Shown: positions 1 to 64,000 of the stretch, piece after piece
Layout: the number at the start of each line of letters is the position of its first letter
Numbering within the stretch: position 1 is the first letter of the stretch
NCBI GenBank assembly: GCA_016784965.1
Contig: JADHTQ010000004.1
Span: 17,990-81,989, forward strand
Direction: 5' to 3'
DNA from: Bacteriovoracaceae bacterium
GTDB taxonomy: Bacteria; Bdellovibrionota; Bacteriovoracia; Bacteriovoracales; Bacteriovoracaceae
DNA: 64,000 nucleotides
Notes under the pieces: generated by a model
The model's input: the letters and a program-made list of their open reading frames with translations, nothing else
The model's database searches: none
What the model was told of the DNA's origin: nothing
Made by a program: the position numbers and the translations under genes

Positions 1-1
1 A

Positions 2-529
2 CAAAAAATCGAGCCTCCTGACATTGAAGTTATCACTTTAAACCCACGTGATTATAGATTTTTCTTGTTAGATTTGTGGAATATGAGAGGTAAAAACATG
101 AAAGACTTCTCTGGTGAGGAGTATAACTACAACAGAAGAGTCATCGATGACTTAAATTATGCAGATCGCGAAAAGGCCTTAACCTTTTTTATCGAACACA
201 AGATGGTACATGCAGGTTCCAACCAGTTAACTGATGCTGCAAACAAATTTCTCCTTATTGAAAAAATTGCAGATGTGGTAGATCGTGGGATGTACCAAGA
301 TGCTAGGGCCGAGTTTGGCAAAAAGATGTTGCCTGCCAGTGAGTTTTTAAAAGATGATTTTGACCGAAAGCTTGCGAAATCACTGGAAGAGCACTACCAT
401 GAAATCATTAATGGCCATTTTGGTACGATACAAAACAGTAAACTAAAAATGAGAAAAAACTGTGCCGCTCTAGTAATGAGTATAATGAATGATATCGCCC
501 ATACAAGCAAAGCAAAACCAGCAATTTGA
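2..529 (+). CDS. 5'-truncated protein, paralog of 1006..1806 (possible HD-domain family)
   Basis: The frame is open from base 2 (QKIEPPDIEVITLNPRDYRFFLLDLWNMRG...). It aligns with QKIEPPRLNSRSTNPNDFRFFLLDLWNIRG of the ORF at 1006..1806, and similarity continues to the C-terminus. The ATG at 65 on the ORF track is therefore internal and the gene starts upstream of the window. Confidence 0.6.
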   Translation, partial: QKIEPPDIEVITLNPRDYRFFLLDLWNMRGKNMKDFSGEEYNYNRRVIDDLNYADREKALTFFIEHKMVHAGSNQLTDAANKFLLIEKIADVVDRGMYQDARAEFGKKMLPASEFLKDDFDRKLAKSLEEHYHEIINGHFGTIQNSKLKMRKNCAALVMSIMNDIAHTSKAKPAI

Positions 530-674
530 AGGTAACACGCCATAACTGGAGCCCAAACTGTTTTTGCTGCAGTTTTTTCTGTTGAATGTTTTTCATTTCT
601 GAACATTTGCCCTTTACGCATAGCGCATTCCAATGTACACTGTTATTTTTTTAACAAAGCTCAAGGTAAAAGAT

Positions 675-1019
675 ATGAATTGGCTAAAGTATATGTTGGT
701 TTTTGTACTAATCTCCAGTGCCCAAGCAACCACTGGTACACTCCTAGTTATTACTACCTCGTGGTGTCCAAGTTGTAAGAAGTTTGAAAAAGAAGTAGGG
801 CAAATGTATAACAAAACTGATGAGGCCAAACAGTTACAAATGATTAGAGTTTCCAAGGAAGAACTTGAAGATAGATACTTCCTAACCGCATACATGGTTC
901 CAACTTTCATTATTATCGATTCTGCTGAAAACGAAATTAATCGTTTTAGGGGATATCACTCAAGTGAAACATTTTGGATGAATATAGGTAATGCCTTAGG
1001 TGCGCTCAAAAAGCAGTAG
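675..1019 (+). CDS. secreted thioredoxin-fold protein (CPSC active site)
   Basis: WCPSCKKFEKE is a CxxC motif in thioredoxin-like context. MNWLKYMLVFVLISSAQA looks like a signal peptide. AAGGTAAAAGAT precedes the ATG at 675, which is preferred over the ORF-track start at 633. Confidence 0.6.
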   Translation: MNWLKYMLVFVLISSAQATTGTLLVITTSWCPSCKKFEKEVGQMYNKTDEAKQLQMIRVSKEELEDRYFLTAYMVPTFIIIDSAENEINRFRGYHSSETFWMNIGNALGALKKQ

Positions 1020-1806
1020 CACTAGCGCTTGCTGAACCATTCATGATACCCATGATTGCGCCGGCACAGTGTTTTCTCTGCTTCAATCTACTGTTACTAA
1101 TGGCAACAGCATTGCTGCCTATAACTTCATCGTAGTGCTCTTCAAGTGACCGAGCAAGCTCTCGTTCTAAGTCATCTGTCAGAAACTCACTAGCAAGCAA
1201 CATCTTCTTACCAAACTCCTTGCCAGTATTTTGATGCATTCCTCTATCAACTACATCCGCAACTTTTTCAACCAAGAAAAAACTTTTTGCACTGCTAGTT
1301 AGGTGCTGGCCATGAGGTTGAACCATTCCATTGTTTATAAAAAAAGTCATCGCCTTATTGTGATCTGACTCATTAAGCTTATCAATAACATTGCGATTAT
1401 AAGTATACTCATCTCCTTCAAAGTCTTTAAGGCTCTTGCCTCTTATATTCCATAGGTCCAGTAGAAAAAATCTAAAATCATTCGGGTTTGTACTTCTACT
1501 ATTAAGCCTTGGAGGTTCAATTTTTTGTCTATCGTGAAGTTTTAAAAACATCCTTAGTCGCTTTTTATCCAAATCACCAAATCTTTTTGGATGCAGCCGA
1601 ACTAACTCGAGTCCCAAATATTCAACTCTAATAATATGAAATTCAATTTCTCTTTGAAACGTCATTATATTATTAGCGCTTTGGGTGGAAATCTGATCCA
1701 GCCGCTGTGCAGCTTCTGGACTGAAGTTTACAAACAGTGTTAAAAAAAGCCACACTATTATCTGAAATCTATAATTCACTAACGTCCCTCTACCACTGTT
1801 TGACAA
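1006..1806 (-). CDS. secreted protein, possible HD-domain phosphohydrolase fold; full-length paralog of 2..529
   Basis: N-terminal hydrophobic signal-like segment (IIVWLFLTLFVNFSPEAAQ). H...(about 35 aa)...LHDRQK spacing resembles the H-x-HD signature. High similarity to the truncated ORF at the window start. The 3' end overlaps the thioredoxin-like gene by 14 nt, convergent. Confidence 0.5.
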   Translation of the reverse strand: MSNSGRGTLVNYRFQIIVWLFLTLFVNFSPEAAQRLDQISTQSANNIMTFQREIEFHIIRVEYLGLELVRLHPKRFGDLDKKRLRMFLKLHDRQKIEPPRLNSRSTNPNDFRFFLLDLWNIRGKSLKDFEGDEYTYNRNVIDKLNESDHNKAMTFFINNGMVQPHGQHLTSSAKSFFLVEKVADVVDRGMHQNTGKEFGKKMLLASEFLTDDLERELARSLEEHYDEVIGSNAVAISNSRLKQRKHCAGAIMGIMNGSASASATAF

Positions 1807-1894
1807 CTAATCTTATAAGGGGTGATTTGAACATAACTTCATTAAGTAACTATTACAAAAGTGTGTTAGTTCGTTCATAGTGCACAGGAGTAAA

Positions 1895-3784
1895 TTATTT
1901 AACAAAAAATTTTAATTCAGCCAGCGTAAAATCTTTAGTGTAAATGCGTTTATAATTCCAATAATTTCTGAGTACTCTTTTTACATAGTTTCTAGTTTCA
2001 GGGTAAGGGATACGCTCAATGTTTTCATCCCAAGGCCCCCTGAATATTTTTTTTCTCCTCCACTTTCGTACTCTGTGCGGCCCGGCATTGTAGGCAGCAA
2101 GACTTAATATGATGTTGTTATCAAAGCGTTTCAAGAGTTTTTTAAAATATCTAGTTCCTACATATATATTAGTTTTTGGGTTAAATAATTGTTTACTTTT
2201 TTTCATTTTCCGTATTATTTGTCGACCAACTGAAGGCAAAACTTGCATGAGCCCCAGGGCATTTGCTACAGATTGTGCCTTAGGATTGTATAAAGACTCT
2301 TTTTTTATAATTCCCAGGGCCAAATATTTATCTATGGGTGAGCTCTCCAAGTACTCCAGGTGCACTTGTGGGTAAAATATTTTGGGATATTTTTTTAAAA
2401 CTGGCAATAACTCCTCTTGTGGATACTCATAAAGAAAATTAAATGATTCATAGTGTTTTCCTTGGGCATGCATCTCTTTGACTAATACAAGAGCATTGCT
2501 CAATTCTTGTTTAAAATCTTTTAGGTGCTTTAGATAGTGGTCAGACACTTCATCACTGCTTAAGCGTAAAAACCAAAGCTCCTTTGGTAGTTTGTCCACT
2601 TTAAACTCATCCACCACTACTTTTGGAACTTGTTGAATTCGAGCAGACGCTATTAGGGCATAATATCCCAAGTGGTTTATTTCAATAAGCTGCTTAAAGA
2701 CTTCTTGGGCCTCTTTCTTTTTGTTTTTCTTTCCTAGAAGTCTTGCGTACCAATAGAGAATGCGCTGCTTATCTCGCTCCCACTTTAAACGTGTTAAGTC
2801 CTGCTTGATTACTTTTTCAAGAAGCTCCAAATCTCCTTGCTGGTAAGCAAATTGGGCCACATCGAAAACTATTTTACTAAAATATTTATCCTCTTCCTTT
2901 GAAAGATATGCGGTGGACAGCTTTAAAAATCTATTGGACTCAAGTGTGCGCTTTAAGTCTCTAAGTATTAGACTTTTAACCCATAACAAGTAGGCAAAAT
3001 TTTGTTTTTTGTAGACCTTAATTAACTTCTCAATTCGTGCTAAAGCAGTCTTTTTGCGTCCTCTGGTCCAATGAGTGATTAAGGCATTGAGTGAGTGTTT
3101 AAAGTATGCTTGCTTGTCTTTAGTAAAAAATTTTGCAAATTTTTCACTCTGCTTTATATACTCATTAGATCCATGAATCAGCTTTGAAATTTGAGTAATT
3201 TCAAATGAGACTTTGGCATTTTCTTGTGGAGTAAGCTTAAGTTTTTGCCACCCCCTTTTTAAGTATTTATATGCCTTTTTGTAATTTCGATTTTTTTTGA
3301 AGTCACGTCCTACCAAAATGAAATTTGTTAGTTTTGGTCGCTTAATTAGGCGCGGAGAAATCTGCATTAAATAGGCCCGAAGTTGTGGGGTAAATTTTTT
3401 GGGTACAACTTTTATTGCATTATTAATTTGCTCTTCTGCTTTGGCCTGCTCTGGTTGTAGTTTTGCTTTTTTGATACTCAGCTTACAAAATTGATCATAA
3501 CTTTTTTGCTCAAGGGCCAAATCAGCTTTAAGTGTTAAATAAAGGGAGCTCGACCAGTGGTCAGGGGGCAACTCACTATTCATACTTGTAATAATTTTTG
3601 TGCAATAACGATCATGGTAATACTTGAAAATAGCTGCCACTTCTTTGTTTTTGTACTTAGGTTTAGAAGTTAAGTCTTTACAAGCACTTTCTTTGGATAC
3701 GATTAATTTGTCTAATAGCTCCAAAGAATCAAATGGATAAGCTAGGTAAGGGACAAATAATATTAATAATAATAAATTTCTCAT
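1895..3784 (-). CDS. slt: soluble lytic murein transglycosylase (Slt70-like)
   Basis: C-terminal SLT motifs: KKESLYNPKAQSVANALGLMQVLP (catalytic Glu-Ser, GLMQ) and AAYNAGPHRV. Long helical-repeat N-terminal region and a signal peptide. Confidence 0.8.
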   Translation of the reverse strand: MRNLLLLILFVPYLAYPFDSLELLDKLIVSKESACKDLTSKPKYKNKEVAAIFKYYHDRYCTKIITSMNSELPPDHWSSSLYLTLKADLALEQKSYDQFCKLSIKKAKLQPEQAKAEEQINNAIKVVPKKFTPQLRAYLMQISPRLIKRPKLTNFILVGRDFKKNRNYKKAYKYLKRGWQKLKLTPQENAKVSFEITQISKLIHGSNEYIKQSEKFAKFFTKDKQAYFKHSLNALITHWTRGRKKTALARIEKLIKVYKKQNFAYLLWVKSLILRDLKRTLESNRFLKLSTAYLSKEEDKYFSKIVFDVAQFAYQQGDLELLEKVIKQDLTRLKWERDKQRILYWYARLLGKKNKKKEAQEVFKQLIEINHLGYYALIASARIQQVPKVVVDEFKVDKLPKELWFLRLSSDEVSDHYLKHLKDFKQELSNALVLVKEMHAQGKHYESFNFLYEYPQEELLPVLKKYPKIFYPQVHLEYLESSPIDKYLALGIIKKESLYNPKAQSVANALGLMQVLPSVGRQIIRKMKKSKQLFNPKTNIYVGTRYFKKLLKRFDNNIILSLAAYNAGPHRVRKWRRKKIFRGPWDENIERIPYPETRNYVKRVLRNYWNYKRIYTKDFTLAELKFFVK

Positions 3785-3909
3785 TATGTTAAAACATTAT
3801 ACCTAAGCAGAGTATAAGGGCCAGGATCATCTAATCAATTTGATTTATTGCAAGTTTCTTTGTAATGTGTGAGTTCGTTTTATATGGGTGTTTTGCTGGA
3901 GGAAGAGCT

Positions 3910-5598
3910 ATGAGTCAAAAAAAAATGGGAACTGATATTCAAATTGCACGCGAAGCGTCAATGAGGCCAATTCAAGAAATTGGTAAGATACTTAATATCC
4001 CAGATGAGGATCTCTTTCAGTATGGACCCCACAAGGCCAAAATTAGTGGGCGCTACATAAACTCACTGCAAAGCAAGCAAGATGAAGGAAAACTGATTCT
4101 TGTAACCGCCATTACTCCCACACCTGCAGGCGAGGGTAAAACGACCACAACCATAGGGTTAGGAGACGCCTTAAACCGTATCGGTAAAAAAGCAATTATG
4201 TGTCTTAGAGAGCCAAGTCTTGGTCCGTGTTTTGGCGTTAAAGGTGGTGCCGCTGGTGGAGGATACTCACAAGTTGTTCCCATGGAGGACATTAACCTGC
4301 ACTTTACAGGTGACTTTCATGCAATTGGGGCAGCCAATAATTTGTTGGCAGCTGCTATTGATAATCATATTTATTGGGGCAATGAGCTGCAAATTGATGA
4401 GCGGCGAATTGAGTGGAATCGCGTTGTCGACATGAACGATCGCGCTTTAAGAAATGTCGTGTGTTCTCTTGGGGGCTTAAGTAACGGTTATCCCAGAGAA
4501 GATAGCTATGATATTACAGTTGCCAGTGAGGTGATGGCAATTTTTTGTTTAGCAGAAACTCTAGATGATCTACAAAAAAAGTTGGGAAATATTATCGTCG
4601 CATACACTAGAGGCAAAAAACCCATTACGGCCCGGGACCTTAAGATGGACGGTGCTATGACTGTTTTACTTAAAGATGCTTTTATGCCCAATTTGGTACA
4701 AACTCTAGAAAATAATCCCGTGATGATTCATGGTGGGCCATTTGCCAATATCGCTCATGGATGCAACTCTGTGATCGCCACAAAATCAGCGCTAAAAATG
4801 GCAGATTATGTGGTAACTGAAGCTGGCTTTGGAGCTGATCTCGGTGCTGAGAAATTTTTTAACATAAAGTGCAGAAAAGCTAAGCTTAAACCTGCTGCAA
4901 CAGTTGTAGTTGGTACAATTAGAGCTTTAAAGATGCAAGGTGGAGTGAAAAAGGCCGATCTTGCGCTGGAAAATACTGCTGCCTTAAAAGATGGCTTTGT
5001 AAACCTTGCACGTCATATTGAAAATATTAGAAAATTTAAAGTTCCAGTTGTGGTGGCCATTAATAAATTTGTTAGCGATACAGATGAAGAAGTTCAAACT
5101 CTTACAAAGTGTTGTAATGATATAAATGTGGATGTATTTTTATGTACCCACTGGTCAGACGGTGGCGCTGGCACGCAAGAGCTTGCCGAGCATGTCGTTA
5201 AAATGGTTGATAAGCATGATAGCGACTTTAAGTATTTGTACCAAGATGACTTAGAGCTGATTGAAAAGGTGAGAACCATTGCCCAGGATATTTATGGCGC
5301 TGATGATATCTCTTTAGACAAAAAAGTAACAAAAAAGCTTTCTGATCTGCAGGGCAGCGGCTTTGGACATCTACCTGTTTGTATGGCAAAAACTCAATAT
5401 AGTTTTTCTACCGATCCAAAAGCATTGGGTGCGCCATCAAAATTTATTGTACCCATCAAAAATGTCCGTTTATCGGCCGGTGCTGAGTTTGTGGTTATTA
5501 TAACTGGAGATGTTATGACTATGCCGGGCCTTCCACGGGTTCCTGCTGCAAACCATATCGGACTCGACAGCAATGGTAACGTTGAAGGACTTTTTTAA
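3910..5598 (+). CDS. fhs: formate--tetrahydrofolate ligase
   Basis: [16 protein letters not shown]-loop and full-length FTHFS-like sequence. GGAGG precedes the ATG at 3910 ([16 protein letters not shown]), preferred over the ORF-track start at 3865. Confidence 0.93.
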
Positions 5599-5657
5599 AT
5601 TTCAATCGAACTATTATAAAATCTTAATTATTTATTCATAATTCTTACTTACCAGCT

Positions 5658-6647
5658 ATGTATATAACTTTTATGTACAAATTGCTTATGCTACTCACTC
5701 TGATTATTTATCACGCCCAGCAAGTTGCACTTGGAACAACAGGGCTTATGACCAACTGTCACAGCAATTTAATGCATCTATTATTTGACCGAACCATTGA
5801 CAGTGCGATGCAAGCGCCCCTACCAATAAAGCAAACTGTGCGGGGGTTGTTTCCTGAAGAACTTTTTCAAACAGGGATTGTGTACTTTAAAGATGAACGG
5901 ATAGGTCCTTTGGAAAATGGTGAATACATATATCTTATTGATCACCATGACCGCATCAATATTGCTTTGCGCGTACCGACGCTTCAAGCAAATAGTGAGC
6001 GCTACCTTGCCTCTCACCTAGGCCTTCATAATCATTTGTTGCAAATTGCTCATGTTAGAGGACAACTAGGTGTCGTATCTCCTACTCTTAAAAAGTCAAT
6101 AAAAACACCATTACGCCAACTATTTGTACTCGCAGCTGGAGAATTTCGAGTAGTTAATAAAACTGTTATAAAAATGAACAACCGTTCTGGCTCGTGGAGA
6201 GGAAACAACACTCATTTGGATTATGCTCGTTATAAACTAGCTAATGCTGGTTTAGAGATTCACCCTGAAGCAAGAATATTAGATGAAGGGAAAAAAGCAA
6301 GTAACTTGGAGCATGTAGATGCCAGAAAAAAGGGCAAAATTATCTATCAAATACGTAGTGATGAGCACTCAAACTATACTGCAGAAAAAATTAACACATT
6401 TTATAATTTATTAATGACAAGGTTTGCAACTGGCCAACCTGGGGATTTCGACATCAATAAACTTCTTGAGGTCATACATGTTAATAAAATGCCAGATGAG
6501 TATTTTGTAACAATCCTAGGAGCACATGGATCGATAATGAGTGAGGGGGTTGAGTATTTTCTCTATCAAGTTAACAAGCCAAACAGTCATTTTCCACTTG
6601 ATAAGCTACTTGAAACCATCGATATTTTAACCAATATACTCAATTAG
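5658..6647 (+). CDS. hypothetical secreted protein
   Basis: 329-aa ORF with a hydrophobic N-terminus (LLMLLTLIIYHAQQVALG). No recognisable motifs. Its stop overlaps the convergent giant gene by 4 nt. Confidence 0.45.
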   Translation: MYITFMYKLLMLLTLIIYHAQQVALGTTGLMTNCHSNLMHLLFDRTIDSAMQAPLPIKQTVRGLFPEELFQTGIVYFKDERIGPLENGEYIYLIDHHDRINIALRVPTLQANSERYLASHLGLHNHLLQIAHVRGQLGVVSPTLKKSIKTPLRQLFVLAAGEFRVVNKTVIKMNNRSGSWRGNNTHLDYARYKLANAGLEIHPEARILDEGKKASNLEHVDARKKGKIIYQIRSDEHSNYTAEKINTFYNLLMTRFATGQPGDFDINKLLEVIHVNKMPDEYFVTILGAHGSIMSEGVEYFLYQVNKPNSHFPLDKLLETIDILTNILN

Positions 6648-9600
6648 TATTCAATAGGAGTAGCACATCTAAAGCCAATTTCCTCTGAGTCATACTTATA
6701 AGGACTCACTACTTCTAGTGAATATCTACCGGCATTGCCTTTATTAGGCTCTTCATTAGGCTCTTCGACATCATACCTAAAGCTTCCTCCCGTTACAAAA
6801 CCACCAACGCCTGGATTTATAATTTCAGGAAACAAAGATAGCACTTCCAAACCATTAACTTCTGCTGTGATAAATAGATCATTAGAGGTCAAAGTGAGAC
6901 CCCACGATGGGCTTTGAGGTTGATAAATGGGAAGTCCTGCATTATGAGGAACTGTACGATCAATTAGGTTGACAATTACTAAACCGTTATTTCTATCTGA
7001 AATGTAGACATAATTATTTTTAACCTCTATGTATCTAGCATCTGGATTTGTTGCATAACCTGAGAATGTGCTAACCACCTCTTTTGGTGAAGAGCTAAGG
7101 TCGACCACCATTAATCCCTCTACCCCGTAAGCAACATAAGCGTAATTTGCATCCATGGCCACATCATAAGCAATTGCAGTGGCATTTTCTGACACAATTG
7201 TGTTGCTATCACTGACAGGGGCATTAGGTAGTGTTATATCGACAAACACCACACCATTTACTCCGTCGGCCACTACTGCCAAATTGCCATTTACATCTAC
7301 ACCTAGGGCCTGTTGTGATTCTATATATGTAGATAGAAGCTGTGGGGTATTGCCGCTGGCCAGTAGTGCTTGAGTGACATTTAAAATGACAAGTCCGCCC
7401 TGATCATCAGCTACATAAGCAACATCTTGACCAATGCCGTCGTGGTATTGGTGAATGATATCTTTTGCACTACCTAGTGTATCATATGTATTTAAATTAC
7501 TTGAGTCAAAAATACTAGCACTATCTCTAAGCCCCATCGTTATAATACCATCTGGTCCAAACGCACCCAATACATTTGATGTGCCAACCAATGCTAGTTT
7601 TAAAGCAGGCCCTGCAAGTGAGGTGTAACTATCCACTCCACTGCCATCTTCTGTTTTATAGACACGCAACCCTGCTAACCCTTCAGCTACTATTGCATAT
7701 TCAGTACCATCATTTTTATTGACGACTACCACATCTTGCACAGTCCCCCCCCCTGTGGCGGCTATAGTATAACTGAGCTTGGGTTCTGGCATTGTGGTCT
7801 CATCTAACAGTAATTTGTCGGTATCAAATATATAAACGTCATCGTGAAGGTTCTCCGCTGGCAGAGTAGCACCTTCTCCTGTAAGCAAAAAGGTGCTAAA
7901 GTCTGGAGAAGCTTGACTATCGGCCGGAAGCCCCATGGGTAGAAAGAATTTCTTGGCATCAAACTGGGGTTCTGCAATTTTCCATGAACCAATGGCAGTA
8001 TTGGGGTCACACACACCGTCTGGTTCTATCTTGCCCTCAGCATCTAAAACATCGGCACATGGACCAGTTATTTGACTAACATTTGGGTCACCTAGACTGT
8101 AGCGAAAAGGGATACCCTTGCTAAAAAAACTAAAGTCATCACTGGCACCTGCTAAAAAGTACTCCTCATTAAAATCTTCGGAAACTTGTGAACAATACCT
8201 ACCATCTTCTAACGCGCAAAAAATACGATCACTCGTCCACTCTTTGACGTTGCCTACCATGTCTTGTACACCATATCTTGAAACGCAGGACCTAGTGTTT
8301 GTCGAGGCGGTCACTACTAATCTAATGCCTGTTGAGTAAATTCCTGGTAAATAATCACCAAGACCTGACGCAGGTAAGTTTGTATTGGTAAATAAAAGTC
8401 CATCTAGCAAATCAGTGTTACAGACTTCTTCTTCAACGTTAGCAATCGATGCATGATCTGTACTATTCCAAGCCGTTGTTGCAATTTGCTCCTTTCTACT
8501 AAGTAGACGTGCAGAAAATGCTAAGGAGCTAAGCTGGGTAAAGTTTAGATCGTTTACTGTCGAGTTGCACATTAGTTGAGCTTCTAATTGGTTGAGGTGA
8601 GTAAGTGGTGGAAGTTTGGCCTTATTAAATTGCATGTTTATGAATGCGCCCATATCAGCTGGATCAGTGGAGTCGTGCTGTCCTCTTCTAACATCGGCTA
8701 TGGTTTCCCACTCCGTGCTGCCGGCCGATATGCTGGTTAGACATTCGCCAGTAGAGCGGTCGTAGTAGAATCTGTCGGCTTCCTGGGCAACAACGTTATC
8801 TGACGGGTCTGTAACCCCTAAACAACCATTGCCAGAACAAACTGTAGTGCCACTAAAATTACAACCTGCTTCAAAACGATCTACCAACAGGTCGTAACCT
8901 AGATCGTAGTAGTCAGTATAGCCATTACTAGCGGGGTCAGTAATCTCTCTAAAATTACCAGGTCCTGAGTATTCACACCTAAAATGGTTAAAGCGATCGG
9001 TTTCTCTACCAATCTTACCACAAATTTCTTGGTTGACACTCCACCGATGTATTAAGGCCTTGTTAGGAGGCGGTATTACTATACGTACGCTTTTTAAATC
9101 CACTTCATTTGTGGCGGTTATTATCCCATTAATCACAGGACGCACGCGGTACCACTTAACTTCTCCAGTTGTCAGATCTGGGTCGACTAGATTTGTATCG
9201 CTGTAAGTCCTACTAGCACTATCTTCCAAAATGAGTATGGGACTGGCAAAATCAAAATTGTTATCGTTGCTATCTGGAGCCATCTTCCTAGAGCGATATA
9301 CCGCCCAGCCTGTTGAAGATACGGGTGTTATGACATCGTCAATATTTTCATAAGCTATAACGTCAGACCAGTTAAATTTTAATTGCGCTTTTCCGGCATC
9401 TCCATCTTGAAGAATATCATTGGCATCTCGCTTGCTGCCAATTGCACCGATAAAGCCCCAACCACCATGAGTGGCGACCGCATTTTGTACAGACACTTTA
9501 ATTGTCTCAGTCACTATCTCTGTCGGGGTTGCATCATCTCTGATTTCAATGATTATGTTGGCATCTCCAATGTGTGTCCCACTTTCCAAGTCAGTATTTG

Positions 9601-12600
9601 GAACGATGTCTAAAAACATTTTACCACTCATAAGTGAGAGATCGTTGGCGTCTAATACATTGTAATTTGGGTCTAGATCATTAGTATCATCGATGTAGTT
9701 TGTATCAATCGTTGCACGGTCAAAGATCAGGTCTGTAAAGTCTGTGCCGTTAACATTGATTCGATTAGTCCACGCCATGGCCCGATTCTTTCCAAAATAG
9801 ACACGTATATTATCACTGGGAAATAATGTGGGATTATCAACCGAAACTCTGACTTCTACGCCTTGAATATCCTCGTCAATGCCTCCACCTTCATCTACAT
9901 CGAAGGAAAGATAGATTCCAGAACTGCGATTTGTTTTAAATACTTCGTCTTCTAAGACTATATAACTGTCATTCGCTGTATTGCGAGCAATTGTGGGTTT
10001 GTCATTAACTGACGTTACATCGAGCTTAAAAACTGCAGCAACGGTATTTACATCCCAACACTGAGGATCTGGCAGCCCATCTTGATCACATACATCAACA
10101 GTAAAAATAATACCGTTGGTGTCTTGTGTGGAATAATTGTCATTGGGGGTAACCTTTAATTGCACGCTTGCACTGTTGGCGTCAAGACCTCGATCATTTA
10201 CTGTAAAATAACTCACCGTCGTCGTAGAGGTCTGTGACATGGAGGTTCCACCCCATGTTGCCTCTAGGGTAAAGTTATCAAGCATATTTGTATCGTTGGG
10301 GTTGTCCACTGGTGTTGAGGTAACTTTAAGCTTCATTCCTTGATAGTCTTCACTTACTCCCCCTCCCTCATCAATTTGAAAGGCCACATCTAAGGTGTTA
10401 TTTTCTAAAATAGTGAACGCATTGGGATCACTGGGCACTAAAGCTATGGTGGGCAAGTCATCATTTGGATCCCAGTCAATTGTAAAAGTCTGATAAACGT
10501 CAAAGGTCCGTGGTGTTGCACTTTCATCAGATAACTCTACCTTAAACTCTACTGTCCCATTGTAATCAACATTGGAGCTAAGAGAGATTTCTACTGGTAT
10601 GTTGGCATCACTGTCATGAGTACTAGCACCTGCTGCCTCTGTACTGGTATATACATTTGATCCACTGCCACCTACATTGATATCCAGCTCATCATTTACT
10701 ACACTTTGATCGCTTGATGTAATCCTAATGGTTACTTGTTGATCATCTTCATCAGCTCCCCCACCTTCATCCAAGGTTAGAAAAAAGTTTACTGGACTGC
10801 CTTCTGGTATATTGTTGCGATTGAGCAAAACATTTGGTTCATAAAAAACAGGAGGGTCATCAACTGGTTGAATTGTCACCCTTAGTGTAACATTGGGATC
10901 CTCATCGATATCTGGAACTTGTCCATCATCACTGATGCAAATTGTAAGGTCTACAGGTGTGGGGGGATCTTGGCTAGTGGTGTTTATGTCTGGGTTTGCC
11001 GGTAAAAAAGAAAGTGTCAGAAGTGATGAGTTGGCATCACTACTTCCATCGCCCACATAATAGACCAGGTAATTAGGGTCAGTGTTGCTTCTAAGTAAAG
11101 TCGTGCCTCCCCACTTGGCCTGTATATCTGAGAGACTAACAAAGTTTGAGTCACTTGTATAAACTCTCAGAAAAATGCTTTGTGAGTCTTCAGCACTGCC
11201 TCCACCTTCGTCTATTAGAAGGTTGGCATCATGTGGGATAGTGATACCTTCATCTATAGTTATGTTAAAGTTTTCTTGCGAAGAAATTGTTGGCTCATCA
11301 TTTACATCTAAAACAATAATTTTAAAGTTTTTGCTCACAACTCCAGGTTCGGCTGGATCCCAAGTCATCGTCTCTGAATCTTTAAGAAGCATTGTAAATG
11401 AAACTGGTGTTTCAGAGTAGACATGTTCCCCATTTGCCACTAACTCCAACCGCAGTGGAAAGTTTGAGGAATCTACACTGCCATCACCTATAGCAAAAAC
11501 ACCATTTCCATCTGCCACGATACTACTGCCGTTCCAAGAGGCAGTAACATCATTGATATCAAAAACACTTGGATTGCTGCTTGATAATTTAAACTCTAAC
11601 GACTGATAGTTTTCAAAATCCAAGCCTCCTTCATCTGTAGTGAAACTAACAACTGCATTATTTGGATCATCTTCATTAATTGTTAATGCCTCACCAGTAT
11701 AATCTGGATCTGAAATAGTCGGAGGATCGTTTACTGGGTTTATCGTTACATTAAATGATACTTTTTGTGATGTAGGCCAGTCATCGTTATCATTGGACTC
11801 GTTGACTGTGACCGTAATCAAAACAGGTTCAATATTTCCGGTTACAAGTGAAGTTGAGGTGGCATCAGTTGGAGGTGTTATATTTAGCTGCAAATCACTA
11901 ATGAGAGCATCCATATTACCATCTCCCACAAAAAACGTTTCGGTGGGAGTGTCGCCTGATCTACTTAAAGTAACTCCATTCCATACTGCACTAATTGCAG
12001 AAGTTGGTATTTGCTGGATATTACTCGATGTTACCTGTATTGCTAATGATTGGTAGTTTTCACCGCTACTGCCCCCCTCATCTATTCTAAATTTGTGGCC
12101 TATTAAACTAGTATCTTCGAGGATATTGGCGTCACCAGACAGGTTTACTATGGTTGGCCGGTCATCAATTGATGCCCATGTAAGCTGTCTTGTCTCTATC
12201 GTCTTATTGATGCCATCATCTACTTCGATCGTAAAATTTAAAGTCCCTTCAAAGTCGGGATTTACTCCGGGAGTAACTTTCACGGAAATTAACGAAGAGT
12301 TTGCATCCTCATCGTCAGGCTCAATAAATGTATTGGTTCTTGTATCATTTACATCAATGTGGGCCCTACTATCTACTACCGCCTGATTTGGTGCAGTTAT
12401 TGTAACCTGTACTCTTTGTCCATCTTCATCTTCTCCTCCACCTTCATCAACACGAATATTAAAGTTAATATCTGCTCCCTCAGAAGCACGAAGCAAATCT
12501 GGGGTCACACTAACTAATTTTGGCGAATCATTATCTGCATTAATTGTCCAGTTCAAAAAGGCAGGACCAGCATAAGTAGGGGCAAAATTTGGGTCACCAC

Positions 12601-13912
12601 TATCTCTGTCTCTGATATATGCCCACACGGTAACCGGAGTCGAAGATTCTGTGGTCGTTGTGTTTTTGTTAAGGTTTGGCATTATATTTAGATAAAATGG
12701 ATGCAGGGATGCATCTGCAGTCCCGACATCATTAACGTTAAATAATCTGCCCCACCTTTGGCCTTGATCAACACAAATACTTTCATTTTCTAAGGTGGGA
12801 TCTACACAGCCTTCTCCGGCAACAATTAGGGGTATTATTCCCCACGAGGCAGTTATGTTATTTAAATCTACAATTTCACGGGAGGTATCACTAGTGGCTA
12901 TTAGTACTTGTAAGTCTTGCGAGTCTTCGGATGGACCACCACCTTCGTCAATACCAAAAGGGTGAGCAAAAAGCATTGTATCTTCATCGGTGATAACATT
13001 GTAAATTAGAGAATCTCCTGAAATTAAATTCACTATTGAGGGAGGATCAGAGTTTGGTGGCTCTATGGATACAATCAAATCCGAGCGATCATACCAAGTT
13101 TGGCCATTATCATCAGTGACAACTATTGTGATAGTGACGGGGCCACTGTCAACAGTGTTAACATTGGCGTCTGCAGGATTAACGGTTAGGGTTATAGGGG
13201 TAATATTGGCGTCAAGGTTACCATCACTTAAAGAATAGGTACCATACTCTGATTGCATTGCACCTACCATCAGGTCTGACACCTTAATAATGTCTTCATT
13301 GCTGGATGAAATTTTTAGGCCCAAGCTTTGAACATCTTCATAAGGGCCTCCTCCCTCATCAACCTTGAAGGTAACAGAACCATTTGCACCCTCTGCAAAG
13401 CCAAGGGTACTGGGCAAATCTGAAATCGTTGGGGCATCATTTACGGAGATTATATTTATAGTGACAACAGCAACCTGCTCTGAACGCATCACACCGTCAA
13501 AGACCTTGTAAGAAAAAGAAAGCTGGCCAAAAGCATCCCCTACAGGATCATAGGTGCAGTTTCGACTATAGCGGTCAACAAAGTTCAAGCAGCCTGTCAG
13601 CTCATTAATTAGTGGTGGCCAAAATAGTTCATACTGGAGAAGACCATAAATCGAACTGGTTCCAGCTTCTAGAGGAAATGATATTGCCGTATCTTCATAC
13701 GTATTAAATACTTGATTATTGCCAACAGTAGGAGCGATCCAGGAAGGTTGTGGAGCAGGTGGATCAATTGGCCCTCTATTGGGATCAACTTCATCCAGTC
13801 CTTTATTTTGAGTTTTATCAACCAAGCACCCCTGTAAAATTAGGAACATCGCAAGTATTAGGGAAAAGGTTTTTACCAAATTAATTTGTCTCATTCTTAT
13901 ATTTTCCGACAT
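6644..13912 (-). CDS. giant surface lipoprotein: 9 cadherin-like repeats + FGE-sulfatase-type domain + LVIVD beta-propeller repeats
   Basis: Continuous 2460-codon ORF. The likely start is the ATG at 13912 or 13894 (MSENIRMRQINLVKTFSLILAMFLILQGC, a signal peptide with a lipobox-like LQGC). Nine repeats each carry a xNDxPT boundary motif and a DEGGGxxED.Q core. RYGVQDMVGNVKEWTSDR and the terminal GFRCATP are FGE-type motifs. There are five to six LVIVD-like strands. Confidence 0.85.
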   Translation of the reverse strand: MSENIRMRQINLVKTFSLILAMFLILQGCLVDKTQNKGLDEVDPNRGPIDPPAPQPSWIAPTVGNNQVFNTYEDTAISFPLEAGTSSIYGLLQYELFWPPLINELTGCLNFVDRYSRNCTYDPVGDAFGQLSFSYKVFDGVMRSEQVAVVTINIISVNDAPTISDLPSTLGFAEGANGSVTFKVDEGGGPYEDVQSLGLKISSSNEDIIKVSDLMVGAMQSEYGTYSLSDGNLDANITPITLTVNPADANVNTVDSGPVTITIVVTDDNGQTWYDRSDLIVSIEPPNSDPPSIVNLISGDSLIYNVITDEDTMLFAHPFGIDEGGGPSEDSQDLQVLIATSDTSREIVDLNNITASWGIIPLIVAGEGCVDPTLENESICVDQGQRWGRLFNVNDVGTADASLHPFYLNIMPNLNKNTTTTESSTPVTVWAYIRDRDSGDPNFAPTYAGPAFLNWTINADNDSPKLVSVTPDLLRASEGADINFNIRVDEGGGEDEDGQRVQVTITAPNQAVVDSRAHIDVNDTRTNTFIEPDDEDANSSLISVKVTPGVNPDFEGTLNFTIEVDDGINKTIETRQLTWASIDDRPTIVNLSGDANILEDTSLIGHKFRIDEGGSSGENYQSLAIQVTSSNIQQIPTSAISAVWNGVTLSRSGDTPTETFFVGDGNMDALISDLQLNITPPTDATSTSLVTGNIEPVLITVTVNESNDNDDWPTSQKVSFNVTINPVNDPPTISDPDYTGEALTINEDDPNNAVVSFTTDEGGLDFENYQSLEFKLSSSNPSVFDINDVTASWNGSSIVADGNGVFAIGDGSVDSSNFPLRLELVANGEHVYSETPVSFTMLLKDSETMTWDPAEPGVVSKNFKIIVLDVNDEPTISSQENFNITIDEGITIPHDANLLIDEGGGSAEDSQSIFLRVYTSDSNFVSLSDIQAKWGGTTLLRSNTDPNYLVYYVGDGSSDANSSLLTLSFLPANPDINTTSQDPPTPVDLTICISDDGQVPDIDEDPNVTLRVTIQPVDDPPVFYEPNVLLNRNNIPEGSPVNFFLTLDEGGGADEDDQQVTIRITSSDQSVVNDELDINVGGSGSNVYTSTEAAGASTHDSDANIPVEISLSSNVDYNGTVEFKVELSDESATPRTFDVYQTFTIDWDPNDDLPTIALVPSDPNAFTILENNTLDVAFQIDEGGGVSEDYQGMKLKVTSTPVDNPNDTNMLDNFTLEATWGGTSMSQTSTTTVSYFTVNDRGLDANSASVQLKVTPNDNYSTQDTNGIIFTVDVCDQDGLPDPQCWDVNTVAAVFKLDVTSVNDKPTIARNTANDSYIVLEDEVFKTNRSSGIYLSFDVDEGGGIDEDIQGVEVRVSVDNPTLFPSDNIRVYFGKNRAMAWTNRINVNGTDFTDLIFDRATIDTNYIDDTNDLDPNYNVLDANDLSLMSGKMFLDIVPNTDLESGTHIGDANIIIEIRDDATPTEIVTETIKVSVQNAVATHGGWGFIGAIGSKRDANDILQDGDAGKAQLKFNWSDVIAYENIDDVITPVSSTGWAVYRSRKMAPDSNDNNFDFASPILILEDSASRTYSDTNLVDPDLTTGEVKWYRVRPVINGIITATNEVDLKSVRIVIPPPNKALIHRWSVNQEICGKIGRETDRFNHFRCEYSGPGNFREITDPASNGYTDYYDLGYDLLVDRFEAGCNFSGTTVCSGNGCLGVTDPSDNVVAQEADRFYYDRSTGECLTSISAGSTEWETIADVRRGQHDSTDPADMGAFINMQFNKAKLPPLTHLNQLEAQLMCNSTVNDLNFTQLSSLAFSARLLSRKEQIATTAWNSTDHASIANVEEEVCNTDLLDGLLFTNTNLPASGLGDYLPGIYSTGIRLVVTASTNTRSCVSRYGVQDMVGNVKEWTSDRIFCALEDGRYCSQVSEDFNEEYFLAGASDDFSFFSKGIPFRYSLGDPNVSQITGPCADVLDAEGKIEPDGVCDPNTAIGSWKIAEPQFDAKKFFLPMGLPADSQASPDFSTFLLTGEGATLPAENLHDDVYIFDTDKLLLDETTMPEPKLSYTIAATGGGTVQDVVVVNKNDGTEYAIVAEGLAGLRVYKTEDGSGVDSYTSLAGPALKLALVGTSNVLGAFGPDGIITMGLRDSASIFDSSNLNTYDTLGSAKDIIHQYHDGIGQDVAYVADDQGGLVILNVTQALLASGNTPQLLSTYIESQQALGVDVNGNLAVVADGVNGVVFVDITLPNAPVSDSNTIVSENATAIAYDVAMDANYAYVAYGVEGLMVVDLSSSPKEVVSTFSGYATNPDARYIEVKNNYVYISDRNNGLVIVNLIDRTVPHNAGLPIYQPQSPSWGLTLTSNDLFITAEVNGLEVLSLFPEIINPGVGGFVTGGSFRYDVEEPNEEPNKGNAGRYSLEVVSPYKYDSEEIGFRCATPIEY
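6650..9070 (-). other. FGE-sulfatase-like domain apparently interrupted by an LVIVD-repeat propeller (domain-level annotation of the giant CDS)
   Basis: FGE-like motifs lie N-terminal to the insert: LVDRFEAGC, RLLSRKEQIATTAW and GVQDMVGNVKEWTSDR. LVIVD-like strands follow (GGLVILNVT, NGVVFVDIT, EGLMVVDLS, NGLVIVNLI, NGLEVLSLF). The FGE closing motif comes only afterwards (TGGSFRYD...AGRYSLEV...EEIGFRCATP). Boundaries are approximate. Confidence 0.5.
9480..13456 (-). repeat. nine tandem ~130-aa cadherin-like coding repeats (boundary VNDAPTI/VNDPPTI/VNDEPTI/VDDPPVF/VNDKPTI; core DEGGGxxEDxQ)
   Basis: Nine DEGG cores counted: VDEGGGPYEDVQ, IDEGGGPSEDSQ, VDEGGGEDEDGQ, IDEGGSSGENYQ, TDEGGLDFENYQ, IDEGGGSAEDSQ, LDEGGGADEDDQ, IDEGGGVSEDYQ, VDEGGGIDEDIQ. 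Each is followed by a (S/T)S(S/T)(N/D)-type strand. The copies are divergent at the DNA level. Boundaries are approximate. Confidence 0.8.
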
Positions 13913-14030
13913 CGCGGACAATCCTCCGCATAATTTATCGGTATTTTTGGCATTTAACTTTAAAATCAAAGGGTTGTTGTGGCCCTGTTTGCCAATTTTT
14001 AAGTGCCTAGGGCCCAAACAAAGCATTTAG

Positions 14031-15383
<1,353 letters not shown>

Positions 15384-15397
15384 ACCGGAGGCACATT

Positions 15398-15934
15398 GTG
15401 AGTGTGGTGGAATATATTTCCAAAAAAGAAATTGATAAAGCTGTTTCTAGGTTAGCAAAAAAAATCACCTCTGATTATAACGATGAAGAGCTTGTTATAA
15501 TAGGTATTTTAAATGGTAGTTTTATTTTTTGTGCAGATCTGGTGCGTAAGATTCAGTTACCTCTTATAGTAGAGTTTTTGGCCGCTTCATCTTATGGTGA
15601 TAACACTACAAGCTCTGGTAAAGTTGATATCACCTATGACCTGAAAAAAAATATTTATGATAAACATGTTCTAATTGTCGAAGACTTAATCGACACAGGA
15701 CATACCATCAAATACTTACAAGAATACCTCAAATGTAGAAGACCTAAGTCTTTAAAAGTGGCAACCTTACTTACCAAACCTGCAAGAAGAGTGCACAACC
15801 TCAAGATTGATTATATTGGACTTGAAATTGAAGATCGCTTTGTAATCGGTTATGGTCTCGATTTTGCGGGCAAATACCGAGAGCTACCATTTATTGGCGT
15901 TTATCAAGAAGATGCTGATGAAACCCCTTCTTAA
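15398..15934 (+). CDS. hpt: hypoxanthine(-guanine) phosphoribosyltransferase
   Basis: VLIVEDLIDTGHT PRPP-binding motif, 178 aa, typical Hpt length and layout. GTG start preceded by GGAGG. Confidence 0.85.
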   Translation: MSVVEYISKKEIDKAVSRLAKKITSDYNDEELVIIGILNGSFIFCADLVRKIQLPLIVEFLAASSYGDNTTSSGKVDITYDLKKNIYDKHVLIVEDLIDTGHTIKYLQEYLKCRRPKSLKVATLLTKPARRVHNLKIDYIGLEIEDRFVIGYGLDFAGKYRELPFIGVYQEDADETPS

Positions 15935-15940
15935 GTTAAA

Positions 15941-17425
15941 TTAGCGGGATATCACACCTGATGCTTCAGAATGCTCACTTCTGGCCCTTTTTGATCTTGG
16001 CACAGACCAGTGTAATAGCTCAGCTTGACATGCCCTAAAGTCTTTTGCGTTTTTACATGTGCAAAGTAGCAGCTGGGATGTAAATGGTTCCCTTGTAAGT
16101 GAGCCACTATCTTGTGTACACCGAATTGGATGGGCACATAAATCACAATCAGACATTCCCTGTGTGGTATCTTTTGCTGGTGAAAAATCACTTACACAGG
16201 TATTACCTGGAAAAACGGGGACACCGCCCTGACAGGCCTTATCTGTTAAAAAATCTTCTTGAAAGTTACTAATGGCAAGCTTTTTGTTTACTTGCAGTGG
16301 TTTTAATTGCTCAATCATCTTTGGACTTGCATAACCGACAGTGGTTAGATCTTCAGTCATACCTCTAAGTTTTGCATGCCAGTTCACGCACTTAACTAAA
16401 ACTTTGTTACAACCCCACTCATTATTCATCTCTTCCACCTGACAGTTTTGCTTACTCATAAGTGGCCTCATAACCATCTGTATTCTTTTTTTCAAAGTGG
16501 TGCAAGGATCAGTATACCCCTTTTTGGAGGCCTTTCTATCAATTTTTTTATCACAATATAAAAGTACTTGCTGCCTTAAATTTTTAAACTTATTAAACTT
16601 ATCTTCATTATTTAAAATTTCATTTATAATTTCTTCACTGTTGTCTCCAGCAACTTCAGAGCAGGTATCACTAAGATTTTTATAGCGACTCTTGCGCCAG
16701 AAATCTCCACTTTTTGATAGTACACAAAATCCTTTTGTACCTTTGATACCAGAAGCATTTCGAATGAGGTTGCCCTTGGGTTTGTTGCCAAAAAGCACCG
16801 GATTACAGCGAATAGCGCCCTTTTTGCCACAACTTTTGTATGCCTGAGACTCAAGTTTTACACCGCTGGCAGAAAGCATCTGCTGCCTTTTACTTTTGAT
16901 ATTTCTATTCCATGGTGAGTAACAAACTCTATTGTTTGTAGTGGTAACAGATGGCCAACCCCCAAAAAAGCAAACACTACGACTATTTCTCGCGTATACA
17001 ACATCTAAAACATAACTCTCAAAGTAGGTGGTCACTTGCTCAGCAGTACTGGGGATGTGTGGTGTAAACTCACCTTTTTCATACTCTATGACAAAATCAA
17101 CATAAGCTCGATGGAGTTTTGCGAGCGCTGGTATTTTCATGGCCCGAATAACTGGATCGGGCAAATCTAAGTAATCAAACTTGTGAGGTGGAGTAAACTT
17201 ATTTATAAACTGAACTTTTTGATTTTGATGAAGTTTATTAGTAGAAATAATATCTTTTCTTAAAACCTCGTATACTTGACCGCGATAGTCTTCAATGATT
17301 ACTCGTTTTTTATCAAAACTCTTAATCAAACCATCAACTATGTTTTTTTTGAAGTGTCCAGCAATGCTATGCTGGCAATTTACAACCACTAAAACAATAA
17401 GTAACTGCTTTATCATTTTTTTCAT
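15941..17425 (-). CDS. secreted cysteine-rich hypothetical protein
   Basis: Signal peptide MKKMIKQLLIVLVVVNCQHSIAG. Many Cys residues are spread over 494 aa, and no known motif is recognised. Confidence 0.5.
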   Translation of the reverse strand: MKKMIKQLLIVLVVVNCQHSIAGHFKKNIVDGLIKSFDKKRVIIEDYRGQVYEVLRKDIISTNKLHQNQKVQFINKFTPPHKFDYLDLPDPVIRAMKIPALAKLHRAYVDFVIEYEKGEFTPHIPSTAEQVTTYFESYVLDVVYARNSRSVCFFGGWPSVTTTNNRVCYSPWNRNIKSKRQQMLSASGVKLESQAYKSCGKKGAIRCNPVLFGNKPKGNLIRNASGIKGTKGFCVLSKSGDFWRKSRYKNLSDTCSEVAGDNSEEIINEILNNEDKFNKFKNLRQQVLLYCDKKIDRKASKKGYTDPCTTLKKRIQMVMRPLMSKQNCQVEEMNNEWGCNKVLVKCVNWHAKLRGMTEDLTTVGYASPKMIEQLKPLQVNKKLAISNFQEDFLTDKACQGGVPVFPGNTCVSDFSPAKDTTQGMSDCDLCAHPIRCTQDSGSLTREPFTSQLLLCTCKNAKDFRACQAELLHWSVPRSKRARSEHSEASGVISR

Positions 17426-17437
17426 ACATTCCTCATT

Positions 17438-18232
17438 TTAATCATCAAGGTCACCAACCCATAGATCATGGCCAAAACCGCGTCCACGTTTTTTATTGAT
17501 AGACTTGATAATCGCAATCTCTTCTTTACCACTAAAAGTTGACTTTTTTCCTGTAAATCTGGAAGACCCTTGGGGAGAGCCAACACAGCGAAAGTCCTCT
17601 AAAGAAGCTGTTTCAATTTTACCAGTTTGTATATTTTCCACAAATAATCGACTATGACCACTACCTCGCAATATTTCTTTGGCCCGATAGTTTTTATTTT
17701 TTGCAACAACTCCATGGCTACAAAGTAGATTCTGTCCAAGAGTACTAGTGCCCATATGCTTTGGAGACAGTGATATCCACTCACTTCCACTATAAATGAT
17801 TTGGCTATTAAATTGCTTTTGAAACTCATCTTCTAGAGTTGGCCAGTTAAAAGATGGGGTATTTAAAAACTTACAACCTCTTGATCTACCCATTAAGTAT
17901 GAACTTAAAGCACTTGGACAACTATTACTGGTTACCCTACAAGAAATCATACGATATGCTGTCGTACCAGTTGGTGCCAACAAGTAGTTGACTCTATCTC
18001 TTTTTTTTATACGAGCAATATTTTTTTTGCTTGCTGTACATTTTGCCATTCCTACACAAAACTTATTTCTGTTAAATTTACATTTTGCATTACTAGCATC
18101 TGTCTCACAGCTAACAAGAGACGGCTCTCCACTTGACCAACGACAACTATAAGCAGAAACAGAAGCAGCAGCATATATGGAGTAACTAAAAAAAATAGAT
18201 AGGCCCAAAGTAATTAGACATTTTTGCATCAT
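17438..18232 (-). CDS. secreted cysteine-rich hypothetical protein
   Basis: The start is placed at the ATG at 18232, 8 nt after AAGAGG. Signal peptide MMQKCLITLGLSIFFSYSIYAAAS. Many Cys in the mature part. Separated by 12 nt from the downstream Cys-rich gene. Confidence 0.5.
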   Translation of the reverse strand: MMQKCLITLGLSIFFSYSIYAAASVSAYSCRWSSGEPSLVSCETDASNAKCKFNRNKFCVGMAKCTASKKNIARIKKRDRVNYLLAPTGTTAYRMISCRVTSNSCPSALSSYLMGRSRGCKFLNTPSFNWPTLEDEFQKQFNSQIIYSGSEWISLSPKHMGTSTLGQNLLCSHGVVAKNKNYRAKEILRGSGHSRLFVENIQTGKIETASLEDFRCVGSPQGSSRFTGKKSTFSGKEEIAIIKSINKKRGRGFGHDLWVGDLDD

Positions 18233-18413
18233 TTTCATTTCCTCTTTAAAACGACTACAACAGTCGGTCTTTAACACACCCTCACCCCATAATCTTATGA
18301 CATATAATGATGAATTGCAGGAGGCAATATTTGCACATTAACCCTTAAAAATTGCCCACTGACAACATTGACCAAAAGCTGAGAATACAATACCCTATTA
18401 CTTAATACATCTC

Positions 18414-19328
18414 ATGGAAGAAGCGTATATGAAGGAAACCAAAATACCTACGGGCAAAGTACAGCTTGAATTAGACATTGAAACTCCTAAAGAAAAGGAT
18501 CGCAATTTTGATAAAGGTGGAAGAAGTTTTTACTTTTTTGACTTTGATGACAATATTTTAAACCTGTTAACTCCTATTGTACTATTTCACAAAGAGACCA
18601 AAGAAGAAAAGTTAATAAGCTCAGAGGCCCTAGCAAAAGAGGGGCAAAATGTTGGCAAAAGTGGGGAATATCAAAATTATGAATTTGATTATGACGACAG
18701 CATTGGTTCTTTCCGCTATTTTCGAGACCTTAAATTGGGAGTACTCGAGCGGCTTAGAGGAAGAAAACAATATTTTGTCAATGATGTCGCCAAAGCGTTG
18801 ACAAGGCCCCATGAGGAGTGGAAAGGTCCCTCATGGGACTACTTTACATATGCAGTTTATAACAAAAGACCTATTTCAATTATTACAGCAAGGGGCCATA
18901 ACCCGCGCACAATTAAAGACGGCATTAGGGTACTACTAAATGAAGGACACCTTACCAATCCACCAAACTACCTATCAATTTTTCCTGTAAGTAATCCCGA
19001 CATACGTAGACAATTGTTAGGGTATGATGGAATGGCCGATACAGCTGCCTTGAAAAAATTGGCCATAAAAAAATCTGTAGAAACTGCTATCTTACAATAC
19101 GGCAACAATCCCCACCATCGCTTTGGCATGAGCGATGACGACATAAAAAATATCGAGTTAATTACTCAGGCAATGGTTGATTTAAAAAAAGAGTATCCTC
19201 TTATGTCTTTTTTTGTTTTTAACACCAGTGGTGGAATTTGTCGGCGTACTGAAATTTTTGAAGATCACTTAGATATAAAAGAAGATGAGGTATTGGTTGA
19301 TGGCCACCCCTCTCTTTTTGATTTTTAA
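18414..19328 (+). CDS. hypothetical protein, possible HAD-superfamily hydrolase
   Basis: FYFFDFDDNIL resembles HAD motif I (DxDx[T/N]). IITARG resembles motif II and GMSDDD resembles motif IV. The start could also be the ATG at 18429. Confidence 0.35.
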   Translation: MEEAYMKETKIPTGKVQLELDIETPKEKDRNFDKGGRSFYFFDFDDNILNLLTPIVLFHKETKEEKLISSEALAKEGQNVGKSGEYQNYEFDYDDSIGSFRYFRDLKLGVLERLRGRKQYFVNDVAKALTRPHEEWKGPSWDYFTYAVYNKRPISIITARGHNPRTIKDGIRVLLNEGHLTNPPNYLSIFPVSNPDIRRQLLGYDGMADTAALKKLAIKKSVETAILQYGNNPHHRFGMSDDDIKNIELITQAMVDLKKEYPLMSFFVFNTSGGICRRTEIFEDHLDIKEDEVLVDGHPSLFDF

Positions 19329-19400
19329 AATTTGATTTAAAAATTATATTTATTGCTTTATACTTTGTAAGTAATAAAAATTCTTCAACTTAAGGTAGAG

Positions 19401-20648
19401 ATGAAGCTATTTCAACAATTTGTCCTCTTGAGTATCTTTGTACTATTACCCCGCTTTGCATATGCAATCATAAGTGTTCAGACAACAGCATCAAGTGGCT
19501 ACTATAAGGATATAAATCAACAAGAGCACGTTTCAATGTTTTTAAATTGGAGAGTAAATCACATTCACCAAAGTGGAATTGAAACTGTACTAGATTTTGG
19601 TTTAGACAACAATTTCATACGCGATAAATGGGCCATATACCCGTATCAACTCTATGTTACATACCCGCTTAGTAATGGTTTTGCACATGCTCCTTTTTAT
19701 AGATCTAGAATTCAGCTGGGCCGCCAATTATTGACTGAAGGGTTTGAGTTAGATGTAATTGATGGCGCGGTTATACCTTATTATTTTACCCCAGAATTTG
19801 GAATTAAGATATTTGCAGGTGGAGTTCACATCCCAGAAGAGACCAATTTAACTTTTGAAGACCAAATTTATGGAACCTCCATTTTTCTTAAAAAATGGGA
19901 TACTCTAATTCGCTTTGGGCCAATCATTAAGCAATCGAAGGTTAATGGTGGTTATAATGGCACCTATCAAGCATTTTTGTCCTTGGCCAAAACTTGGGAT
20001 CATTTATATTTGTCACCTACACTTCTACTTAAAGATCAGTGGGATATTGAATATGTTAAACATGACCAGGCTTTAGCCGAACTGCAATTATCTAGGAAAC
20101 GAAACTTCCTCGCTTTAAGTTATACATCTCGTCGATTAGAGTCTAATTTTTTAAAAGATCGAAGTTTTATTTTCAAGTTATTTTCAATCTCAGCGGGAAA
20201 AACGGCTTCAATCTCTTATCTATATGATTGGCCTATTCAAGATAATGTTAGGCTACAAATAAATGCCAAAGCAATGAAGGTCGACTACATTTCTCCCAAG
20301 GGAGAAGAAACCGGTGATAAAGAAGAGCTTAGCGCCAACTTGTGGTTTGATAAAATTAATATTGCTCCAGTAATCACTAGAATTTCTTCTTATGGTGGAG
20401 AACTTTGGGATTTTGGTTGTGTCTTTAAGTATGCCTTTAATCCCGAGATGGTTCTAAGGGTCGAGGGTGATGCTTTGTGGGTAGACAAAATTAATGGAAT
20501 AAAGGGATGGGCCTATAATGTAAGAAGTGGCTTGGACTTTGATATTTTACCGCGTTTTCGTACCAATCTATTGGTAGAAGTGCAAAGAAATCATCTTTTT
20601 GAATTTGATGTAAGGGCGATAGCATATGTTACGCATTTTTATTACTAA
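19401..20648 (+). CDS. outer-membrane beta-barrel protein (porin-like), first gene of the multihaem cytochrome operon
   Basis: Signal peptide (LSIFVLLPRFAYA), alternating amphipathic beta-like segments and an aromatic C-terminus (AYVTHFYY). AAGGTAGAG RBS. Confidence 0.55.
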   Translation: MKLFQQFVLLSIFVLLPRFAYAIISVQTTASSGYYKDINQQEHVSMFLNWRVNHIHQSGIETVLDFGLDNNFIRDKWAIYPYQLYVTYPLSNGFAHAPFYRSRIQLGRQLLTEGFELDVIDGAVIPYYFTPEFGIKIFAGGVHIPEETNLTFEDQIYGTSIFLKKWDTLIRFGPIIKQSKVNGGYNGTYQAFLSLAKTWDHLYLSPTLLLKDQWDIEYVKHDQALAELQLSRKRNFLALSYTSRRLESNFLKDRSFIFKLFSISAGKTASISYLYDWPIQDNVRLQINAKAMKVDYISPKGEETGDKEELSANLWFDKINIAPVITRISSYGGELWDFGCVFKYAFNPEMVLRVEGDALWVDKINGIKGWAYNVRSGLDFDILPRFRTNLLVEVQRNHLFEFDVRAIAYVTHFYY

Positions 20649-21258
20649 GCAACTGCTTACCATTAGTATGGTTGTTTTTACAAGTTATGCGATGTCTTTT
20701 GACGGCCATCAAGGACAGGTCCTATCTTCTTACCAAATACCAAAAATGGTAAAGCCATTATCAAAGCTTTTTTCACATAAAGCGCATATGCCTCATCTTG
20801 AAACACTCAATTTAACTTGCCAAAATTGTCACAATTTCTCTATTAAAAACAAAATTAAAGGACCACTGTCAAAGCCTGTCCAGGGACGATATTTAAAACC
20901 GGCAAAGGCCATTTGTCACCAATGTCACTTGGGTAGAATTTCTCTGCCAAAACGTAACCAGTGCACCCTCTGCCATAAAAACAAAAGCCAAGGATTAAAG
21001 CCAATCGATCACGCCGTAGACTGGGCGGCAAGACATGGTAGAATTGCTCAATTTGATTCAGACTCTTGTACTAAATGTCACAGAAAAAATGACTGTTCTG
21101 ATTGCCACCTGCACAGAATGCCAATGAAAAAAAATGTTCATAGAGCAAATTTTAGATTTTCTCACTCTATTGAGGCAAGGTTAAATCCACAAAAGTGTAC
21201 CAGTTGTCACCAATATGCAAGGTTTTGTATGAATTGCCACTTAGGAAAGGCCCAATGA
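20626..21258 (+). CDS. periplasmic heptahaem c-type cytochrome
   Basis: Seven CXXCH motifs: CQNCH, CHQCH, CTLCH, CTKCH, CSDCH, CTSCH, CMNCH. Signal-like N-terminus. Overlaps the upstream barrel gene by 23 nt. Confidence 0.8.
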   Translation: MLRIFITKQLLTISMVVFTSYAMSFDGHQGQVLSSYQIPKMVKPLSKLFSHKAHMPHLETLNLTCQNCHNFSIKNKIKGPLSKPVQGRYLKPAKAICHQCHLGRISLPKRNQCTLCHKNKSQGLKPIDHAVDWAARHGRIAQFDSDSCTKCHRKNDCSDCHLHRMPMKKNVHRANFRFSHSIEARLNPQKCTSCHQYARFCMNCHLGKAQ

Positions 21259-21530
21259 AAATAATAATTATTTTTATCAGCGTTCTAATTTTATCATGTG
21301 ATGTAGATCGACAATTTGAAAAGAATAATTTTGATACAACTAACTTAAACCTAACACAACAAAATCATCCATACGGATATGCTAAAAAAGAGTGCTTTTA
21401 TTGCCATGTAAGGTCCAACATTCATCAACAAAATACTTTAGGAACAGATCTTTTAGATGCTGCTCGCGGTTATACAATGATTGGTGACGTTACAAGGTGC
21501 AAAGACTGTCATGGGGACAATGGGCTATGA
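21255..21530 (+). CDS. small dihaem c-type cytochrome, lipoprotein-like
   Basis: ATG at 21255 forms an ATGA overlap with the upstream stop. MKIIIIFISVLILSC is lipobox-like. Two CXXCH motifs (CFYCH, CKDCH). Confidence 0.7.
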   Translation: MKIIIIFISVLILSCDVDRQFEKNNFDTTNLNLTQQNHPYGYAKKECFYCHVRSNIHQQNTLGTDLLDAARGYTMIGDVTRCKDCHGDNGL

Positions 21531-22030
21531 AAAATCGACCTTCTGCTTTAATCATAGTTCTTATTTGCTGGATTAATGTTTCCAGTGCTTATGGAAATAG
21601 CTCTGGGAGATTAGATCCTCATGGAAAAAAAGAGATTACATCTGTTAATTTTAATCAGGTCACATGTAGTATTTGCCATGAAGAAAACAAGTTACATACA
21701 GTAAGTGCCAAGATCATTTCTCACTGCCAAACTTGCCACAATAAATCTCCACATAGTGGGCTCAAAGAGCACCTAGGCAAAGATTTGACTAAATTGAACA
21801 TTGGCATAAAGGGCAATTTAAATTGCCTTTCATGCCATCGCCCCCATCGCTTTGTTATCAAAGATAAAAAGCAACATAAATTGATAAAAAGCAACAAATC
21901 TCCATCTTTAATTTTGCGACAAAAGTGGACAAAGGAAGAACTTGCTGACAATTTTATAGTTAAAGAAAACAAAACCCCCATGTTAAGAAGATCTTGTAGT
22001 GATTGCCACACCAAGGAAAATTTACAATGA
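21527..22030 (+). CDS. periplasmic tetrahaem c-type cytochrome
   Basis: ATG at 21527 forms an ATGA overlap with the upstream stop. Signal peptide MKNRPSALIIVLICWINVSSAYG. Four CXXCH motifs (CSICH, CQTCH, CLSCH, CSDCH). Confidence 0.75.
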   Translation: MKNRPSALIIVLICWINVSSAYGNSSGRLDPHGKKEITSVNFNQVTCSICHEENKLHTVSAKIISHCQTCHNKSPHSGLKEHLGKDLTKLNIGIKGNLNCLSCHRPHRFVIKDKKQHKLIKSNKSPSLILRQKWTKEELADNFIVKENKTPMLRRSCSDCHTKENLQ

Positions 22031-24009
22031 ATACCTCAAATCTTCTTTTTTGTTCAATGCTTTTATTGCTAAGCTCTAGGCTGCTTGCCGGTGGAGAGCT
22101 GCAGTTGCGCTATAAATTTAGAACAAAAGTAATTTCACCATCGATCACAACAAGATGTGGTACTGATATTTGTGTATATAGCTTGTACAACAATCAAATT
22201 ATTAGGCTTGATAAAAACTCGGGGAAAGTAAAGTACAACATTGATCTAGGCAAAAGGATATCTAACAATTTTAAAGCGACTGCTATCGAATTCTTGCAAA
22301 ATAGTTTTCTAATTGCAGGAGTATTAAAATCTGACCCAAAAAGCTATCCTCTCTACCTGTTACCTCTAACTGATAGTGCAAAAAAAATCACTTGGCCAGG
22401 TGAGCAAAAAACCCATATTAGAGATATTAACTGCACCCAAAGAGGTTGCTTGCTGTTTGCAAACAAAGTCCATATCAGCAAAAACCAAAAAAATTGGCAA
22501 GTGTTCTCTATTCCACGAAGTGTTGACATATTGCCGGTTGGCGGCGATCTAAAGAGCAACCCATTTTTTAATTGGCAAGAAAAATTTATCGTAAGCAGAG
22601 GGAGGTATACAAGTAGTACCACGGATAATGATAATAACTTATTTGTTTTAAACTCCCTACGCAGCACTGTTGCATTTACAGATGATTCAAAGTGGGATAA
22701 CTGGAAAAAATGGGGAAAGTGGGGCGTTTGGGAAGGACAAATGATGTCTCCTAAGGCCATAGCCTACCTTAATAACTACAATGCTGTAGCAGTCGCCGAC
22801 TCCGGTCTCAAATTCATTTTTGTCTTCGATAGACAAGGCCTATATATCGGTAAAATTTCTAGCAATCCAGATAATGAAAGGCGCTTTTTATATCCTATTG
22901 ATGTGGTGGCCATTAATGATGATCTGTTTGTCGCAGATTTTTTTGCTGGTGAGCTGATTGCAATCAATATTGTTAGTCTCACTAAACCAGATAACAAAAG
23001 GCCAAAAACTGTAGACGAATTTCTCCACAAAGACTTACTAAAAGACCTACTAGACACTCCACAAGCAAAACTTAATTACTCTAAAGAAAAATGTCTAGCT
23101 TGCCATGATGGCTCTGAGAGTTTTAACTTAGATAAGTTTGTAGGTATAAAAAATCACCACCCAATAAATGTTGAAGTAAAATCAACAATTAGCTTGCCTT
23201 TAAAAGATGGAAAGTTCATCGCTTGTAATACATGTCACGATCAACATCACGACAAAACTTTGCGCAAAGAATATAAGAGTCTATGCCTTACATGCCACCA
23301 GGATAAAGCTAAACAATCTTCCAATCATTTCAACCTAAACCTGGATTTAAAGTCAAAATTAGTGCCAGGGAAAAAAGTTTCAACTTGTAAGTCGTGTCAC
23401 GCTATCCATGAAAGTGAACATAACCTAAAAATAAAAACTAACTCCCAGTTATGCTTAGACTGTCATGGAACAAAGCAAGCACCAATCTCCCATCCTTTTA
23501 AAGAAGATCACGTCCATTGCCTATCATGTCACGCACTCCATGGAGCAAAAAAATCACATAAATTTGCAAGGCATTCCAAGCCAGAAGTTAGTGATACCTG
23601 TGTAACTTGTCACTATCAGCTAAAAGTTCACCTGGGCAAAAATAAGCATTTATCTAAAAAAGATGGAAAAGTTGCCCATCCCTGGCCAGGTGGTGAAGGC
23701 GTTTGTATGGATTGTCATAATCCCCACAAGCGTAAAAAGACGGTTAAAAAACTATGTCTTAGCTGTCATAAAGACAAAAAAAGAAGCCATGTCAAAAATA
23801 ACATTATCAGTAAAACAAAAAGGGCGAAAACGGTAAAACTTGATAAGGGTCAAATGAGCTGTTTTACATGTCACAACCACCACGGAATAAGTGAGAATAA
23901 AAAATTCATAAACAACAAAAAAGATATTTTAGGGTTTTGTTCAAGCTGCCATGGGGCGAAGTCCTCTAAACTACTTAATAATTATCATAAAAGATTAAAA
24001 AGAAAGTGA
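22027..24009 (+). CDS. NHL/beta-propeller-like domain fused to an undecahaem c-type cytochrome
   Basis: ATG at 22027 forms an ATGA overlap with the upstream stop, followed by a signal peptide. The N-terminal ~330 aa has NHL-like strands (YPIDVVAINDDLFVADFFAGELIAINI). The C-terminal half has 11 CXXCH motifs, many in CxxCHxxH paired context. Confidence 0.75.
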   Translation: MNTSNLLFCSMLLLLSSRLLAGGELQLRYKFRTKVISPSITTRCGTDICVYSLYNNQIIRLDKNSGKVKYNIDLGKRISNNFKATAIEFLQNSFLIAGVLKSDPKSYPLYLLPLTDSAKKITWPGEQKTHIRDINCTQRGCLLFANKVHISKNQKNWQVFSIPRSVDILPVGGDLKSNPFFNWQEKFIVSRGRYTSSTTDNDNNLFVLNSLRSTVAFTDDSKWDNWKKWGKWGVWEGQMMSPKAIAYLNNYNAVAVADSGLKFIFVFDRQGLYIGKISSNPDNERRFLYPIDVVAINDDLFVADFFAGELIAINIVSLTKPDNKRPKTVDEFLHKDLLKDLLDTPQAKLNYSKEKCLACHDGSESFNLDKFVGIKNHHPINVEVKSTISLPLKDGKFIACNTCHDQHHDKTLRKEYKSLCLTCHQDKAKQSSNHFNLNLDLKSKLVPGKKVSTCKSCHAIHESEHNLKIKTNSQLCLDCHGTKQAPISHPFKEDHVHCLSCHALHGAKKSHKFARHSKPEVSDTCVTCHYQLKVHLGKNKHLSKKDGKVAHPWPGGEGVCMDCHNPHKRKKTVKKLCLSCHKDKKRSHVKNNIISKTKRAKTVKLDKGQMSCFTCHNHHGISENKKFINNKKDILGFCSSCHGAKSSKLLNNYHKRLKRK

Positions 24010-24016
24010 ACATTTT

Positions 24017-24181
24017 ATGACTAAAAACTTAGAACACATTCTATCAACAATATTGGCAAAAAAGACTAACAGAATTTTACTGGCCATTGTTTCTGTCGGG
24101 TTGGGCCTATTTATATCTTTATTTACGGTGTTTCAAGTTCTATTTTTGGCCAAAGTTCTTCCCCATGGAGGTCTTTGGTGA
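24017..24181 (+). CDS. unannotated 54-aa single-pass membrane protein
   Basis: Below the ORF-track size cutoff. ATG at 24017, 8 nt after the preceding stop. Translation is MTKNLEHILSTILAKKTNRILLAIVSVGLGLFISLFTVFQVLFLAKVLPHGGLW, with one clear TM helix. Its TGA overlaps the GTG at 24178 of the next gene (GTGA). Confidence 0.5.
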   Translation: MTKNLEHILSTILAKKTNRILLAIVSVGLGLFISLFTVFQVLFLAKVLPHGGLW

Positions 24182-24906
24182 AACCAATTTGGAAACATAC
24201 CATAACAATCTTCAAGTATATGCTGCCCTTTTTGGCCTTTGGCGCCCTACTTGGAGTCTATCCTGGCTATAAAGTTTACGAGCATGTTTGGAAAGACTCC
24301 AGCTTTTGTTTTAACTGCCACGTTCACGATTATGCTCATGTATCATGGACCCAAAGCTCTCACAAGGAGTTAACCACTTGCCACGATTGTCACCATCAGC
24401 CCTTGAAGGCCTATATGCTAGATGCTTACCATTATTTTATTCATGGTGCAAAATTCCCTAGAGACTTAGATCATGTTCCTCATGTTCCCAAAGATATCTG
24501 TGAAGCATGTCACTTAACCAACCCAAAAGATACCTCAACAATTACAGGTCCACTTTCGATGGACGAGATAAAGAAACTACCAAAGGTAGACCAGAAATAT
24601 CTACACAGGGTACACCTGGCAAAGAAAGTAAAACTAAAACTTTTCAAAGAATATAAAATGGGTATGAAAGAGAGAAGGGCCGAAGAAGTTGTCCTTCCCC
24701 TAACCACTCAAAAAGCAGACAAGGCAAGGCCCGTTACCTGTTCTGATTGTCATGGAGGCCTTCCCAATCGTGGACACAATTTTTCAGTAGCGGATAACTC
24801 ATGCTTACGATGCCATCCAAAAATTCACAATACCAAAATGGGGCAAAAATATGGATGTCGAAATTGTCATTTTCAAGACTTCATTAAACTATATGAGAGG
24901 AAATAA
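24178..24906 (+). CDS. NapC/NirT/NrfH-like membrane-anchored multihaem quinol dehydrogenase (six CXXCH)
   Basis: N-terminal TM helix (YMLPFLAFGALLGVYPGY) is followed directly by CFNCH, as in the NapC/NirT family. Five further CXXCH motifs follow (CHDCH, CEACH, CSDCH, CLRCH, CRNCH). Start is non-ATG: GTG at 24178 or TTG at 24175. Confidence 0.65.
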   Translation: MKPIWKHTITIFKYMLPFLAFGALLGVYPGYKVYEHVWKDSSFCFNCHVHDYAHVSWTQSSHKELTTCHDCHHQPLKAYMLDAYHYFIHGAKFPRDLDHVPHVPKDICEACHLTNPKDTSTITGPLSMDEIKKLPKVDQKYLHRVHLAKKVKLKLFKEYKMGMKERRAEEVVLPLTTQKADKARPVTCSDCHGGLPNRGHNFSVADNSCLRCHPKIHNTKMGQKYGCRNCHFQDFIKLYERK

Positions 24907-25706
24907 TGAATAAATTAATATTGATATTAGTAGTGACATTTTTTTGTATTCAACAAGTATTTGCTGACCAAAAGTTTGTCTATAAGGCCCGCAAGTCATT
25001 TGTTTTTTCTGCTAAATTTATTTATACCGTAAAAGAGTCGCAAATTGATCAAACAAAAGTTAAAACCGTAGAGACTTCAGGCAACATAAAGGCATTTGGA
25101 ATTTCAGTATCTACAATTCAACACCGAAGCATCAACAATCACAGCGACTTTCTTCCAGTTATCAACACCCAGTGTGATATTTCATCTGATCGCAAAAAGT
25201 GCTATTCACAAAAATTTACAACTCTGCCTAACGATCCCTACACTACTGTCTTAAAAGAAGATGGGCTCTATTTATTTAGACAACACAATGACGAACCATT
25301 TGGTCTTAAAAACTTCGATGAAACTTTTGCCAACACTCAATCTGTAGATATCGCACACTTTTATCCAAGTTTTGATCCACTCACCGATAGGTTACATGAT
25401 TTTTCCTCAATTATACTAACGGCCAAAGACTTACAGTTATCAAATCAGTGGCCAGAATCATATGCTTTCATTGCAAACCAAGAAAATGTGGTCAAAATTA
25501 AGTTCACTCTAGTAAAACAAAGCAATAACTTGCAAGAAATTAAATTAGATATTGTGCCCTCACCCAATGTTGAAGTGAGGGCCAAAAACCTTCCCAATAA
25601 GATTCTTTTGGATACTAAAAAAGGGGTCGTATTACAAATTCACGGCAATGTCCCAAAAGCTGGTGCATATACCCTCAAACTTGATAAATCAGCAAGCTCT
25701 TATTGA
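24906..25706 (+). CDS. secreted hypothetical protein, last gene of the cytochrome operon
   Basis: TAATG 1-nt overlap with the upstream stop. Signal peptide MNKLILILVVTFFCIQQVFA. No haem motifs. Confidence 0.5.
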   Translation: MNKLILILVVTFFCIQQVFADQKFVYKARKSFVFSAKFIYTVKESQIDQTKVKTVETSGNIKAFGISVSTIQHRSINNHSDFLPVINTQCDISSDRKKCYSQKFTTLPNDPYTTVLKEDGLYLFRQHNDEPFGLKNFDETFANTQSVDIAHFYPSFDPLTDRLHDFSSIILTAKDLQLSNQWPESYAFIANQENVVKIKFTLVKQSNNLQEIKLDIVPSPNVEVRAKNLPNKILLDTKKGVVLQIHGNVPKAGAYTLKLDKSASSY

Positions 25707-25855
25707 TTCACATAAATTGGATACTGTATATGCAGAGATACGGATTTAATGTCAAATACATCAACCAACGTAACTGGTCGCATTTTTAGAGTTATAGAAT
25801 AAAAAACAGGCAGTTTTTCTCTTTTTATAATGAGTTTTTTACTCTCTAGTTTATC

Positions 25856-25901
25856 ATCGAATGTTCCCAAATTTGGGTACCCAAAAATGGGAACATTCGA
25901 T
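25856..25901. repeat. 46-bp near-perfect palindrome between convergent genes
   Basis: ATCGAATGTTCCCA-AA-TTTGGGTACCCAAA-AA-TGGGAACATTCGAT: 14-nt outer arms are exact reverse complements and the inner 14-mer is self-complementary. No T-tract follows. Confidence 0.8.
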
Positions 25902-26014
25902 TATGAAATAGAAGCAAAATAAGCTTTCTTCATGCAGTATGAAATGTTTCCTGAAATAACCTGATTGATGATAGTAAAGTCGTTCTATGATTTAAGTAAT
26001 TATACGTAAAAGCC

Positions 26015-26275
26015 TTATGCCTTTTTGTCGCTTATAAATACTTTTCTAAGAACATCATTAATTAGAGAAGTGTAAGAAACATTATTCTTTTTTGCGATAC
26101 TTCTAATTGTCTCAAGTAGGTCTGCGTCAAAATTAGCGGTAATTTTTTCCTTGGTTGGCTTACTAAAACAAGGGAGCGACTTAATATCAATGTCTATTTT
26201 TCCAAAATAACTATCTGACATATTGTCTACCTTATTCAAAGCATTTTTCAAGTTAGGTTTATTTCTTTTTGCCAT
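26015..26275 (-). CDS. ribbon-helix-helix antitoxin-like protein (BrnA/CopG-like)
   Basis: The C-terminal ITANFDADLLETIRSIAKKNNVSYTSLINDVLRKVF matches the BrnA/RHH pattern (beta strand, helix, helix). GGGAGG lies 6 nt before the ATG. Overlaps the upstream small gene by 17 nt. Confidence 0.6.
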   Translation of the reverse strand: MAKRNKPNLKNALNKVDNMSDSYFGKIDIDIKSLPCFSKPTKEKITANFDADLLETIRSIAKKNNVSYTSLINDVLRKVFISDKKA

Positions 26276-26516
26276 GAAGGACCTCCCACTGATTCATTAA
26301 GAGATCATAGTTTCTGTAAACATATCTGATGATCCCTTTAACCGATTTTTTAGAAAACCTGGTCTTTCCCGATACTTCCAAGGTTTCTAGATATATCTTT
26401 ACTTCGGCATTGTCTCCTTTAGAGATAATATGTACATGTGGAGAACCATGTTCACGAGGGGGAGAATATACCTTTATTTGCCATTTATTGTTTTCTAAAA
26501 CGGTTCTTGTTTTCAC
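26259..26516 (-). CDS. DUF4160-family small protein (toxin-like partner)
   Basis: IKVYSPPREHGSPHVHIISKGDNAEVKIYLETLEVSG...NYDLLMNQWEVLHG follows the DUF4160 pattern (H-x-PPHxH, then a helical C-terminus ending in W). The ORF has no ATG. Candidate starts are GTG at 26516, or TTG at 26594 / GTG at 26591, and none has a clear SD. Confidence 0.55.
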   Translation of the reverse strand: MKTRTVLENNKWQIKVYSPPREHGSPHVHIISKGDNAEVKIYLETLEVSGKTRFSKKSVKGIIRYVYRNYDLLMNQWEVLHGKKK

Positions 26517-26785
26517 TGATAAATTATACCATATATTAATATGGCATTCAAGACATATATTGTTCCATATAAAGGTATGGCTGTATGGCACCAAGGTTTA
26601 TGAAATAACAGTAGCTTGGTAGTAAATTAGCTCTATGAAAAAAGTACAATTACACAGTGTTTTTCCTATTAACATAAATACATCAAAGAAAAGTTAAAGG
26701 TGGCAACCTAACTTTTTATTTTAAGTATAGGGCCTAACCGACAAAAAGTATTTTGTTTGGTTCTTGTTACTTATTAAGATTAACT

Positions 26786-27088
26786 CTAATTCTCAACTTG
26801 TAATTTTGTTTCCAACTCTACGATACGGTCCTCAAGAGTATTTATCGTTTTTATCATTTTTTGCATAACTTTTATTAAGCTATGAATGTCGGGCACTTCT
26901 ACTGTTGATATTGGTGACCAACTACAGAGATGTCCGTTAATTCCTGAATCAAAATCAGAAACATACTTCCAATTAGTACATGGATTAAAGCGATGATAAG
27001 TTACCACGTCCTCGCCAATAAGTTGTTCTTGAGCAAACACAGAGGTTGAAGTCAATAGTAAAAAAGCTGCAATTAATAATTGTTTCAT
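26786..27088 (-). CDS. small secreted protein with a C-terminal helical segment
   Basis: Signal peptide MKQLLIAAFLLLTSTSVFAQE and AAGGAG RBS. The C-terminal LIKVMQKMIKTINTLEDRIVELETKLQ is heptad-like. Confidence 0.5.
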   Translation of the reverse strand: MKQLLIAAFLLLTSTSVFAQEQLIGEDVVTYHRFNPCTNWKYVSDFDSGINGHLCSWSPISTVEVPDIHSLIKVMQKMIKTINTLEDRIVELETKLQVEN

Positions 27089-27516
27089 CTTTTGTCTCCT
27101 TGGTAAAATGTACTAAAATGGTCACTCACAAAAACTGTAAAGTCAAAATTATTTTAGCTTTACTACCCAAGTAATCGCCTTAAATTATGGCCTTGCTAGG
27201 CAAAATAATCCTGGTGTCAAGATGAAACCACTTGTAAATTTCACACTCTCAACACACTGCTCAGCCCTTAATAAATGACTACTTAGCCCTACAGTTCGAT
27301 TAAAGGCGCCTGTAGGCCTTTATTGGCCCAAAATTGTATTCACCTGAATACTTTTCTATGTATAATTATCTAGACTCTTATAAAGATCTCAAGGGGAGGG
27401 GGTTTTTAAAAAAAAGTTTAACAATTATCAAATGGCGTATTTTAAGGAGGATTACAAACACGCATTAAAAAACTTTTAATTAAAAACAATGATCATAAAT
27501 AGGAAGGAGTCTTATT

Positions 27517-29037
27517 ATGTTAAAAAAAATGGCGCTTGTATTTTTGCTTCCATTTGTTTTTTACAGCTGTGGCAAAGAGGAAATATCCAAGGAAAATTTA
27601 AAACTTAATCTCTCAGGTATTATTGTCGGTGACCTTGACTGGACTAGCATCACTACCCTGCCCACCACTGATCCAAAACGGATTGTAGGAAGTGCTGTTG
27701 GTGATGTGGCAATTCCAGCAAGAGGAACTAGGTGTACTGGCTTTTTAATTACTCCCAATGTTGTAATGACAAATCAACATTGTATTAGGTCTGCCAGTGA
27801 CGCAGAAGGTGTAACAGTTGCTTTTAAACACCTCGAAGGAGTGTCTGAAAGTAATTGGGAAAAGATTGATTGTAGTACTTTTATTGGTAACAATACAACG
27901 TTGGACTTTGCACTGCTTGAGTGTGTCGGGAATCCTGGAGAACGCTTTGGTGTAGCTTCTTTGGCATCAAGAGAAGCTGTGGTAGATGAATCAATTTATG
28001 TCGTTCAACAAAACTGTGATTATTATAATGACAGAGACTGTGATTGGAGTAAAAAGTTTTCGCTGGGAAAAGTGCTCGAAGTTGATGATGAAGTATCTCA
28101 TAATGCAGATACTCTCGGTGGCTCTTCTGGTAGCCCTGTTTTATCTGCACAGGACAATCTGGTAATAGCTATCCACCATGCAGGCTATGGCAACAATGGT
28201 TATGGCCGTGGATATAAAAACACCGGTGTTGCTATGTCATCTATTGTGCCCGTTTTAATTGCTAACTACCCCCAGTTAAACTTAGGAGGTACAGATCCTG
28301 TGGACCCCGTTGATCCGGTTGATCCGGTAGACCCAGTCGATCCACCACCTACAGATCAAACAGAACCCAATAATGATTCGCAATCGGCAACATTGATCAG
28401 TAGTACTCCGGCAGAGATTACAGACAAGGCCATTGATGAAAGTGGTGACCTCGATTACTACAAAGTGGTAATTGATGGCAGTGGCAAACTAACTGTAAAT
28501 TTAAGCTTTACTCACAGAAATGGTGATCTTGATTTAAAAATCTTAGATGCAAGCAAGAGCGTTGTGGGCACTTCTGCAGGAGTTAAAAACTCGGAAAAAA
28601 TTGAAATTGATGTCGAGTCTGGCGAGTATTTTATCATGGTTTATGGTTACAGAGATGCCGCAGGTGCATATCAACTCAATGTCGATACCCAGCTTACAGT
28701 GGTAACAAATGATGAGCCAAACGATTCAAGGGAAACGGCAACCAAAGTCGCTCTGCCTTATAGTGGGACTGAAAAAGAGATTCATGATAGCAGTGATGTG
28801 GATTATTATAAGTTTACTATAGGAAGCGCAAAATCTGTCTCTGCGAAGATCATGTTTTCCCATAGTGTCGGAGACCTTGATTTAAAACTATACAACAGCA
28901 GCAATAAGCTTGTAGCAAGTAGTACCAGTGTCAAAAATGAGGAAAAGATTGTTAAGTTTTTGGCAGCTGGAAGCTACTATCTTCGTGTATATGGATACAG
29001 AGGGGCAGTAGGCGAGTATGACATGCTGCTAGAGTAA
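27517..29037 (+). CDS. secreted trypsin-fold serine endopeptidase (V8/Glu-specific-like) with two PPC (pre-peptidase C-terminal) domains
   Basis: TGFLITPNVVMTNQHC (catalytic His) and GGSSGSPV (catalytic Ser). A (PVD)5 linker. Two ~100-aa modules start with EPNNDSQSAT / EPNDSRETAT and contain DLDYYK / DVDYYKF and GDLDLK motifs. AGGAAGGAG RBS and lipobox-like FYSC. Confidence 0.75.
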   Translation: MLKKMALVFLLPFVFYSCGKEEISKENLKLNLSGIIVGDLDWTSITTLPTTDPKRIVGSAVGDVAIPARGTRCTGFLITPNVVMTNQHCIRSASDAEGVTVAFKHLEGVSESNWEKIDCSTFIGNNTTLDFALLECVGNPGERFGVASLASREAVVDESIYVVQQNCDYYNDRDCDWSKKFSLGKVLEVDDEVSHNADTLGGSSGSPVLSAQDNLVIAIHHAGYGNNGYGRGYKNTGVAMSSIVPVLIANYPQLNLGGTDPVDPVDPVDPVDPVDPPPTDQTEPNNDSQSATLISSTPAEITDKAIDESGDLDYYKVVIDGSGKLTVNLSFTHRNGDLDLKILDASKSVVGTSAGVKNSEKIEIDVESGEYFIMVYGYRDAAGAYQLNVDTQLTVVTNDEPNDSRETATKVALPYSGTEKEIHDSSDVDYYKFTIGSAKSVSAKIMFSHSVGDLDLKLYNSSNKLVASSTSVKNEEKIVKFLAAGSYYLRVYGYRGAVGEYDMLLE

Positions 29038-29046
29038 ATTAATTTT

Positions 29047-29087
29047 ATGCGTGTAAAATAGATCTAGTTATGCTATTTTGCACGCAT
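29047..29087 (+). promoter_or_regulatory. 14-bp-stem hairpin whose 3' arm includes the first two bases of the PHP gene start codon
   Basis: ATGCGTGTAAAATA (29047-29060) pairs with TATTTTGCACGCAT (29074-29087), giving 13 Watson-Crick pairs plus one G-U with a 13-nt loop. The ATG of the next CDS begins at 29086. Confidence 0.5.
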
Positions 29088-29925
29088 GTCACAAAAGTTT
29101 GCCGATTTACATATTCACACCGTTTTTTCTGACGGACAAAGTACTCCTGAAGAAATTGTGCAACTTGCAAAACAAAATAACCTACAGGCCATTGCCATTT
29201 CTGATCACGATACATTTGGTGCACTAGAGAGGGCAAAGGCGTGTGCTGGTGACGACTTGATGATCATTCCCGCAGTTGAGTTATCTACAGAGCAGGATCA
29301 AAATGATATCCATATCTTGGCCTATTTTGTAGATCACAACAATACACTTTTGGCCAAAGAGGTGGAGGCCTTTCGGGAGACCAGAACCACAAGGGCCAAA
29401 AAAATGGTCCAAAAATTAAATGAGTTAATGAATATTCCTATCGACTACGCCCTGGTATTAAAGTTTGCTGGCAGTGGAGCTGTGGGGCGGCCACACATTG
29501 CCAGAGCACTCATCGATATGAAGGTAACTGAAACTTTTCAAGAAGCATTCACAAAATACTTAGGTGTTGACTCTCCAGCATACTTTCCAAAGCATAAAAT
29601 AACCCCCCAAAAGGCCATTGAACTAATTAAACAAGCGGGAGGGATACCAGTTTGGGCCCATCCAGGCACCAATCAAGTTGATCATATGTTGGAAGATTTT
29701 GTTTCTCATGGATTAATGGGGATTGAGGCTTACCACTACACCCATTATGTTGGCGAAAGTATCGATCACTACATCCATCTTGCTAACAAATTTGACCTGC
29801 TCATTACCGGAGGATCTGATTTCCACGGAAAAGCAACAGATCACTATGATCCAGAGTTTGGAGTTACCAAAGCTGATTTTGACCGCTTAATGAATAAATA
29901 CAACAGTCTAAGCAAGTTAAAGTGA
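29086..29925 (+). CDS. PHP-domain metal-dependent phosphoesterase (TrpH/YciV-like)
   Basis: ADLHIHTVFSDG N-terminal PHP motif, ISDHDT, WAHPG and GGSDFHG motifs, 279 aa. Confidence 0.75.
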   Translation: MSQKFADLHIHTVFSDGQSTPEEIVQLAKQNNLQAIAISDHDTFGALERAKACAGDDLMIIPAVELSTEQDQNDIHILAYFVDHNNTLLAKEVEAFRETRTTRAKKMVQKLNELMNIPIDYALVLKFAGSGAVGRPHIARALIDMKVTETFQEAFTKYLGVDSPAYFPKHKITPQKAIELIKQAGGIPVWAHPGTNQVDHMLEDFVSHGLMGIEAYHYTHYVGESIDHYIHLANKFDLLITGGSDFHGKATDHYDPEFGVTKADFDRLMNKYNSLSKLK

Positions 29926-31956
29926 AGCTGGTGTGCGCATTAGGGCATCCTGCTGATATTTGGCAATAATTCCAAGGCCCGTGAAAGTACCTTCATTAAA
30001 ATAAGTTAAAAAAGGCACCTTTTGTTTGGTCATGGCCTTCAGTGAACCATTAAAATATACATTCTCAGCTCCAAAAATCCTGGTCAAATCATGTCTGTGA
30101 TCAGAATACTTATTAAAATATCGCAAAAAATCCTTCAGTTTCCAAAGCGGAATCTCTTGCGTTTGATTGAGTTCACTTAGATATGAAACAAATTTTTTAG
30201 TCAATTTTTTATAACAGCGCGTGCTTTTTGATGAGTAGGAGCTAAACCACCCAAAACCACTTTTTTTATAGCGACAGACACTGGCGAGTATATCAAACAT
30301 GTGCGAAATAGATATATTATTAAAATGGGTTATTCCTGGCTCATCAATTCTGGCGGTAACTTCCATCGAAAGTGGGCCTATAATTTTTTTGCGCTTTATA
30401 TGCTTTATTACGTCTGATGGTAGATTAGTAAAGTTTTTGGCAAAATGAACTGCATATCTTCTATACTTTCTGTTAAAAAATCCTTTGGTCTTTTTAGTGC
30501 TAAAGTTGTGGGAAATTTTTATTGATAGATCTGCTTCTGATTCGATATAAATGTCTTTTGTAGCATGTGGTGTAGTTGACTCTTGGAACTCCATGGTAAG
30601 CTTGCGGGCCCTGGTAGATTTATATTTACTAAAAAACGAAAAGGGCAAAAACCTAGCAACCAAAGCATTTAAAATGGTTCCAAATAATCCCCTTACGTAT
30701 TTGATTTCCTCTGAACGGTTGGTAAAAAAAGTTTCTATTATACCATTTTTTTGAAATGTAACCTGCTCAGTATTATATTTTTTTGCGCCTCCAAATAGTA
30801 AAATACCATAGTAAGTGTTTGATTTTTCGGATATTCTTCTCTCTGTAGATACGATATAAGGGGCCAAAATTTCAGTGTTAGAAGGCCTTAATTTTAATAC
30901 TTCACAGACGGCAGAAAAAACAGGTGTTCCAACAATTAAGTTATCTAGATCATCTTCGTAAAAACTAAAATATAGTTTACTGGCCCTTGAATACTCCGAC
31001 TCTCGTTCATAGGAAAGAAGGGTTAACTTTAATAAGTTAAAAAATTCGAACTTTAAGGATAATTCACTAGATCTGGTTTTTACCTCCTCTTTTTCAAAGG
31101 ATAATCTAAGCTTCTCACCTACTTCTTTGATGTCACTGGGACCAAGGGCCAAAATTGAAGCAGATGCGATACGAGTTTTAAGGGCCATTGCCCCTGCCCT
31201 CAAGCGACCAAAACTGGTGATTGGAATGTTGCCATATGCTCCAACACTGGTTGTCAGATAATCCTCTTTTACCAGGTATTCATAGGGCCTAAGTTTGGTA
31301 AAATTTCCACCTCTAAAATTGGTAAAACTAAAAAATAGTTTATTAAAATCCTTTTTCAAACCATCTTCAAAACTACCTGCAAAATGGACATAGCGATACT
31401 CTCTTCGAAAAACAATTCCAGCAAATGCTGCCAATTGCTTTTTACTAATTTCGATCGTACCATCTTCGTTTAAATTGTGCAGATAAGTGTGAGCATCGAT
31501 ATTCAATATAAATTTATCGGTAACAATCCACCTAGTGTCGTCAAAAAGGTCAGGGGCCAGTTGTCGGTCTACCCCAATTACAAAGTTGCCCATAGGTTTT
31601 TGCCAAACAAAGCCAGAGTAGTTTCTTTTACCGAGATTAAATTGCTTGTTCTTTTGCATTATAGAGGTAGCAAGACTGTCTCCTACCTGTTGATAGTTAG
31701 GACGCAAAAAACTAGCAATTTGCTCAAACATACCATTTTCATTATCGTCCTCATCGGGAGCTGAAAATTCAATTGGAGTATGTTCTTTGATAGATGATGA
31801 GTGAAATTTGTTGAGTGCACTAGCAGTTTTGTTATTTTTTACTTGTAACTTAGGTCCCAATTTAAAACTTTGAAACTTATATCCAGATGCAAAAGAGAGG
31901 TTAACTATACAAAAAGCACAAAGAACGTATGCAGCGCGTCGTAGGGTGTCTTCCAT
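29917..31956 (-). CDS. large hypothetical secreted protein
   Basis: 679-aa ORF with AAGGAGGAA RBS and a hydrophobic N-terminus (AAYVLCAFCIVNLSFASG). No recognisable motif. Confidence 0.45.
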   Translation of the reverse strand: MEDTLRRAAYVLCAFCIVNLSFASGYKFQSFKLGPKLQVKNNKTASALNKFHSSSIKEHTPIEFSAPDEDDNENGMFEQIASFLRPNYQQVGDSLATSIMQKNKQFNLGKRNYSGFVWQKPMGNFVIGVDRQLAPDLFDDTRWIVTDKFILNIDAHTYLHNLNEDGTIEISKKQLAAFAGIVFRREYRYVHFAGSFEDGLKKDFNKLFFSFTNFRGGNFTKLRPYEYLVKEDYLTTSVGAYGNIPITSFGRLRAGAMALKTRIASASILALGPSDIKEVGEKLRLSFEKEEVKTRSSELSLKFEFFNLLKLTLLSYERESEYSRASKLYFSFYEDDLDNLIVGTPVFSAVCEVLKLRPSNTEILAPYIVSTERRISEKSNTYYGILLFGGAKKYNTEQVTFQKNGIIETFFTNRSEEIKYVRGLFGTILNALVARFLPFSFFSKYKSTRARKLTMEFQESTTPHATKDIYIESEADLSIKISHNFSTKKTKGFFNRKYRRYAVHFAKNFTNLPSDVIKHIKRKKIIGPLSMEVTARIDEPGITHFNNISISHMFDILASVCRYKKSGFGWFSSYSSKSTRCYKKLTKKFVSYLSELNQTQEIPLWKLKDFLRYFNKYSDHRHDLTRIFGAENVYFNGSLKAMTKQKVPFLTYFNEGTFTGLGIIAKYQQDALMRTPASL

Positions 31957-32125
31957 ACCTTATTCCTCCTTTTAATCGGCCACTAGATCGAGTATACTCT
32001 TTTGTGCCTTTTATAAAGAGTAGCGAGCATAATTATTATAACGCAACGCGCGTCAATGTGTAGCTTTTTCTTCGCTTGTCAAGTCCAACGCATTTTCAGC
32101 ACGTTGTGTAGGAGGTAGTTGTTAA

Positions 32126-32386
32126 ATGCATTATAAAAATGCCAACTTTATGGGCCTATTGGATTCAAGGTATCAATGGCCTGCCAAATATCGTTTTAAG
32201 TTTATTGTTACAAGTGATAACTTAGCACCTTTATCTGACCTATTAGAAGGAGGAAAGCTCACAACCAAACCATCTAAAAATGGAAAATATATAAGTGTTA
32301 CTTATGAGTTGACCATGAACTCCAGTGATGAAGTTGTGGCCATTTATAAAAAGGCCAGTAAAATAGATGGCATTATATCTTTATAA
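32126..32386 (+). CDS. DUF493/YbeD-like small protein
   Basis: 86 aa. YQWPAKYRFKFIV resembles the YbeD F-P-x-x-F-x-F-K-V opening strand. GGAGG RBS. Confidence 0.4.
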   Translation: MHYKNANFMGLLDSRYQWPAKYRFKFIVTSDNLAPLSDLLEGGKLTTKPSKNGKYISVTYELTMNSSDEVVAIYKKASKIDGIISL

Positions 32387-32407
32387 TTATTTTTAGGAGT
32401 TAGTTCT

Positions 32408-33448
32408 ATGATTAAAAAATATAAAACTTGCTTACTTATAGGTGCAGGTGCATTTGGTACTTCTATTGCATCAGTCTTGGCCAATAATTTTCAAAGAGTT
32501 ATTTTAAAAGTAAGATCAGCTGATGTGTATGAAGGGCTAAAAAGTGGTGAGAATAAAATCTATTTACCGGGTAAAAAGTTGCCATCAAATATCACTCCCG
32601 CTCTTACATGGGAAGAGGTCGACCAACTGGCAACATCTGAGGTCCAGCTCATAGTTTCTGGTCTTCCCACAACTGCCATCTCAGGATATTTAGCAGATCA
32701 CTATGATCATGTGGCAAAATATTTTAATACTACAACTCCAGTAGTTTCTCTATCTAAAGGAATTGATCCGGTAACTCTAGAGCTTTCTGATGATCTCTTT
32801 TTTAACTTCTTTCCCGAGGCAGTCGACCAGTTTGTATTTTTATCGGGACCGTCTTTTGCAAAAGAAATTCTAGACCAACAAATTACTTTGGCCTCCATAG
32901 CTGGCAGATCAAAGAAAATGCTAGAGTTAGTATACGACATGTTTGGTACATCATATTTTAAGCTCTTTCCCAGTTATGATGTAAAAGGTGTACTGCTTGG
33001 TGGAGCTCTAAAAAACATTTTAGCAATTGCAGGGGGCATAATTAGAGGTCTAGGGTTTACCAACAATACCAATGCAGCAATGATTACCAGAGGCATAGGT
33101 GAAATGTTACGTTATGGGAAAATTTTTAATGCCAGACCTGAGACCTTTTATGGACTTAGTGGAATGGGTGATCTAATTTTGACCACAACAGGAGATTTAA
33201 GTCGCAATCGACAATTTGGTCTAGAGATTGCCAAAGGTAGATCTGCTCAAGAGATTATTGACTCACAAAGAACGGTAGTCGAAGGATATAAAACAACAAA
33301 AGCGGTTCACCGCCTCTCTGAAAAATATGATATTAGGGCCAGGATATTTAATGGTGTTTACTCTGTATTATACGAAGATAGACGTCCCAAAGAGGTTTTG
33401 CAAGAGCTTATGACCGTTCCATCAAGTTTTGAAATTGATTTAATGTAG
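32408..33448 (+). CDS. gpsA: NAD(P)H-dependent glycerol-3-phosphate dehydrogenase
   Basis: GAGAFGTSIASVLA Rossmann motif, LSGPSFAKE, GALKN and LSRNRQFG motifs, 346 aa. Confidence 0.9.
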   Translation: MIKKYKTCLLIGAGAFGTSIASVLANNFQRVILKVRSADVYEGLKSGENKIYLPGKKLPSNITPALTWEEVDQLATSEVQLIVSGLPTTAISGYLADHYDHVAKYFNTTTPVVSLSKGIDPVTLELSDDLFFNFFPEAVDQFVFLSGPSFAKEILDQQITLASIAGRSKKMLELVYDMFGTSYFKLFPSYDVKGVLLGGALKNILAIAGGIIRGLGFTNNTNAAMITRGIGEMLRYGKIFNARPETFYGLSGMGDLILTTTGDLSRNRQFGLEIAKGRSAQEIIDSQRTVVEGYKTTKAVHRLSEKYDIRARIFNGVYSVLYEDRRPKEVLQELMTVPSSFEIDLM

Positions 33449-33451
33449 CAC

Positions 33452-34780
33452 TTAGAGTGATTTAGAGATATTTTCTAACTCTTTTTTGATTAGGTTCTCT
33501 GCCAAATCGGGGATAACATCCCAAGCTACTTGCTCTACAGTTTTTTCACAAAATTGTTTAACCATTGCTTCTATGGCAGGAGATAGCGATTCTTTCAATG
33601 CATTCACCAATGCTTCTTTATCAATTGGTTCTTGTGCTGATTGTGTCTCATTAATTTCTGGCCCATTTTGCTTCTTGGGTGTCAGCTGAATTGGTCGAGC
33701 ATCTGTTTGACTTTCAGGTGCATTTGTATCGTCATCTCGATCAACTGCCCAAAACTCATCCGGTGACATATCCTTTTGAATTTCTTCTTCTAAATCAAAG
33801 CCATCTGATGAATCAAAGTTGTTTTCCTCGTTGAGTCCTAGAAAGTCAATTTCTTCTTCAGTCATACTCAATTTATCTGAAAGATCTAGTGGCCGAACCA
33901 CTTCTTCTTGATCACTTGGTTGTTTGTCTGCCTCAATATCTTCGAGCTCATCTGGTGTAATGGACTCCTGAGGTTGTATCGGTTCCTCAGGCTCAATAAT
34001 TGGTTCCTCAGGCTGAATCATGGGCTCATCTTGCTCCTTAACTGCTTCAAAACTTATAGAATCTATGAGGTTCTCAATGCCCTGGGAAATGACTGGCGGA
34101 ATTTCTAACATTTTTGCTTCATCTTCTACTTGTTCTACGCCATCAATCACTTCTGGGATCTTGATACCCCACTGCTCTATTTCTTCAGATAACATATTAG
34201 TATCAGTCTCATTTTCTAAAGGAGTCTCTTCTACTTCTAGGGGATTGTCATCTTCAACATCCATAGAAGGAGTATCAACTTCTGAGCTATCTTCAACAAT
34301 AGGTGCGTTTAGGGTCCATTCTTGATCTTTATCCTCTGGTGTCTCATCTTCAATTGCTTCAAGTTCAACTTCTCCACCAATATCTTGTTCAACAGGCCCG
34401 GAATCAATAGTAATTCCCTCACCTAACAATTTTTCACAAGTACTAATAAACTGACGGCCTTCAAAGGGTTTTACTATAGTATCGTCAACACCAACTTCTC
34501 GCAAAATATTTTCGTCAACTGTATCAAATGTTCCAAGTAGTGCCATAACTTTGCATTTTGGATTAAGGTCTTTGATACCTTTTGTAAGTTCATGGCCAGA
34601 CTTATTTTCAGACAAGGTAAAGTCTAGTAGTACTAAATCAAAGTTTGCATCCTTTAACTTGTCAAATAGGGCTTCCTCACTTGTACACTCTGTAATTTCG
34701 TATGGAGAATTTGCCAAGGTAATGCGGACAACTTTTTGGATAGTTGGACTATCATCTGCCACTAATATTTTTGATACCAT
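33452..34780 (-). CDS. response regulator: receiver domain + long acidic/Pro-rich linker + conserved C-terminal helix (RomR-like architecture)
   Basis: ILVADDSPTIQKV...DLVLLDFTL...KPF receiver motifs. The ~250-aa linker is rich in E/D/P with IQPEEPIIEPEEPIQPQE repeats. C-terminal VEQVAWDVIPDLAENLIKKELENI. GGAGG RBS. Confidence 0.7.
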   Translation of the reverse strand: MVSKILVADDSPTIQKVVRITLANSPYEITECTSEEALFDKLKDANFDLVLLDFTLSENKSGHELTKGIKDLNPKCKVMALLGTFDTVDENILREVGVDDTIVKPFEGRQFISTCEKLLGEGITIDSGPVEQDIGGEVELEAIEDETPEDKDQEWTLNAPIVEDSSEVDTPSMDVEDDNPLEVEETPLENETDTNMLSEEIEQWGIKIPEVIDGVEQVEDEAKMLEIPPVISQGIENLIDSISFEAVKEQDEPMIQPEEPIIEPEEPIQPQESITPDELEDIEADKQPSDQEEVVRPLDLSDKLSMTEEEIDFLGLNEENNFDSSDGFDLEEEIQKDMSPDEFWAVDRDDDTNAPESQTDARPIQLTPKKQNGPEINETQSAQEPIDKEALVNALKESLSPAIEAMVKQFCEKTVEQVAWDVIPDLAENLIKKELENISKSL

Positions 34781-34834
34781 TTTGTACCTCCATACATATT
34801 TTCTATCAATTTCAACTAGTTTTCAACTATAACT

Positions 34835-35578
34835 TTAATACTGCAACAGAACTGTCGTTTGATTGTCCATATTGCCTCTTGAATTAGAAATCTTAAACAA
34901 TTCTTCAATTTTGCTCTCTAAGTTGCTATGTGCAGCTTCTAAAATATACCTAACCTCCTTATCACTTATTCTGCCATAAACCCCATCTGTCATCATAATG
35001 ATTAAATCACCTGGCAAGATCCTATATTCTTTAATCATAAGCCCCAGTTGATCAAACATTCCAAACCCATTAAGTGGAGTCGTATAGAGGTGTCTGGAGT
35101 TAAAATAGTCTTGTGCAAGAGTACCTATACTTTCAGGATTTATAATTGTCTCCAGTGCTCCTTTTCGCAGAAGCAAGGTTTTGCAGTTACCAACATAAGC
35201 AAATGTTGCTACATTTTCGGCCATGGCTAAACAAATGGCCGATGCCCCTCCTTTACCAGACATTTCCTGCTTTGAATTTTCATTTTTAATTAATTCATGT
35301 GAGTGATGCATGGAATTTATTAGAGCATTTCCTTCTACTAAATATTTTGGACTATAAAAAAAAGGAAAGGTAGAATCTGGGTCGCCCCCGATTTTGGTAT
35401 ACATTGCTTTAATGTTTTCTTTTAACAGTTTGACACATTTATCTCCAACTCCAGTACCACCAAAACCATCGTAAATAGCATATAGTTTGTTCAACAAATC
35501 AATATCATAATCGTCTTCATTTACCTGAAGATATGGTCCCTGGGAAGTCTTTGCACAGTAGCTTTTAAGTGTCATCAT
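34835..35578 (-). CDS. PP2C-family Ser/Thr protein phosphatase
   Basis: YAIYDGFGGTGVG, IIMMTDGVY and NMDNQTTVLLQY match the PPM motifs. 247 aa. Confidence 0.8.
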   Translation of the reverse strand: MMTLKSYCAKTSQGPYLQVNEDDYDIDLLNKLYAIYDGFGGTGVGDKCVKLLKENIKAMYTKIGGDPDSTFPFFYSPKYLVEGNALINSMHHSHELIKNENSKQEMSGKGGASAICLAMAENVATFAYVGNCKTLLLRKGALETIINPESIGTLAQDYFNSRHLYTTPLNGFGMFDQLGLMIKEYRILPGDLIIMMTDGVYGRISDKEVRYILEAAHSNLESKIEELFKISNSRGNMDNQTTVLLQY

Positions 35579-35581
35579 AAT

Positions 35582-37825
35582 TTAGTCCAAATAGTCTTTT
35601 AGTTTTTCATCTGCCTTGCGATAATATTCGCCATCAGATGGTGAAATTTGCTTCACTTCCTGTAGTTTTTCTTTTGCATCTTCAAATAAACTTAATGACT
35701 CTGAGATAATTGCTTCCCGATAAACTTTCTTGGCCCTATTTTTGAGAGTTCTTTTAATCTCCCCCATAGATGCCAGTGATTCACTATTGGATGGGTCATG
35801 ATTTAAAATTTCTAAATAATTTTCATAAGCTCCTTTTAAATCTCTTCCCTCTCTTAATGATCTGGCTTTGCCAAGCATGGGTGCCACTACTGCTTCAAGC
35901 TCCTTTTTTGAGTCTTTTAACATTTCAATACCCTGCTTGGTCAAGTCTTCATCCATCTCTTTTATTTGCAAAAATTCATCTAATTTAATTATGGCATTAT
36001 ACCATTCTTTGCGCAGAAAGTACTTTCTGCTAGGGATTAGCATCGCCTCTTTTCGTTTTCTTTCTGCTTCTTTTGCGGCTTTTTCTCTGGCTATTTTCTC
36101 CTGCTCTTTTTGCCAAGCTTGCAATTCATTTCTAAGCAGTGGAACTTCAAAATTTTCTGGATCCATTTCTAAAATTTTGGAAAATAGCCCCTCAGCTAGT
36201 GCCATATTTCTCTCTTTTGCCGCTTTTGTCGCCCTCTCCACCAATGTTTTAATTTTATCAGCTCTTTGTTTGCGCTCTAGCTCCTCTTGTTTTTTCCTTT
36301 CAATCTCTTCTAATCTAGCTACCCCATGCTTTGCTAGCTCATACATATCTTTTGAGTGTTTATACTCCTTATCAACTGGAAACATTAGTTCAAATTCATA
36401 TATAGCATTATTGTATTTTCCACTTTCAAAATGAGATTTTGCGACTTGATAGTGGGATTCTAAAAACTCTATCTGTTCGGGAGTTAACTTCTTTTTCAAC
36501 TTGGCCATTTTTGTGCTGTTTGGATCGATATTATTAAGCAATCGAGACTTCTTCGGTTTGCCCTTTTTACCCGTTTGCTTCTTACCTCCCTCATCATCAC
36601 CCATTACCAGCCATAATACTGCAAGGCCCACAAGACCATATATTAATTTTTTTCTCTTGACCGGATCTTTTAAAATTGAAGTTTTTTCTCCTGGCTTGAC
36701 TTCAGCTCCGGTTGATCCATCTTCTCCTTCCATCCCCTCTTCAAAGGCACCACTTACTTCTACAACTTCTTCTACCTCAACAATTTGGTTTTCCTCCACC
36801 GGCATTAAGCGTTCTTCTTCTGAACTAATCAGATCAGAAGTAATCCGAACGGTGAAAGTAGTGCTACCAATTATAAATTCGTCTTCATTAATTATCTCAG
36901 AACTATTAACCCTAACTCCGTTTAACAACGTTCCATTGGCAGATTGCAAATCTGTAATGCTTACCGCACCTTTTGCTTTTTTTATTACAGCATGGGTGCT
37001 AGAGACTTCTGGATCATTGAGGATTATCTGGCACTTATCTGCATCTCTACCAATTACCACATCTTGATCTTCAATGGTAAAACTGTCATATGGAGCATAC
37101 TCGCCAAATAATTCTAATGTATATCTAGAAAAAAACTGTACTATTTGAGTGCCACCATCGCTATCATCAAATGTATCTACTGGATATTCATCGGAAGTAT
37201 CTTCACCAGAATCATCCATTTGAAATTCGCTTGCAGATCCTTCTTGGTCGCTACTAAATTCATCGCCGCCTACTTGAGAATCATCATCACTGCTTGATTC
37301 ACTATCAAATGATTGGTCTTGTTCATCACTATCAGCGTCACTCTCATTATCACCACCGATGTCGCTCTCACCCTCGGCATCGCTGCCCGGCTCACCTTCT
37401 ACTTCACTTTCACTGTCATCTTGTAAACTCTCATCCCCCTCGCCAGCTTGTTCTTCTTTGGTAGTAGTAGTCTGTGTTTCCTCACTTTCATTAGTTTTTT
37501 TTTGAGCAAAGACTTGCTCAAGCATTACATAAATCGTGTACGGACCAACACTGATAATATCTCCTGCTGCAAGCTCCTTACTTGTGATAGTGTTGCCGTT
37601 GACAAGAAGCGTGGCAAAAGTTGCAATTTTTTCAATTTTCCATTGACTATTGTAAAAAGATATTTCCGCATGTTCGCGAGAAATTTGTTTGTCATCTAAA
37701 ATTACATGGCACTCTGGCGACCGACCAATATAGAACGAAACCTTATAGTCTTTGATATTTTTAACTTCATCAGTTAAATCTAGGTCTGTTTGTTTGTTGC
37801 CATTTTTATAAATACTAAGTCTCAT
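35582..37825 (-). CDS. double-FHA domain, single-pass membrane protein with TPR-like C-terminal region
   Basis: FHA1: FYIGRSPECHVILDDKQISREHAEI...NGN. An acidic Ser/Asp/Glu linker follows. FHA2: VVIGRDADKCQIILNDPEVSSTHAVI...SANGTLLNG. TM helix LIYGLVGLAVLWLVMG, then helical-repeat/coiled-coil sequence. Confidence 0.8.
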   Translation of the reverse strand: MRLSIYKNGNKQTDLDLTDEVKNIKDYKVSFYIGRSPECHVILDDKQISREHAEISFYNSQWKIEKIATFATLLVNGNTITSKELAAGDIISVGPYTIYVMLEQVFAQKKTNESEETQTTTTKEEQAGEGDESLQDDSESEVEGEPGSDAEGESDIGGDNESDADSDEQDQSFDSESSSDDDSQVGGDEFSSDQEGSASEFQMDDSGEDTSDEYPVDTFDDSDGGTQIVQFFSRYTLELFGEYAPYDSFTIEDQDVVIGRDADKCQIILNDPEVSSTHAVIKKAKGAVSITDLQSANGTLLNGVRVNSSEIINEDEFIIGSTTFTVRITSDLISSEEERLMPVEENQIVEVEEVVEVSGAFEEGMEGEDGSTGAEVKPGEKTSILKDPVKRKKLIYGLVGLAVLWLVMGDDEGGKKQTGKKGKPKKSRLLNNIDPNSTKMAKLKKKLTPEQIEFLESHYQVAKSHFESGKYNNAIYEFELMFPVDKEYKHSKDMYELAKHGVARLEEIERKKQEELERKQRADKIKTLVERATKAAKERNMALAEGLFSKILEMDPENFEVPLLRNELQAWQKEQEKIAREKAAKEAERKRKEAMLIPSRKYFLRKEWYNAIIKLDEFLQIKEMDEDLTKQGIEMLKDSKKELEAVVAPMLGKARSLREGRDLKGAYENYLEILNHDPSNSESLASMGEIKRTLKNRAKKVYREAIISESLSLFEDAKEKLQEVKQISPSDGEYYRKADEKLKDYLD

Positions 37826-38859
37826 TACTTACTATCCCGACTTTTATCACCAAAACATTCTGTCGTTCCGACCTCAACACCCATTTTTTCTTCTACTGTA
37901 GTAATATTTTTAAGTGCTGCTTGATAGTCTTCGTGTTCTGGATATTTTTCCAATAGTCGAATTACAGAACAATAAGAAATAAATGCCGATTCATATTTCA
38001 AAGCTTCTGTTTCCTGCCTGGCCCTTTGAAAATGTACATCTATTTCAGCATCTAAATTTTGTTGGGCCTTATTTAAATAATAACTAGCACGACCATTTTT
38101 GGGGCTTAAAATAAGCGCTAAGTTAAATTCTGCTATGGCCCTAAAGAAATTACCTTCGCGCAACTCTCTTTGCCCGCGATGAAGTATCACATCTAATTTG
38201 CCTTTAATTTCATTGTCCTCTTCACGCATTTTTTTTTGCACAAGCTCAGTAAAGCTGTCTGTTGCGTCCTGCAAACCCGTCATGTTTTTTTTACTATAAA
38301 CTCTTTTCTTTTTTGGTTTTTCATCTCCCATAAACATATAAAGCAATACTCCCACACAACCAAACAGTACCAACCTAACACGGGTTTTTTGTTTTTGTTT
38401 CTCAGCTAATTCGTGCTCACTAAGGTTTGTCTCTTTTGTGTCCTCTTCCTCCTCGTCATCATCTTCATCTGTATTTTTTGCCTCTACTAGTGCCTTTTTT
38501 TGGGGATCATCTACATTAACTATATTGTACTTAAAAACTGTTTTGCCAATTATAATCGTATCTGCGTCTTTTAAACTTTGTTGTCCAATTTTTAAATCAT
38601 TAACTATCAAACCATTTTGTGAACCTAGGTCTGTGACCACATAAGTATTTTTAAATCTTTGTAGTTCTGCATGCTCTCTGGATGATTTATTATCTATGAC
38701 CATAATATCAGCTTTATCACCTCTGCCCATAACAACTCTGTTACCCTCAAGAAAGTATGACACTCCTTTGTTTTTTCCCGTCATGCATAGCAGGCGGTGA
38801 TGAATACCTGGCGCTGTCGGTAACTTGAAATTGCTAAGCTGTGTTACATTTTTGGACAT
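37825..38859 (-). CDS. FHA domain, single-pass membrane protein with TPR-like C-terminal region
   Basis: VVMGRGDKADIMVIDNKSSREHAEL...SQNGLIVN FHA motifs, DEDDDEEEED linker, TM helix VRLVLFGCVGVLLYMFMG and TPR-like repeats. 1-nt TAATG overlap with the downstream FHA gene. Confidence 0.8.
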   Translation of the reverse strand: MSKNVTQLSNFKLPTAPGIHHRLLCMTGKNKGVSYFLEGNRVVMGRGDKADIMVIDNKSSREHAELQRFKNTYVVTDLGSQNGLIVNDLKIGQQSLKDADTIIIGKTVFKYNIVNVDDPQKKALVEAKNTDEDDDEEEEDTKETNLSEHELAEKQKQKTRVRLVLFGCVGVLLYMFMGDEKPKKKRVYSKKNMTGLQDATDSFTELVQKKMREEDNEIKGKLDVILHRGQRELREGNFFRAIAEFNLALILSPKNGRASYYLNKAQQNLDAEIDVHFQRARQETEALKYESAFISYCSVIRLLEKYPEHEDYQAALKNITTVEEKMGVEVGTTECFGDKSRDSK

Positions 38860-38866
38860 TTACTTT

Positions 38867-40432
38867 TTAACTCTCCTGGATAAAGGTTATATAAAATGCC
38901 TTGGCAAAATTATCCTTTCCCATAATTGAGGTTACATATAAATTAAAATTCCTACCTGTAAGCTCATAACTACCATCTTGGCTAGTACCTCCATTGTTTG
39001 CAGAATTATCACATAGCTCAATTAAAGTTGCAGCAAATCCTCTCTCTTTGGCCACATCTAGAATGTTTTGTCCTTGAGAGACTGACATTCTAATACCGGT
39101 AATGTCTTCAGCATCTACATTTAACCGTTGTACATTTTTGGAAGAATCCAAAATCATAACCGGGACACCTGCTCCATTCATAAATTCTGCCAAAGATGTT
39201 ACATAAGGGGCATCATCTTCGGCTTCACCAAATTCTTCCTCTGTTCCATCACTTTGCAATTCTCTAATTCGCTGCAAAGTAGTATTTACTGCATTTTTTA
39301 AACTATCCAGCTCACCCATTAAATATTTGCCTTCAATCCCTTTTCTTTTGCCCCTTAGGGCCTCTTCCATTTGTAATGTCAGCTCTTCGATCGGTCTTAA
39401 AGTTAAAAAATAAATTACACCAAAAAATAACACTGCCACCAAAGCAGAAGTGGTGAGCGATTCTAAGTATGCCTTCGAATTTTTTGCGGCCTCTATCGCC
39501 AAAGATTTTGGACGAAATCTAATGGCAATTATTCCAACGGGCTCCATCGCCCCAGATTTAGCGTTATAGGCCATAATCCTTCCGGCAATACCGATTTGTC
39601 CACCTGGGAGCATTTTCTTTATAATACTGGTTCCTTCCCCCTTTACATTAACTGCCCACTCTCTGGCTTGAATGGAGAATGTATCTGAAATGAAATCATT
39701 GAGCTGTCCAATTGGCCTAACAATTCTACCTTCCAAATCAAACAGTTCGTAAGAAGCGACTCCCTGTTCTTTTTCCAAAAAGTTGGTGTTAACATTATCA
39801 AGATTATTTTGCTCAAGGGCGACAGCATTCATCCTGGCTATCTCATCAGCAAAGTGCTCCCCTCTTTTTGCAGTTTCCCATAGCAGAAGCTTCTTGCTAT
39901 CTTGTAAAACTGGAAAAATTGTAAGAGTAATTGTCACAAAGACAAATAAAGTAAGAATTAGCGCTATTAATATTTTCCACTCATATTCCTCATTGATTCC
40001 ATAAAGCAAAAGCATCAGCTTATACTTGAATTTATGCTTAATTTTTGCAATTAAACCAACAGGTACTTCATTACTACCATCAAGTGCTAACTGGGCACCA
40101 TCTTCATCGCTTTCTACTTCTTTGTGGATAATGATCTTTTTTTCCTTAACCAAAACTACTTGAATAATCAAGTTAGGTAGAGCAATTTTATCACCGCTTT
40201 TAACCGTCGCTCTTTTGATCATTTTTCCGTTCAAAAAAGTACCATTGGCACTTCCTTGATCTTCAACATACATTGCATCTTCTGTCACTGTAACACTAAG
40301 ATGTTTTTTAGAAACTCCAGGAACATCTATGCTTATATCTGCATCGGGGTCTCTTCCTAAAATATTTTCTCCCTCAGCAAGCTCAAACTCTTGCCCCCTT
40401 AATTTCCCAGCAACAATTACTAATTTATACAT
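38867..40432 (-). CDS. FHA domain, two-TM sensor-like protein with HAMP-like and PAS-like C-terminal regions
   Basis: NILGRDPDADISIDVPGVSKKHLSV...SANGTFLNG FHA motifs. Two TM helices flank a ~150-aa loop. An amphipathic HAMP-like linker precedes a C-terminal ~110-aa alpha/beta module. Confidence 0.7.
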   Translation of the reverse strand: MYKLVIVAGKLRGQEFELAEGENILGRDPDADISIDVPGVSKKHLSVTVTEDAMYVEDQGSANGTFLNGKMIKRATVKSGDKIALPNLIIQVVLVKEKKIIIHKEVESDEDGAQLALDGSNEVPVGLIAKIKHKFKYKLMLLLYGINEEYEWKILIALILTLFVFVTITLTIFPVLQDSKKLLLWETAKRGEHFADEIARMNAVALEQNNLDNVNTNFLEKEQGVASYELFDLEGRIVRPIGQLNDFISDTFSIQAREWAVNVKGEGTSIIKKMLPGGQIGIAGRIMAYNAKSGAMEPVGIIAIRFRPKSLAIEAAKNSKAYLESLTTSALVAVLFFGVIYFLTLRPIEELTLQMEEALRGKRKGIEGKYLMGELDSLKNAVNTTLQRIRELQSDGTEEEFGEAEDDAPYVTSLAEFMNGAGVPVMILDSSKNVQRLNVDAEDITGIRMSVSQGQNILDVAKERGFAATLIELCDNSANNGGTSQDGSYELTGRNFNLYVTSIMGKDNFAKAFYITFIQES

Positions 40433-40767
40433 ACAACCTCTAACTTTTCCCCTTTAGTGGCATCTGGTGGGAATTGCCCCCCAGGTAACTCTAAGACCTG
40501 AGTCGCACCAAAGTATGGCAGTGTCATACGCCACGGGGACATGTTGGTAAGAACTTTTATGATTTTAAACTCTGAATCTAAAAATATAACATCAATTTTA
40601 TAGTACATAAAACAGGTATGAACCGAGTTACATGTTTTAATTATTAACCCGTCATACCCCTCCATTTTTTTTTTAAACATAAGTCCAATAAATCTAGTCA
40701 TAAACTTATCTGCAATTTTTACATTTTGGGCAATTTCACTTCCCCTAAATTGTACCTTGTATCGCAT
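40420..40767 (-). CDS. DUF192-family protein
   Basis: RFIGLMFKK...DVIFLDSEFKIIKV...ATQVLELPGG follows the DUF192 pattern. 115 aa. Overlaps the downstream FHA gene by 13 nt. Confidence 0.6.
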   Translation of the reverse strand: MRYKVQFRGSEIAQNVKIADKFMTRFIGLMFKKKMEGYDGLIIKTCNSVHTCFMYYKIDVIFLDSEFKIIKVLTNMSPWRMTLPYFGATQVLELPGGQFPPDATKGEKLEVVCIN

Positions 40768-40887
40768 AAATTGCTTCCCATCATCTTGGACTATGCTCTT
40801 TAATATATTTTGCTTACAACTATTATGATATCAAACAACTAGAGAAAGTCATAGTGCGTGATACTTTTGCAGGGGGCATGGCATCAA

Positions 40888-41958
40888 TCAGATAACTTGA
40901 ATCCGTTCGGCCAACTCTTCCAAAAAAACCTGAGAGGACCTAGCATTGATTTTATCACTAATTTTTGGGATATAAACCGGTTGGTATTCTGATAAATTTC
41001 GTCTTTTACAGTCGAGAATTCTTTCAATCTTTTCATTAAAAGCGTCGTTTTTAATTACCTTTGTTTTCATAGCATCCTTGATGCCAGCTATGGCCTGCTT
41101 TGCTACTTCACTATCCCGATATAATAAAACATCGGCACCCGCGTTTAAGGCCAAAACGGCAGCTTCTTCAGCGCTATAGCGATCAGCGATGGCCTTCATT
41201 TGCATATCATCGGTAATAATAATTTTTTTAAACTTCAAATCAGAGCGCAACAGTTGATAGAGTTTTGGACTCAAGCTACAAGGTAGCTGCGGATCAATGG
41301 CATCAACTAATAGGTGAGCTACCATCATAAACTCAACTCGCGAGCGAACAGCACGACTAAAAGGAATAAACTCCTTGCTTTTTAAATCATCTAGAGATGT
41401 TTTGACAATAGGGAGTTCATAATGTGAATCTTTAGTAGTAGAGCCGTGTCCGGGAAAATGTTTGCTACATGCTAATACATTATTTGTTTGCAATCCTCTT
41501 ATTGCTGCCGAAATAAACTTAGATACTTCTTCTGGCTCGTCTCCAAAAGATCTATTGCCTATTACTTTATTGTTTTTGTTTGTTAAAATGTCACAACAGG
41601 GAGAATAGCTAACATTAATGCCGCACACCGAAAGCTCTGTTGCCATGATTTTATGCACATGAAAGCAGATCTTTGGAGAATCTAGTTTTGCCAGGTCCTC
41701 CATTGCTGGAAATTGGGAAAAATATTTTTTAAAGCGAATTACTCGTCCACCTTCATGGTCAACTGAAATAAAAAGAGGATATTCCTTTCTGGTTTGTTGA
41801 ATGTTGTTAACGAGTTCAGCTAGCTGAGCAGGAGTTTCAAAATTATGAGAAAATAAAATCACTCCCCCAACATCTTCTTCTTCAAGAAATGCTCTTTCTT
41901 GCGGGCCTAATGCAATTCCTTTAATTCCTGTAATTATTAGCTGTCCAACATTGCTCAT
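40888..41958 (-). CDS. nagZ: beta-N-acetylhexosaminidase (GH3, NagZ-like)
   Basis: KHFPGHGSTTKDSHYELP and SVDHEGGRV motifs, 356 aa. Confidence 0.85.
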   Translation of the reverse strand: MSNVGQLIITGIKGIALGPQERAFLEEEDVGGVILFSHNFETPAQLAELVNNIQQTRKEYPLFISVDHEGGRVIRFKKYFSQFPAMEDLAKLDSPKICFHVHKIMATELSVCGINVSYSPCCDILTNKNNKVIGNRSFGDEPEEVSKFISAAIRGLQTNNVLACSKHFPGHGSTTKDSHYELPIVKTSLDDLKSKEFIPFSRAVRSRVEFMMVAHLLVDAIDPQLPCSLSPKLYQLLRSDLKFKKIIITDDMQMKAIADRYSAEEAAVLALNAGADVLLYRDSEVAKQAIAGIKDAMKTKVIKNDAFNEKIERILDCKRRNLSEYQPVYIPKISDKINARSSQVFLEELAERIQVI

Positions 41959-41963
41959 AATTA

Positions 41964-42800
41964 TTATTCCTTGCTTGAATGAGGGTCAAGGTAGTCTCTT
42001 AACCCATCTCCTAAAAGGTTCAATCCCATTATAGGCAATACCATCGATAAACTCAAGATTATCACTAAATATGGTGCTTCTAAAAGCACATTCTTGGCCA
42101 TAGAGAGCATTGTCCCCCAAGAATATTCGCTACCACCTAAACCTAAAAAACCCAAAGTAGCTTCAGAGATTATAACTCCACTAATACCCATTACAAAATG
42201 CACAAGCAAAAGAGGTAAAATTGAGGGTAACACTACAGTAAAAAACAATCGCATATCTGACATGCCGACGGCCTTTGCACTTTCTACATAAGCTAGACCC
42301 ATAACTCTCATCGTTTCCCCTCTGGCAATCTTGGCATAACCGGGCCAGCTAGTTATCACTAGTGCAAACAAGAGCCCAGCAAATGACTGGCCAGTCACTG
42401 ACATGATCATAATGGCAATTAAGATTCTTGGAAAGATGAATATGAGGTTGGTCGACAAATCGCTGACAACTCTTACCCACTTGTGTCCCACAACAGATAA
42501 ATACCCTACAATAATCCCAATCGAGACCGCACTAAAGCTCACCAGCAAGGCCATGCTAAGAGAATACGACAAGCCTATTGATAGGATCTCTAGGACAGAA
42601 CGACCATATATATCAGTCCCAAGTAAATAGTCTCCACTGCCAGGCGGGATTAACTCTTTTTGGATATTTGATGCTGGAGTATAGGGACTTAAAAAACTGC
42701 CCATAACAAATCGGCCATAAAGTTCCCAACCAATAGACCAGAAAACTAAAAAAGCAATAATTATAATTCCCAAACTAATTTCTGTGTTAATTTTTTTCAA
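41964..42800 (-). CDS. ABC transporter permease (DppC/OppC-like)
   Basis: Six-TM protein with the EAA-loop region YVESAKAVGMSDMRLFFTVVLPS, typical of the binding-protein-dependent family. Confidence 0.8.
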   Translation of the reverse strand: MKKINTEISLGIIIIAFLVFWSIGWELYGRFVMGSFLSPYTPASNIQKELIPPGSGDYLLGTDIYGRSVLEILSIGLSYSLSMALLVSFSAVSIGIIVGYLSVVGHKWVRVVSDLSTNLIFIFPRILIAIMIMSVTGQSFAGLLFALVITSWPGYAKIARGETMRVMGLAYVESAKAVGMSDMRLFFTVVLPSILPLLLVHFVMGISGVIISEATLGFLGLGGSEYSWGTMLSMAKNVLLEAPYLVIILSLSMVLPIMGLNLLGDGLRDYLDPHSSKE

Positions 42801-43708
42801 AACTCTATCCTGGGATCTATCAGACTATTTAAGTAATCTATTAAAAAATAAACACACATATAAATAATCGTTGAATAGATAATCACTCCTTGCACTATGG
42901 GATAATCTCTATTTTGAATCCCTTCAAATAAAAGGCTACCCATACCTGGTATATCAAAAATTGTCTCTGAAATCATAGCACCTGCTAAAACAATTGATAG
43001 CTGTATTGCCACTACATTCAAAATTGATGGTAAGCAAACTTTAACCAATCTTAAAAAAACACCAAACTCACTCATTCCTTTTGCTTTTAATACGGTAATC
43101 CATGGAGCAGAAGATTCTTCTAAATATTTATTTCTGGCAACTCTTAAAATAATAGAAGACAGTGGTATCACCAAGGTTACAACGGGCAGTATAGCATGTC
43201 TAATTTCCCCCCACTCAGATACCGGTACAAGCTTCAGCTTTATGGCAAATATGTACACCAAAATTGGAGCAAGTGAAAAGATGGGAAAGGATAATGCAAG
43301 CAAAGAGATGGTCCTTGATACATTATCATATGTTTTGGACTTATAAAAAGCAGCAAGAGCACCCAAAAATGTCCCCAGGATACAAGATATAAAAATTGAA
43401 AGCAGTGCTAAAGTAAATGTTGGTATCATCCGGGCCTTAATCAGTGAGAACACATCCTTTTTTTTATAAAGGGAGCTGCCCAAGTCTCCTTTACTCAAGT
43501 TTAGAAAGTAAGTTATATATTGTTTATATAAAGGCAAATCTAGTCCAAGTTGTTGGCGATACAAAAAAACCTCTTCTAAGGAAGCCTCAGGTCCTAAGAT
43601 CCTACTTACAGGGTCTCCAGGGGCCATCCGAATTACAAAAAAAATGGCGGTTACTGCCAAAATAATTGTAAAAAAAGAATATGCAAGCCTTTTAACAACA
43701 TTCTTCAT
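42797..43708 (-). CDS. ABC transporter permease (DppB/OppB-like)
   Basis: N-terminal FFVIRMAPGDP motif and the EAA-like region WITVLKAKGMSEFGVFLRLVKVCLPS. 4-nt overlap with the downstream permease. Confidence 0.8.
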   Translation of the reverse strand: MKNVVKRLAYSFFTIILAVTAIFFVIRMAPGDPVSRILGPEASLEEVFLYRQQLGLDLPLYKQYITYFLNLSKGDLGSSLYKKKDVFSLIKARMIPTFTLALLSIFISCILGTFLGALAAFYKSKTYDNVSRTISLLALSFPIFSLAPILVYIFAIKLKLVPVSEWGEIRHAILPVVTLVIPLSSIILRVARNKYLEESSAPWITVLKAKGMSEFGVFLRLVKVCLPSILNVVAIQLSIVLAGAMISETIFDIPGMGSLLFEGIQNRDYPIVQGVIIYSTIIYMCVYFLIDYLNSLIDPRIEF

Positions 43709-43715
43709 GGGTTAA

Positions 43716-44510
43716 TTATTTCTTTTTAATGCGTACCAAAGATACACCTTGTTCCACCCAAAACATCTTCTTAAAATCCATACTAGAATCGAGATGATAT
43801 TGGATAATTTGATCTGCAATAGTTAGTTCAAAGCGAACATCTCCAAGTTTTGACTGACCTACATAAACAAAATTGGCCATACTAAAAACGGCCTCGGGTA
43901 CATGGCCATATTGCTGCTGAAAATATGGATAGCCATCCCAAATCACATGAAACGTCATTTGTCCCACTTTGCGTGAGGTAGCTTCTGTAAAAAAATTAGT
44001 TGCCTTCACACATTCAATCAACTGAGAAAAAAAGCAAAATACACCCGTACCTTTAGGAAATGGAATACTTTGGGTTCCATTCCACTGCTTTTTGGGAGAA
44101 TTCAATCTAATATCCAAGTTTCTTGTATAGGTATTAATCTTAAGTTCAGAAAAATACTTTTTTTTATCAAACCACACTGTGTATTGTGAAATATTTGGTC
44201 TTAGAGATGGAATCTTATTCAACATACCCGGTGTTGAAAAGCTGATATTTTTTTCTAAAACCTTACTCTGATTCTCTTTATCTACAACTTTTCTCTTTAA
44301 AACAAAGTTTTTTGTTTTGCTATCAAAAAAACGCTCCCTTATCTCTACGTATTGTCCAGACTTATCAGTTAAATAGTACTTAGACTGCCGATGTGAGAGT
44401 TTTTTTTTCAAAGAGTGAGGTGATGTTGCCTTGGGCGAAGAAGGCGCCCAAATTGCACATGAAGTAGCAAGTGTGATATTAAACCATGTAATGATAAACA
44501 AATTGTTCAT
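43716..44510 (-). CDS. hypothetical exported protein
   Basis: 264-aa ORF with a hydrophobic N-terminus (FIITWFNITLATSCA). 4-nt overlap with the upstream gene. No motif recognised. Confidence 0.45.
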   Translation of the reverse strand: MNNLFIITWFNITLATSCAIWAPSSPKATSPHSLKKKLSHRQSKYYLTDKSGQYVEIRERFFDSKTKNFVLKRKVVDKENQSKVLEKNISFSTPGMLNKIPSLRPNISQYTVWFDKKKYFSELKINTYTRNLDIRLNSPKKQWNGTQSIPFPKGTGVFCFFSQLIECVKATNFFTEATSRKVGQMTFHVIWDGYPYFQQQYGHVPEAVFSMANFVYVGQSKLGDVRFELTIADQIIQYHLDSSMDFKKMFWVEQGVSLVRIKKK

Positions 44511-45340
44511 ACAAACTCTTCAAATTCCTTCAAAGCCCCATCATTATTAAACTCTTGACCTAGAAGTTCTTTTATAGTGGTGTTTAATAAGTCCCCTATC
44601 CTTTCAAAGTGCATCCCAATTTTTTTCATGGAAATTGCAGGAAACCTGGAATCTATATAATCTAGACGATATTTGACTGAAGCATTTTTAATTGGAAACT
44701 CATCTTTGTTAAGTGTGATAGAAAAATCATATCCACCAGAGTCCTTGTTAAAAAAATAGTCAAACTCTGTTTGATTAACAATAAAGGATATTCCTTTAAC
44801 CGAAAGGTCCATCACACGAAATCTACAGATATTATCGCCTTGCTCACTTTTTTGCTCTACGAATTTTTTAATCATCTCCACATTGGATTTTTCACTTTTA
44901 TTTAAATAGAGCAGGTTGTTTGAAGAGCTTTTGCCTGATTCTACACTGAAATTGGCATAGGCTTCGTGATGAGGAAAAAGCAGTAAGCGCTCTTTGTCTC
45001 TTTTTTCATGCTTAAACACTGATTCGGTCAGCTTAAGCTGAAACTCTCCAACCACGGGGTGTGGAGTTGTTTGAATAGTCCCTTTTGAAAAATAGGCAAC
45101 GGGTCCAATTGTTAACTTCATGAAGTATATATCTTTGACTTTAATTAGATCTTCTTGGTTGCATCTTAAATAAATTATTGCGTTATTATCTTCAAAGGAT
45201 GTTTGCAAGATATCGCAACTTAGAGCGGCAGCTGTTTTTTGCCAAATTAGCACATTTGAAATCGACTTCAAATTGGAGATCTTGCGAATTGTTTCTGGTC
45301 TAGATAACTTGATAAACAAAGGCCCATCGCTTCCTTGCAT
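44507..45340 (-). CDS. hypothetical protein, possible PilZ/YcgR-like c-di-GMP receptor
   Basis: KRDKER (RxxxR-like) and RVMDLSVKGISF (DxSxxG) are present, but the spacing between them is longer than in canonical PilZ domains. Lies immediately downstream of mreB. Confidence 0.3.
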   Translation of the reverse strand: MQGSDGPLFIKLSRPETIRKISNLKSISNVLIWQKTAAALSCDILQTSFEDNNAIIYLRCNQEDLIKVKDIYFMKLTIGPVAYFSKGTIQTTPHPVVGEFQLKLTESVFKHEKRDKERLLLFPHHEAYANFSVESGKSSSNNLLYLNKSEKSNVEMIKKFVEQKSEQGDNICRFRVMDLSVKGISFIVNQTEFDYFFNKDSGGYDFSITLNKDEFPIKNASVKYRLDYIDSRFPAISMKKIGMHFERIGDLLNTTIKELLGQEFNNDGALKEFEEFV

Positions 45341-45365
45341 GACAGCTTCCTTACTACAAAAGTTT

Positions 45366-46403
45366 TTAAGATATCATGGTTACCTGTTTGAGAAGAGAGA
45401 TCGTCTCAAGACACTTTCCACATCCCCTTACAACACTTGTTAGTGGATCTTCGGCCAAAGAAACTGGTAACCCTGTTTTTTCTTTAATTAAAATATCTAA
45501 ATTAGCTAGCAGCGAGCCTCCCCCTGCTAAAATAATTCCATTATCTACTATATCGGCCGCTAACTCGGGAGGTGTTTTTTCTAATGCAACTTTAATGGCC
45601 TCTACCACTTCTGAAACTGGGTCTGACAGCGCATCTCTTATTTCATCAGAGGTCACTTCAATAATTTTTGGAGCCCCTGCTATCAAATCTCGCCCCTTTA
45701 CTTCGTGGGTTTTGGTATCATCTTCAAATGGGTACGCATTTCCAATATTAATTTTTATCGCCTCAGCTGTCCGCTCTCCAATTAATAGAGAATATTTTTT
45801 CTTGATATAGGATGAAATCGCGTCATCAAATTTGTCTCCGGCAACTCTGACTGACTTTGAAAAGACAATGCCTCCCAGAGAAATTACCGCCACCTCAGTA
45901 GTGCCTCCACCAATATCAACAATCATGTTACCAGATGGCTCGGTAATGGGTAGGTCGGCTCCAATCGCCGCGGCCATTGGCTCCTCGATAAGATAAACCT
46001 CTCTGGCCCCTGCTTGCTCTGCAGACTCTTTAACCGCTCTTTTTTCAACTTGAGTAATACCAAAGGGGATACATATAATAATTCTTGGCTTAATCAGTTT
46101 AGATCCTGCCATTGATTTTTGAATAAAGTAGCGCAACATTGCCTGAGTGACTTCAAAGTCAGCAATTACTCCATCCTTCATCGGTCTAATTGCCTTAATA
46201 GAGCCAGGTGTTCTACCCAACATCAGTTTGGCCTCTTTGCCTACGGCAAGTACTTTACTAACCCCGCCCATCCCTTGGTGCACCGCCACAACTGAGGGCT
46301 CATTTACAATAATCCCCCGATCCTTGGCGTAAACTAAGGTATTTGCGGTTCCAAGGTCAATGGCCAGATCATTTGAAAACCAATCTAAAAATTTTGAAAA
46401 CAT
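45366..46403 (-). CDS. mreB: rod shape-determining protein MreB
   Basis: [37 protein letters not shown] and [11 protein letters not shown] actin-fold motifs, 345 aa. Confidence 0.95.
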
Positions 46404-46415
46404 GAATAATTCCTT

Positions 46416-47348
46416 TTACCAACGATAGTGTCTAATCTTTTCACCACGTGAGGCAATATCCGCCATCGCCTCAATCCCGAGCTCTAAATGTGTATCGGTA
46501 TATTTTCTAAAAACGCTTTTTGCTGATTTTTTGGTCTTAATTCCACCTTTTTTAAAAGGGCAATCTGATACAAGAAGAAGTGCACCAATATTAACCTTAC
46601 TCACAAAGCATGCCGTAAATAGTGCCGCAGTTTCCATCTCCACAGCAAGGACTCGCTCTTTGATTACTTCGGCCTTGAATGTTTCATCAAATTCCCAAAA
46701 CCGATAATCTGTTGAGTGAATGGTTCCAGTACGGTATTCATGACCATTTTCTACCAGAATTTGACTGACAAATTTTTGAATTTTAAAGGTAGGCAAAGCA
46801 GGAACTTGCGGTGGTAAAAAATGATCTGAAACTCCCTCTGCCCTTATCGATGCAACTGGTAGAACAAAGTCACCAACCTTTAGCGAAGAATGTACTCCTC
46901 CACACATTCCCAAAAATAAAACTGCTCGCGGTTTGGCCACCGCCAATAGTTCTCCAATTAGGGCCGCCATGGCAGAACCGATGCCAAACTCCACAATAGT
47001 GACACCGGCTTTCTTGGAAGATGCGGCGCAAAACGCAGATCCCTTAGTAAACTTGGTGTCATCGAGTATGCTACAAAAGCGCTTTGTATAGTAATTAAAA
47101 TTGGTAATGATAATATGCTTATGGAACATATCGAGAGTATGGCCTGTATAGCGCTCTAACATATCAATCGCTACTTTCTTTTTGGCCTCATTACCATGGA
47201 TACGCCTAGACCTCAAAAGAACGCGGAGTGGATCTAGGTAATCCTTCTCTATAACGTCGTCAAGGCCCTCTTGAGGAATATCTTTTTCCTCTACAGATTT
47301 TATTGAAAAGGTCCTCTTGGACAACATTTTTTTCTTTTTAATTCCCAT
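46416..47348 (-). CDS. AMP nucleosidase-like / PNP-UDP family nucleosidase
   Basis: The FLGMCGG motif, VEMETAALF and overall PNP_UDP_1-like layout match the catalytic domain of short-form AMP nucleosidases. Confidence 0.55.
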   Translation of the reverse strand: MGIKKKKMLSKRTFSIKSVEEKDIPQEGLDDVIEKDYLDPLRVLLRSRRIHGNEAKKKVAIDMLERYTGHTLDMFHKHIIITNFNYYTKRFCSILDDTKFTKGSAFCAASSKKAGVTIVEFGIGSAMAALIGELLAVAKPRAVLFLGMCGGVHSSLKVGDFVLPVASIRAEGVSDHFLPPQVPALPTFKIQKFVSQILVENGHEYRTGTIHSTDYRFWEFDETFKAEVIKERVLAVEMETAALFTACFVSKVNIGALLLVSDCPFKKGGIKTKKSAKSVFRKYTDTHLELGIEAMADIASRGEKIRHYRW

Positions 47349-47514
47349 GGCTTAAACGTGACCCTCAAAATCAAGAATAATTGTTTTTAATCTACATAAA
47401 ATCTAACACTTACTTTTTGACTTGCCAATAGTAAGAACTTCAAATAATATCCATGAGCCTGCTAATTTGAGATTATAAATACTAACTACAGCATCAATTA
47501 AAGAGAGCAATGAC

Positions 47515-47622
47515 ATGGGAATGGGTCGCAAGAAATCAGTACTTAAGATGAAAAGAAAAAAAGCACAAGCCAAGACGAAACAAAGAAGAAAGAGTAAAGT
47601 CGTTACCGCTAGTAAAAAATAA
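47515..47622 (+). CDS. candidate 35-aa highly basic peptide (unannotated)
   Basis: Translation is MGMGRKKSVLKMKRKKAQAKTKQRRKSKVVTASKK. It lies in an otherwise empty 450-nt intergenic region, preceded by a weak purine-rich stretch (AAAGAGAG). Not on the ORF track because of its size. Confidence 0.25.
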   Translation: MGMGRKKSVLKMKRKKAQAKTKQRRKSKVVTASKK

Positions 47623-47799
47623 GTTCTATATAAGTCCTAAAATCCAGCTTATTGCAATGCAGCCACCTGTTAATGTGCAATGCCATCTCATGGCCGTCCA
47701 AGTCTTTTATGACTGCAATGCTTTAATTTTGCCTTCCATTTAAAAATATATGCGATATCCTTAAAATCTAATAATTAAATTGGGATTAAGGCACAAATT

Positions 47800-49161
47800 A
47801 TGACCGCACAAGATTTACTATTTTACAGCACGAATAAAATTTCTAAGCCACTCAACTTCTTCCAAGCGATATTAGAGGGACTGGCTCCCGATCGTGGACT
47901 TTATATGCCTGAGTCGATACCTGTTATCTCTAAAGAGGTTATCAAAGATATGCATGGGTTGGAATATCACCAAATTGCCCACCTCATTTTAGAGCAATTC
48001 ATGGAGGATCCTCAGCAAGACTTAAAGCAAAAATGCCAAGATGCGTATTCTTTTTTTCCACGACTTGAAGCGGTTAGTCCTTCCAATCATCTCTTGTGGT
48101 TGGACACAGGGCCGACTGCCTCCTTTAAAGACTTTGCTGCTCAAATGATGTCGCGCTTGATGGGAACCAAACTAGACAAAGATAAAAAGTTACTAATTTT
48201 AACTGCCACTTCAGGGGATACAGGATCGGCCATTGCCCGGGCCTTTTATCAAATTCCCAATATCAACTTGGTTATTTTATTTCCCATATCTGAAGTTTCA
48301 GATAGTCAAAGAAAGCAGATGACTACACTTGGTGGCAATGTTGACGTTATCGGAATTGATGGAAAATTTGACGACGCCCAAGCGCTTGTCAAGAGGGCCT
48401 TTACCGACAGGGCCTTAACCAAACTCAACTTAACTTCAGCAAACTCTATTAACATTGCCAGACTCCTGCCACAATCAGTGTACTATTTTTGGGCATATTC
48501 TCGCTTAATAAAAAATGCCGATGCCGAGATAATTTTTTCCATCCCCTCTGGAAATTTTGGCGACATGATGGGGGCAATTCTGGCATGGAAGATGGGACTT
48601 CCCATCAAGAAATTAATTGTTGCCACAAATGCTAATGATGAGTTTCCCAAATTTTTACAAACTGGTGAGTATCAAAAAGTTGAACCCTCCAGAAAATGCA
48701 TCTCCAACGCCATGAATGTCGGCCACCCCAGCAATCTGGCCAGACTAATCGATATCTTTGGTGGAGCTATGGACGAAAATGGAGAGGTAAATATTGAGCC
48801 AGATTTAGACAAAATGAGACAGCTTATCTACTCTTGTTCTGTTAGCGATGAGCAAACCAGACAAACCATGCAAACAGTATATAAAAAACACAATATTATT
48901 TTAGATCCTCATGGGGCAGTCGGCTGGTTTGGGATGACAAAATTCCTTAAAGAAAATCCATTGGATGCAGACGTTAAATCCGTCTGCCTGGAGACGGCCA
49001 ATCCTGCCAAGTTTAAAGAAGAGGTTAATAAAATTCTAGGTGTCACACCACCTATTCCACCATCTCTTGCCAATATCGACCAAGCTGATGAACATTTTTT
49101 AAAGATGTCATCAAATTACGAAGATTTTGCCAAATATCTTTTGGAGCATAAATTAAAATGA
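47800..49161 (+). CDS. thrC: threonine synthase
   Basis: GPTASFKDFAAQ (PLP lysine motif), TSGDTGSA and long-form ThrC layout, 453 aa. Confidence 0.9.
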   Translation: MTAQDLLFYSTNKISKPLNFFQAILEGLAPDRGLYMPESIPVISKEVIKDMHGLEYHQIAHLILEQFMEDPQQDLKQKCQDAYSFFPRLEAVSPSNHLLWLDTGPTASFKDFAAQMMSRLMGTKLDKDKKLLILTATSGDTGSAIARAFYQIPNINLVILFPISEVSDSQRKQMTTLGGNVDVIGIDGKFDDAQALVKRAFTDRALTKLNLTSANSINIARLLPQSVYYFWAYSRLIKNADAEIIFSIPSGNFGDMMGAILAWKMGLPIKKLIVATNANDEFPKFLQTGEYQKVEPSRKCISNAMNVGHPSNLARLIDIFGGAMDENGEVNIEPDLDKMRQLIYSCSVSDEQTRQTMQTVYKKHNIILDPHGAVGWFGMTKFLKENPLDADVKSVCLETANPAKFKEEVNKILGVTPPIPPSLANIDQADEHFLKMSSNYEDFAKYLLEHKLK

Positions 49162-50357
49162 AACGACTAATAATAGTGATCGATGGAGTTGCAGATTACC
49201 CCATAAAATCACTTGGGGGTAAAACTCCGCTAATGCAGGCCCATACTCCCCATATGGATCAACTGGCAAAAGAGGGGGTTACTGGAAAGTTTATCACCGT
49301 TCCAGAGGGACTTTTACCAGGGTCAGAAGTGGCAAACCTCTCCATAATGGGATATTGCCCCGTCGAAAACTTTTGCCAGCGGGGAGTCTTGGAGGCCGCT
49401 AGCCTCGGTGTTGAGTTATCGGACCATCAAGTTGCCATGCGTTGTAATCTGGTTTATATCAAAGACCAAAAAATGTGCAACCACTCCGGGGGAGACCTAG
49501 AGCACGAAGACGCAAAACAGTTCATTTGTGCCCTTAACCAAAAACTGGGCAATGATAGATTTCATTTTTATCAGGGAGTCCATTATCGTCATTTGTTAGT
49601 TGTCGATCGCGGAGATTCCCATATTACTTGCTGGCCCCCACACGATCATCTAGGAAAGACTCTTGAACAGTTGCAAATAACTGCAAATACCAAAGAGGCC
49701 CAGGAAACTGCCGATGCGCTTAACAAGTTAATTTTAGATTCACAAGCAGTACTCCAGAATGTGCCCTACAATCAAAATATATCGAGTGAATTAAAGCACC
49801 CCAATTATATCTGGCCCTGGGCAGCTGGTGAAAAACCCAAAATGCAGCCTATTGCAGAACTTACTGGACTTAGAGGTGCAGTTATCACTGCTGTGGACCT
49901 AATAAAAGGACTGGGAATATACGCGGGTATGAAGGTAATCCCTGTGGAAGGGGCTACTGGTAATTATCAAACTAATTACGAAAACAAAGCTACCGCTGCA
50001 ATCAAAGCGCTTAATGACTACGACTATGTTTTTTTACATGTGGAAGCCGCCGATGAAGCTTCTCATGATGGAGACTTAGACTTAAAAATTAAAGTTATTA
50101 ACGATTTAGATTCTAGGCTTTTGGCCAACATCATGAAAGAAGTTAAATCACAGAACTTGGATGTGTCCATTGCACTACTTCCCGATCACCCAACTCCAGT
50201 GGAGCTGCGCTGCCACGTAAGTGATCCTGTACCTCTTGTTATCTGGGGTGGAGCAAGATCTGATCAAGTAGTGGAGTATAGCGAAGAAAGTACCAAACAG
50301 GGCGCTTTGGGCACTATTGATCAAAAAACGTTTTTTAATTATTTTTTTATAGATTAG
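49158..50357 (+). CDS. ApgM-type cofactor-independent phosphoglycerate mutase family protein, possibly the alternative homoserine kinase
   Basis: MKRLIIVIDGVADYPIKSLGGKTPLMQAHTPHMDQLAKEG and VEAADEASHDGD are metalloenzyme-superfamily motifs. ATGA overlap with the thrC stop. Confidence 0.75.
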   Translation: MKRLIIVIDGVADYPIKSLGGKTPLMQAHTPHMDQLAKEGVTGKFITVPEGLLPGSEVANLSIMGYCPVENFCQRGVLEAASLGVELSDHQVAMRCNLVYIKDQKMCNHSGGDLEHEDAKQFICALNQKLGNDRFHFYQGVHYRHLLVVDRGDSHITCWPPHDHLGKTLEQLQITANTKEAQETADALNKLILDSQAVLQNVPYNQNISSELKHPNYIWPWAAGEKPKMQPIAELTGLRGAVITAVDLIKGLGIYAGMKVIPVEGATGNYQTNYENKATAAIKALNDYDYVFLHVEAADEASHDGDLDLKIKVINDLDSRLLANIMKEVKSQNLDVSIALLPDHPTPVELRCHVSDPVPLVIWGGARSDQVVEYSEESTKQGALGTIDQKTFFNYFFID

Positions 50358-50361
50358 GTTT

Positions 50362-50637
50362 ATGGAAAAAAAAGCAATAAAAATTAAAGTTAATGGAAGA
50401 GTACAAGGGGTTTGTTATCGTCACAATGCGGCCAAGATGGCCAAAAAGTTAGGTATTGTAGGGTATGCCAAAAATTTACCTGATGGGTCCGTTGAGCTTG
50501 TCGCCCAAGGCAATCAGCAAGGTATTACCCAATTTATAAACTGGTGCGGACAAGGTCCTACCATGTCTAAGGTAGATGAGCTGACCCAAGAAGCAATTGT
50601 CGTTGATAATGATTTTATTAACTTTGAAACCTACTAA
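50362..50637 (+). CDS. acyP: acylphosphatase
   Basis: VNGRVQGVCYRHNAAKMAKKLGIVGYAKNLPDGSVE matches the V-x-G-x-V-Q-G-V-x-F-R acylphosphatase signature. 91 aa. Confidence 0.85.
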   Translation: MEKKAIKIKVNGRVQGVCYRHNAAKMAKKLGIVGYAKNLPDGSVELVAQGNQQGITQFINWCGQGPTMSKVDELTQEAIVVDNDFINFETY

Positions 50638-50712
50638 TTAACCTTTGACATTCAAGAAGTAGTGGGCCATACCGTTTTTACCTACAATTTATTTTAGGAG
50701 GTCTACTTAAAG

Positions 50713-51201
50713 ATGACTACCACACAGAGTAATGTCCCCAAACTACATCACGAAAAATTACAATCACTTATTACACAAAAGTCAGCATTATTTGATTTTA
50801 ATGAAAGCTTCATTGCTCAAGTCAATGAAGATGTACAAGTGCTAGACTCATACCTTCGATCCAAAACTGTCACCACCCAATGGTCAATTAGTGATTGGTA
50901 CAAACTGTTTTCAAAAAGTGTAATCCCTGATGACGTCATTATTTTTAATGATAAGCACACTCTCGAAGTTGCCCTTTGGAAGGAAGATGAAAAGAGTAAA
51001 ACTCTTCAGTTAACCTGGTGTCGAGCAAAAATTCAGTGGGACGCCAGCTGTTCTAGTAAATTCATATATACTGTGCAAGAAAGTGGTCCTTTGATAAGTG
51101 CTCCAATCGCTGTAAAAACCAAGCTATATAAACAGCTCCCCATCTTGTTGGAGTTTCTCTCAGAAAAAATCGCTAATAATACTGGTTATTTAGAACAATA
51201 A
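50713..51201 (+). CDS. hypothetical protein
   Basis: 162-aa ORF with AGGAGG RBS. No signal peptide and no motif recognised. Confidence 0.45.
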   Translation: MTTTQSNVPKLHHEKLQSLITQKSALFDFNESFIAQVNEDVQVLDSYLRSKTVTTQWSISDWYKLFSKSVIPDDVIIFNDKHTLEVALWKEDEKSKTLQLTWCRAKIQWDASCSSKFIYTVQESGPLISAPIAVKTKLYKQLPILLEFLSEKIANNTGYLEQ

Positions 51202-51406
51202 TTGGGGTCAATATGACACTAAATTTATAGTTTTTTACTACTAAAATATTACTAATCATTGTAATTAATACAAATACTTGAAAATTCCATCCGATACATT
51301 GACAAGTTATGTTGCGAGTGCAAAAGTCGCTCAATTATTTCTTCAGCATCTTTAATGGATTGCTGAGCAGATAAACTTTCAACATAACTTTTTAAGGAGA
51401 ATAAAA

Positions 51407-51634
51407 ATGGCAAAACAAGTTAGATTACTAAAATGTAAAATTGGAAAACCTTTCAGTGAGATCACTACAAGGTATGCAGTTGTTAGACCAAGCTCACTTC
51501 CAGACATGGTCACTCGTTATGGAATTATGCCTATGCCACCAAGGCCCTCATCAAACACTGTAAAAGTGGGAAGAACTTATAACATTGAATGTGAAAATGT
51601 CTTTACAAGAGACACTTACAGTGATGAAGAATAG
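51407..51634 (+). CDS. 75-aa candidate RiPP precursor peptide
   Basis: Strong RBS (AAGGAG 7 nt before the ATG). Lies immediately upstream of the radical SAM/SPASM gene. Internal duplicated motif TRYAVV-RPSS / TRYGIMPMPP-RPSS. Acidic C-terminal tail. Confidence 0.5.
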   Translation: MAKQVRLLKCKIGKPFSEITTRYAVVRPSSLPDMVTRYGIMPMPPRPSSNTVKVGRTYNIECENVFTRDTYSDEE

Positions 51635-51681
51635 GTCATAAAAATCTTTTACATATCTTAATTGATATGTAGTATAAATTA

Positions 51682-51722
51682 GGGTCAGGTTTGTTTTTTA
51701 AAAAGACAAATTTGGCCCTTTT
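51682..51722 (+). terminator. hairpin plus short T-run between precursor candidate and maturase (possible attenuating terminator)
   Basis: GGGUCAGGUUUGU (51682-51694) pairs with ACAAAUUUGGCCC (51706-51718): 13 bp including three G-U pairs and an 11-nt loop, followed by TTTT. A second 8-bp hairpin, TACATATC/GATATGTA, lies just upstream. Confidence 0.4.
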
Positions 51723-51748
51723 AAATTAAGTTAAGGGAAGGGAATGTC

Positions 51749-52837
51749 ATGGTCTCACAAATATCGAAACTATATAAGCCAGACTTTAAACCGTCTGAAC
51801 TACCACCTGAATATACCCCAAGGTCCGTGGTTTTAGAGACCACTTTTGCCTGCAATATGAGGTGCCGCCATTGTGGGACTTCGTGTGGTGATATTAAAAC
51901 TGATGAGTTATCTCTAACAGAACACTTACAGTTAGCTAGTGAGCTGGCGTCTCTGGGTACCAAAGAAATATTTCTTTCTGGTGGAGAAGCATTGATGAAT
52001 CCCGACTGGATCACAATCGCCAATAAGTACGACGAGCTTGGAGTTCGCGTAGTTTTGCTATCTAATGGACTCTTAATTCCAAAAAATATTGAGGCAATTA
52101 AAAAGGCCCCTTTAGATCAAATTGCTATCAGCATTGATGGAATGGAAAAGACCCATGACCATATAAGAAAAGTTAAAGGCTCTTTTAAAAAATGCCTAGA
52201 AGCAATCACACTGATTGAAAAACAAACATCAATTAATACCTCAGTCATAACCACAGTATCAAAGTGGAATATCTCTGAGCTAGAAGATCTATATCAGGCG
52301 TTAATTGCTGTAGATAATCGTTTATGGCAACTACAAAGAGTCTTCCCCACCGGTAGAATGGATAAAGATTTCATTTTAGATTTTGATGATATTGAAAAGC
52401 TTCACAAATTTATCCATGATAAAAGACAAAATCAGTCTAAAATGATTATCACTGCTGCTTGTGATGCAACGCCGTTTTCTAAGTACAATACCAGGGATAT
52501 TGGCGACCAATATATGGGGTGTCCTGCAGGACTTGTCTGTTTGGGAATTGAGGCAAATGGCAACGTTAAAGGCTGCTTGACTCAATCTGAAGAATTTATA
52601 GAAGGAAATGTACGAAAGAAGGGGTTAACTGAAATTTGGAATAACCCTTATAATTTTGCATATAATCGTTTTTTTCACGACGATAAAGTAAAAAAGGGGT
52701 GTGTTGGTTGCGCTTATCTTGAAGATTGTCGTTGCGGTTGTGCCATCCAAGCATTTGCTGAGTCTGGTGACCGCTATGATCAGCTATTTTGTCTAAACTC
52801 ACAATATTTCAAAGACTATAATGAACAAAATAAATGA
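51749..52837 (+). CDS. radical SAM enzyme with C-terminal SPASM domain (peptide-modifying maturase-like)
   Basis: CNMRCRHC (CX3CX2C) near the N-terminus. C-terminal Cys-rich region GCPAGLVCLGIEANGNVKGC...GCVGCAYLEDCRCGCA is typical of SPASM auxiliary clusters. 362 aa. Confidence 0.8.
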   Translation: MVSQISKLYKPDFKPSELPPEYTPRSVVLETTFACNMRCRHCGTSCGDIKTDELSLTEHLQLASELASLGTKEIFLSGGEALMNPDWITIANKYDELGVRVVLLSNGLLIPKNIEAIKKAPLDQIAISIDGMEKTHDHIRKVKGSFKKCLEAITLIEKQTSINTSVITTVSKWNISELEDLYQALIAVDNRLWQLQRVFPTGRMDKDFILDFDDIEKLHKFIHDKRQNQSKMIITAACDATPFSKYNTRDIGDQYMGCPAGLVCLGIEANGNVKGCLTQSEEFIEGNVRKKGLTEIWNNPYNFAYNRFFHDDKVKKGCVGCAYLEDCRCGCAIQAFAESGDRYDQLFCLNSQYFKDYNEQNK

Positions 52838-54953
52838 TGAAAAACGATATTCATATGCTTATTTACTAAAATATTTCTACTCATTTGTAAAAAAATACAT
52901 CTTACAAGAATTTGCCGTTACACTCTTAATTGGACTAAGTATCACCGTTAATATCGGCATTCCTCTTATCAATAAAACCTTGGTAGATGATGCTATTATT
53001 GCCAAAGATCTATCTCTGCTTTTTAATATCTTATATATCTACATCGGTATCATTTTGGGGGGACAGCTAATTAACGTCACTATGGAGTACTTGCAAAACA
53101 GTGTGCAAGAGAAGATCTCCATGGATATTTATAAAATGCTGTTTAAAAAAATGCTTAGTATGAAGATGCTACCTCTTAACAACTTTTCCAACACAGAGAT
53201 AGTTAATCGCTTTATCATGGATGCAGATGCCATCAAATCTTTAATCGCTGACTTTTTTATTACGGTACTCACCCAAATAATTTATTTTTTGGGTATCCTG
53301 GTGGTGATGCTGTCGCTTTCATGGAAGCTAACTATACTGGCATTAATTCCAGTCCCCATTTACCTGGTCACTTTTTTATTCTTTAATAAAAAGATCAGAG
53401 TTATTTCTAGGCTCCTTCGCAATAAGTTTGATAACTTAACCCAATTTATTAATGAGAGTTTTTTGGGGTCTACTGAGATAAGAATTTCAGGTAGCACCAA
53501 TTTTGTGTATTCAAAGTTTCAAGATAAAATCCTCTCTATTTTCAATGTGGCAATGAAAAGTGTCGTCCAAAGTAATGCCATTTCAGTAGTCATAGGTCTT
53601 ATAACCGCTTCGGGCAACTTGATTTTATGGTTTTATGGAGGATATTTAGTTATCGAAGGCCAGCTAAGCTTGGGCACCCTCTTTGCGCTTTCTGCTTATA
53701 TCGGTCAATTATACGATCCCATAAATATCTTGGCAGGTAGAAATTTTAAAATTCAATCTTCAATCTTTGCCATCGAGCGAATCCATGATTTTTTAAACCA
53801 ACCCCAGGAGCCCCTTTGGGATCAAAGCGAGTCTAAATATGAAAAAGGCTTTAGGGATTCTATCAAAGTATCAGGACTATCATTTAATTACCCAGAATCA
53901 ACTGATCTTGTAATCGATAATAAATCATTTGAGATAAATAAGGGTGATCGAATTTTGTTAACCGGTGCTAATGGATCGGGCAAGTCTACATTCATCAATA
54001 TTTTACTTCGCTTATATGATCACCAGCTAGGTGTAATTAAAATTGATAACACAAACATCCAACAAATTCCCATCCAGCAGTATAGAAGCCTATTTGCTTA
54101 TGTGCCTCAACACCCCTTTTTATTTGAAGGAACTGCTACCAGTAACATCTCGATGTTAGATACAAACGCTAACTTAAACAATTTTAAAAAATTCTTATCT
54201 AGGCTGCCTTTTTTAGACTTCTTCTCTAAAAAAAGTGGTCCCTATTCGGTCAGCAACAATGGCAACAACTTATCAGGTGGACAAAAGCAAAAGCTCAGCC
54301 TACTTAGATCTCTATACAAAGATGCACCAATAATCATTATAGATGAAGGGACTTCCAATATTGATGCCGAGTCTCTTTCTAAATTTGATCAATTTATTGA
54401 AAATAATTTGCAAGACAAAACTATCATCAGGGTTTCCCATAACCAAAATGAACATCTAAAAAATTATAAATTTATCCATTTTGACCGCATCATGCCCCAA
54501 GTATATCAAGATAAAATTATAAAATTAATACAAGAAAATAAACTAGACAGTGCAAAAGAGGCAATTGAGTCCCTGTTAAAGCATTATCAAGACATCAATT
54601 TATTTAAAAACTTGGCCTTTATAAAGTATATGCAAGGCAATTTCTCTGAATGCCTTACACTTAATCAAAAGGCATTACAAATTGATCCCGGTGATGTCTA
54701 CGCCACCAAGGGGCTAGGTCTGGCCTTCGCTAAACTGGGAGACTTAGAAAAAGGAATAGAGCATTTAAAGTCGGCCCAAACCCTTGATTCGACATACTTT
54801 GATCCATTTTACGACATGGCCGTAATATACTACGAAAATGGACAATTTGAAAATGCCTTAAAAACACTAAAGTTGACTCCTGTTAGCTCAAATGAGGAGC
54901 GGGACTTAGTTGCAAACTTTATCCAGAGTATAAAAAAAGATGACAAGATATAA
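52821..54953 (+). CDS. ABC exporter (fused TMD-NBD) with C-terminal TPR extension
   Basis: Six predicted TM helices, Walker A GANGSGKST, signature LSGGQKQKLSLLRSL and Walker B IIIIDEGTS. A ~150-aa TPR-like tail follows (FKNLAFIKYMQGNFSECLTLNQKALQIDP...). No N-terminal C39 peptidase domain. Overlaps the rSAM gene by 17 nt. Confidence 0.8.
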   Translation: MNKINDEKRYSYAYLLKYFYSFVKKYILQEFAVTLLIGLSITVNIGIPLINKTLVDDAIIAKDLSLLFNILYIYIGIILGGQLINVTMEYLQNSVQEKISMDIYKMLFKKMLSMKMLPLNNFSNTEIVNRFIMDADAIKSLIADFFITVLTQIIYFLGILVVMLSLSWKLTILALIPVPIYLVTFLFFNKKIRVISRLLRNKFDNLTQFINESFLGSTEIRISGSTNFVYSKFQDKILSIFNVAMKSVVQSNAISVVIGLITASGNLILWFYGGYLVIEGQLSLGTLFALSAYIGQLYDPINILAGRNFKIQSSIFAIERIHDFLNQPQEPLWDQSESKYEKGFRDSIKVSGLSFNYPESTDLVIDNKSFEINKGDRILLTGANGSGKSTFINILLRLYDHQLGVIKIDNTNIQQIPIQQYRSLFAYVPQHPFLFEGTATSNISMLDTNANLNNFKKFLSRLPFLDFFSKKSGPYSVSNNGNNLSGGQKQKLSLLRSLYKDAPIIIIDEGTSNIDAESLSKFDQFIENNLQDKTIIRVSHNQNEHLKNYKFIHFDRIMPQVYQDKIIKLIQENKLDSAKEAIESLLKHYQDINLFKNLAFIKYMQGNFSECLTLNQKALQIDPGDVYATKGLGLAFAKLGDLEKGIEHLKSAQTLDSTYFDPFYDMAVIYYENGQFENALKTLKLTPVSSNEERDLVANFIQSIKKDDKI

Positions 54954-55878
54954 CTTTATAACCTTACTTACAATAGCTACTTTTTTAATCAACACAAGCG
55001 CTACTGCTCTTAACATTACCCTCGACCACAATTTATCTGCCAAACTTGAGGCGGGATATCTCTATCAAAAAAGCTCTAAGACCTCTAAGTTTTTTTTACA
55101 AAGGTTCTATTTGGGCCAAAATTTATTTATTGATCAACAAAGTAAAATCAAGCTTGGAGCAGACCTATATGCTGATAACTATCAAAGTAGTTCCAAGCAG
55201 TTTAAGCTCATCTACGGCTACTATGAAAAAAAACTTTCATCTATTTCAAAAAGTAAATTTAGGATTGGTTTGCTACAAACCCCATGGATTAGCTGGATGG
55301 ATAATTTCTGGGGTAATCAAGTCATCTCAAGTTCGACCCTTTTGCAAATGCAGCACACTCACAGTCAAGTAGACACGCTACCTGAAAAAAGTGAAGTAGG
55401 ACTTTCTTTTGAACAATGGAAAAATAAATTTAATTACTACTTAAGTGTTACTAACAAACTAGATGCCTTAGATCCTACATTTTCTTTTAGAATGGGTTAT
55501 TTTCCCTACGTAAATGAGAAATCACTTAGTAAAAATAGCATCCTTGTATACAGCAGATTAAGTACCAACAGACAAGTTGAATCCAATATTGTTGGAGGTG
55601 TGATCTCCACTGGGTACCAAGATACTTTTCACCTCTACTTTGAGTCAATGTACTTCTTTTTGCCCAAAATTCACTCAAGTGGTATCTACCTAAATGTCAA
55701 GTTACTAGATGAGCTCTACAGTTTTTTTAGATATGTATATAATGATGATAACCTGAACCTCGATTCATCTAATGTTTTTGATATGGGCTTTAAGTATAAA
55801 TTAGACAAATCAACGACGCTATTTCTTTCTTTGGCGAATAGATCCGCCTGGTCCCTCTTTCTAACAGCAAAATTTTAA
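54940..55878 (+). CDS. outer-membrane beta-barrel (porin-like) protein
   Basis: Signal peptide (ITLLTIATFLINTSATA), alternating beta-like segments and a terminal Phe (LFLTAKF). Overlaps the ABC gene by 14 nt. Confidence 0.5.
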   Translation: MTRYNFITLLTIATFLINTSATALNITLDHNLSAKLEAGYLYQKSSKTSKFFLQRFYLGQNLFIDQQSKIKLGADLYADNYQSSSKQFKLIYGYYEKKLSSISKSKFRIGLLQTPWISWMDNFWGNQVISSSTLLQMQHTHSQVDTLPEKSEVGLSFEQWKNKFNYYLSVTNKLDALDPTFSFRMGYFPYVNEKSLSKNSILVYSRLSTNRQVESNIVGGVISTGYQDTFHLYFESMYFFLPKIHSSGIYLNVKLLDELYSFFRYVYNDDNLNLDSSNVFDMGFKYKLDKSTTLFLSLANRSAWSLFLTAKF

Positions 55879-55882
55879 AAAT

Positions 55883-57043
55883 TTAGATCCAGACTCCGGG
55901 TATCTGCTCGCCACAGGAGCACTTGCCACCTTGTAATAAATTATTTTGGATACTATATCCATTTCTTTTAATTACATGGGTTTTGCATTTTGGGCAGATT
56001 GTATCTTGATAGTCACTACCTGGGACATTTCCTACATAAACAAAATGAAGGCCTGCAACTTTGGCCACTCTGTAGGCTTCCTCTAAAAGGGGGATCGGGG
56101 TAGAAGGAAGATAGCGCAAATTGTACGCTGGATGAAATCGAGAAAAATGCAGTGGCACATCCCTGCCTAAATTTTCTACAATCCACTTACACATCTGCTC
56201 TATATCTTTTAAATCATCTGAGTGGTGGGGAACAACTAACCTGGTGATCTCTATCCAAACATCATTTTGTCGCATAATCTCAAGGCCCTTTAAAACTGGG
56301 GCAAGCTGAGCATTGGTCATTTTTTTATAAAAAGAATTACTAAAACTTTTTAAATCTACATTGGCGGCATCAATTGATTTACATAACTGCTTTAAGGGTG
56401 ACTCGTTTATATATCCCGCTGTTACTAACACATTTTTAACATTATTGTTTTTGGCCACAAGGGCCGTATCTTCTACATATTCATAAAAAATTATGGGCTC
56501 TGAGTAGGTATAGGCAATTGAAGTAAGTTTTTTCGCTTTTGTTAGCTCCACTACCTTTTGTGGCATTAGGTCCATATTTGTAGTTTCGCCTGGACGAGAT
56601 TGAGATATTTCCCAGTTTTGACAGTTTGAGCAGCGCAAATTACAACCGGCAGTGGCCAAGGATAAAATACCTGTTCCGGGTAAAAAATGATAAAGGGGCT
56701 TTTTTTCTATGGGATCAATGTGCAAGGCACAGGGGTTACCATAGGCCACAGTATACAACTGATTATTTTTAACTACCCTTGTTCGACAAAAACCTCGATC
56801 ATTTTCGGCCAATATGCATTGATGAGGACATAAACTACATTCCACCATACCACCAACACTACTTTGCCATAGGGCCTTTTTAGACCACTTCCACAAATTT
56901 GCTGGTGCATCGTTATAAAACCCTACTCTGAGCCCATAACGATTATTTCCAGTTATTATGTCATTGATCGTATAAGCGCCTAAAGCTGTGCCACCTGTGG
57001 CTATGATGAACTTTTTTAAAAATGTTCGTCTGGTGACTGACAA
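55883..57043 (-). CDS. AmmeMemoRadiSam-type (PflA-like) radical SAM enzyme carrying an N-terminal twin-arginine signal
   Basis: CSLCPHQCILAENDRGFCRTR, CNLRCSNCQNWEIS (CX3CX2C) and C-terminal CPKC...CSCGEQIPGVW match that family's pattern. The N-terminus (M)SVTRRTFLKKFIIATGGTALGAYT fits the (S/T)RRxFLK Tat consensus. TTG start 7 nt after AAGGAA. Confidence 0.7.
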   Translation of the reverse strand: MSVTRRTFLKKFIIATGGTALGAYTINDIITGNNRYGLRVGFYNDAPANLWKWSKKALWQSSVGGMVECSLCPHQCILAENDRGFCRTRVVKNNQLYTVAYGNPCALHIDPIEKKPLYHFLPGTGILSLATAGCNLRCSNCQNWEISQSRPGETTNMDLMPQKVVELTKAKKLTSIAYTYSEPIIFYEYVEDTALVAKNNNVKNVLVTAGYINESPLKQLCKSIDAANVDLKSFSNSFYKKMTNAQLAPVLKGLEIMRQNDVWIEITRLVVPHHSDDLKDIEQMCKWIVENLGRDVPLHFSRFHPAYNLRYLPSTPIPLLEEAYRVAKVAGLHFVYVGNVPGSDYQDTICPKCKTHVIKRNGYSIQNNLLQGGKCSCGEQIPGVWI

Positions 57044-57121
57044 GATTTCATTCCTTAAAAAAGGTTGGAATCATTTATTCTATCATGAAAACTTGTCTTG
57101 TCATTATTTGCAAGAAGGTAT

Positions 57122-58099
57122 TTAGAAGGCTTTTTTGATCACATTGTCTCGAATGGGGATTGGATCTTGCAAATATTGGTTCAGGGCAGAAACTAGCTTT
57201 TCAATGCTTTCTGATTGTCCCTGTAGAGATCTTACAAGATGTGACATATTTACTACGCCACCTTTATCTTTTGCATGATACCCAACTTTATCCCACAAGG
57301 CCTTAAGGCACTCTTCAAAATCCTCAATGGTTTGGTCTTGCAAGGCATCCGTTGCAAAAAATCCATTTAGTAAGGTTAACACTATAGAGAAAGTAATACC
57401 TACAATACTTGAGTTTAGGGCAAAAGAAATTTGGGTTAAAAAACTTGCAATTACCTCTTTGGCCGATCCCGGATCACCAACTAAGTCAAGTCCGCCAATA
57501 ATGGGCAGAGCACCCATCATTCCCAAAAATGTTCCAAGAATACCAAACACAATCATCAGGCCTGGAATAATTTGTAAAAAGCGACTAAGTGAAGGAATTG
57601 GAAGTATTCCAAATAAAACATTACTATTATTTGATTGCGAAAATATTCTGTGGGAAAACTCTTCAAAATTTGGAGTTCCATCACTTTGGCTGTACAATTC
57701 TTTATGGTGAACATCTTGCACTAGTTCATACAAGCTTATATCATATTTAAAAATAACATCCAACCTAGTCCTACTTTTATCAAACCTTCTGTGTTGATGA
57801 GCTCTTCTTTTGGTTACATACGAATCAAGTGCCTTATCACAAACCTTGTGTACAACCTCTTTATACCTATCGATTATTGACTCATTGTCATGTATATCAT
57901 CTTCTAAGGTTCCCTCTTTGTTGTAATAGTCCATTTCCTTTTTAATAAATACGACAAACCTATTATCGATCTTAAAGCTTTGTTTAATTAACACTTTAAG
58001 GATTATTGAGACAAAAAAGACCACTATCATAGCAGGGACTAAGTTGTTCATGAGACCTAGAACATAAATATTATAAATTTCGCGAAAAATATTTTCCAT
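57122..58099 (-). CDS. MotA/TolQ/ExbB-family proton-channel protein (3-TM ExbB-like topology)
   Basis: IIPGLMIVFGILGTFLGMMGAL carries the family G-x-L-G-T-x-x-GM motif. A second C-terminal TM pair partner is ISFALNSSIVGITFSIVLTLLNG. One N-terminal TM helix and a ~130-aa loop. RBS GAGG lies 13 nt after the upstream stop. Confidence 0.7.
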   Translation of the reverse strand: MENIFREIYNIYVLGLMNNLVPAMIVVFFVSIILKVLIKQSFKIDNRFVVFIKKEMDYYNKEGTLEDDIHDNESIIDRYKEVVHKVCDKALDSYVTKRRAHQHRRFDKSRTRLDVIFKYDISLYELVQDVHHKELYSQSDGTPNFEEFSHRIFSQSNNSNVLFGILPIPSLSRFLQIIPGLMIVFGILGTFLGMMGALPIIGGLDLVGDPGSAKEVIASFLTQISFALNSSIVGITFSIVLTLLNGFFATDALQDQTIEDFEECLKALWDKVGYHAKDKGGVVNMSHLVRSLQGQSESIEKLVSALNQYLQDPIPIRDNVIKKAF

Positions 58100-58112
58100 C
58101 TCTATTACCTCA

Positions 58113-60620
58113 TCACAGTTTTATAGTGTCTAAATATTCTAAATCCTTCTTTGTGAGTGCTTTTACCAGGGAAAGTTTAATTTCTACTCTCCTTGATAAT
58201 CGACAATCATAGGGCCCACATCTTTGTTTATCTGCAACACTGGCCAGCTGTCGTGTAGGAGCAGATAAAACAATGGACTCCGCGTGAGAGCTGCCCTTTA
58301 TAGATGCTATATTTTGCATTTTCCCTCTGTTTTTTAAACTGATGGGAAAAGTTTTATGCTTGTTTATAAATAAAAAGCGGTAAACAGCGGCAGCACGCTG
58401 AAGACTTAGGTCCATATTGTAAGAATGAGCTACCTTATTTACTGCCGTCGGAGAAACATAATGTCCAACGTATCTGGGACTTGAGTGCCCTTCGATGAGA
58501 ATCTTGTCCACTTTGGCCCTTATTTGTTTGTTAGAAAAAAAGTACCTTAAAATTATTTTAGAGGTACGCAAAAGCCTCATTTTCATCCTGGTGCTGAGTA
58601 GATAACTATCAACTTTAAAAAGTAAGTCATTTACAAAGACAAATGAAATTTCATTTTTAATTCTGTCATATTTGACTATGGCATTACCACCAACTGCTCT
58701 TGTTAGTAAGGTCTCTAACTTGTCATAGTTGTTTACTTCTGCAGGGGTGAGAGTTCTATATTTTTGCAGCTGTTGGTTAGCTCGCCTCAAATGACCGAGG
58801 CTCTCTCTTAAAGTGGAGTTGTCCTTACTTAGATCTCTATTTTTTTTGCCTAATCTATCAAGCCCCAATAACTTTAAAAGAGACTTCTCCTGCTGTTTGG
58901 CCTGCTTTGCAAAAGCTCCCCTTTTTAGAGTTTGAAATGGATCAACAGCAGACTGAGCTCGTACAATTTGAGCAGATTTTTCTTTGGCCTTTACTAGTTG
59001 TCTTCGCAGTTTTCCAATTACATTTCTGCTGTTTTGAATTGCCTTATCATTTTCACCAATCATCTCTTTGAGCTGCCCATTGGTCTTTGCTATGCCTTCT
59101 AACTTCTGTCTAACTTTACCACCCATAAGCTTACTCTCGCCCAGGGCATTCTTCAGATCACCAATTTGTTTACGCAGAGCTGACAACATTTCTTGCTGTC
59201 TTTTGACCTGACCGGCAGCATTTTTATTTAACTCCTCCAGTGCCTGCTTTTGACTTTTTGCAACTGAAGCTGTTTTGCGACTTGCCTCTATCATTTTTTC
59301 TTTGGCATGTAGTTGGGCAGTCTTCTCGTTGATTTCATTTTGATTCTTCTGCAGCATCTGTTTATATTTTTCATTAGCCGCTTTTAAATTATTTAACTCA
59401 AGTTGTGCGGCTGTTGCTGTTTTGCGACTTGCCTCTATCATTTTTTCTTGTGCATTTAGTTGGGCCGTCTTCTCATTGATCTCATTTTGATTCTGCTGCA
59501 CCATTTGTTTATATTTCTCATTGGCGACTCTTAAAGTATCTAACTCTTTTTGAGCACTGGCATTTGTCATCTCCCTTTGTTGCAGGGCACTTTTTGCTTC
59601 CGCCATGTCTTTTGAAATTTTATCAATTTTAGCTTTTCTTATTTTTGCTAGCTCTATACTTTTTTGATATTCATCTTTATAGTCTTCTAGTACCTTCTTA
59701 CTATGAACTAGCTCTAATTTAGCGAGTTTTGCGGCCTTGATTAGTTTATCTGTCTGCTTAATTAGCTTTTGCTTCTTACTAATTTCAAGTTGTTTTTGTT
59801 CAATTGTTTGCTTTAATTTACTATTAACTTCCTCAGTTTTAGCAAACTTTTGTTGAACTTGTGAACTCTCCAACTCTCTTTGCTTTAAGCTTTCTTTCAT
59901 CACGTCAATTTTTTTACTTAGCTGTGTTATTTGCTCTTGTTTGTTCTGTGATAGTTGTTCAACTTTTTTATAATCTTCTTCGACAATCTTTTTCTGCTGC
60001 GCCATGGCCTTTTCATGGTCCCTGGCAGCTTTTATCATTTTATTTTTAATCCTTATGACTTCTGCTTTTTTAGATATTTTTTCCTTATTATTTTCAATCT
60101 GTCTTTCATACTCTCGCTTTACATCTTCAAGTTTTTTGAGCTTCACTTTATTTTTTACTACCTTGTCAGCTTCAACTTTTAAATCACTCTCAAGCATCTT
60201 AACTTTTTGAGCAAGGGCCTCAAGTTTGGTGTGCTTTCTTTTACTAAGTGCCGCAATTTTCATGTAATCGGTCTTATAATCTTCAATGATCTTCTTTTGA
60301 TTTTTAACCGTCTCAACAAAGGTATTCATCTCCTGAAGCTTTTGTTGCCAATCTTCCATATCCTTATACGTCTGCTCTAAGGACTCGGTTCTTTTTTGTA
60401 CATTATGGGTAATTTTAGTTGGGATATCTTTGTCAACGTTGATCTTTTCGTCTTCAAATTCCTGCTTTAAAACAGCAGTATTGATCCCTTCTTTTACCGC
60501 ACTAAAAATGTACAACATCAAAAAGATGATAAACAAGACAGTAAAAAGATCACTGTAGCTTGCCCAAAACGTACCATCTTCACCTTGTTTCTTTTTTAAT
60601 TTTTTTGCTAATTTATTCAT
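58113..60620 (-). CDS. MotB-like protein: MotB-type TM/plug with conserved Asp + ~570-aa coiled coil + OmpA-like peptidoglycan-binding domain
   Basis: WASYSDLFTVLFIIFLMLYIF matches the MotB W-x-x-Y-x-D-x-x-T-x-L TM motif. A long K/E/Q-rich heptad region follows. C-terminal IEGHSSPRY...DLSLQRAAAVYRFL...LSRRVEIKL is OmpA-like. Confidence 0.7.
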   Translation of the reverse strand: MNKLAKKLKKKQGEDGTFWASYSDLFTVLFIIFLMLYIFSAVKEGINTAVLKQEFEDEKINVDKDIPTKITHNVQKRTESLEQTYKDMEDWQQKLQEMNTFVETVKNQKKIIEDYKTDYMKIAALSKRKHTKLEALAQKVKMLESDLKVEADKVVKNKVKLKKLEDVKREYERQIENNKEKISKKAEVIRIKNKMIKAARDHEKAMAQQKKIVEEDYKKVEQLSQNKQEQITQLSKKIDVMKESLKQRELESSQVQQKFAKTEEVNSKLKQTIEQKQLEISKKQKLIKQTDKLIKAAKLAKLELVHSKKVLEDYKDEYQKSIELAKIRKAKIDKISKDMAEAKSALQQREMTNASAQKELDTLRVANEKYKQMVQQNQNEINEKTAQLNAQEKMIEASRKTATAAQLELNNLKAANEKYKQMLQKNQNEINEKTAQLHAKEKMIEASRKTASVAKSQKQALEELNKNAAGQVKRQQEMLSALRKQIGDLKNALGESKLMGGKVRQKLEGIAKTNGQLKEMIGENDKAIQNSRNVIGKLRRQLVKAKEKSAQIVRAQSAVDPFQTLKRGAFAKQAKQQEKSLLKLLGLDRLGKKNRDLSKDNSTLRESLGHLRRANQQLQKYRTLTPAEVNNYDKLETLLTRAVGGNAIVKYDRIKNEISFVFVNDLLFKVDSYLLSTRMKMRLLRTSKIILRYFFSNKQIRAKVDKILIEGHSSPRYVGHYVSPTAVNKVAHSYNMDLSLQRAAAVYRFLFINKHKTFPISLKNRGKMQNIASIKGSSHAESIVLSAPTRQLASVADKQRCGPYDCRLSRRVEIKLSLVKALTKKDLEYLDTIKL
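59269..59562 (-). repeat. tandem duplication, 2 x 147 nt (49 aa), inside the coiled-coil region
   Basis: GCTGTTTTGCGACTTGCCTCTATCATTTTTTC... recurs at 59269 and 59416. The protein copies are ANEKYKQMVQQNQNEINEKTAQLNAQEKMIEASRKTA and ANEKYKQMLQKNQNEINEKTAQLHAKEKMIEASRKTA. Confidence 0.85.
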
Positions 60621-60690
60621 AAAAACTCTTTTGCAAAAATACCTCGTCCTCTTATCGAGGTTTCTGCTGAAAACTTAAGTAATTTTTGAC

Positions 60691-63537
60691 TCATCGCGCC
60701 AAGCGACTGAAATTAGTTACTATGCCAATAGGACACAGCAGACGACAAAAACTTCTGCGAATAAATATAGACAAAATATTGAAAAAAATGACAGCACCCA
60801 CGATTGTAGCACTGGTGGTGTAGCTGTTATGAAAAAAATAATTATACCAGTCAAAATTAGATGAAGACAGCGATTTAGAGGGACCATCAACTTTTATATA
60901 TAGCCCAATAACCACAATGACAATTACAGCTGAAACAAAGCTGATCAACTTTGATTTTTTTAAACTACTGCGACAAATTTGGGCCTGACCATCTTCTAAA
61001 GTGCCGATGGGACACATTCCATAGCACCACATCTGGCGGTCTAAGTTGATAAGCAGTGCCGCTGGGATAAAATATGCTCGCATAATGCCAAAAACACACT
61101 TTCTAGGACATGCATGACAAAAAATATAAGGTACACTAAAGTAGCATCTAAACAATGGATAAATTGCTAAAGGCCAAAAAGCAAAAAAATAAATCCATGA
61201 AGTATACTTCACATTGAATTGCCATTTGGGGTTGTAGGCGACAGTAATTTTCCAAGCAAGTATTATCAACAAAACATAGTGCAACCAGGGCCTAAGAGAA
61301 AAGGCATACACAATTGCATTGGTTTTTGGTATAACCATTGAAAGTCCAATCCCCCAAAAGATAAATAACATCAATCCATAACTTAAAAATTGCTCTAAAT
61401 TTACGTCCTTAAATGGCCTATAAGCGGATGTAACTTTTGGGATTACAACTAATCCCAAAATTGATGTGATCTTTATAAGCATAATGATCAACAAGGACTT
61501 GTGAATTCCCAAATAGGGGATCATAAATGCACTTATTAAAAATGCTCCCAGCGCTCCTCCCAAAAAATCTAAAGCATAGACAAATCCAGCGGTTTCAGTG
61601 GCGTTTACGGGTGACGTTTTTGCAATGTAGGCCAACTGGCCCCCCAATAAAATACCAAATAGGGTGTTATAAACTGGTGTTGCAAATGCTGAAGATAAGG
61701 GGCCAATTACAATTACAAAAATAAACAAAACAATCAAAAAGTCAGCTTTTAAAAGCAGCCTGGAGGTGTTTAACTTAGATCCAAAGAAGGCACCAATTGC
61801 CAAGCCAAGAATAAAACATGTAATAATAAAACTTAGTTGGTTGTAAAGATATCCAAAACGTATTTGGTATAGCAAAATGAGAATTACTTGCATTCCCATT
61901 GCACTAAAGCTACTAGACAAAAGAGTAAATGAATCCGCAAGCTCACTGCTTTTTGCTAATAAAATAAAGACAACAATAACAATTCCCAAAATTAATAATA
62001 TGGGAATTAAAAGAGTTGCATCTAGCTTTTTTAACCAGTATTGAAAATGATAGTAGTATCCAATGGGTGATAGATCCCGATTTACAAGTGAGTTCGACTG
62101 CACTAAAACTTTTGCCTGTCTTAAGCGATCTGGGGTTAAGATACTTTTTAGATAATTGGAATTGACAAACTTGGTATCTAACTTCTCTTTTTTAATTTTG
62201 TCACCAATGTTGTAACTTAAAGCACTAGCAGATGCCAGAAAATAGTTTTGACCCCCTGGAATTATTATTATCTGCTCAAAACAATTTGCCAGGGCCTTAT
62301 AAACTGATGATGAAAATTGCTTTAACTCTTCAGAGTCGTAATTGGCAGAACTGCTAAGGGCAAAAGACAAAATACCACCTTTACCAAGTGCACCTTTTAC
62401 AATTTTAAAAAATTCTTGAGTATAAAACCTTCCAATTTGTGCATTGATTGGATCGGGCAGATCAATTATAACGACATCGTATTTATGCTCACCTGAAGTG
62501 TTTGCCAAAAATTTGATAGCATCACCACTAATGAAATTAACTTTTGGTTTAGTGATAGTTGATGCTTGTTTTTTGGCAAGAGCTAAAATTAATGGGTTTT
62601 GTTCTACCAGATCAATACTGTTAGCGTCATGGTATTTGGCAACTTCAAATATCAAATTATTAACACCTCCAGAAACAAGCAAAACCCTCTTAGGCAAGGG
62701 GTGTTGAATCATGGCATAATGAACTATCTCTTCTGACTGGCCAACATGAGGTATTGAAGCAATTGGAGTTCCATTTTCATAAATACTTACTTGACCTCTA
62801 TCTTCAGTTATAGCAACAACACCATAAGGAGTTGATTGATGTAGCAATATTTTTTTTGTGGGATATTGTGCTTTTAGTATTTTTTCTTCTAAGGAACCGC
62901 TCACAATTACAACCGGTACAACAATGGCCAGCAAAGTGGCAACTATGCTTAAGCTCTTATACTGGTAGTAATAAGTTAAAACTGCGGCCACAAGCAAGTT
63001 TATTACACACAACAAGACCAATGTTTGGAAGGAGTCCAAAAAATAAACAAGACAAAAACTAAAAAGCAATCCCCCAACTAAATCGCCAAGAGAATCTAGA
63101 AAATATATTTTAGCAACTCCTGCACCTTCTTGATAATCCTTAGTGATTATAAAAACAAAAAAGGTCATTAGGGCACCAGAGAGCAAACAAATTGGCAAAA
63201 GTCCCACAAAAGAGAGCCAAAAGGCTTGAAACAATCCGACAGAAATGCCTACAACAATGATACTTTTGTAAATCGTTAACGCCCAAAACAAAAGCAGTGG
63301 CAAGATGGCGAGGATAAATTGACAAATAATTAAAAGGACTTTTGTATTTTTAATCTTCTGGCCAAATTGGCCAATAAATGCACCCGTGCCTTGAAGAAGC
63401 GCCCAGTTGCCTAAAACCAGACCAATGGTTAGCTCATTGCCAGAAAATAGTGTGAGAAATTCTCTAAGAAAAACAAACTGAGTGATTAAAGCAGAGATTC
63501 CAAGTGAAGTGATACACAAATATATTACATAACTCAT
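60691..63537 (-). CDS. polytopic membrane fusion: N-terminal multi-TM + spermidine-synthase-like (SAM-fold) domain + second multi-TM block + C-terminal CX3CP (NapH/NosR/CcoG-like) module
   Basis: VLLVSGGVNNLIFEVAKY...DLVEQNP...YDVVIIDLPDP...FYTQEFF are SpeE-like motifs flanked by many TM helices. The C-terminal ~200 aa contains FCHACPRKC, WCYGMCPIG and FCRLLCPIG between TM helices. Confidence 0.65.
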   Translation of the reverse strand: MSYVIYLCITSLGISALITQFVFLREFLTLFSGNELTIGLVLGNWALLQGTGAFIGQFGQKIKNTKVLLIICQFILAILPLLLFWALTIYKSIIVVGISVGLFQAFWLSFVGLLPICLLSGALMTFFVFIITKDYQEGAGVAKIYFLDSLGDLVGGLLFSFCLVYFLDSFQTLVLLCVINLLVAAVLTYYYQYKSLSIVATLLAIVVPVVIVSGSLEEKILKAQYPTKKILLHQSTPYGVVAITEDRGQVSIYENGTPIASIPHVGQSEEIVHYAMIQHPLPKRVLLVSGGVNNLIFEVAKYHDANSIDLVEQNPLILALAKKQASTITKPKVNFISGDAIKFLANTSGEHKYDVVIIDLPDPINAQIGRFYTQEFFKIVKGALGKGGILSFALSSSANYDSEELKQFSSSVYKALANCFEQIIIIPGGQNYFLASASALSYNIGDKIKKEKLDTKFVNSNYLKSILTPDRLRQAKVLVQSNSLVNRDLSPIGYYYHFQYWLKKLDATLLIPILLILGIVIVVFILLAKSSELADSFTLLSSSFSAMGMQVILILLYQIRFGYLYNQLSFIITCFILGLAIGAFFGSKLNTSRLLLKADFLIVLFIFVIVIGPLSSAFATPVYNTLFGILLGGQLAYIAKTSPVNATETAGFVYALDFLGGALGAFLISAFMIPYLGIHKSLLIIMLIKITSILGLVVIPKVTSAYRPFKDVNLEQFLSYGLMLFIFWGIGLSMVIPKTNAIVYAFSLRPWLHYVLLIILAWKITVAYNPKWQFNVKYTSWIYFFAFWPLAIYPLFRCYFSVPYIFCHACPRKCVFGIMRAYFIPAALLINLDRQMWCYGMCPIGTLEDGQAQICRSSLKKSKLISFVSAVIVIVVIGLYIKVDGPSKSLSSSNFDWYNYFFHNSYTTSATIVGAVIFFNILSIFIRRSFCRLLCPIGIVTNFSRLAR

Positions 63538-63625
63538 CCTTAGAATTTTATAAATTTTTAAACATAATTGACATCGGTTTTATTGTCACAATGAAAAAAA
63601 ATTTTAAAAATTTGATACCTTCGCT

Positions 63626-64000
63626 TTATAGTTCAGTATTGAGCTTACAAGTTAAAAGAACGTCTCCAAAATCTTCAAGCTGCATTTTGCCTGTAATCAA
63701 AACTTCATCATCTGAAGCAACAGCAAGCTTCAACCAAAAGCGATGAATAGTTTCACCACCGTTTACTTCACCATCATCTGCATCAAATGCAAACGAGCCA
63801 TCTATTTTTTCAGGAAGCCCCATATCTTCTTTTGTTTTTGCTAAAAATGGTCCTGTTGCCAGCATAAAATGCACATCATCTATCTGTTGTGATAGTGCAG
63901 CTATGAAAGTTGGTCTTTTGGTATCGGGGCTGCTGATTTTGGCCACATCTGCTAGAATTCTCAATGTAACCTTTACTTTTTCCTCCTCAAATTGAGCTGA
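63626..64000 (-). CDS. hypothetical protein, probably 5'-truncated by the window edge
   Basis: The frame stays open to base 64000 (SAQFEEEKVKVTLRILADV...). The TTG at 63964 on the ORF track lies 17 nt after GGAGG, which is poor spacing. No motif recognised. Confidence 0.35.
   Translation of the reverse strand, partial: SAQFEEEKVKVTLRILADVAKISSPDTKRPTFIAALSQQIDDVHFMLATGPFLAKTKEDMGLPEKIDGSFAFDADDGEVNGGETIHRFWLKLAVASDDEVLITGKMQLEDFGDVLLTCKLNTEL

What the first reader, a model, noticed from the sequence alone, without database searches (positions are those of the whole stretch)
55883..63537. Four co-directional genes: SpeE-like/CX3CP membrane fusion, MotB-like giant coiled coil, ExbB/MotA-like channel, Tat-signal radical SAM enzyme
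Seen in sequence: four minus-strand genes separated by gaps of 70, 13 and 78 nt. No convincing terminator is present, only a weak 6-bp hairpin at 60641-60661. Established knowledge: MotA/ExbB plus MotB/TolR pairs convert proton-motive force into mechanical work. CX3CP motifs characterise NapH/NosR/CcoG-type membrane proteins that pass electrons towards periplasmic enzymes. AmmeMemoRadiSam-type rSAM enzymes normally travel with AMMECR1 and Memo homologs, and none is visible here. No flagellar, Ton or Tol partners are visible either. Inference (speculative): this could be an envelope machine in which a folded, cluster-loaded rSAM enzyme is exported by Tat. The CX3CP module would reduce it from the membrane, and the SAM-fold/transporter-like fusion could supply or bind the SAM-type cofactor. 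The stator-like pair would energise or anchor the assembly. I know of no described system with this composition.
Basis: partly seen in the sequence, partly recalled or inferred. Interest (0 to 1): 0.82.

Follow-up and report, generated by a model that had tools for sequence, protein, structure and literature searches.

The report
Two unrelated gene modules, one operon
The four genes are not one machine: a stator-like motor gene pair typical of predatory bacteria sits between a membrane protein and a radical SAM enzyme, which elsewhere form a conserved system predicted to work outside the cytoplasm.

Summary
The four minus-strand ORFs, their gaps (70/13/78 nt) and their domain assignments are all confirmed. 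The proposed four-gene machine is not a conserved unit.

Module 1 is the 948-aa fusion plus the radical SAM (rSAM) enzyme. The fusion reads 7 TM, SpeE-like domain, 7 TM, NapH-like Cys module. In 23 of 25 other full-length fusion loci, spread over many phyla, the rSAM gene follows the fusion gene directly. It is usually followed by a Memo-AMMECR1 fusion gene. The twin-arginine motif is present in 28 of 29 linked rSAMs. The Memo-AMMECR1 partners carry N-terminal signal or anchor segments. Loop charges place the SpeE-like domain on the outer face of the membrane. This is a membrane-coupled, apparently extracytoplasmic variant of the AmmeMemoRadiSam system. The window copy lacks an adjacent Memo/AMMECR1 gene.

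Module 2 is the MotB-like/MotA-like pair. It is an autonomous two-gene unit with B-before-A gene order and a B subunit of 444 to 2497 aa. It was found in 80 metagenome loci, and its named relatives are Bdellovibrionota. It never accompanies the fusion, rSAM or Memo genes (0 of 80 loci, and 0 of 41 in the reverse test). Here it lies between the two genes of module 1.

The stator role does not.

The parts
60691..63537 (-). 948-aa membrane fusion protein (module 1): 7 TM, SpeE-like domain, 7 TM, Cys module
   Evidence: ORF. AF2 model with pLDDT 83.9 and pTM 0.83. Pfam and NCBIfam hits. Full-length homologs at 30-37% identity.
62899..63537 (-). N-terminal 7-TM bundle (residues 1-213)
   Evidence: AF2 helices 2-30, 36-61, 65-93, 102-135, 140-166, 169-190 and 194-213. 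K+R-rich loops alternate, giving an N-in topology.
62098..62853 (-). SpeE-like (class I SAM-fold) domain, residues 229-480, predicted on the outer face of the membrane
   Evidence: Spermine_synth 75.5 bits. Foldseek matches 1uir and 1inl with TM-score (target) about 0.71. GGGDGG is replaced by SGGVNN; E312, D339 and DLPDP are kept. The domain lies on the K/R-poor side, flanked by 7 TM on each side.
61444..62010 (-). Second 7-TM bundle (residues 510-698)
   Evidence: AF2 helices 510-529 through 678-698, pLDDT about 90. Charge alternation.
60694..61398 (-). C-terminal NapH/NosR/RdhC-like Cys module (residues 714-948), about 6 helices
   Evidence: Scanned on its own: Fer4_5 28.5 bits (cutoff 22), and weak NapH/MauN hits in 7 of 7 members. 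Invariant Cys residues. It also occurs as a stand-alone gene of about 245 aa.
61096..61152 (-). Invariant FRC...CHxCPRxC motif (C798, C807, H808, C810, C814), predicted on the outer face
   Evidence: Invariant in 9 of 9 sequences. Coordinates. Lies in loop 17-18. pLDDT below 50, as expected for a cofactor loop.
61009..61026 (-). CX3CP motif 1 (C838-P843), predicted on the cytoplasmic face
   Evidence: K/R-rich loop 18-19.
60730..60747 (-). CX3CP motif 2 (C931-P936), preceded by RR, predicted on the cytoplasmic face
60635..60661 (-). Stem-loop followed by a U-run, between the fusion gene and the MotB-like gene (possible partial terminator)
   Evidence: Sequence. Fold energy -13.2 kcal/mol, z = -3.2, 0 of 200 shuffles as stable.
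58113..60620 (-). 835-aa MotB/ZorB-like B subunit with a coiled-coil-like middle of about 600 aa (module 2)
   Evidence: MotB_plug 30.7 bits. PADLOC ZorB1 2.4e-18 for residues 649-820. Family members of 444-1064 aa always lie directly upstream of the A subunit.
60549..60560 (-). SYSD motif: the membrane-embedded Asp24 of the B subunit
   Evidence: Coordinates. The Asp is invariant in all 37 complete family members.
59256..59549 (-). Tandem duplication of 147 nt (49 aa) inside the coil
   Evidence: the repeat finder family D1, 84% identity.
57122..58099 (-). 325-aa ExbB/TolQ/ZorA-type A subunit (module 2)
   Evidence: MotA_ExbB 21.8 bits. PADLOC ZorA2 3e-11. An exhaustive HMMER search finds 152 representatives. 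AF2 pLDDT 76. Best solved-structure matches are ExbB, ZorA and TolQ.
57077..57104 (-). Promoter-like site (ATGACA-16-TAGAAT, with TG) in the gap before the rSAM gene
   Evidence: It is a consensus match only; the scan as a whole is not above shuffles.
55883..57043 (-). 386-aa AmmeMemoRadiSam-type radical SAM enzyme (module 1)
   Evidence: TIGR04337 387 bits, cutoff 220. NCBI name under accession MBL6988648.1.
56957..57043 (-). Twin-arginine signal or signal-anchor (residues 1-29; RRTFLK at residues 5-10, then 16 uncharged residues)
   Evidence: The motif is kept in 28 of 29 orthologs. The TIGR04337 match starts only at residue 58.
56621..56644 (-). CX3CX2C radical SAM cluster motif (C134, C138, C141)
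   Evidence: Radical_SAM Pfam match over residues 131-287.

Best explanation
The locus is a composite of two independent modules.

Module 1 is the 948-aa fusion plus the rSAM enzyme. It is the membrane-coupled form of the AmmeMemoRadiSam system.
- The rSAM carries a twin-arginine signal or anchor. Its usual partner, a Memo-AMMECR1 fusion that is missing next door here, carries a Sec, lipoprotein or anchor signal. The SpeE-like domain of the 20-helix membrane protein is predicted to face outwards. On these predictions the catalytic parts meet on the outer face of the cytoplasmic membrane.
- By analogy with NapH, NosR and RdhC, the C-terminal CX3CP module passes reducing equivalents from the cytoplasmic side or the quinol pool to the exported enzyme (inferred).
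- The 14-TM plus SAM-fold part supplies or holds the adenosyl cofactor, or presents a membrane-bound substrate (inferred, weakest step).

Module 2 is the MotB-like/MotA-like pair. It is a self-contained ion-driven motor of the ExbBD/TolQR/ZorAB kind.
- Its B subunit carries a long periplasmic coiled coil of variable length, ending in a peptidoglycan-binding OmpA-like domain.
- It is typical of Bdellovibrionota and occurs in unrelated genomic contexts.
- In this Bacteriovoracaceae genome it lies between the two genes of module 1, with no sign that it works with them.

The confidence given (0.7) is for the composite as a whole. The two-module split is about 0.85, the extracytoplasmic location about 0.6, and the electron or cofactor supply role about 0.35.
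For: Module 1 linkage.
- All five full-length homologs looked up by identity have the rSAM gene directly downstream and a Memo-AMMECR1 gene next to it or nearby.
- A genome scan with the Cys module gave 36 loci. Of the 20 with a full-length fusion, 18 have the rSAM gene directly downstream. A Memo-AMMECR1 gene follows it in 15, and three contigs end before that point.
- Archaeal loci L022, L028 and L031 carry the same parts as separate genes.

Predicted location.
- RRxF[VIL][KR] is present in 28 of 29 linked rSAMs, followed by a median of 16 uncharged residues. This is an N-terminal extension relative to the TIGR04337 model.
- 18 of 19 Memo-AMMECR1 partners have an N-terminal hydrophobic signal or anchor; some have lipobox-like motifs.
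- K+R counts per loop alternate across all 20 helices in 25 sequences. They sum to about 37 on one side and about 7 on the other, with the SpeE-like domain on the poor side.
- Locus L033 adds a DsbD_2/CcdA-like gene to the operon.
- The Cys module matches Fer4_5 and NapH/MauN. NapH, NosR and RdhC share a four-segment membrane module with two CX3CP motifs and have been linked to electron transfer towards NapA, NosZ and PceA (PMC5928378).

Module 2 independence.
- In all 69 of the 80 loci that hold sequence upstream of the A gene, a long B-subunit ORF lies directly upstream of it. None of the 80 has the fusion, rSAM or Memo.
- Family HMMs of both subunits find nothing in the 41 module-1 loci.
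- The membrane Asp is invariant.
- The A-subunit fold is closest to ExbB, ZorA and TolQ.
- Named relatives are a Halobacteriovoraceae MAG, Pseudobacteriovorax and Oligoflexus, each in a different genomic context.
Against: - No experiment supports export. No TatP or SignalP run was possible.
- No AxA cleavage site is evident, so the N-terminus may be an uncleaved anchor.
- A radical SAM enzyme outside the cytoplasm needs SAM and a low-potential reductant there. I found no precedent for this in the searchable literature.
- A Cys cluster on the outer face of a polytopic protein would be hard to load with metal.
- AF2 confidence in the Cys module is only 50-75.
- The four genes are tightly spaced and co-directional, so co-transcription, and hence some local functional link, cannot be excluded.
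- The window lacks Memo/AMMECR1, so module 1 may work differently here or be incomplete.
- No repeats or other mobility marks flank the stator pair, so 'insertion' rests on comparison alone.
Confidence: 0.7

Rival explanations
1. One reading: all four proteins form one envelope machine. The stator-like pair uses proton-motive force to energise or anchor the exported rSAM and the CX3CP/SpeE fusion.
For: The genes are co-directional with gaps of 70, 13 and 78 nt. Terminator and promoter scans are not above background. Quinol-to-rSAM electron transfer would be uphill, so an energy input is conceptually attractive; the same problem is raised for RdhC in PMC5928378.
Against: 0 of 41 fusion or Cys-module loci carry the pair, and 0 of 80 pair loci carry the fusion, rSAM or Memo. 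In other genomes the fusion and rSAM genes abut or overlap. A stem-loop with a U-run follows the fusion gene, and a promoter-like site precedes the rSAM gene. The pair has its own recurrent downstream neighbours (FHA-domain or cNMP-binding proteins), which are absent here.
Confidence: 0.07
2. Module 1 acts on the cytoplasmic face. On this reading the RR motif and the hydrophobic N-termini are membrane tethers rather than export signals, and the SpeE-like domain is cytoplasmic, where SAM and reductants are available.
For: SAM, flavodoxin and ferredoxin are cytoplasmic (established knowledge). No cleavage site is evident after the h-region. One ortholog (L033) has a Sec-like rather than an RR N-terminus, which would not suit export of an FeS enzyme. 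Canonical AmmeMemoRadiSam members have no signal, since the TIGR04337 model starts at residue 58 of this protein.
Against: Positive charges precede the hydrophobic segment in the rSAMs and in the Memo-AMMECR1 partners, which predicts N-in and C-out. Some partners have lipobox-like signals. The K/R alternation on both sides of the SpeE-like domain independently places it on the K/R-poor face. The motif matches the full S/T-R-R-x-F-L-K consensus, not just two arginines.
Confidence: 0.25
3. The stator-like pair is a Zorya-type anti-phage defence module that has landed in this operon.
For: The best profile hits for both subunits are ZorA and ZorB models (NCBIfam, PADLOC). The precomputed Pfam hit is 'ZorA-like_t1'.
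Against: Scores are far below the curated cutoffs (31.6 against 250 for ZorA_3, 28.5 against 750 for ZorA1). The A subunit is 325 aa and lacks the long ZorA tail; the long coil is on the B subunit instead. The gene order is B then A. No ZorC, ZorD or ZorE-like neighbours were seen here or in the look-ups. The recurrent neighbours are FHA-domain and cNMP-binding proteins.
Confidence: 0.08

Closest known systems
AmmeMemoRadiSam system (NCBIfam TIGR04337 rSAM with AMMECR1-family and Memo-family partners)
   Same: The rSAM scores 387 bits against TIGR04337 (cutoff 220). NCBI already names it that way (MBL6988648.1). Orthologous loci carry Memo and AMMECR1 domains fused in one protein directly downstream.
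   Different: This clade has a twin-arginine N-terminal extension of about 57 aa. Its Memo-AMMECR1 partners have signal or anchor segments. A dedicated 20-helix membrane fusion gene lies directly upstream. In the window itself no Memo/AMMECR1 gene lies within about 56 kb downstream or about 7 kb upstream.
NapH / NosR / RdhC(PceC) membrane modules with two CX3CP motifs
   Same: Two CX3CP motifs sit at predicted cytoplasmic helix ends. There are several membrane segments. The Fer4_5 match is above threshold when the module is scanned alone. The partner gene encodes an enzyme with a Tat-type signal.
   Different: It has no C-terminal 2x[4Fe-4S] ferredoxin domain (found in NapH and NosR) and no FMN-binding domain (found in NosR and RdhC). 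It has an extra invariant FRC...CHxCPRxC motif. It is fused to a 14-TM/SpeE-like protein. NapH equivalog scores are far below cutoff (25.7 against 234).
Fused MFS/spermidine synthase (NF037959; PRK03612-type membrane SpeE)
   Same: It shares the N-terminal 7-TM bundle and the SpeE fold. NF037959 scores above cutoff (47.8 against 40). About 200 homologs of roughly 720 aa share the 7TM-SpeE-7TM core.
   Different: It carries the additional C-terminal Cys module. The dcSAM-selecting Asp of GGGDGG is absent. The first Asp of the D-x-x-D-P motif is not conserved in this clade. The SpeE and aminopropyltransferase equivalog cutoffs are not reached (134.9 against 472).
ExbBD / TolQR / ZorAB / MotAB ion-driven 5:2 motors
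   Same: The A subunit has the three-TM ExbB/TolQ/ZorA-like fold. The B subunit has a single N-terminal TM with an invariant Asp, a plug-like segment, and an OmpA-like C-terminal domain as in MotB and ZorB.
   Different: The gene order is B then A, whereas A then B was consistent in the survey of PMC12505986. The B subunit carries a periplasmic coiled coil of very variable length (444-2497 aa in total). No TonB, TolA, flagellar or Zor partner is present. The frequent downstream neighbour is an FHA-domain protein.

Membership tests
AmmeMemoRadiSam system | rSAM enzyme scoring above the TIGR04337 cutoff, with a CX3CX2C motif | tested here: met
   387.1 bits against a cutoff of 220. CNLRCSNC at residues 134-141.
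AmmeMemoRadiSam system | AMMECR1-family and Memo-family genes adjacent to the rSAM gene | tested here: not met
   No tblastn or HMM hit in the 64-kb window or in L001. The feature is met in orthologous loci: 20 of 25 have a Memo-AMMECR1 fusion gene next to the rSAM gene or nearby.
Tat (twin-arginine) substrate | S/T-R-R-x-F-L-K motif near the N-terminus, followed by an uncharged h-region of at least 13 residues | tested here: met
   TRRTFLKK followed by 16 uncharged residues. 28 of 29 orthologs have it, with a median h-region of 16 residues and mean Kyte-Doolittle hydropathy of 1.19.
Tat (twin-arginine) substrate | Demonstrated TatC-dependent export, or a signal-peptidase cleavage site | not testable with these tools
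   No TatP or SignalP was available. No AxA site is evident after the h-region, so it may be an uncleaved signal anchor.
NapH/NosR/RdhC CX3CP membrane module | Two conserved CX3CP motifs in a multi-helix membrane module | tested here: met
   C838x3C842P and C931x3C935P are invariant. The module alone gives Fer4_5 at 28.5 bits (cutoff 22) and NapH/MauN hits in 7 of 7 members. AF2 gives helices 714-922.
NapH/NosR/RdhC CX3CP membrane module | Accessory redox domain: 2x[4Fe-4S] ferredoxin motifs (NapH, NosR) or an FMN-binding domain (NosR, RdhC) | tested here: not met
   The protein ends 12 residues after the second CX3CP motif. There are no Fer4 or FMN_bind hits. The NapH equivalog scores 25.7 against 234.
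Spermidine synthase / polyamine aminopropyltransferase | SpeE fold (N-terminal beta-hairpin domain plus Rossmann-type domain) | tested here: met
   Pfam Spermine_synth 75.5 bits. Foldseek matches 1uir, 1inl and 3o4f with TM-score (target) of 0.69-0.74.
Spermidine synthase / polyamine aminopropyltransferase | GGGDGG loop with the Asp that selects decarboxylated SAM, and a conserved catalytic D-x-x-D-P | tested here: not met
   The loop is SGGVNN in the window and SGGLxG in the clade. DLPDP is present in the window, but the first Asp is Ala, Arg or Ser in orthologs. Equivalog cutoffs are not reached.
MotAB/ExbBD/TolQR-type 5:2 motor | A subunit of the MotA/ExbB/TolQ family | tested here: inconclusive
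   Pfam MotA_ExbB scores 21.8 against a 22.9 cutoff. Foldseek's best hits are ExbB, ZorA and TolQ, at E = 4e-3 and probability 1.0 but with low TM-scores.
MotAB/ExbBD/TolQR-type 5:2 motor | B subunit with a single N-terminal TM carrying a conserved Asp | tested here: met
   MotB_plug 30.7 bits against a cutoff of 24. The Asp of SYSD is invariant in 37 of 37 complete family members.
MotAB/ExbBD/TolQR-type 5:2 motor | Gene order A then B; 5:2 stoichiometry | tested here: not met
   The order is B then A here and in all 69 loci that hold sequence upstream of the A gene. Stoichiometry is not testable here.
Zorya (ZorAB plus ZorC/D/E) | ZorA with a long C-terminal tail, scoring above the family cutoffs, together with ZorC/D/E-type effector genes | tested here: not met
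   The A subunit is 325 aa. NCBIfam ZorA models score 16-32 bits against cutoffs of 100-750. No Zor partner genes appear in the neighbourhoods.

The most novel reading that the evidence does not exclude
A whole clade of AmmeMemoRadiSam systems works outside the cytoplasm. It is present in Desulfobulbales, Binatia, Planctomycetota, Verrucomicrobiota, Lentisphaeria, Omnitrophota and DPANN-type archaea. On this reading the radical SAM enzyme is exported folded by Tat and tethered to the membrane. It works with a secreted Memo-AMMECR1 protein and an outward-facing SAM-fold domain. A dedicated 20-helix membrane protein delivers electrons through a NapH-like Cys relay, and possibly the adenosyl cofactor, across the membrane. 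That would be radical SAM chemistry on an envelope or membrane substrate. It would also give a concrete handle on the unknown biochemical role of the Memo and AMMECR1 families.
Probability: 0.4. Interest if true: 0.8.

Novelty: new variant of a known kind. Interest (0 to 1): 0.55.

Why it matters
Memo and AMMECR1 are ancient families with human disease links, and no biochemical reaction has been established for them. Their bacterial three-gene system with a radical SAM enzyme is the main clue to what they do.

A variant in which every catalytic part carries an export or anchor signal, and in which a dedicated membrane protein combines a SAM-fold domain with a NapH-like redox module, points to a membrane or envelope substrate. 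It also suggests experiments: topology reporters, Tat dependence, and co-purification with the fusion protein.

Radical SAM chemistry outside the cytoplasm would be unusual in itself.

Separately, the B-before-A stator pair with a giant, length-variable periplasmic coil is an uncharacterised branch of the ion-driven motor superfamily. It has at least one cultured host, Pseudobacteriovorax.

The finding as originally framed, a four-gene machine, is not supported.

Tried and rejected
- **Literature.** Burroughs et al. 2019 (JBC; PMC6664185) extended the Memo/AMMECR1/rSAM gene contexts, but it is not held. I therefore cannot say whether this fusion context was already described there. Searches for AmmeMemoRadiSam, for AMMECR1 with spermidine synthase, for radical SAM with twin-arginine and periplasmic, and for AMMECR1 with MEMO1 gave nothing relevant.
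- **Word-index search with the MotA-like protein.** It found only itself and one weak hit. The exhaustive HMMER search was needed to find the family.
- **Stand-alone Cys modules.** The copies of about 245 aa in Omnitrophota and elsewhere have only housekeeping neighbours: GH1, DEAD and UvrD helicases, HAD, MoxR. They gave no functional clue.
- **Extra partners for module 1.** Clustering the neighbours of the module-1 loci produced nothing beyond the three known genes, apart from antisense or overlapping shadow ORFs and an occasional hybrid sensor kinase.
- **Mobility marks.** There are no direct or inverted repeats flanking the stator pair, and no compositional break, with GC at 0.35-0.375 across 54-64 kb.
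- **Membrane bundles against solved structures.** The Foldseek search of the fusion model returned only SpeE structures among the 50 matches shown. The '14-TM transporter' idea therefore has no structural support.
- **Zorya membership.** Considered and rejected; see the membership test.
- **Memo/AMMECR1 elsewhere in this genome.** This could not be checked, because only the window and one 10-kb extension are accessible.

Full report
**1. Observation.** The four minus-strand ORFs are at the stated coordinates, with gaps of 70, 13 and 78 nt.
- The rSAM enzyme (55883-57043) scores 387 bits on TIGR04337, 'AmmeMemoRadiSam system radical SAM enzyme' (cutoff 220). NCBI names it the same way (MBL6988648.1, Bacteriovoracaceae MAG).
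- The TIGR04337 match begins only at residue 58. The first 29 residues read MSVTRRTFLKK followed by 16 uncharged residues.
- The 325-aa protein is a weak MotA/ExbB match: 21.8 bits against a 22.9 cutoff, with ZorA-type PADLOC hits down to 3e-11.
- The 835-aa protein has a MotB_plug N-terminus (30.7 bits), a K/E/Q/L-rich middle of about 600 aa, and an OmpA/ZorB-like C-terminus (PADLOC ZorB1 2.4e-18).
- The 948-aa protein matches Spermine_synth (75.5 bits) and NF037959 'fused MFS/spermidine synthase' (47.8 bits, cutoff 40). It has two CX3CP motifs.
- No Memo or AMMECR1 coding sequence exists in the 64-kb window, or in the further ~6.5 kb upstream of the fusion gene that L001 adds beyond the window's end.
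It folds at -13.2 kcal/mol, z = -3.2.
- A 10/12 promoter-like site with an extended -10 TG lies in the gap before the rSAM gene. The promoter and terminator scans as a whole are not above shuffled background.

**2. The fusion and the rSAM are a conserved pair, normally with Memo-AMMECR1.**
- A protein search with the fusion found eight full-length relatives (30-37% identity, 942-1036 aa). It also found about 200 shorter relatives of roughly 720 aa that lack the C-terminal module.
- I looked up five of the full-length relatives. In all five the rSAM gene follows directly. A gene encoding Memo and AMMECR1 domains in one protein follows the rSAM gene in four of them and lies nearby on the other strand in the fifth.
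- A scan of one genome per species, using an alignment of the C-terminal Cys module, gave 36 loci, all MAGs. They come from Desulfobulbales, Binatia, Planctomycetota, Verrucomicrobiota, Lentisphaeria, Lindowbacteria, Nitrospinia, Omnitrophota and archaea.
- I annotated these loci with my own ORF calls and profiles:
  - 20 loci carry a full-length fusion, and 18 of these have the rSAM gene directly downstream.
  - Memo-AMMECR1 follows the rSAM gene in 15. Three contigs end before that point. One locus (L015) lacks it within 10 kb.
  - Three archaeal loci carry the same components as separate genes.
  - Eleven loci, mostly Omnitrophota, hold only a stand-alone Cys module of about 245 aa, with uninformative neighbours.

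**3. Module 1 is predicted to be extracytoplasmic.**
- 28 of 29 linked rSAMs have RRxF[VIL][KR]. It is followed by a moderately hydrophobic uncharged stretch (median 16 residues, mean hydropathy 1.19), then a conserved extension, GLRVGFxNDAPxxLWxWSxEAxWY.
- 18 of 19 Memo-AMMECR1 partners have a hydrophobic N-terminal signal or anchor before the first conserved Memo motif. Some have lipobox-like sequences.
- The AF2 model of the fusion (pLDDT 83.9, pTM 0.83) shows, in order:
  - seven helices (residues 2-213);
  - a complete SpeE fold (229-480; Foldseek TM-score about 0.71 to 1uir and 1inl);
  - seven more helices (510-698);
  - a less confident six-helix C-terminal module.
- Across 25 full-length sequences, K+R counts alternate from loop to loop without exception. 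They sum to about 37 on one side and about 7 on the other. This places the N- and C-termini and both CX3CP motifs on the cytoplasmic side.
- The same analysis places the SpeE-like domain and the invariant FRC...CHxCPRxC motif on the outer side. The parity holds independently on each side of the SpeE-like domain.
- Locus L033 adds a DsbD_2/CcdA-like membrane protein and a nitroreductase-family gene to the operon. The former is consistent with moving reductant across the membrane.

**4. What the domains suggest.**
- *SpeE-like domain.* It keeps the ribose-binding and adenine-binding acidic residues. It replaces GGGDGG with SGGVNN, or SGGLxG in the clade. This loses the Asp that, from established SpeE structural work, selects decarboxylated SAM. 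The first Asp of D-x-x-D-P is present here but not conserved in orthologs. I infer a nucleoside-binding or SAM-binding role rather than spermidine synthesis.
- *Cys module.* It passes the Fer4_5 threshold when scanned alone, and it weakly matches NapH/MauN in 7 of 7 members.
- *Analogy.* NapH, NosR and RdhC share a four-segment membrane module with two CX3CP motifs. They have been linked to electron transfer towards NapA, NosZ and PceA, and the first CX3CP motif of NapH is needed for contact with NapF (PMC5928378). That these enzymes are periplasmic Tat substrates, and that NapF is cytoplasmic, is established knowledge rather than taken from that paper.
- *Differences.* The module here lacks the ferredoxin and FMN domains of those proteins and has an extra four-Cys/His motif.
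- *Inferred mechanism.* Reducing equivalents enter at the cytoplasmic CX3CP side and reach the tethered rSAM outside. The 14-TM/SAM-fold part supplies or holds the cofactor, or presents a membrane substrate. These steps are inferred, not shown.

**5. The stator-like pair is a separate module.**
- The word-index search found no relatives of the A subunit. An exhaustive HMMER search found 152 representatives, 103 of them at E <= 1e-10. They are about 300 aa long and 25-35% identical.
- A metagenome scan with their alignment returned 80 loci.
- In all 69 of those loci that hold upstream sequence, a long B-subunit ORF lies directly upstream of the A gene. Complete copies are 444-1064 aa and match both the plug end and the OmpA-like end of the window protein. 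None of the 80 loci has the fusion, the rSAM or Memo.
- Family profiles of both subunits find nothing in the 41 module-1 loci.
- The membrane Asp (SYSD) is invariant in 37 of 37 complete B subunits.
- The A-subunit model (pLDDT 76) is closest to ExbB, ZorA and TolQ.
- Named relatives are a Halobacteriovoraceae MAG, Pseudobacteriovorax antillogorgiicola and Oligoflexus. In Pseudobacteriovorax the B subunit is 2497 aa, and the surrounding genes differ in each case.
- A frequent downstream neighbour is an FHA-domain protein of about 830 aa. A cNMP-binding protein sometimes takes that position. Neither follows the pair in the window.
- The B-then-A order contrasts with the A-then-B order reported as consistent for MotAB relatives (PMC12505986).
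- Zorya membership fails on score, architecture and partner genes.

**6. Verdict.**
A Tat-signal rSAM enzyme is paired with a membrane protein that carries a CX3CP module and a SAM-fold domain. This is a conserved association across many phyla.
- That association is best described as a membrane-coupled, apparently extracytoplasmic variant of the AmmeMemoRadiSam system. Its usual third gene is missing from this locus.
- The stator pair is a lineage-typical autonomous motor module lying between the two genes. Co-transcription here is possible, but there is no comparative evidence for a shared function.
- I could not read Burroughs et al. 2019, which may already describe this gene context. From memory, its abstract links Memo contexts to nucleotide-base and isoprenoid modification. 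The novelty rating is therefore cautious.

Noticed in passing
window 51749-55878 (+), convergent with the rSAM gene; also L001 18987-19214: A co-directional cluster lies here: a radical SAM/SPASM enzyme (362 aa), an ABC transporter with a C-terminal TPR region (710 aa), and a 312-aa protein with a signal-like N-terminus and no Pfam hit. A called 75-aa gene sits just upstream. It looks like a peptide-modification and export (RiPP-type) cluster, unrelated to the finding.
   Followed up: no
window 59256-59549: A tandem duplication of 147 nt (49 aa, 84% identity) lies inside the coiled-coil region of the MotB-like gene. Such duplications would explain the large length variation of B subunits in this family (444-2497 aa).
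   Followed up: partly
window 63626-64000 and L001 5723-6995: A 143-aa gene with no Pfam hit, and before it a TetR-family regulator gene, lie upstream on the same strand as the four genes. The co-directional block may therefore be six genes long. Neither gene is conserved upstream of the fusion in other genomes.
   Followed up: partly
L043-L122, L123, L125 (downstream of the MotA-like gene): The stator-like pair is often followed by a protein of about 830-1020 aa with an N-terminal FHA domain (18 loci with complete copies and 8 with truncated ones, plus the Halobacteriovoraceae locus). A small cNMP-binding protein sometimes takes that position. This hints at a cytoplasmic signalling partner for the motor.
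   Followed up: partly
window 57327-57710 (+): A 127-aa ORF lies antisense to the MotA-like gene. An equivalent antisense ORF appears in 51 of the 80 related loci. This is most simply a shadow of the conserved coding frame, not a gene.
   Followed up: partly
L033 5707-11124: An Omnitrophota locus carries a split version of module 1: an rSAM with a Sec-like rather than twin-arginine N-terminus, a DsbD_2/CcdA-like membrane protein, a separate 754-aa MFS/SpeE protein, a separate 246-aa Cys module, and a nitroreductase-family protein.
   Followed up: partly
window 6644-14026 (-): A very large ORF of 2460 aa. It was not examined.
   Followed up: no
window 35582-40432 (-): Three consecutive genes (747, 344 and 521 aa) give weak tblastn matches (E = 0.02-0.2) to the FHA-domain N-terminus of the protein that usually follows the stator pair in other genomes. 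The matches may simply reflect FHA domains.
   Followed up: no

Follow-up and report, generated by a model that had tools for sequence, protein, structure and literature searches.

A gene within the 64-kb window, the whole 64,000-nucleotide stretch of Bacteriovoracaceae bacterium DNA that was analysed, encodes a radical SAM enzyme of the AmmeMemoRadiSam family that carries a conserved twin-arginine (Tat)-type signal at its N-terminus; its relatives, partner proteins and fused versions point to a location outside the cytoplasm, where this chemistry has not, to our knowledge, been shown. Radical SAM enzymes form one of the largest enzyme superfamilies, all characterised members work in the cytoplasm, and their chemistry requires SAM, a reductant near -450 mV and protection from oxygen. 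If these enzymes work where they appear to be sent, bacteria must have ways of delivering SAM and low-potential electrons to the periplasm, and this would also give the first functional handle on the Memo/AMMECR1 system, whose human homologues are disease-linked and have no agreed biochemical function. We found no paper describing Tat-signal radical SAM enzymes, this clade or AmmeMemoRadiSam function, although we cannot exclude that the one paper known to discuss Memo-AMMECR1-radical SAM contexts (Burroughs et al. 2019, JBC, PMC6664185) mentions signal-bearing forms.

An AmmeMemoRadiSam-family enzyme with an N-terminal extension

The ORF encodes a protein of 386 amino acids that scores 387.1 bits on the profile TIGR04337, against a cutoff of 220, with a match that covers residues 58-385, so that residues 1-57 are an extension. 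The features of the gene, and those of its conserved neighbour, are listed in Table 1. The original prediction, which proposed a radical SAM enzyme with family-specific N- and C-terminal Cys motifs, a TTG start behind a good Shine-Dalgarno sequence and a consensus Tat signal, was supported in each of these sequence-level claims. The TTG is the first start codon after the upstream stop, and the next in-frame Met is residue 66, which would remove sequence conserved in all homologues. Although the start is TTG rather than ATG, the possibility that it is mis-called, and that the RR motif is untranslated leader sequence, is very remote, since residues 1-57 are conserved at the protein level in more than 100 homologues, with the RR region conserved across phyla.

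Table 1. Coordinates of the gene, its signal and its neighbours (positions of the window)
Position (strand)	Feature	Observations
55883..57043 (-)	amrS-like gene, AmmeMemoRadiSam-family radical SAM enzyme with N-terminal Tat-type signal	AF2 model, pLDDT 91.8
56975..57043 (-)	Signal region, residues 1-23: n-region MSVTRRTFLKK, h-region FIIATGGTAL, c-region A20-L-G22-A23	AF2 helix at residues 5-30; h-region hydropathy 1.53
57014..57034 (-)	Twin-arginine motif T-R-R-T-F-L-K (residues 4-10)	R5/R6 in 103 of 103 aligned homologues, F8 in 96, K/R10 in 102
56873..56938 (-)	Clade-specific N-terminal extension of the mature enzyme (residues 36-57, YGLRVGFYNDAPANLWKWSKKA)	Absent from cytoplasmic short forms, which start at 'MKEA'; G41, F42, D45, P47, L50 and W53 conserved in at least 86% of homologues (83-98% for W53 to F42); pLDDT 94, packs on the core
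56786..56839 (-)	Auxiliary cluster motif C69-x2-C72-x3-C76-x9-C86	Conserved in 82-100% of exported forms (C76 and C86 99-100%, C72 94%, C69 82%) and 95-100% of cytoplasmic forms
56621..56644 (-)	Radical SAM cluster motif C134-N-L-R-C138-S-N-C141	100% conserved in all three groups compared
55913..55996 (-)	C-terminal CX2C...CXC (C350/C353/C375/C377), a zinc-ribbon or cluster site	
57051..57056 (-)	Shine-Dalgarno AAGGAA	7 nt before the TTG
57077..57104 (-)	Promoter-like site (ATGACA-16-TAGAAT with TG) in the 78-nt gap upstream	7 such sites in the region against 5.0 expected, not above chance
57122..60620 (-)	MotA-like and MotB-like genes between the two conserved partners	Lineage-specific insertion, not part of the system; no homologue (E<=1e-5) in any of 167 related loci
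60691..63537 (-)	948-aa partner membrane protein: 7 TM, SpeE-like AdoMet-fold domain, 7 TM, NapH-like CX3CP module	Adjacent to the radical SAM gene in all close homologues
62023..62853 (-)	SpeE-like Rossmann domain (residues ~229-505), predicted to face the periplasm	Fold resembles spermidine synthases, TM ~0.7
60691..61440 (-)	NapH-like C-terminal module	CHACP at 807, CYGMCP at 838 and CRLLCP at 931

The catalytic core is not relaxed in the exported forms, in which the radical SAM and C-terminal Cys ligands stay at 99-100% (90-100% in every group), and key SAM-motif residues also hold, with T179, Y180 and K232 at 100%, E182 at 92% and D230 at 88%. The closest solved structure, in fold (TM 0.82 on the target, PDB 3cb8) as well as in sequence (E 4e-7), is pyruvate formate-lyase activating enzyme (PDB 3cb8, 3c8f, 8fo0), with which the protein studied here shares a partial TIM-barrel radical SAM core; PFL-AE acts on a protein substrate. 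Identity is nevertheless only 14-15%, PFL-AE is cytoplasmic, and the protein studied here has an extra N-terminal 4-Cys motif and a C-terminal Cys ribbon. Scores on the glycyl-radical enzyme activase profiles TIGR02493 and TIGR02494 were 62.2 bits against 231.75 and 38.7 bits against 174.35, and no glycyl-radical enzyme was found in the window or in related loci. No haem-c CxxCH motif is present in the window protein.

The Tat-type signal is conserved and marks one clade

The segment T4-R5-R6-T7-F8-L9-K10 fits the S/T-R-R-x-F-L-K consensus, and it is the only convincing RR-type N-terminus among the 57 window ORFs of 100 amino acids or more, the one other pattern match having no signal-like sequence. 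Profile searches of isolated N-termini placed the 38-residue segment of this protein exactly at the TIGR01409 cutoff (16.7 bits against 16.7), while a 59-residue segment scored 15.3 bits and the Pfam model PF10518 gave 13.1 bits against 22.7; we note that the signal is short, with 4 residues before RR. In the family, 58 of 96 N-termini hit TIGR01409 at E<=1, and others hit the formate-dehydrogenase, hydrogenase small-subunit and Rieske Tat-signal models. The motif [S/T]-[K/R]-R-x-F-[L/I]-[K/R] occurs in 70 loci from many phyla, Bacteroidota using KR rather than RR. The median hydropathy of the h-region is 1.71, against 2.73 for the Sec signals of neighbouring Memo-AMMECR1 genes (p=1e-17).

Signal-bearing enzymes form essentially one clade of 92 rows, of which 83 are Tat-like, 6 are hydrophobic and 3 have no signal, and the label requires 9 changes on the tree against a shuffled mean of 54. 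A few relatives carry Sec-like rather than Tat-like N-termini, which is hard to reconcile with export of a folded Fe-S enzyme. The canonical AmmeMemoRadiSam enzymes (33 outer rows; TIGR04337, with TIGR04335 AMMECR1-like and TIGR04336 Memo-like partners) are about 325-340 amino acids long, carry no signal and have no SpeE-like neighbour, and the function of even this canonical system is unknown.

A plausible cleavage site is formed by A20-x-G22, which is small at -3 in 86% and at -1 in 97% of homologues and favours cleavage after G22 rather than after A23, but the site is not settled and an uncleaved anchor is not excluded. A lipoprotein reading of the 'GGC' in homologues was rejected, since the Cys lies only about 5 residues after the n-region and the window protein has no Cys there.

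Partner proteins and natural fusions suggest an exocytoplasmic location

Only three gene families recur in the related loci, and no conserved ferredoxin, chaperone or transporter was found among the other neighbours. A Memo/AMMECR1 partner is present in 40 of 54 Tat-type loci and next to the closest homologues (loci L003, L087 and L088), and 33 of 35 assessable Memo-AMMECR1 fusions beside Tat-type genes have hydrophobic signals, many with a lipobox. No Memo/AMMECR1 gene was found by tblastn within the 64-kb window, which was the only part of this genome searched, and no TatA-like ORF was found among the window ORFs.

The 14-TM SpeE-like protein lies within 3 kb in 47 of 54 Tat-type loci, and in the closest homologues the two partner genes are adjacent or overlapping. 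Its soluble domain is predicted to be outside on two independent arguments, namely the alternation of K+R counts over 50 homologues, combined with AF2 helices, and the presence in Planctomycete homologues of exactly one TM between the second 7-TM bundle and an FMN_bind domain. The topology arguments rest on hydropathy and the positive-inside rule, not on experiment. The C-terminal module scores 20.5 bits on Fer4_5, just under the Pfam cutoff of 22, and matches NapH models weakly (E 4e-4), while Planctomycete homologues score 49-60 bits and also carry FMN_bind.

Natural fusions also place the radical SAM domain on the same side as exocytoplasmic FMN-binding domains. In one protein (P0126) an anchor is followed by FMN_bind and the radical SAM domain, with no TM between them, and in three others (P0130, P0137 and P0148) FMN_bind, a NapH-like module and one extra TM precede the radical SAM domain, with 6 TMs between and alternating K/R loops; one weak helix in P0130, missed by the hydropathy peak finder, was counted by hand and by homology to P0137. 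DsbD_2, beta-propeller and CBM_11 fusions were also identified, as well as a signal-bearing Memo-AMMECR1-rSAM triple fusion. Notably, the FMN-binding domain of this architecture was shown experimentally to be exocytoplasmic in PceC (PMC5928378), and NapH-like plus FMN-binding modules are described as extracytosolic electron-transfer devices (PMC8238504).

We consider it somewhat more likely than not that the enzyme (AmrS) folds and receives its Fe-S clusters in the cytoplasm and is then targeted by the Tat pathway, so that its catalytic domain ends up on the periplasmic side of the inner membrane, either released after cleavage near G22/A23 or held by an uncleaved signal anchor. There it would belong to a three-part, outward-facing system with the 14-TM protein, whose NapH-like CX3CP module is the likely route for electrons across the membrane, and a Sec-exported or lipoprotein Memo-AMMECR1 fusion. 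Export itself, electron delivery to the auxiliary cluster and SAM supply, either bound to the enzyme or delivered by the SpeE-like transporter-like protein, are inferred, and SAM and low-potential reductants are not known in the periplasm. Because the fold is that of PFL-activating enzyme, a protein substrate such as the Memo-AMMECR1 partner is our preferred guess.

The N-terminal helix could also be an uncleaved membrane tether that keeps the enzyme in the cytoplasm, near the Fe-S/CX3CP face of the SpeE/NapH-like protein, with RR as just a positive n-region or a chaperone-binding remnant. SAM and reductants are cytoplasmic, the CX3CP motifs of NapH-type modules are cytoplasmic, judging from their positions and from NapH topology, and could feed such an enzyme, and AF2 models a single long helix. 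In addition, a sister clade (35 rows, mainly Planctomycetota) has the same SpeE-like and exported Memo-AMMECR1 partners but a signal-less, presumably cytoplasmic, radical SAM enzyme, and the three proteins therefore need not share a compartment. Co-variation of SpeE-domain topology with radical SAM location was rejected, as the proteins of the sister clade align from residue 1 with the same 7+7 TM plan. We nevertheless regard the tether as unlikely, since a positive N-flank before a single helix predicts an N-in/C-out orientation, the full Tat consensus and not merely the charge is conserved, the h-region (1.5-1.7) is too weakly hydrophobic for a typical anchor, the partners look exported, and the FMN_bind and NapH-like fusions put the radical SAM domain opposite the CX3CP loops; vestigial Tat motifs such as that of NarG, moreover, appear to lack an h-region.

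SAM supply and electron delivery

A more far-reaching possibility is that radical SAM chemistry runs catalytically outside the cytoplasm, the enzyme being reduced across the membrane by the NapH-like module (in relatives, by a covalently flavinylated FMN domain acting as a tethered, flavodoxin-like donor) and supplied with SAM by the 14-TM protein, whose outward-facing AdoMet-fold domain would bind or hand over SAM or remove 5'-deoxyadenosine, and acting together with exported Memo-AMMECR1 on an envelope substrate. The evidence does not exclude this, but it remains doubtful.

Alternatively, the enzyme could be exported without its SAM-dependent step turning over outside, either performing its radical reaction in the cytoplasm and carrying the product out, or leaving pre-loaded with one SAM and firing once after receiving an electron from the NapH-like module, for example to activate or modify one Memo-AMMECR1 molecule. 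This would remove the SAM-supply problem, and is in line with the retained SAM motifs, the resemblance to an enzyme that acts on a protein partner, the 1:1 occurrence of the genes, the triple fusions, in which one turnover in cis would suffice, and the export of folded, cofactor-loaded proteins by Tat. It does not explain, however, why a second AdoMet-fold domain faces outward on a transporter-like protein in 47 of 54 loci, stoichiometric use of a 386-aa Fe-S enzyme is costly, and there is no precedent, so that we hold this alternative to be improbable.

Comparison with related systems

The partner protein carries CX3CP/Fer4_5 motifs as do the NapH/NapG, NosR and RdhC (PceC) membrane electron-transfer modules, of which NapH probably pairs with NapG, a Tat-exported periplasmic Fe-S protein (a topic covered in PMC3538955 and PMC3712460). 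In the present case the client is a radical SAM enzyme rather than a respiratory reductase, and the module of the window lacks the FMN domain and the C-terminal ferredoxin domain and is fused to a SpeE-like 14-TM protein; quinol-level electrons would be too high in potential for a radical SAM cluster. The same protein matches membrane-bound spermidine-synthase-like models (NF002956, PRK03612, 135 bits; NF037959, 'fused MFS/spermidine synthase', 48 bits), but the former score is below the equivalog cutoff of 472, the GGGDG loop is SGGxxG, and the catalytic D-x-x-D-P is N-L-P-x-P in most family members.

The anaerobic sulfatase-maturating enzymes (AtsB/anSME), radical SAM enzymes that appear to serve exported proteins, offer a model for the signal-less sister clade, in which a cytoplasmic enzyme could act before its partner is exported. 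They are SPASM-domain enzymes with no signal peptide, and the match here is only 15 bits.

Since two foreign genes separate the radical SAM gene from its usual upstream partner, and no Memo-AMMECR1 gene lies in the window, it could be argued that in this genome it is an orphaned or decaying remnant that may have no function. This is very unlikely, although the rest of the genome was not searched, since the ORF is intact with every invariant catalytic residue, has a good Shine-Dalgarno sequence and a promoter-like site upstream, and the SpeE/NapH-like partner is also intact. Several Tat-type loci elsewhere (L001 and L005) likewise lack an adjacent Memo-AMMECR1.

Identification of the radical SAM gene

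The ORF encoding the radical SAM enzyme starts at the first possible start codon, a TTG, which sits 7 nt downstream of AAGGAA. A profile search showed that NCBIfam TIGR04337 (AmmeMemoRadiSam system radical SAM enzyme) matches residues 58-385 at 387 bits against a cutoff of 220, while all glycyl-radical activase models scored far below their cutoffs. By score and motifs the protein is a true member of TIGR04337, and not a glycyl-radical activase.

Residues 1-57 are therefore an extension, which comprises MSVTRRTFLKK, a match to the S/T-R-R-x-F-L-K consensus, followed by a weakly hydrophobic stretch (FIIATGGTAL), a small-residue motif (A20-L-G22-A23), a linker, and a segment (YGLRVGFYNDAPANLWKWSKKA) that AlphaFold packs onto the core at a pLDDT of about 94. 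The overall pLDDT of the model is 91.8, with a helix at residues 5-30 and a weak linker at residues 31-40. The closest solved fold is that of pyruvate formate-lyase activating enzyme (PFL-AE; TM 0.82, 14% identity), and no structure of this family has been solved.

Coordinates of the radical SAM gene, its neighbours and the sister system (positions in the window unless a locus is named)
Feature	Coordinates	Strand	Remarks
AmmeMemoRadiSam-family radical SAM gene	55883..57043	-	386 aa
MotA/ExbB-like gene and MotB/OmpA-like gene with a giant coiled coil	57122-60620	-	between the SpeE/NapH-like gene and the radical SAM gene
SpeE-like polytopic membrane protein	60691-63537		948 aa
Convergent gene	54940-55878		putative outer-membrane barrel of the neighbouring peptide-maturation cluster
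Stop codons of the radical SAM gene and the convergent gene	55878-55885		4 nt apart; no terminator-like hairpin between them
Sister system, example from Planctomycetota (loci L094-L118)	L095:12838-16779

Conservation of the Tat-type signal

In order to establish whether the N-terminal motif could have arisen by chance, we first examined close homologues. The best 120 (54-64% identity, about 390 aa) almost all carry RR plus a hydrophobic region, and the exceptions look like truncated gene calls. In an alignment of 103 sequences, R5 and R6 are invariant, F8 is present in 96 and K/R10 in 102, while the A-x-G motif is small at -3 in 86% and at -1 in 97%. These data indicate that the signal is not a chance occurrence and that the start is correctly assigned.

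We then turned to a wider sample of species genomes, with 163 distinct loci. Of these, 83 are Tat-like (29 RR, 46 KR, 6 RK, one KK and one RQ), 6 carry a more hydrophobic, Sec-like N-terminus, and 74 have no extension. The twin arginine is systematically K-R in the 46 Bacteroidota and Ignavibacteriota loci and R-K in a group that is mainly of Desulfobacteraceae type, although the rest of the Tat consensus (S/T, F, L/I, K) is kept. The consensus over 70 loci is [I/M/L]-[S/T]-[K/R]-R-x-F-[L/I]-[K/R]. Notably, the hydrophobic core is much weaker than in the Sec signals of neighbouring genes in the same loci (median 1.71 vs 2.73, p=1e-17), in keeping with the usual difference between Tat and Sec signals.

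Independent Tat-signal HMMs also recognise these N-termini: TIGR01409 hits 58 of 96, and the formate dehydrogenase, hydrogenase small-subunit and Rieske Tat-signal models hit as well. The signal of the window's own enzyme fits the sequence definitions of a Tat signal, but it is short and only just reaches the TIGR01409 cutoff, its segment scoring exactly at that value, and export remains a prediction. Among 57 ORFs of the window this is the only convincing RR-type N-terminus, since the one other pattern match has no signal-like sequence.

Phylogeny of the catalytic cores

A tree of 162 catalytic cores shows three layers. An outer set consists of 33 short enzymes with no SpeE-like neighbour, and nested inside is a clade of 127 (aLRT 91) that splits in two. 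One branch has 35 sequences, 34 of them signal-less and mostly from Planctomycetota and Myxococcota, while the other has 92, of which 83 are Tat-like, 6 hydrophobic and 3 have no signal. The window's enzyme groups with five RR-type sequences (aLRT 99). The signal has therefore been kept across a deep, multi-phylum clade. We note that contigs binned as DPANN archaea (Nanoarchaeota, Woesearchaeota; loci L007, L062, L120 and L131) carry bacterial-type cassettes, two of them with Tat-like signals and SpeE-like neighbours, which may be related to binning contamination or gene transfer.

The enzyme has not been relaxed. The radical-SAM and C-terminal Cys ligands stay at 99-100% in the presumed exported clade, and the auxiliary-cluster Cys at 82-100%. 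The non-Cys SAM-motif positions largely hold as well, with Q142, N143, T179, Y180, E188, K232, E265 and D276 at 100%, E182 at 92% and D230 at 88%.

Conserved gene neighbourhood

Only three gene families recur around Tat-type genes, namely the radical SAM gene itself (82 loci), a SpeE-like polytopic membrane protein (63 loci) and a Memo-AMMECR1 fusion (50 loci). In the five nearest relatives the SpeE-like gene (975-1012 aa, with Fer4_5) sits immediately upstream of the radical SAM gene, often overlapping it, and in three of the five a Memo-AMMECR1 fusion follows. The window has the same membrane protein, but here it is separated from the radical SAM gene by the MotB-like/MotA-like pair. This pair has no homologue in any of the 167 related loci, so it looks like an insertion that split the operon. 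No Memo or AMMECR1 was found within the window.

The sister clade makes use of the same partners. In Planctomycetota a signal-less radical SAM gene is followed by a Memo-AMMECR1 with a lipobox or TM anchor, and then by a 1300-aa protein (7TM - SpeE-like - 7TM - TM - FMN_bind - 2x Fer4_5, NosR-like). The radical SAM enzyme appears to be cytoplasmic in this system even though the membrane protein and the apparently exported Memo-AMMECR1 are shared, indicating that co-localisation is not obligatory.

Predicted membrane topology

Three lines of evidence, all computational as regards the proteins studied here, bear on which side of the membrane the enzyme is located. First, the Memo-AMMECR1 fusions beside these genes nearly all begin with Sec-type signals, many with a lipobox (33 of 35 assessable).

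Second, we analyzed the topology of the SpeE-like protein. AlphaFold gives 7 TM helices, a spermidine-synthase-like domain, 7 more helices and then a low-confidence C-terminus, and the soluble domain matches SpeE structures at a TM of about 0.7. Over 50 homologues, K+R counts alternate cleanly between loops in both bundles, which puts the SpeE-like domain on the non-positive, periplasmic side. Independently, homologues from the sister clade (Planctomycetota, Elusimicrobiota and Thermodesulfobacteriota MAGs) continue into FMN_bind plus two Fer4_5 domains, a NosR/RdhC-like module, and in the two with clean TM predictions (loci L098 and L080) there is exactly one helix between the second bundle and FMN_bind. 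The FMN-binding domain of that architecture is exocytoplasmic by experiment in PceC (PMC5928378) and is treated as extracytosolic across bacteria (PMC8238504), which places the SpeE-like domain outside as well by prediction.

Third, the representatives of the family (1405 clusters at E<=1e-30) include natural fusions that constrain topology. One (P0126) consists of an anchor, FMN_bind and radical SAM, with no helix in between. In three others (P0130, P0137 and P0148), FMN_bind is followed by a NapH-like module with two CX3CP, one extra helix and radical SAM; six helices separate FMN_bind from the enzyme and the K/R-rich loops alternate, and the enzyme therefore lies on the FMN side, opposite the CX3CP loops. 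The FMN domains keep the (S/T)GAT flavinylation motif. Further representatives carry DsbD_2 and radical SAM (P0122 and P0131), a signal, a beta-propeller or CBM_11 and radical SAM (P0123 and P0124), or a signal, Memo, AMMECR1 and radical SAM (P0127). However, some relatives, including Omnitrophota-type sequences and P0124, P0127 and P0123, carry Sec-like, strongly hydrophobic N-termini rather than Tat motifs. These would export an unfolded, multi-cluster Fe-S enzyme, which we cannot explain.

A model for an exported radical SAM enzyme

Taken together, the most likely course of events is that the enzyme is loaded with its clusters in the cytoplasm, is recognised by TatBC through the TRRTFLK motif, and is then moved so that the catalytic domain faces the periplasm. 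What distinguishes it from the short enzymes of the outer set is the extension with its Tat-type signal and the SpeE-like neighbour. We found no paper describing Tat-signal radical SAM enzymes or an exported AmmeMemoRadiSam system, in a literature search that did not extend to Burroughs et al. 2019, and the survey of extracytosolic flavinylated NapH-like systems (PMC8238504) does not mention radical SAM, Memo, AMMECR1 or spermidine synthase. Radical SAM catalysis outside the cytoplasm would matter a great deal if confirmed, but we regard this reading as possible rather than likely.

Electrons probably reach the N-terminal auxiliary cluster through the NapH-like module of the 948-aa protein, for which a likely precedent is NapH with its Tat-exported Fe-S partner NapG. 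Quinol-level electrons, however, would not reduce a radical SAM cluster. In relatives, a tethered flavinylated FMN domain could play the role that flavodoxin plays for cytoplasmic radical SAM enzymes. As regards the substrate, the PFL-AE-like fold and the cis fusions make a protein partner, Memo-AMMECR1, our preferred guess, held at low confidence.

The supply of SAM is the open problem of this model. The SpeE-like domain, predicted to face outward, keeps the Gly-rich loop and the acidic ribose and adenine contacts (E312 and D339, nearly invariant), but in most members it loses the aminopropyl-transfer D-x-x-D-P, and it may therefore bind an adenosyl ligand rather than make polyamines. The alternative is that each enzyme carries one SAM out and fires once. 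Notably, within residues 286-365 of the window's own protein the SpeE-like domain keeps D-L-P-D-P where most family members have N-L-P-x-P, while its Gly loop is SGGVNN instead of GGGDG, and the clade nearest the window may retain some transferase chemistry.

What the first reader, a model, noticed from the sequence alone, without database searches (positions are those of the whole stretch)
57122..60620. Stator-like pair with the long coiled coil on the MotB side and B-then-A gene order
The 835-aa protein has a canonical MotB TM/plug motif with the protonatable Asp (WASYSDLFTVLF) and an OmpA-like C-terminus. About 570 residues of heptad-rich K/E/Q sequence separate them. As one continuous helix, at about 0.15 nm rise per residue, this would span roughly 80 nm. 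That is several times the usual periplasmic width, so it must fold back, lie along the wall, or reach outside it. The ExbB-like partner of 325 aa follows 13 nt downstream. The order is opposite to motAB, exbBD and tolQR. In Zorya defence systems the long tail sits on the MotA-like subunit, so this arrangement differs.
Basis: partly seen in the sequence, partly recalled or inferred. Interest (0 to 1): 0.7.

Follow-up and report, generated by a model that had tools for sequence, protein, structure and literature searches.

The report
Zorya-like motor with periplasmic rod
Two adjacent genes encode an uncharacterised relative of proton-driven membrane motors (closest to the Zorya ZorAB pair) whose wall-binding subunit carries a coiled-coil rod about 90 nm long on the periplasmic side; the pair belongs to a conserved family, mostly in predatory Bdellovibrio-like bacteria, that I could not find described.

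Summary
ORF 58113..60620(-) encodes 835 aa: a MotB/ZorB-type TM helix with the channel Asp (D24), about 600 residues of heptad coiled coil, then an OmpA-type peptidoglycan-binding domain. Thirteen nt downstream, 57122..58099(-) encodes a 325-aa, three-TM A subunit.

Both proteins are closest to Zorya ZorA/ZorB but fail Zorya's defining features. A has no long tail, B has a roughly 600-aa linker where ZorB has none, and there are no effector genes.

The pair is a divergent member of a conserved family:
- About 100 clusters at 50% identity, and 415 loci in species-representative genomes.
- Mostly Bdellovibrionota, plus Desulfobacterales and Gammaproteobacteria MAGs.
- B sits directly upstream of A in 77 of 79 loci.
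- Most Bdellovibrionota loci add a third gene (FHA, long coil, TM), which the window lacks.
- The channel Asp, PG-binding residues and a Cys pair are invariant in 69 B proteins.

Linker indels come in multiples of seven residues, usually single and uncompensated. That favours a parallel in-register rod (about 89 nm here) over a fold-back.

No plasmid or phage copies, curated family or paper was found. I read it as a new architectural variant of the 5:2 ion-driven motors. Its cellular role is unknown.

The parts
58113..60620 (-). B subunit gene, 835 aa: cytoplasmic N-terminus, Asp-bearing TM helix, about 600-aa coiled coil, OmpA-type PG-binding domain
   Evidence: ORF. MotB_plug 30.7 bits above cutoff. 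PADLOC ZorB1 64.5 bits. Identical in an independent assembly.
60486..60620 (-). B aa 1-45: K-rich cytoplasmic N-terminus and TM helix (aa 22-43) with the channel Asp D24 in WASYSDLF
   Evidence: Hydrophobic segment 24-42. TM helix 22-43 in the AF2 model. D24 invariant in 69 of 69 family members. Aligns with ZorB D26 region (role of D26).
58692..60479 (-). B aa 48-643: periplasmic heptad coiled-coil linker, about 600 residues or about 89 nm if extended
   Evidence: Heptad periodicity z of 2-9. No Pro/Gly in aa 68-469. Helical in the AF2 model with short breaks. Family indels in multiples of 7. Linker length 601 aa.
59269..59546 (-). Tandem duplication of 147 nt (49 aa, exactly 7 heptads) inside the coil; 87% nt identity, 38 of 49 aa identical
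   Evidence: TRF. Protein copies compared, and the duplication is present in independent assemblies.
58170..58682 (-). B aa 647-817: OmpA/MotB/ZorB-type peptidoglycan-binding domain with Y734-N735-L738-R742 and the Cys pair C801/C806
   Evidence: Foldseek top hits are PG-binding domains PA0833, YiaD, ZorB 8vvn_B, PomB, MotS and the T6SS anchor, E 2e-6 to 5e-4, target-normalised TM 0.6-0.74. N735, L738, R742, C801 and C806 are 69/69. Same spacing as ZorB Y151/N152/L155/R159.
58100..58112 (-). 13-nt B-A intergenic spacer with GAGG ribosome-binding motif, implying translational coupling
   Evidence: Sequence. Gaps of about 10 nt in relatives.
57122..58099 (-). A subunit gene, 325 aa: tail-less ZorA-like member of the MotA/ExbB/TolQ superfamily with three TM helices
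   Evidence: PADLOC ZorA2 3e-11. PDB ZorA 8qyh E 0.002. AF2 pLDDT 80. Foldseek hits are only 5:2-motor A subunits, ZorA first. Family of about 100 clusters.
57359..57598 (-). A aa 168-247: TM2-loop-TM3 channel core (P179, G186, G189, T190, F191, G193, P199, D205, S230/S231, G234)
   Evidence: Invariant or near-invariant columns in A1 and A2. P179, T190 and S230 align with ZorA P136, T147 and S184 (their roles).

Best explanation
The two genes encode an A5B2-type, proton-driven inner-membrane motor of a distinct, uncharacterised lineage related to Zorya ZorAB.

What is shown:
- B has a MotB/ZorB-type TM helix with the essential Asp, and an intact OmpA-type PG-binding domain.
- About 600 residues of canonical heptad coiled coil lie between them.
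- A is a tail-less, ZorA-like three-TM subunit that retains the Pro/Thr/Ser ion-path residues.
- The pair is conserved as a B-then-A unit across hundreds of species.

What is inferred:
- Five A subunits surround the two B TM helices. Proton flow through D24 drives relative rotation of A and B.
- The two B chains continue in the periplasm as a parallel, in-register two-stranded rod of about 89 nm. The rod ends in a dimeric PG-binding domain.
- The inner membrane to PG gap is only about 9 nm, so the rod must run roughly along the wall or membrane, not across the periplasm. The motor is therefore tethered to a wall site tens of nanometres away.
- The likely role is chromosomal and envelope-mechanical or envelope-sensing, not flagellar rotation, Ton/Tol transport or phage defence.

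In most Bdellovibrionota relatives a third protein (FHA, about 700-aa cytoplasmic coil, TM, periplasmic domain) probably supplies the cytoplasmic partner. The window's copy is a divergent two-gene paralogue type without it.
For: Family assignment.

Folds:
- A model (pLDDT 80) matches only 5:2-motor A subunits, ZorA first.
- The C-terminal domain of B matches PG-binding domains including ZorB, PomB and MotS.

Catalytic and binding residues:
- B D24 is 69/69. Y734 is 65/69; N735, L738 and R742 are 69/69. They have the same spacing as the experimentally required ZorB residues.
- A P179, T190 and S230/S231 align with ZorA P136, T147 and S184.

Periplasmic location:
- K-rich N-terminus (6 K/R against 2 D/E before the TM).
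- Invariant Cys pair, with exactly two Cys in 62 of 69 B proteins.

Coiled coil:
- Periodicity.
- Indels are multiples of 7 in 42% of cases against 14% expected.
- 51 close pairs differ by exactly one heptad-multiple indel.
- The window's own duplication is 7 heptads.

Conservation:
- 103 representatives at E <= 1e-10; 415 loci.
- B is upstream of A in 77 of 79 loci.
- A and B trees place the window with the same relatives, L061 and L069.

Not mobile or defence-like:
- No plasmid or phage hits.
- No Zor effector-like neighbours.
- The A tree clusters largely by taxon.
Against: - Stoichiometry, rotation and PG binding are inferred from homology and were not tested.
- The full-length B model has low confidence (pLDDT 62, pTM 0.32). 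As a monomer model it cannot show the oligomeric state or path of the coil. Its short helix breaks could be real hinges.
- The indel argument disfavours tight antiparallel pairing but does not exclude bends. 26 close pairs do show two same-direction heptad indels.
- A long two-stranded rod is a poor torque-reaction arm, so the simple picture of B fixed and A rotating may be incomplete.
- No functional data exist for any member.
- The nearest relatives are defence proteins, so a defence role is not excluded.
- Only the best 80 of 415 loci were inspected. The 415 may include other ZorA-like proteins.
Confidence: 0.6

Rival explanations
1. A Zorya-like anti-phage system turned inside out. The long periplasmic rod senses envelope or peptidoglycan perturbation by phage, and the motor signals to an unlinked or unknown effector.
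For: The closest profiles and structures for both subunits are ZorA and ZorB. Zorya is proposed to sense envelope perturbation through ZorB PG anchoring. Flanking genes differ between genomes.
Against: - Scores against curated Zorya models are far below cutoffs (28-32 bits against 100-750).
- A has no ZorA tail, which is required for defence and even for motor assembly in E. coli.
- No ZorC/D/E/F/G-like or nuclease genes are adjacent. Flank hits in PADLOC are generic methyltransferase, ABC and radical-SAM similarities.
- No copies on plasmids or phages.
- The family clusters largely by taxon and is dominated by one phylum.
- The conserved third gene in relatives is an FHA/coiled-coil membrane protein, not an effector enzyme.
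Confidence: 0.12
2. A Tol/Ton-like force transducer in one polypeptide. A is held still, and the B dimer rotates inside it. The coiled coil (analogous to TolA domain II) transmits torsion or tension to the wall through the OmpA-like domain (analogous to Pal). It would act as a winch or twisted-rope actuator for envelope constriction, shape or predation-related remodelling.
For: An Asp-bearing trans-pore helix fused directly to a long periplasmic effector has a proposed precedent in TPH-vWA proteins. The K/E/Q/A-rich helical linker resembles TolA-II in composition. A also matches ExbB and TolQ folds. The rod length is free to change in heptad steps. In subtype I, the membrane-anchored C protein could immobilise A.
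Against: The sequence is closer to ZorAB than to ExbBD or TolQR. In the PG-anchored homologues MotB and ZorB, the B subunit is the static part. There are no TolB, Pal, CpoB or TonB-box partners nearby. There is no evidence for rotation of B.
Confidence: 0.2
3. A specialised flagellar or gliding stator unit for the sheathed flagellum or surface gliding of Bdellovibrio-like organisms.
For: B has the MotB_plug signature and a PG-binding domain. Host organisms are motile predators, by general knowledge.
Against: - A lacks a MotA-like cytoplasmic torque domain, and MotA is only a weak, late fold hit.
- No flagellar or gliding genes are adjacent in the window or in 79 loci.
- The family also occurs in Desulfobacterales and Gammaproteobacteria MAGs.
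- A survey of MotAB homologues reports A-then-B order throughout and does not include such proteins.
Confidence: 0.05

Closest known systems
Zorya ZorA/ZorB (type I and II anti-phage systems; PDB 8qyd, 8vvn, 8vvi)
   Same: - Best sequence, profile and fold matches for both subunits.
- B has the channel Asp and a PG-binding domain with the same Y-N-x2-L-x3-R residues.
- A keeps the P/T/S ion-path residues.
- One subunit carries a very long coiled coil of about 70-90 nm.
   Different: - The long coil is on B in the periplasm, not on A in the cytoplasm.
- A is tail-less (325 aa against 729 aa).
- ZorB's PG-binding domain is fused to the TM helix with no linker. Here about 600 residues intervene.
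- Gene order is B then A.
- No ZorC/D/E/F/G genes.
- One Cys pair instead of two disulfides.
- Scores are far below the curated Zorya cutoffs.
- Chromosomal and taxonomically coherent, not found on plasmids or phages.
Flagellar stators MotAB/PomAB
   Same: TM Asp plus OmpA-type PG-binding domain on B. MotB_plug Pfam match above cutoff. Presumed 5:2 architecture.
   Different: The MotB linker is about 50-100 residues and flexible, not a 600-residue coiled coil. A lacks the MotA torque-generating cytoplasmic domain. Gene order is reversed. There is no flagellar context.
SiiA/SiiB of the Salmonella SPI-4 type I secretion system
   Same: MotB-like subunit (PG-binding, essential Asp) encoded before the MotA-like subunit. 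It is a non-flagellar accessory proton channel.
   Different: The SiiA linker is short and intrinsically disordered. SiiAB sits in a T1SS/giant-adhesin operon. No specific sequence relationship was detected here.
TolQRA/ExbBD-TonB and the proposed TPH-vWA force transducers
   Same: A subunit of the same superfamily. A long periplasmic element is coupled to the motor. In TPH-vWA the Asp-bearing helix is fused to the periplasmic effector, as it is here.
   Different: TolA and TonB are separate proteins without the Asp, and they contact outer-membrane partners. Here the distal domain binds PG. The coil is several times longer than TolA domain II. There are no Tol, Pal or TonB-dependent partners nearby.
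GldLM (Bacteroidota gliding/T9SS motor)
   Same: The B-like subunit (GldM) extends a long periplasmic dimeric structure from a 5:2 motor.
   Different: The GldM periplasmic part consists of globular domains that span the periplasm to an outer-membrane ring. It has no PG-binding domain and no coiled coil. The order is A (gldL) then B (gldM), and the taxa differ.

Membership tests
[quoted passage not shown] | B subunit: single N-terminal TM helix with a conserved, essential Asp near its cytoplasmic end | tested here: met
   WASYSD24LF. MotB_plug 30.7 bits above its cutoff of 24. D24 invariant in 69 of 69 relatives.
[quoted passage not shown] | A subunit: polytopic protein with the conserved TM2/TM3 channel core (Pro, Gly and Thr/Ser residues) | tested here: met
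   Pfam MotA_ExbB 21.8 bits, just under its cutoff of 22.9. ZorA profiles down to 3e-11. Fold hits are only A subunits. P179, T190 and S230 align with ZorA P136, T147 and S184.
[quoted passage not shown] | A5B2 stoichiometry and ion-driven rotation | not testable with these tools
   Only monomer predictions were possible. This needs a multimer model, cryo-EM or biochemistry.
Zorya anti-phage system (ZorAB plus effectors) | ZorA with a long C-terminal cytoplasmic coiled-coil tail (about 500 residues, about 70 nm) | tested here: not met
   A is 325 aa with about 75 residues after TM3. The family median is about 326 aa. The ZorA tail is required for Zorya.
Zorya anti-phage system (ZorAB plus effectors) | ZorB PG-binding domain fused to the TM helix without a linker | tested here: not met
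   About 600 residues of coiled coil lie between the TM helix and the PG-binding domain, against no linker in ZorB.
Zorya anti-phage system (ZorAB plus effectors) | Adjacent effector genes (ZorC/ZorD, ZorE, or ZorF/ZorG) | tested here: not met
   No such PADLOC hits in eight flanking proteins. Neighbours are a spermidine-synthase-like membrane protein and a radical-SAM enzyme. There is no conserved effector in 79 loci.
Zorya anti-phage system (ZorAB plus effectors) | Scores above curated ZorA/ZorB model cutoffs | tested here: not met
   NCBIfam ZorA models score 16-32 bits against cutoffs of 100-750.
OmpA-like peptidoglycan-binding domain (on B) | OmpA/MotB C-terminal fold with the PG-contacting Y-N-x2-L-x3-R (NxxLSxxRA) motif | tested here: met
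   Pfam OmpA 21.9 bits is below its cutoff of 27.2. The fold search gives PG-binding domains at E 2e-6 to 5e-4, target-normalised TM 0.6-0.74. YNMDLSLQRA is present, with N, L and R 69/69. Actual PG binding was not tested.
Flagellar stator MotAB/PomAB | MotA cytoplasmic torque-generating domain, flagellar gene context and A-then-B order | tested here: not met
   MotA is a weak fold hit at rank 37. No flagellar genes are nearby. The order is B then A.
Tol-Pal / Ton systems | Separate TolA/TonB transducer and TolB/Pal or TonB-dependent partners in the locus | tested here: not met
   None are present in the window flanks or as conserved neighbours.

The most novel reading that the evidence does not exclude
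This is a previously undescribed class of 5:2 motor, an inside-out Zorya. The stator dimer continues as a parallel coiled-coil rod of 60-120 nm lying within the periplasm and pinned to peptidoglycan. The device would be a motor-driven periplasmic tether, torsion rod or winch. It would be a vertically inherited envelope machine of Bdellovibrionota, normally working with an FHA-tipped cytoplasmic coiled-coil membrane protein. It could be relevant to predatory cell mechanics, shape or envelope sensing.
Probability: 0.3. Interest if true: 0.85.

Novelty: new variant of a known kind. Interest (0 to 1): 0.66.

Why it matters
All characterised 5:2 ion-driven motors (MotAB, ExbBD, TolQR, GldLM, ZorAB) couple proton flow to a different output structure. 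Each new output has revealed new biology.

Here the output-sized element, a coiled coil as long as the ZorA tail, is on the wall-anchored B subunit in the periplasm. It is about ten times longer than the membrane-to-wall gap. That poses a concrete mechanical puzzle which cryo-ET and genetics could address in cultivable hosts such as Peredibacter, Halobacteriovorax/Bacteriovorax sp. BSW11_IV and Pseudobacteriovorax.

The family also bears on how ZorAB evolved. A tail-less ZorA-like core with a separately encoded membrane-anchored coiled-coil protein may be an ancestral form or a split form.

It is also a caution for defence-system annotation. ZorA and ZorB profiles hit these proteins although the locus lacks every defining Zorya feature.

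Tried and rejected
- **Word-indexed homology search with full-length B.** Coiled-coil low complexity dominated. It returned only five distant relatives and missed the self-hit. The exhaustive search was run with A instead.
- **Third-gene (C) orthologue in the window.** tblastn found only FHA-domain matches to unrelated genes at 36.8-40.4 kb. There is no C orthologue.
- **Promoter and terminator scan of 55.5-64 kb.** Counts were not above shuffled expectation, so operon boundaries were not settled. A promoter-like site lies between A and the downstream radical-SAM gene.
- **Self-BLAST of B for internal repeats.** It printed nothing useful. TRF on the DNA found the 147-nt duplication.
- **Plasmid and phage searches with A.** No match.
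- **Literature searches.** Terms covered ZorA-like; MotB-like with coiled-coil and periplasmic; Bdellovibrio with MotB, coiled-coil and FHA; and surveys of 5:2 motors. No description of this family was found. The MotAB survey covers only A-then-B pairs.
- **PDB sequence search with the C-terminal domain of a relative's C protein.** Only chance-level hits.
- **Flagellar-stator and Tol/Ton membership.** Considered and rejected (see membership test).
- **Assembly artefact or spurious long ORF.** Rejected, because independent assemblies agree.
- **Exact-sequence look-up of B.** It failed although the same 835-aa ORF is called on ENA contigs. I treated this as an indexing gap and not as evidence against the ORF.


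Full report
**1. The observation**

ORF 58113..60620(-) encodes 835 aa, and ORF 57122..58099(-) encodes 325 aa. They are separated by 13 nt (TGAGGTAATAGAG) that contain a GAGG ribosome-binding motif.

The window comes from a Bacteriovoracaceae MAG (Bdellovibrionota). The A-like protein is NCBI MBL6988649.1, annotated 'hypothetical protein'. The same locus, with an 835-aa B ORF, was assembled independently in other samples. One copy is identical and one differs by a single residue. The long ORF and its internal repeat are therefore not assembly artefacts.

**2. Anatomy of B**

The N-terminus is K-rich (6 K/R against 2 D/E before the TM). It precedes one hydrophobic helix at aa 22-43 that carries WASYSD24LF.

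Pfam MotB_plug scores 30.7 bits, above its cutoff of 24. Pfam OmpA scores 21.9, below its cutoff of 27.2. PADLOC ZorB1 scores 64.5 bits over both ends of the protein.

The region from about aa 48 to 643 is coiled coil:
- There is no Pro or Gly between residues 68 and 469, and the composition is K 17.6%, E 10%, L 10%, Q 10%.
- The 3.5-residue hydrophobic periodicity is significant against shuffles (z about 2-9) from about 57 to 644. It vanishes in the C-terminal domain.
- The AF2 model has low confidence (pLDDT 62) but is helical from 48 to 643. Its short breaks are at 122-127, 305-311, 452-458, 495-500, 560-563, 585-586 and 623-625.
- A 147-nt tandem duplication (59269..59546; 87% identity) adds 49 residues, exactly seven heptads.

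Residues 647-817 form an alpha/beta domain. Its best PDB fold matches are OmpA-type peptidoglycan-binding domains: PA0833, YiaD, ZorB 8vvn_B, a MotB-like protein, PomB, MotS and the T6SS wall anchor. E-values run from 2e-6 to 5e-4, and TM-scores normalised to the target are 0.6-0.74.

The sequence YNMDLSLQR reproduces the spacing of ZorB Y151/N152/L155/R159. Those residues are needed for PG binding and defence in E. coli.

**3. Anatomy of A**

There are three hydrophobic helices at about 18-40, 168-202 and 210-247. A helical cytoplasmic region of about 125 residues lies between TM1 and TM2, and about 75 residues follow TM3 (AF2 pLDDT 80).

Pfam MotA_ExbB scores 21.8, just below its cutoff of 22.9. 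ZorA profiles reach 3e-11, and NCBIfam ZorA models reach 8e-8 but score far below their cutoffs. The closest PDB sequences are ZorA chains.

Every convincing fold hit is an A subunit of a 5:2 motor. ZorA comes first, then ExbB, TolQ and MotA. The scores are modest: E from 4e-3, probability about 1.0, TM 0.3-0.5.

In the HMMER alignment, A P179, T190 and S230 fall on ZorA P136, T147 and S184. T147 and S184 form the ZorA ion-selectivity filter around ZorB D26. P179 and S231 are invariant and T190 is at least 90% conserved in the family.

**4. The family**

An exhaustive HMMER search of 1.84 billion representatives with A gave 152 hits at E <= 1e-3 and 103 at E <= 1e-10. Nearly all are about 300-aa proteins aligned over residues 18-272. 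ZorA-sized proteins (500-740 aa) appear only in the weak tail. The window's A is alone in its 50%-identity cluster, and its best relative is 32-35% identical.

A pattern and tblastn scan of one genome per species found 415 loci, and the best 80 were fetched. Most are Bdellovibrionota: Bacteriovoracaceae, Halobacteriovoraceae, Pseudobdellovibrionaceae and Oligoflexia. Cultured hosts include Peredibacter sp. HCB2-198 and Bacteriovorax sp. BSW11_IV, and adds Pseudobacteriovorax antillogorgiicola. There are also Desulfobacterales and Gammaproteobacteria MAGs.

ORF-level analysis shows a B-like ORF ending about 10 nt before A on the same strand in 77 of 79 loci. The two exceptions are at contig edges. 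No other neighbour is conserved apart from a third gene.

Three subtypes emerge:

| Subtype | Genes | B length | Loci and taxa |
|---|---|---|---|
| I | B-A-C | 550-650 aa | 42 loci, mainstream Bdellovibrionota |
| II | B-A plus a ~250-aa multi-TM protein | 700-860 aa | Desulfobacterales, 7 loci |
| III | B-A only | linker 315-828 aa | Gammaproteobacteria MAGs, second copies in some Bdellovibrionota, and the window |

In subtype I, C is an N-terminal FHA domain, about 700 aa of coil, a TM segment and a conserved terminal domain of about 170 aa. Two MAGs carry two loci each (L006 with L075, and L028 with L070).

The window's A and B both branch with L061 and L069, so the two subunits co-evolve.

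Thirteen of the 68 related full-length B proteins (69 with the window's) exceed 700 aa. All thirteen come from Desulfobacterales-type, Gammaproteobacteria or Halobacteriovorax loci.

Across the 69 full-length B proteins:
- D24, N735, L738, S739, R742, C801 and C806 are invariant.
- Y734 is conserved in 65 of 69.
- 62 of 69 have exactly two cysteines. That fits a periplasmic disulfide, and hence a periplasmic C-terminal domain.

At the family level, 37 of 42 A proteins match PADLOC ZorA1, against 14 of 42 for Pfam MotA_ExbB. No NCBIfam model reaches its cutoff for any subunit of any subtype. Source annotations are 'hypothetical protein' or a generic MotA/TolQ/ExbB label. The precomputed Pfam label is PF28082 'ZorA-like_t1', mostly as a weak hit.

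**5. What the linker looks like**

I compared indels in the linker between related B proteins of 45-98% identity. Their lengths peak at 7, 14, 21, 28, 35, 42 and 49 residues. Multiples of seven make up 42% of events, or 49% of those of at least 3 residues, against 14% expected. Lengths of 3 and 4 residues (stammer and stutter) are also enriched. These pairwise events are not independent. Collapsed to unique events, the enrichment persists (158 of 645).

Among 196 close pairs (60-98% identity), the counts were:
- 49 have no linker indel.
- 51 differ by exactly one indel that is a multiple of seven.
- 26 have two such indels in the same direction.

Examples include a single 7-aa indel, and unequal 14 + 35 indels at different positions.

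Uncompensated heptad-quantum indels are what a parallel, in-register homodimeric coiled coil tolerates. A tightly paired antiparallel hairpin would need length-matched changes in both arms. This is an inference, not a structure, and hinges remain possible.

At 0.148 nm per residue the linker is about 89 nm in the window (601 aa). It is about 58 nm in subtype I, which is tightly distributed with a median of 389 aa and a maximum of 413. It reaches about 123 nm in the longest relative. The inner membrane to PG distance in E. coli is about 9 nm. The rod therefore cannot stand perpendicular to the membrane. It must run roughly parallel to the wall or bend strongly.

**6. Mechanism**

Shown: both halves of a MotB/ZorB-type subunit and a ZorA-like channel subunit are present. 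Their ion-path and PG-binding residues are intact, and the pair is conserved and co-evolving.

Inferred from established knowledge of MotAB and ZorAB:
- An A5B2 complex forms.
- Protons pass via D24 and drive relative rotation.
- The dimeric PG-binding domain pins the far end of the B2 rod to the wall.

I consider it most likely that this is a chromosomal envelope-mechanical or envelope-sensing device rather than a defence system. The motor would be tethered to a wall site tens of nanometres away.

Which part moves is open. A long two-stranded rod is torsionally soft. The motor may therefore wind or tension the rod (the winch-like rival) rather than use it as a rigid reaction arm. In subtype I the C protein is the obvious cytoplasmic partner. 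The window's pair lacks it and may act alone or with an unlinked partner.

**7. Comparison with known systems**

The pair works like, and is related to, ZorAB. It nevertheless fails the Zorya membership features that could be tested: no ZorA tail, no direct TM-to-PGBD fusion, no effector genes and sub-threshold scores.

It is not a flagellar stator, because it has no MotA torque domain and no flagellar context. It is not a Tol or Ton system, because it has none of their partners.

B-then-A order has a precedent in SiiA/SiiB. Fusion of an Asp-bearing trans-pore helix to a long periplasmic element has a proposed precedent in TPH-vWA proteins. GldM is another B-like subunit with a long periplasmic extension, but it is built of globular domains (my own knowledge).

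No plasmid or phage carries a relative. I found no paper describing the family. The library is limited to open-access papers and bioRxiv.

**8. Verdict**

The locus is a new architectural variant of the 5:2 ion-driven motor kind. It belongs to a sizeable, unnamed family whose cellular function is unknown.

The main uncertainties are the oligomeric state and path of the rod, which subunit rotates, and the biological role.

Noticed in passing
L038:10996-14364 (Peredibacter), L010:10639-13437, L002:10991-14305 and 39 other loci: In most Bdellovibrionota relatives a third gene follows A. It encodes an N-terminal FHA (YscD-like) domain, about 700 aa of coiled coil, one TM segment and a conserved C-terminal domain of about 170 aa. 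That domain has no Pfam, NCBIfam or PDB match. The result is long coiled coils on both sides of the membrane. The window has no orthologue.
   Followed up: partly
L014:10829-11587, L066, L011, L020, L007, L015, L058: Desulfobacterales-type loci replace the FHA protein with a conserved ~250-aa protein that has an N-terminal helical part and about four TM segments. It has no family match.
   Followed up: partly
window 33452..40432 (-): A cluster of three FHA-domain proteins (747, 344 and 521 aa), a PP2C-type phosphatase (247 aa) and a response-regulator protein (442 aa). It looks like a Ser/Thr phospho-signalling module, 17 kb from the motor pair. Only its FHA domains resemble the family's third gene.
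   Followed up: partly
window 51407..54953 (+): A small 75-aa ORF, a radical-SAM/SPASM enzyme (362 aa) and an ABC transporter fused to TPR repeats (710 aa). The layout resembles a RiPP maturation and export cluster. The PADLOC pVip match for the radical-SAM enzyme (81 bits) is probably generic radical-SAM similarity.
   Followed up: no
window 60691..63537 (-): Directly upstream of B, 70 nt away on the same strand, is a 948-aa polytopic membrane protein. It has a spermidine-synthase-like domain in the middle and a NapH-like 4Fe-4S motif at its C-terminus. This is an unusual fusion. It is not conserved next to the pair in other genomes.
   Followed up: no
window 55883..57043 (-): Directly downstream of A (78 nt) is an AmmeMemoRadiSam-system radical SAM enzyme (TIGR04337, 387 bits). 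No obvious AMMECR1 or Memo partner genes are adjacent. A promoter-like site lies in the gap.
   Followed up: no
window 6644..14026 (-): A 2460-aa ORF whose only Pfam match is LVIVD repeats near the C-terminus. It may be a giant surface or secreted protein.
   Followed up: no
alignment A1 (A-family proteins), C-terminal columns: After TM3 the A subunits have highly variable, often acidic low-complexity tails. Many end in small residues such as -AA, -RAA or -KAA, reminiscent of a C-terminal degradation tag. The window's A ends in -KKAF.
   Followed up: no
L006 + L075 (Oligoflexus sp. JTS-AC419); L028 + L070 (MAG SRP200020_co2_210): Some genomes carry two copies of the module from different subtypes. 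The window's two-gene copy may therefore coexist with a three-gene copy elsewhere in its genome.
   Followed up: no
L003:110-2720: A different ZorA-like arrangement: a 514-aa A protein with a coiled-coil tail, followed (A-then-B) by a 357-aa OmpA-domain protein. It illustrates intermediate architectures between Zorya and this family.
   Followed up: no
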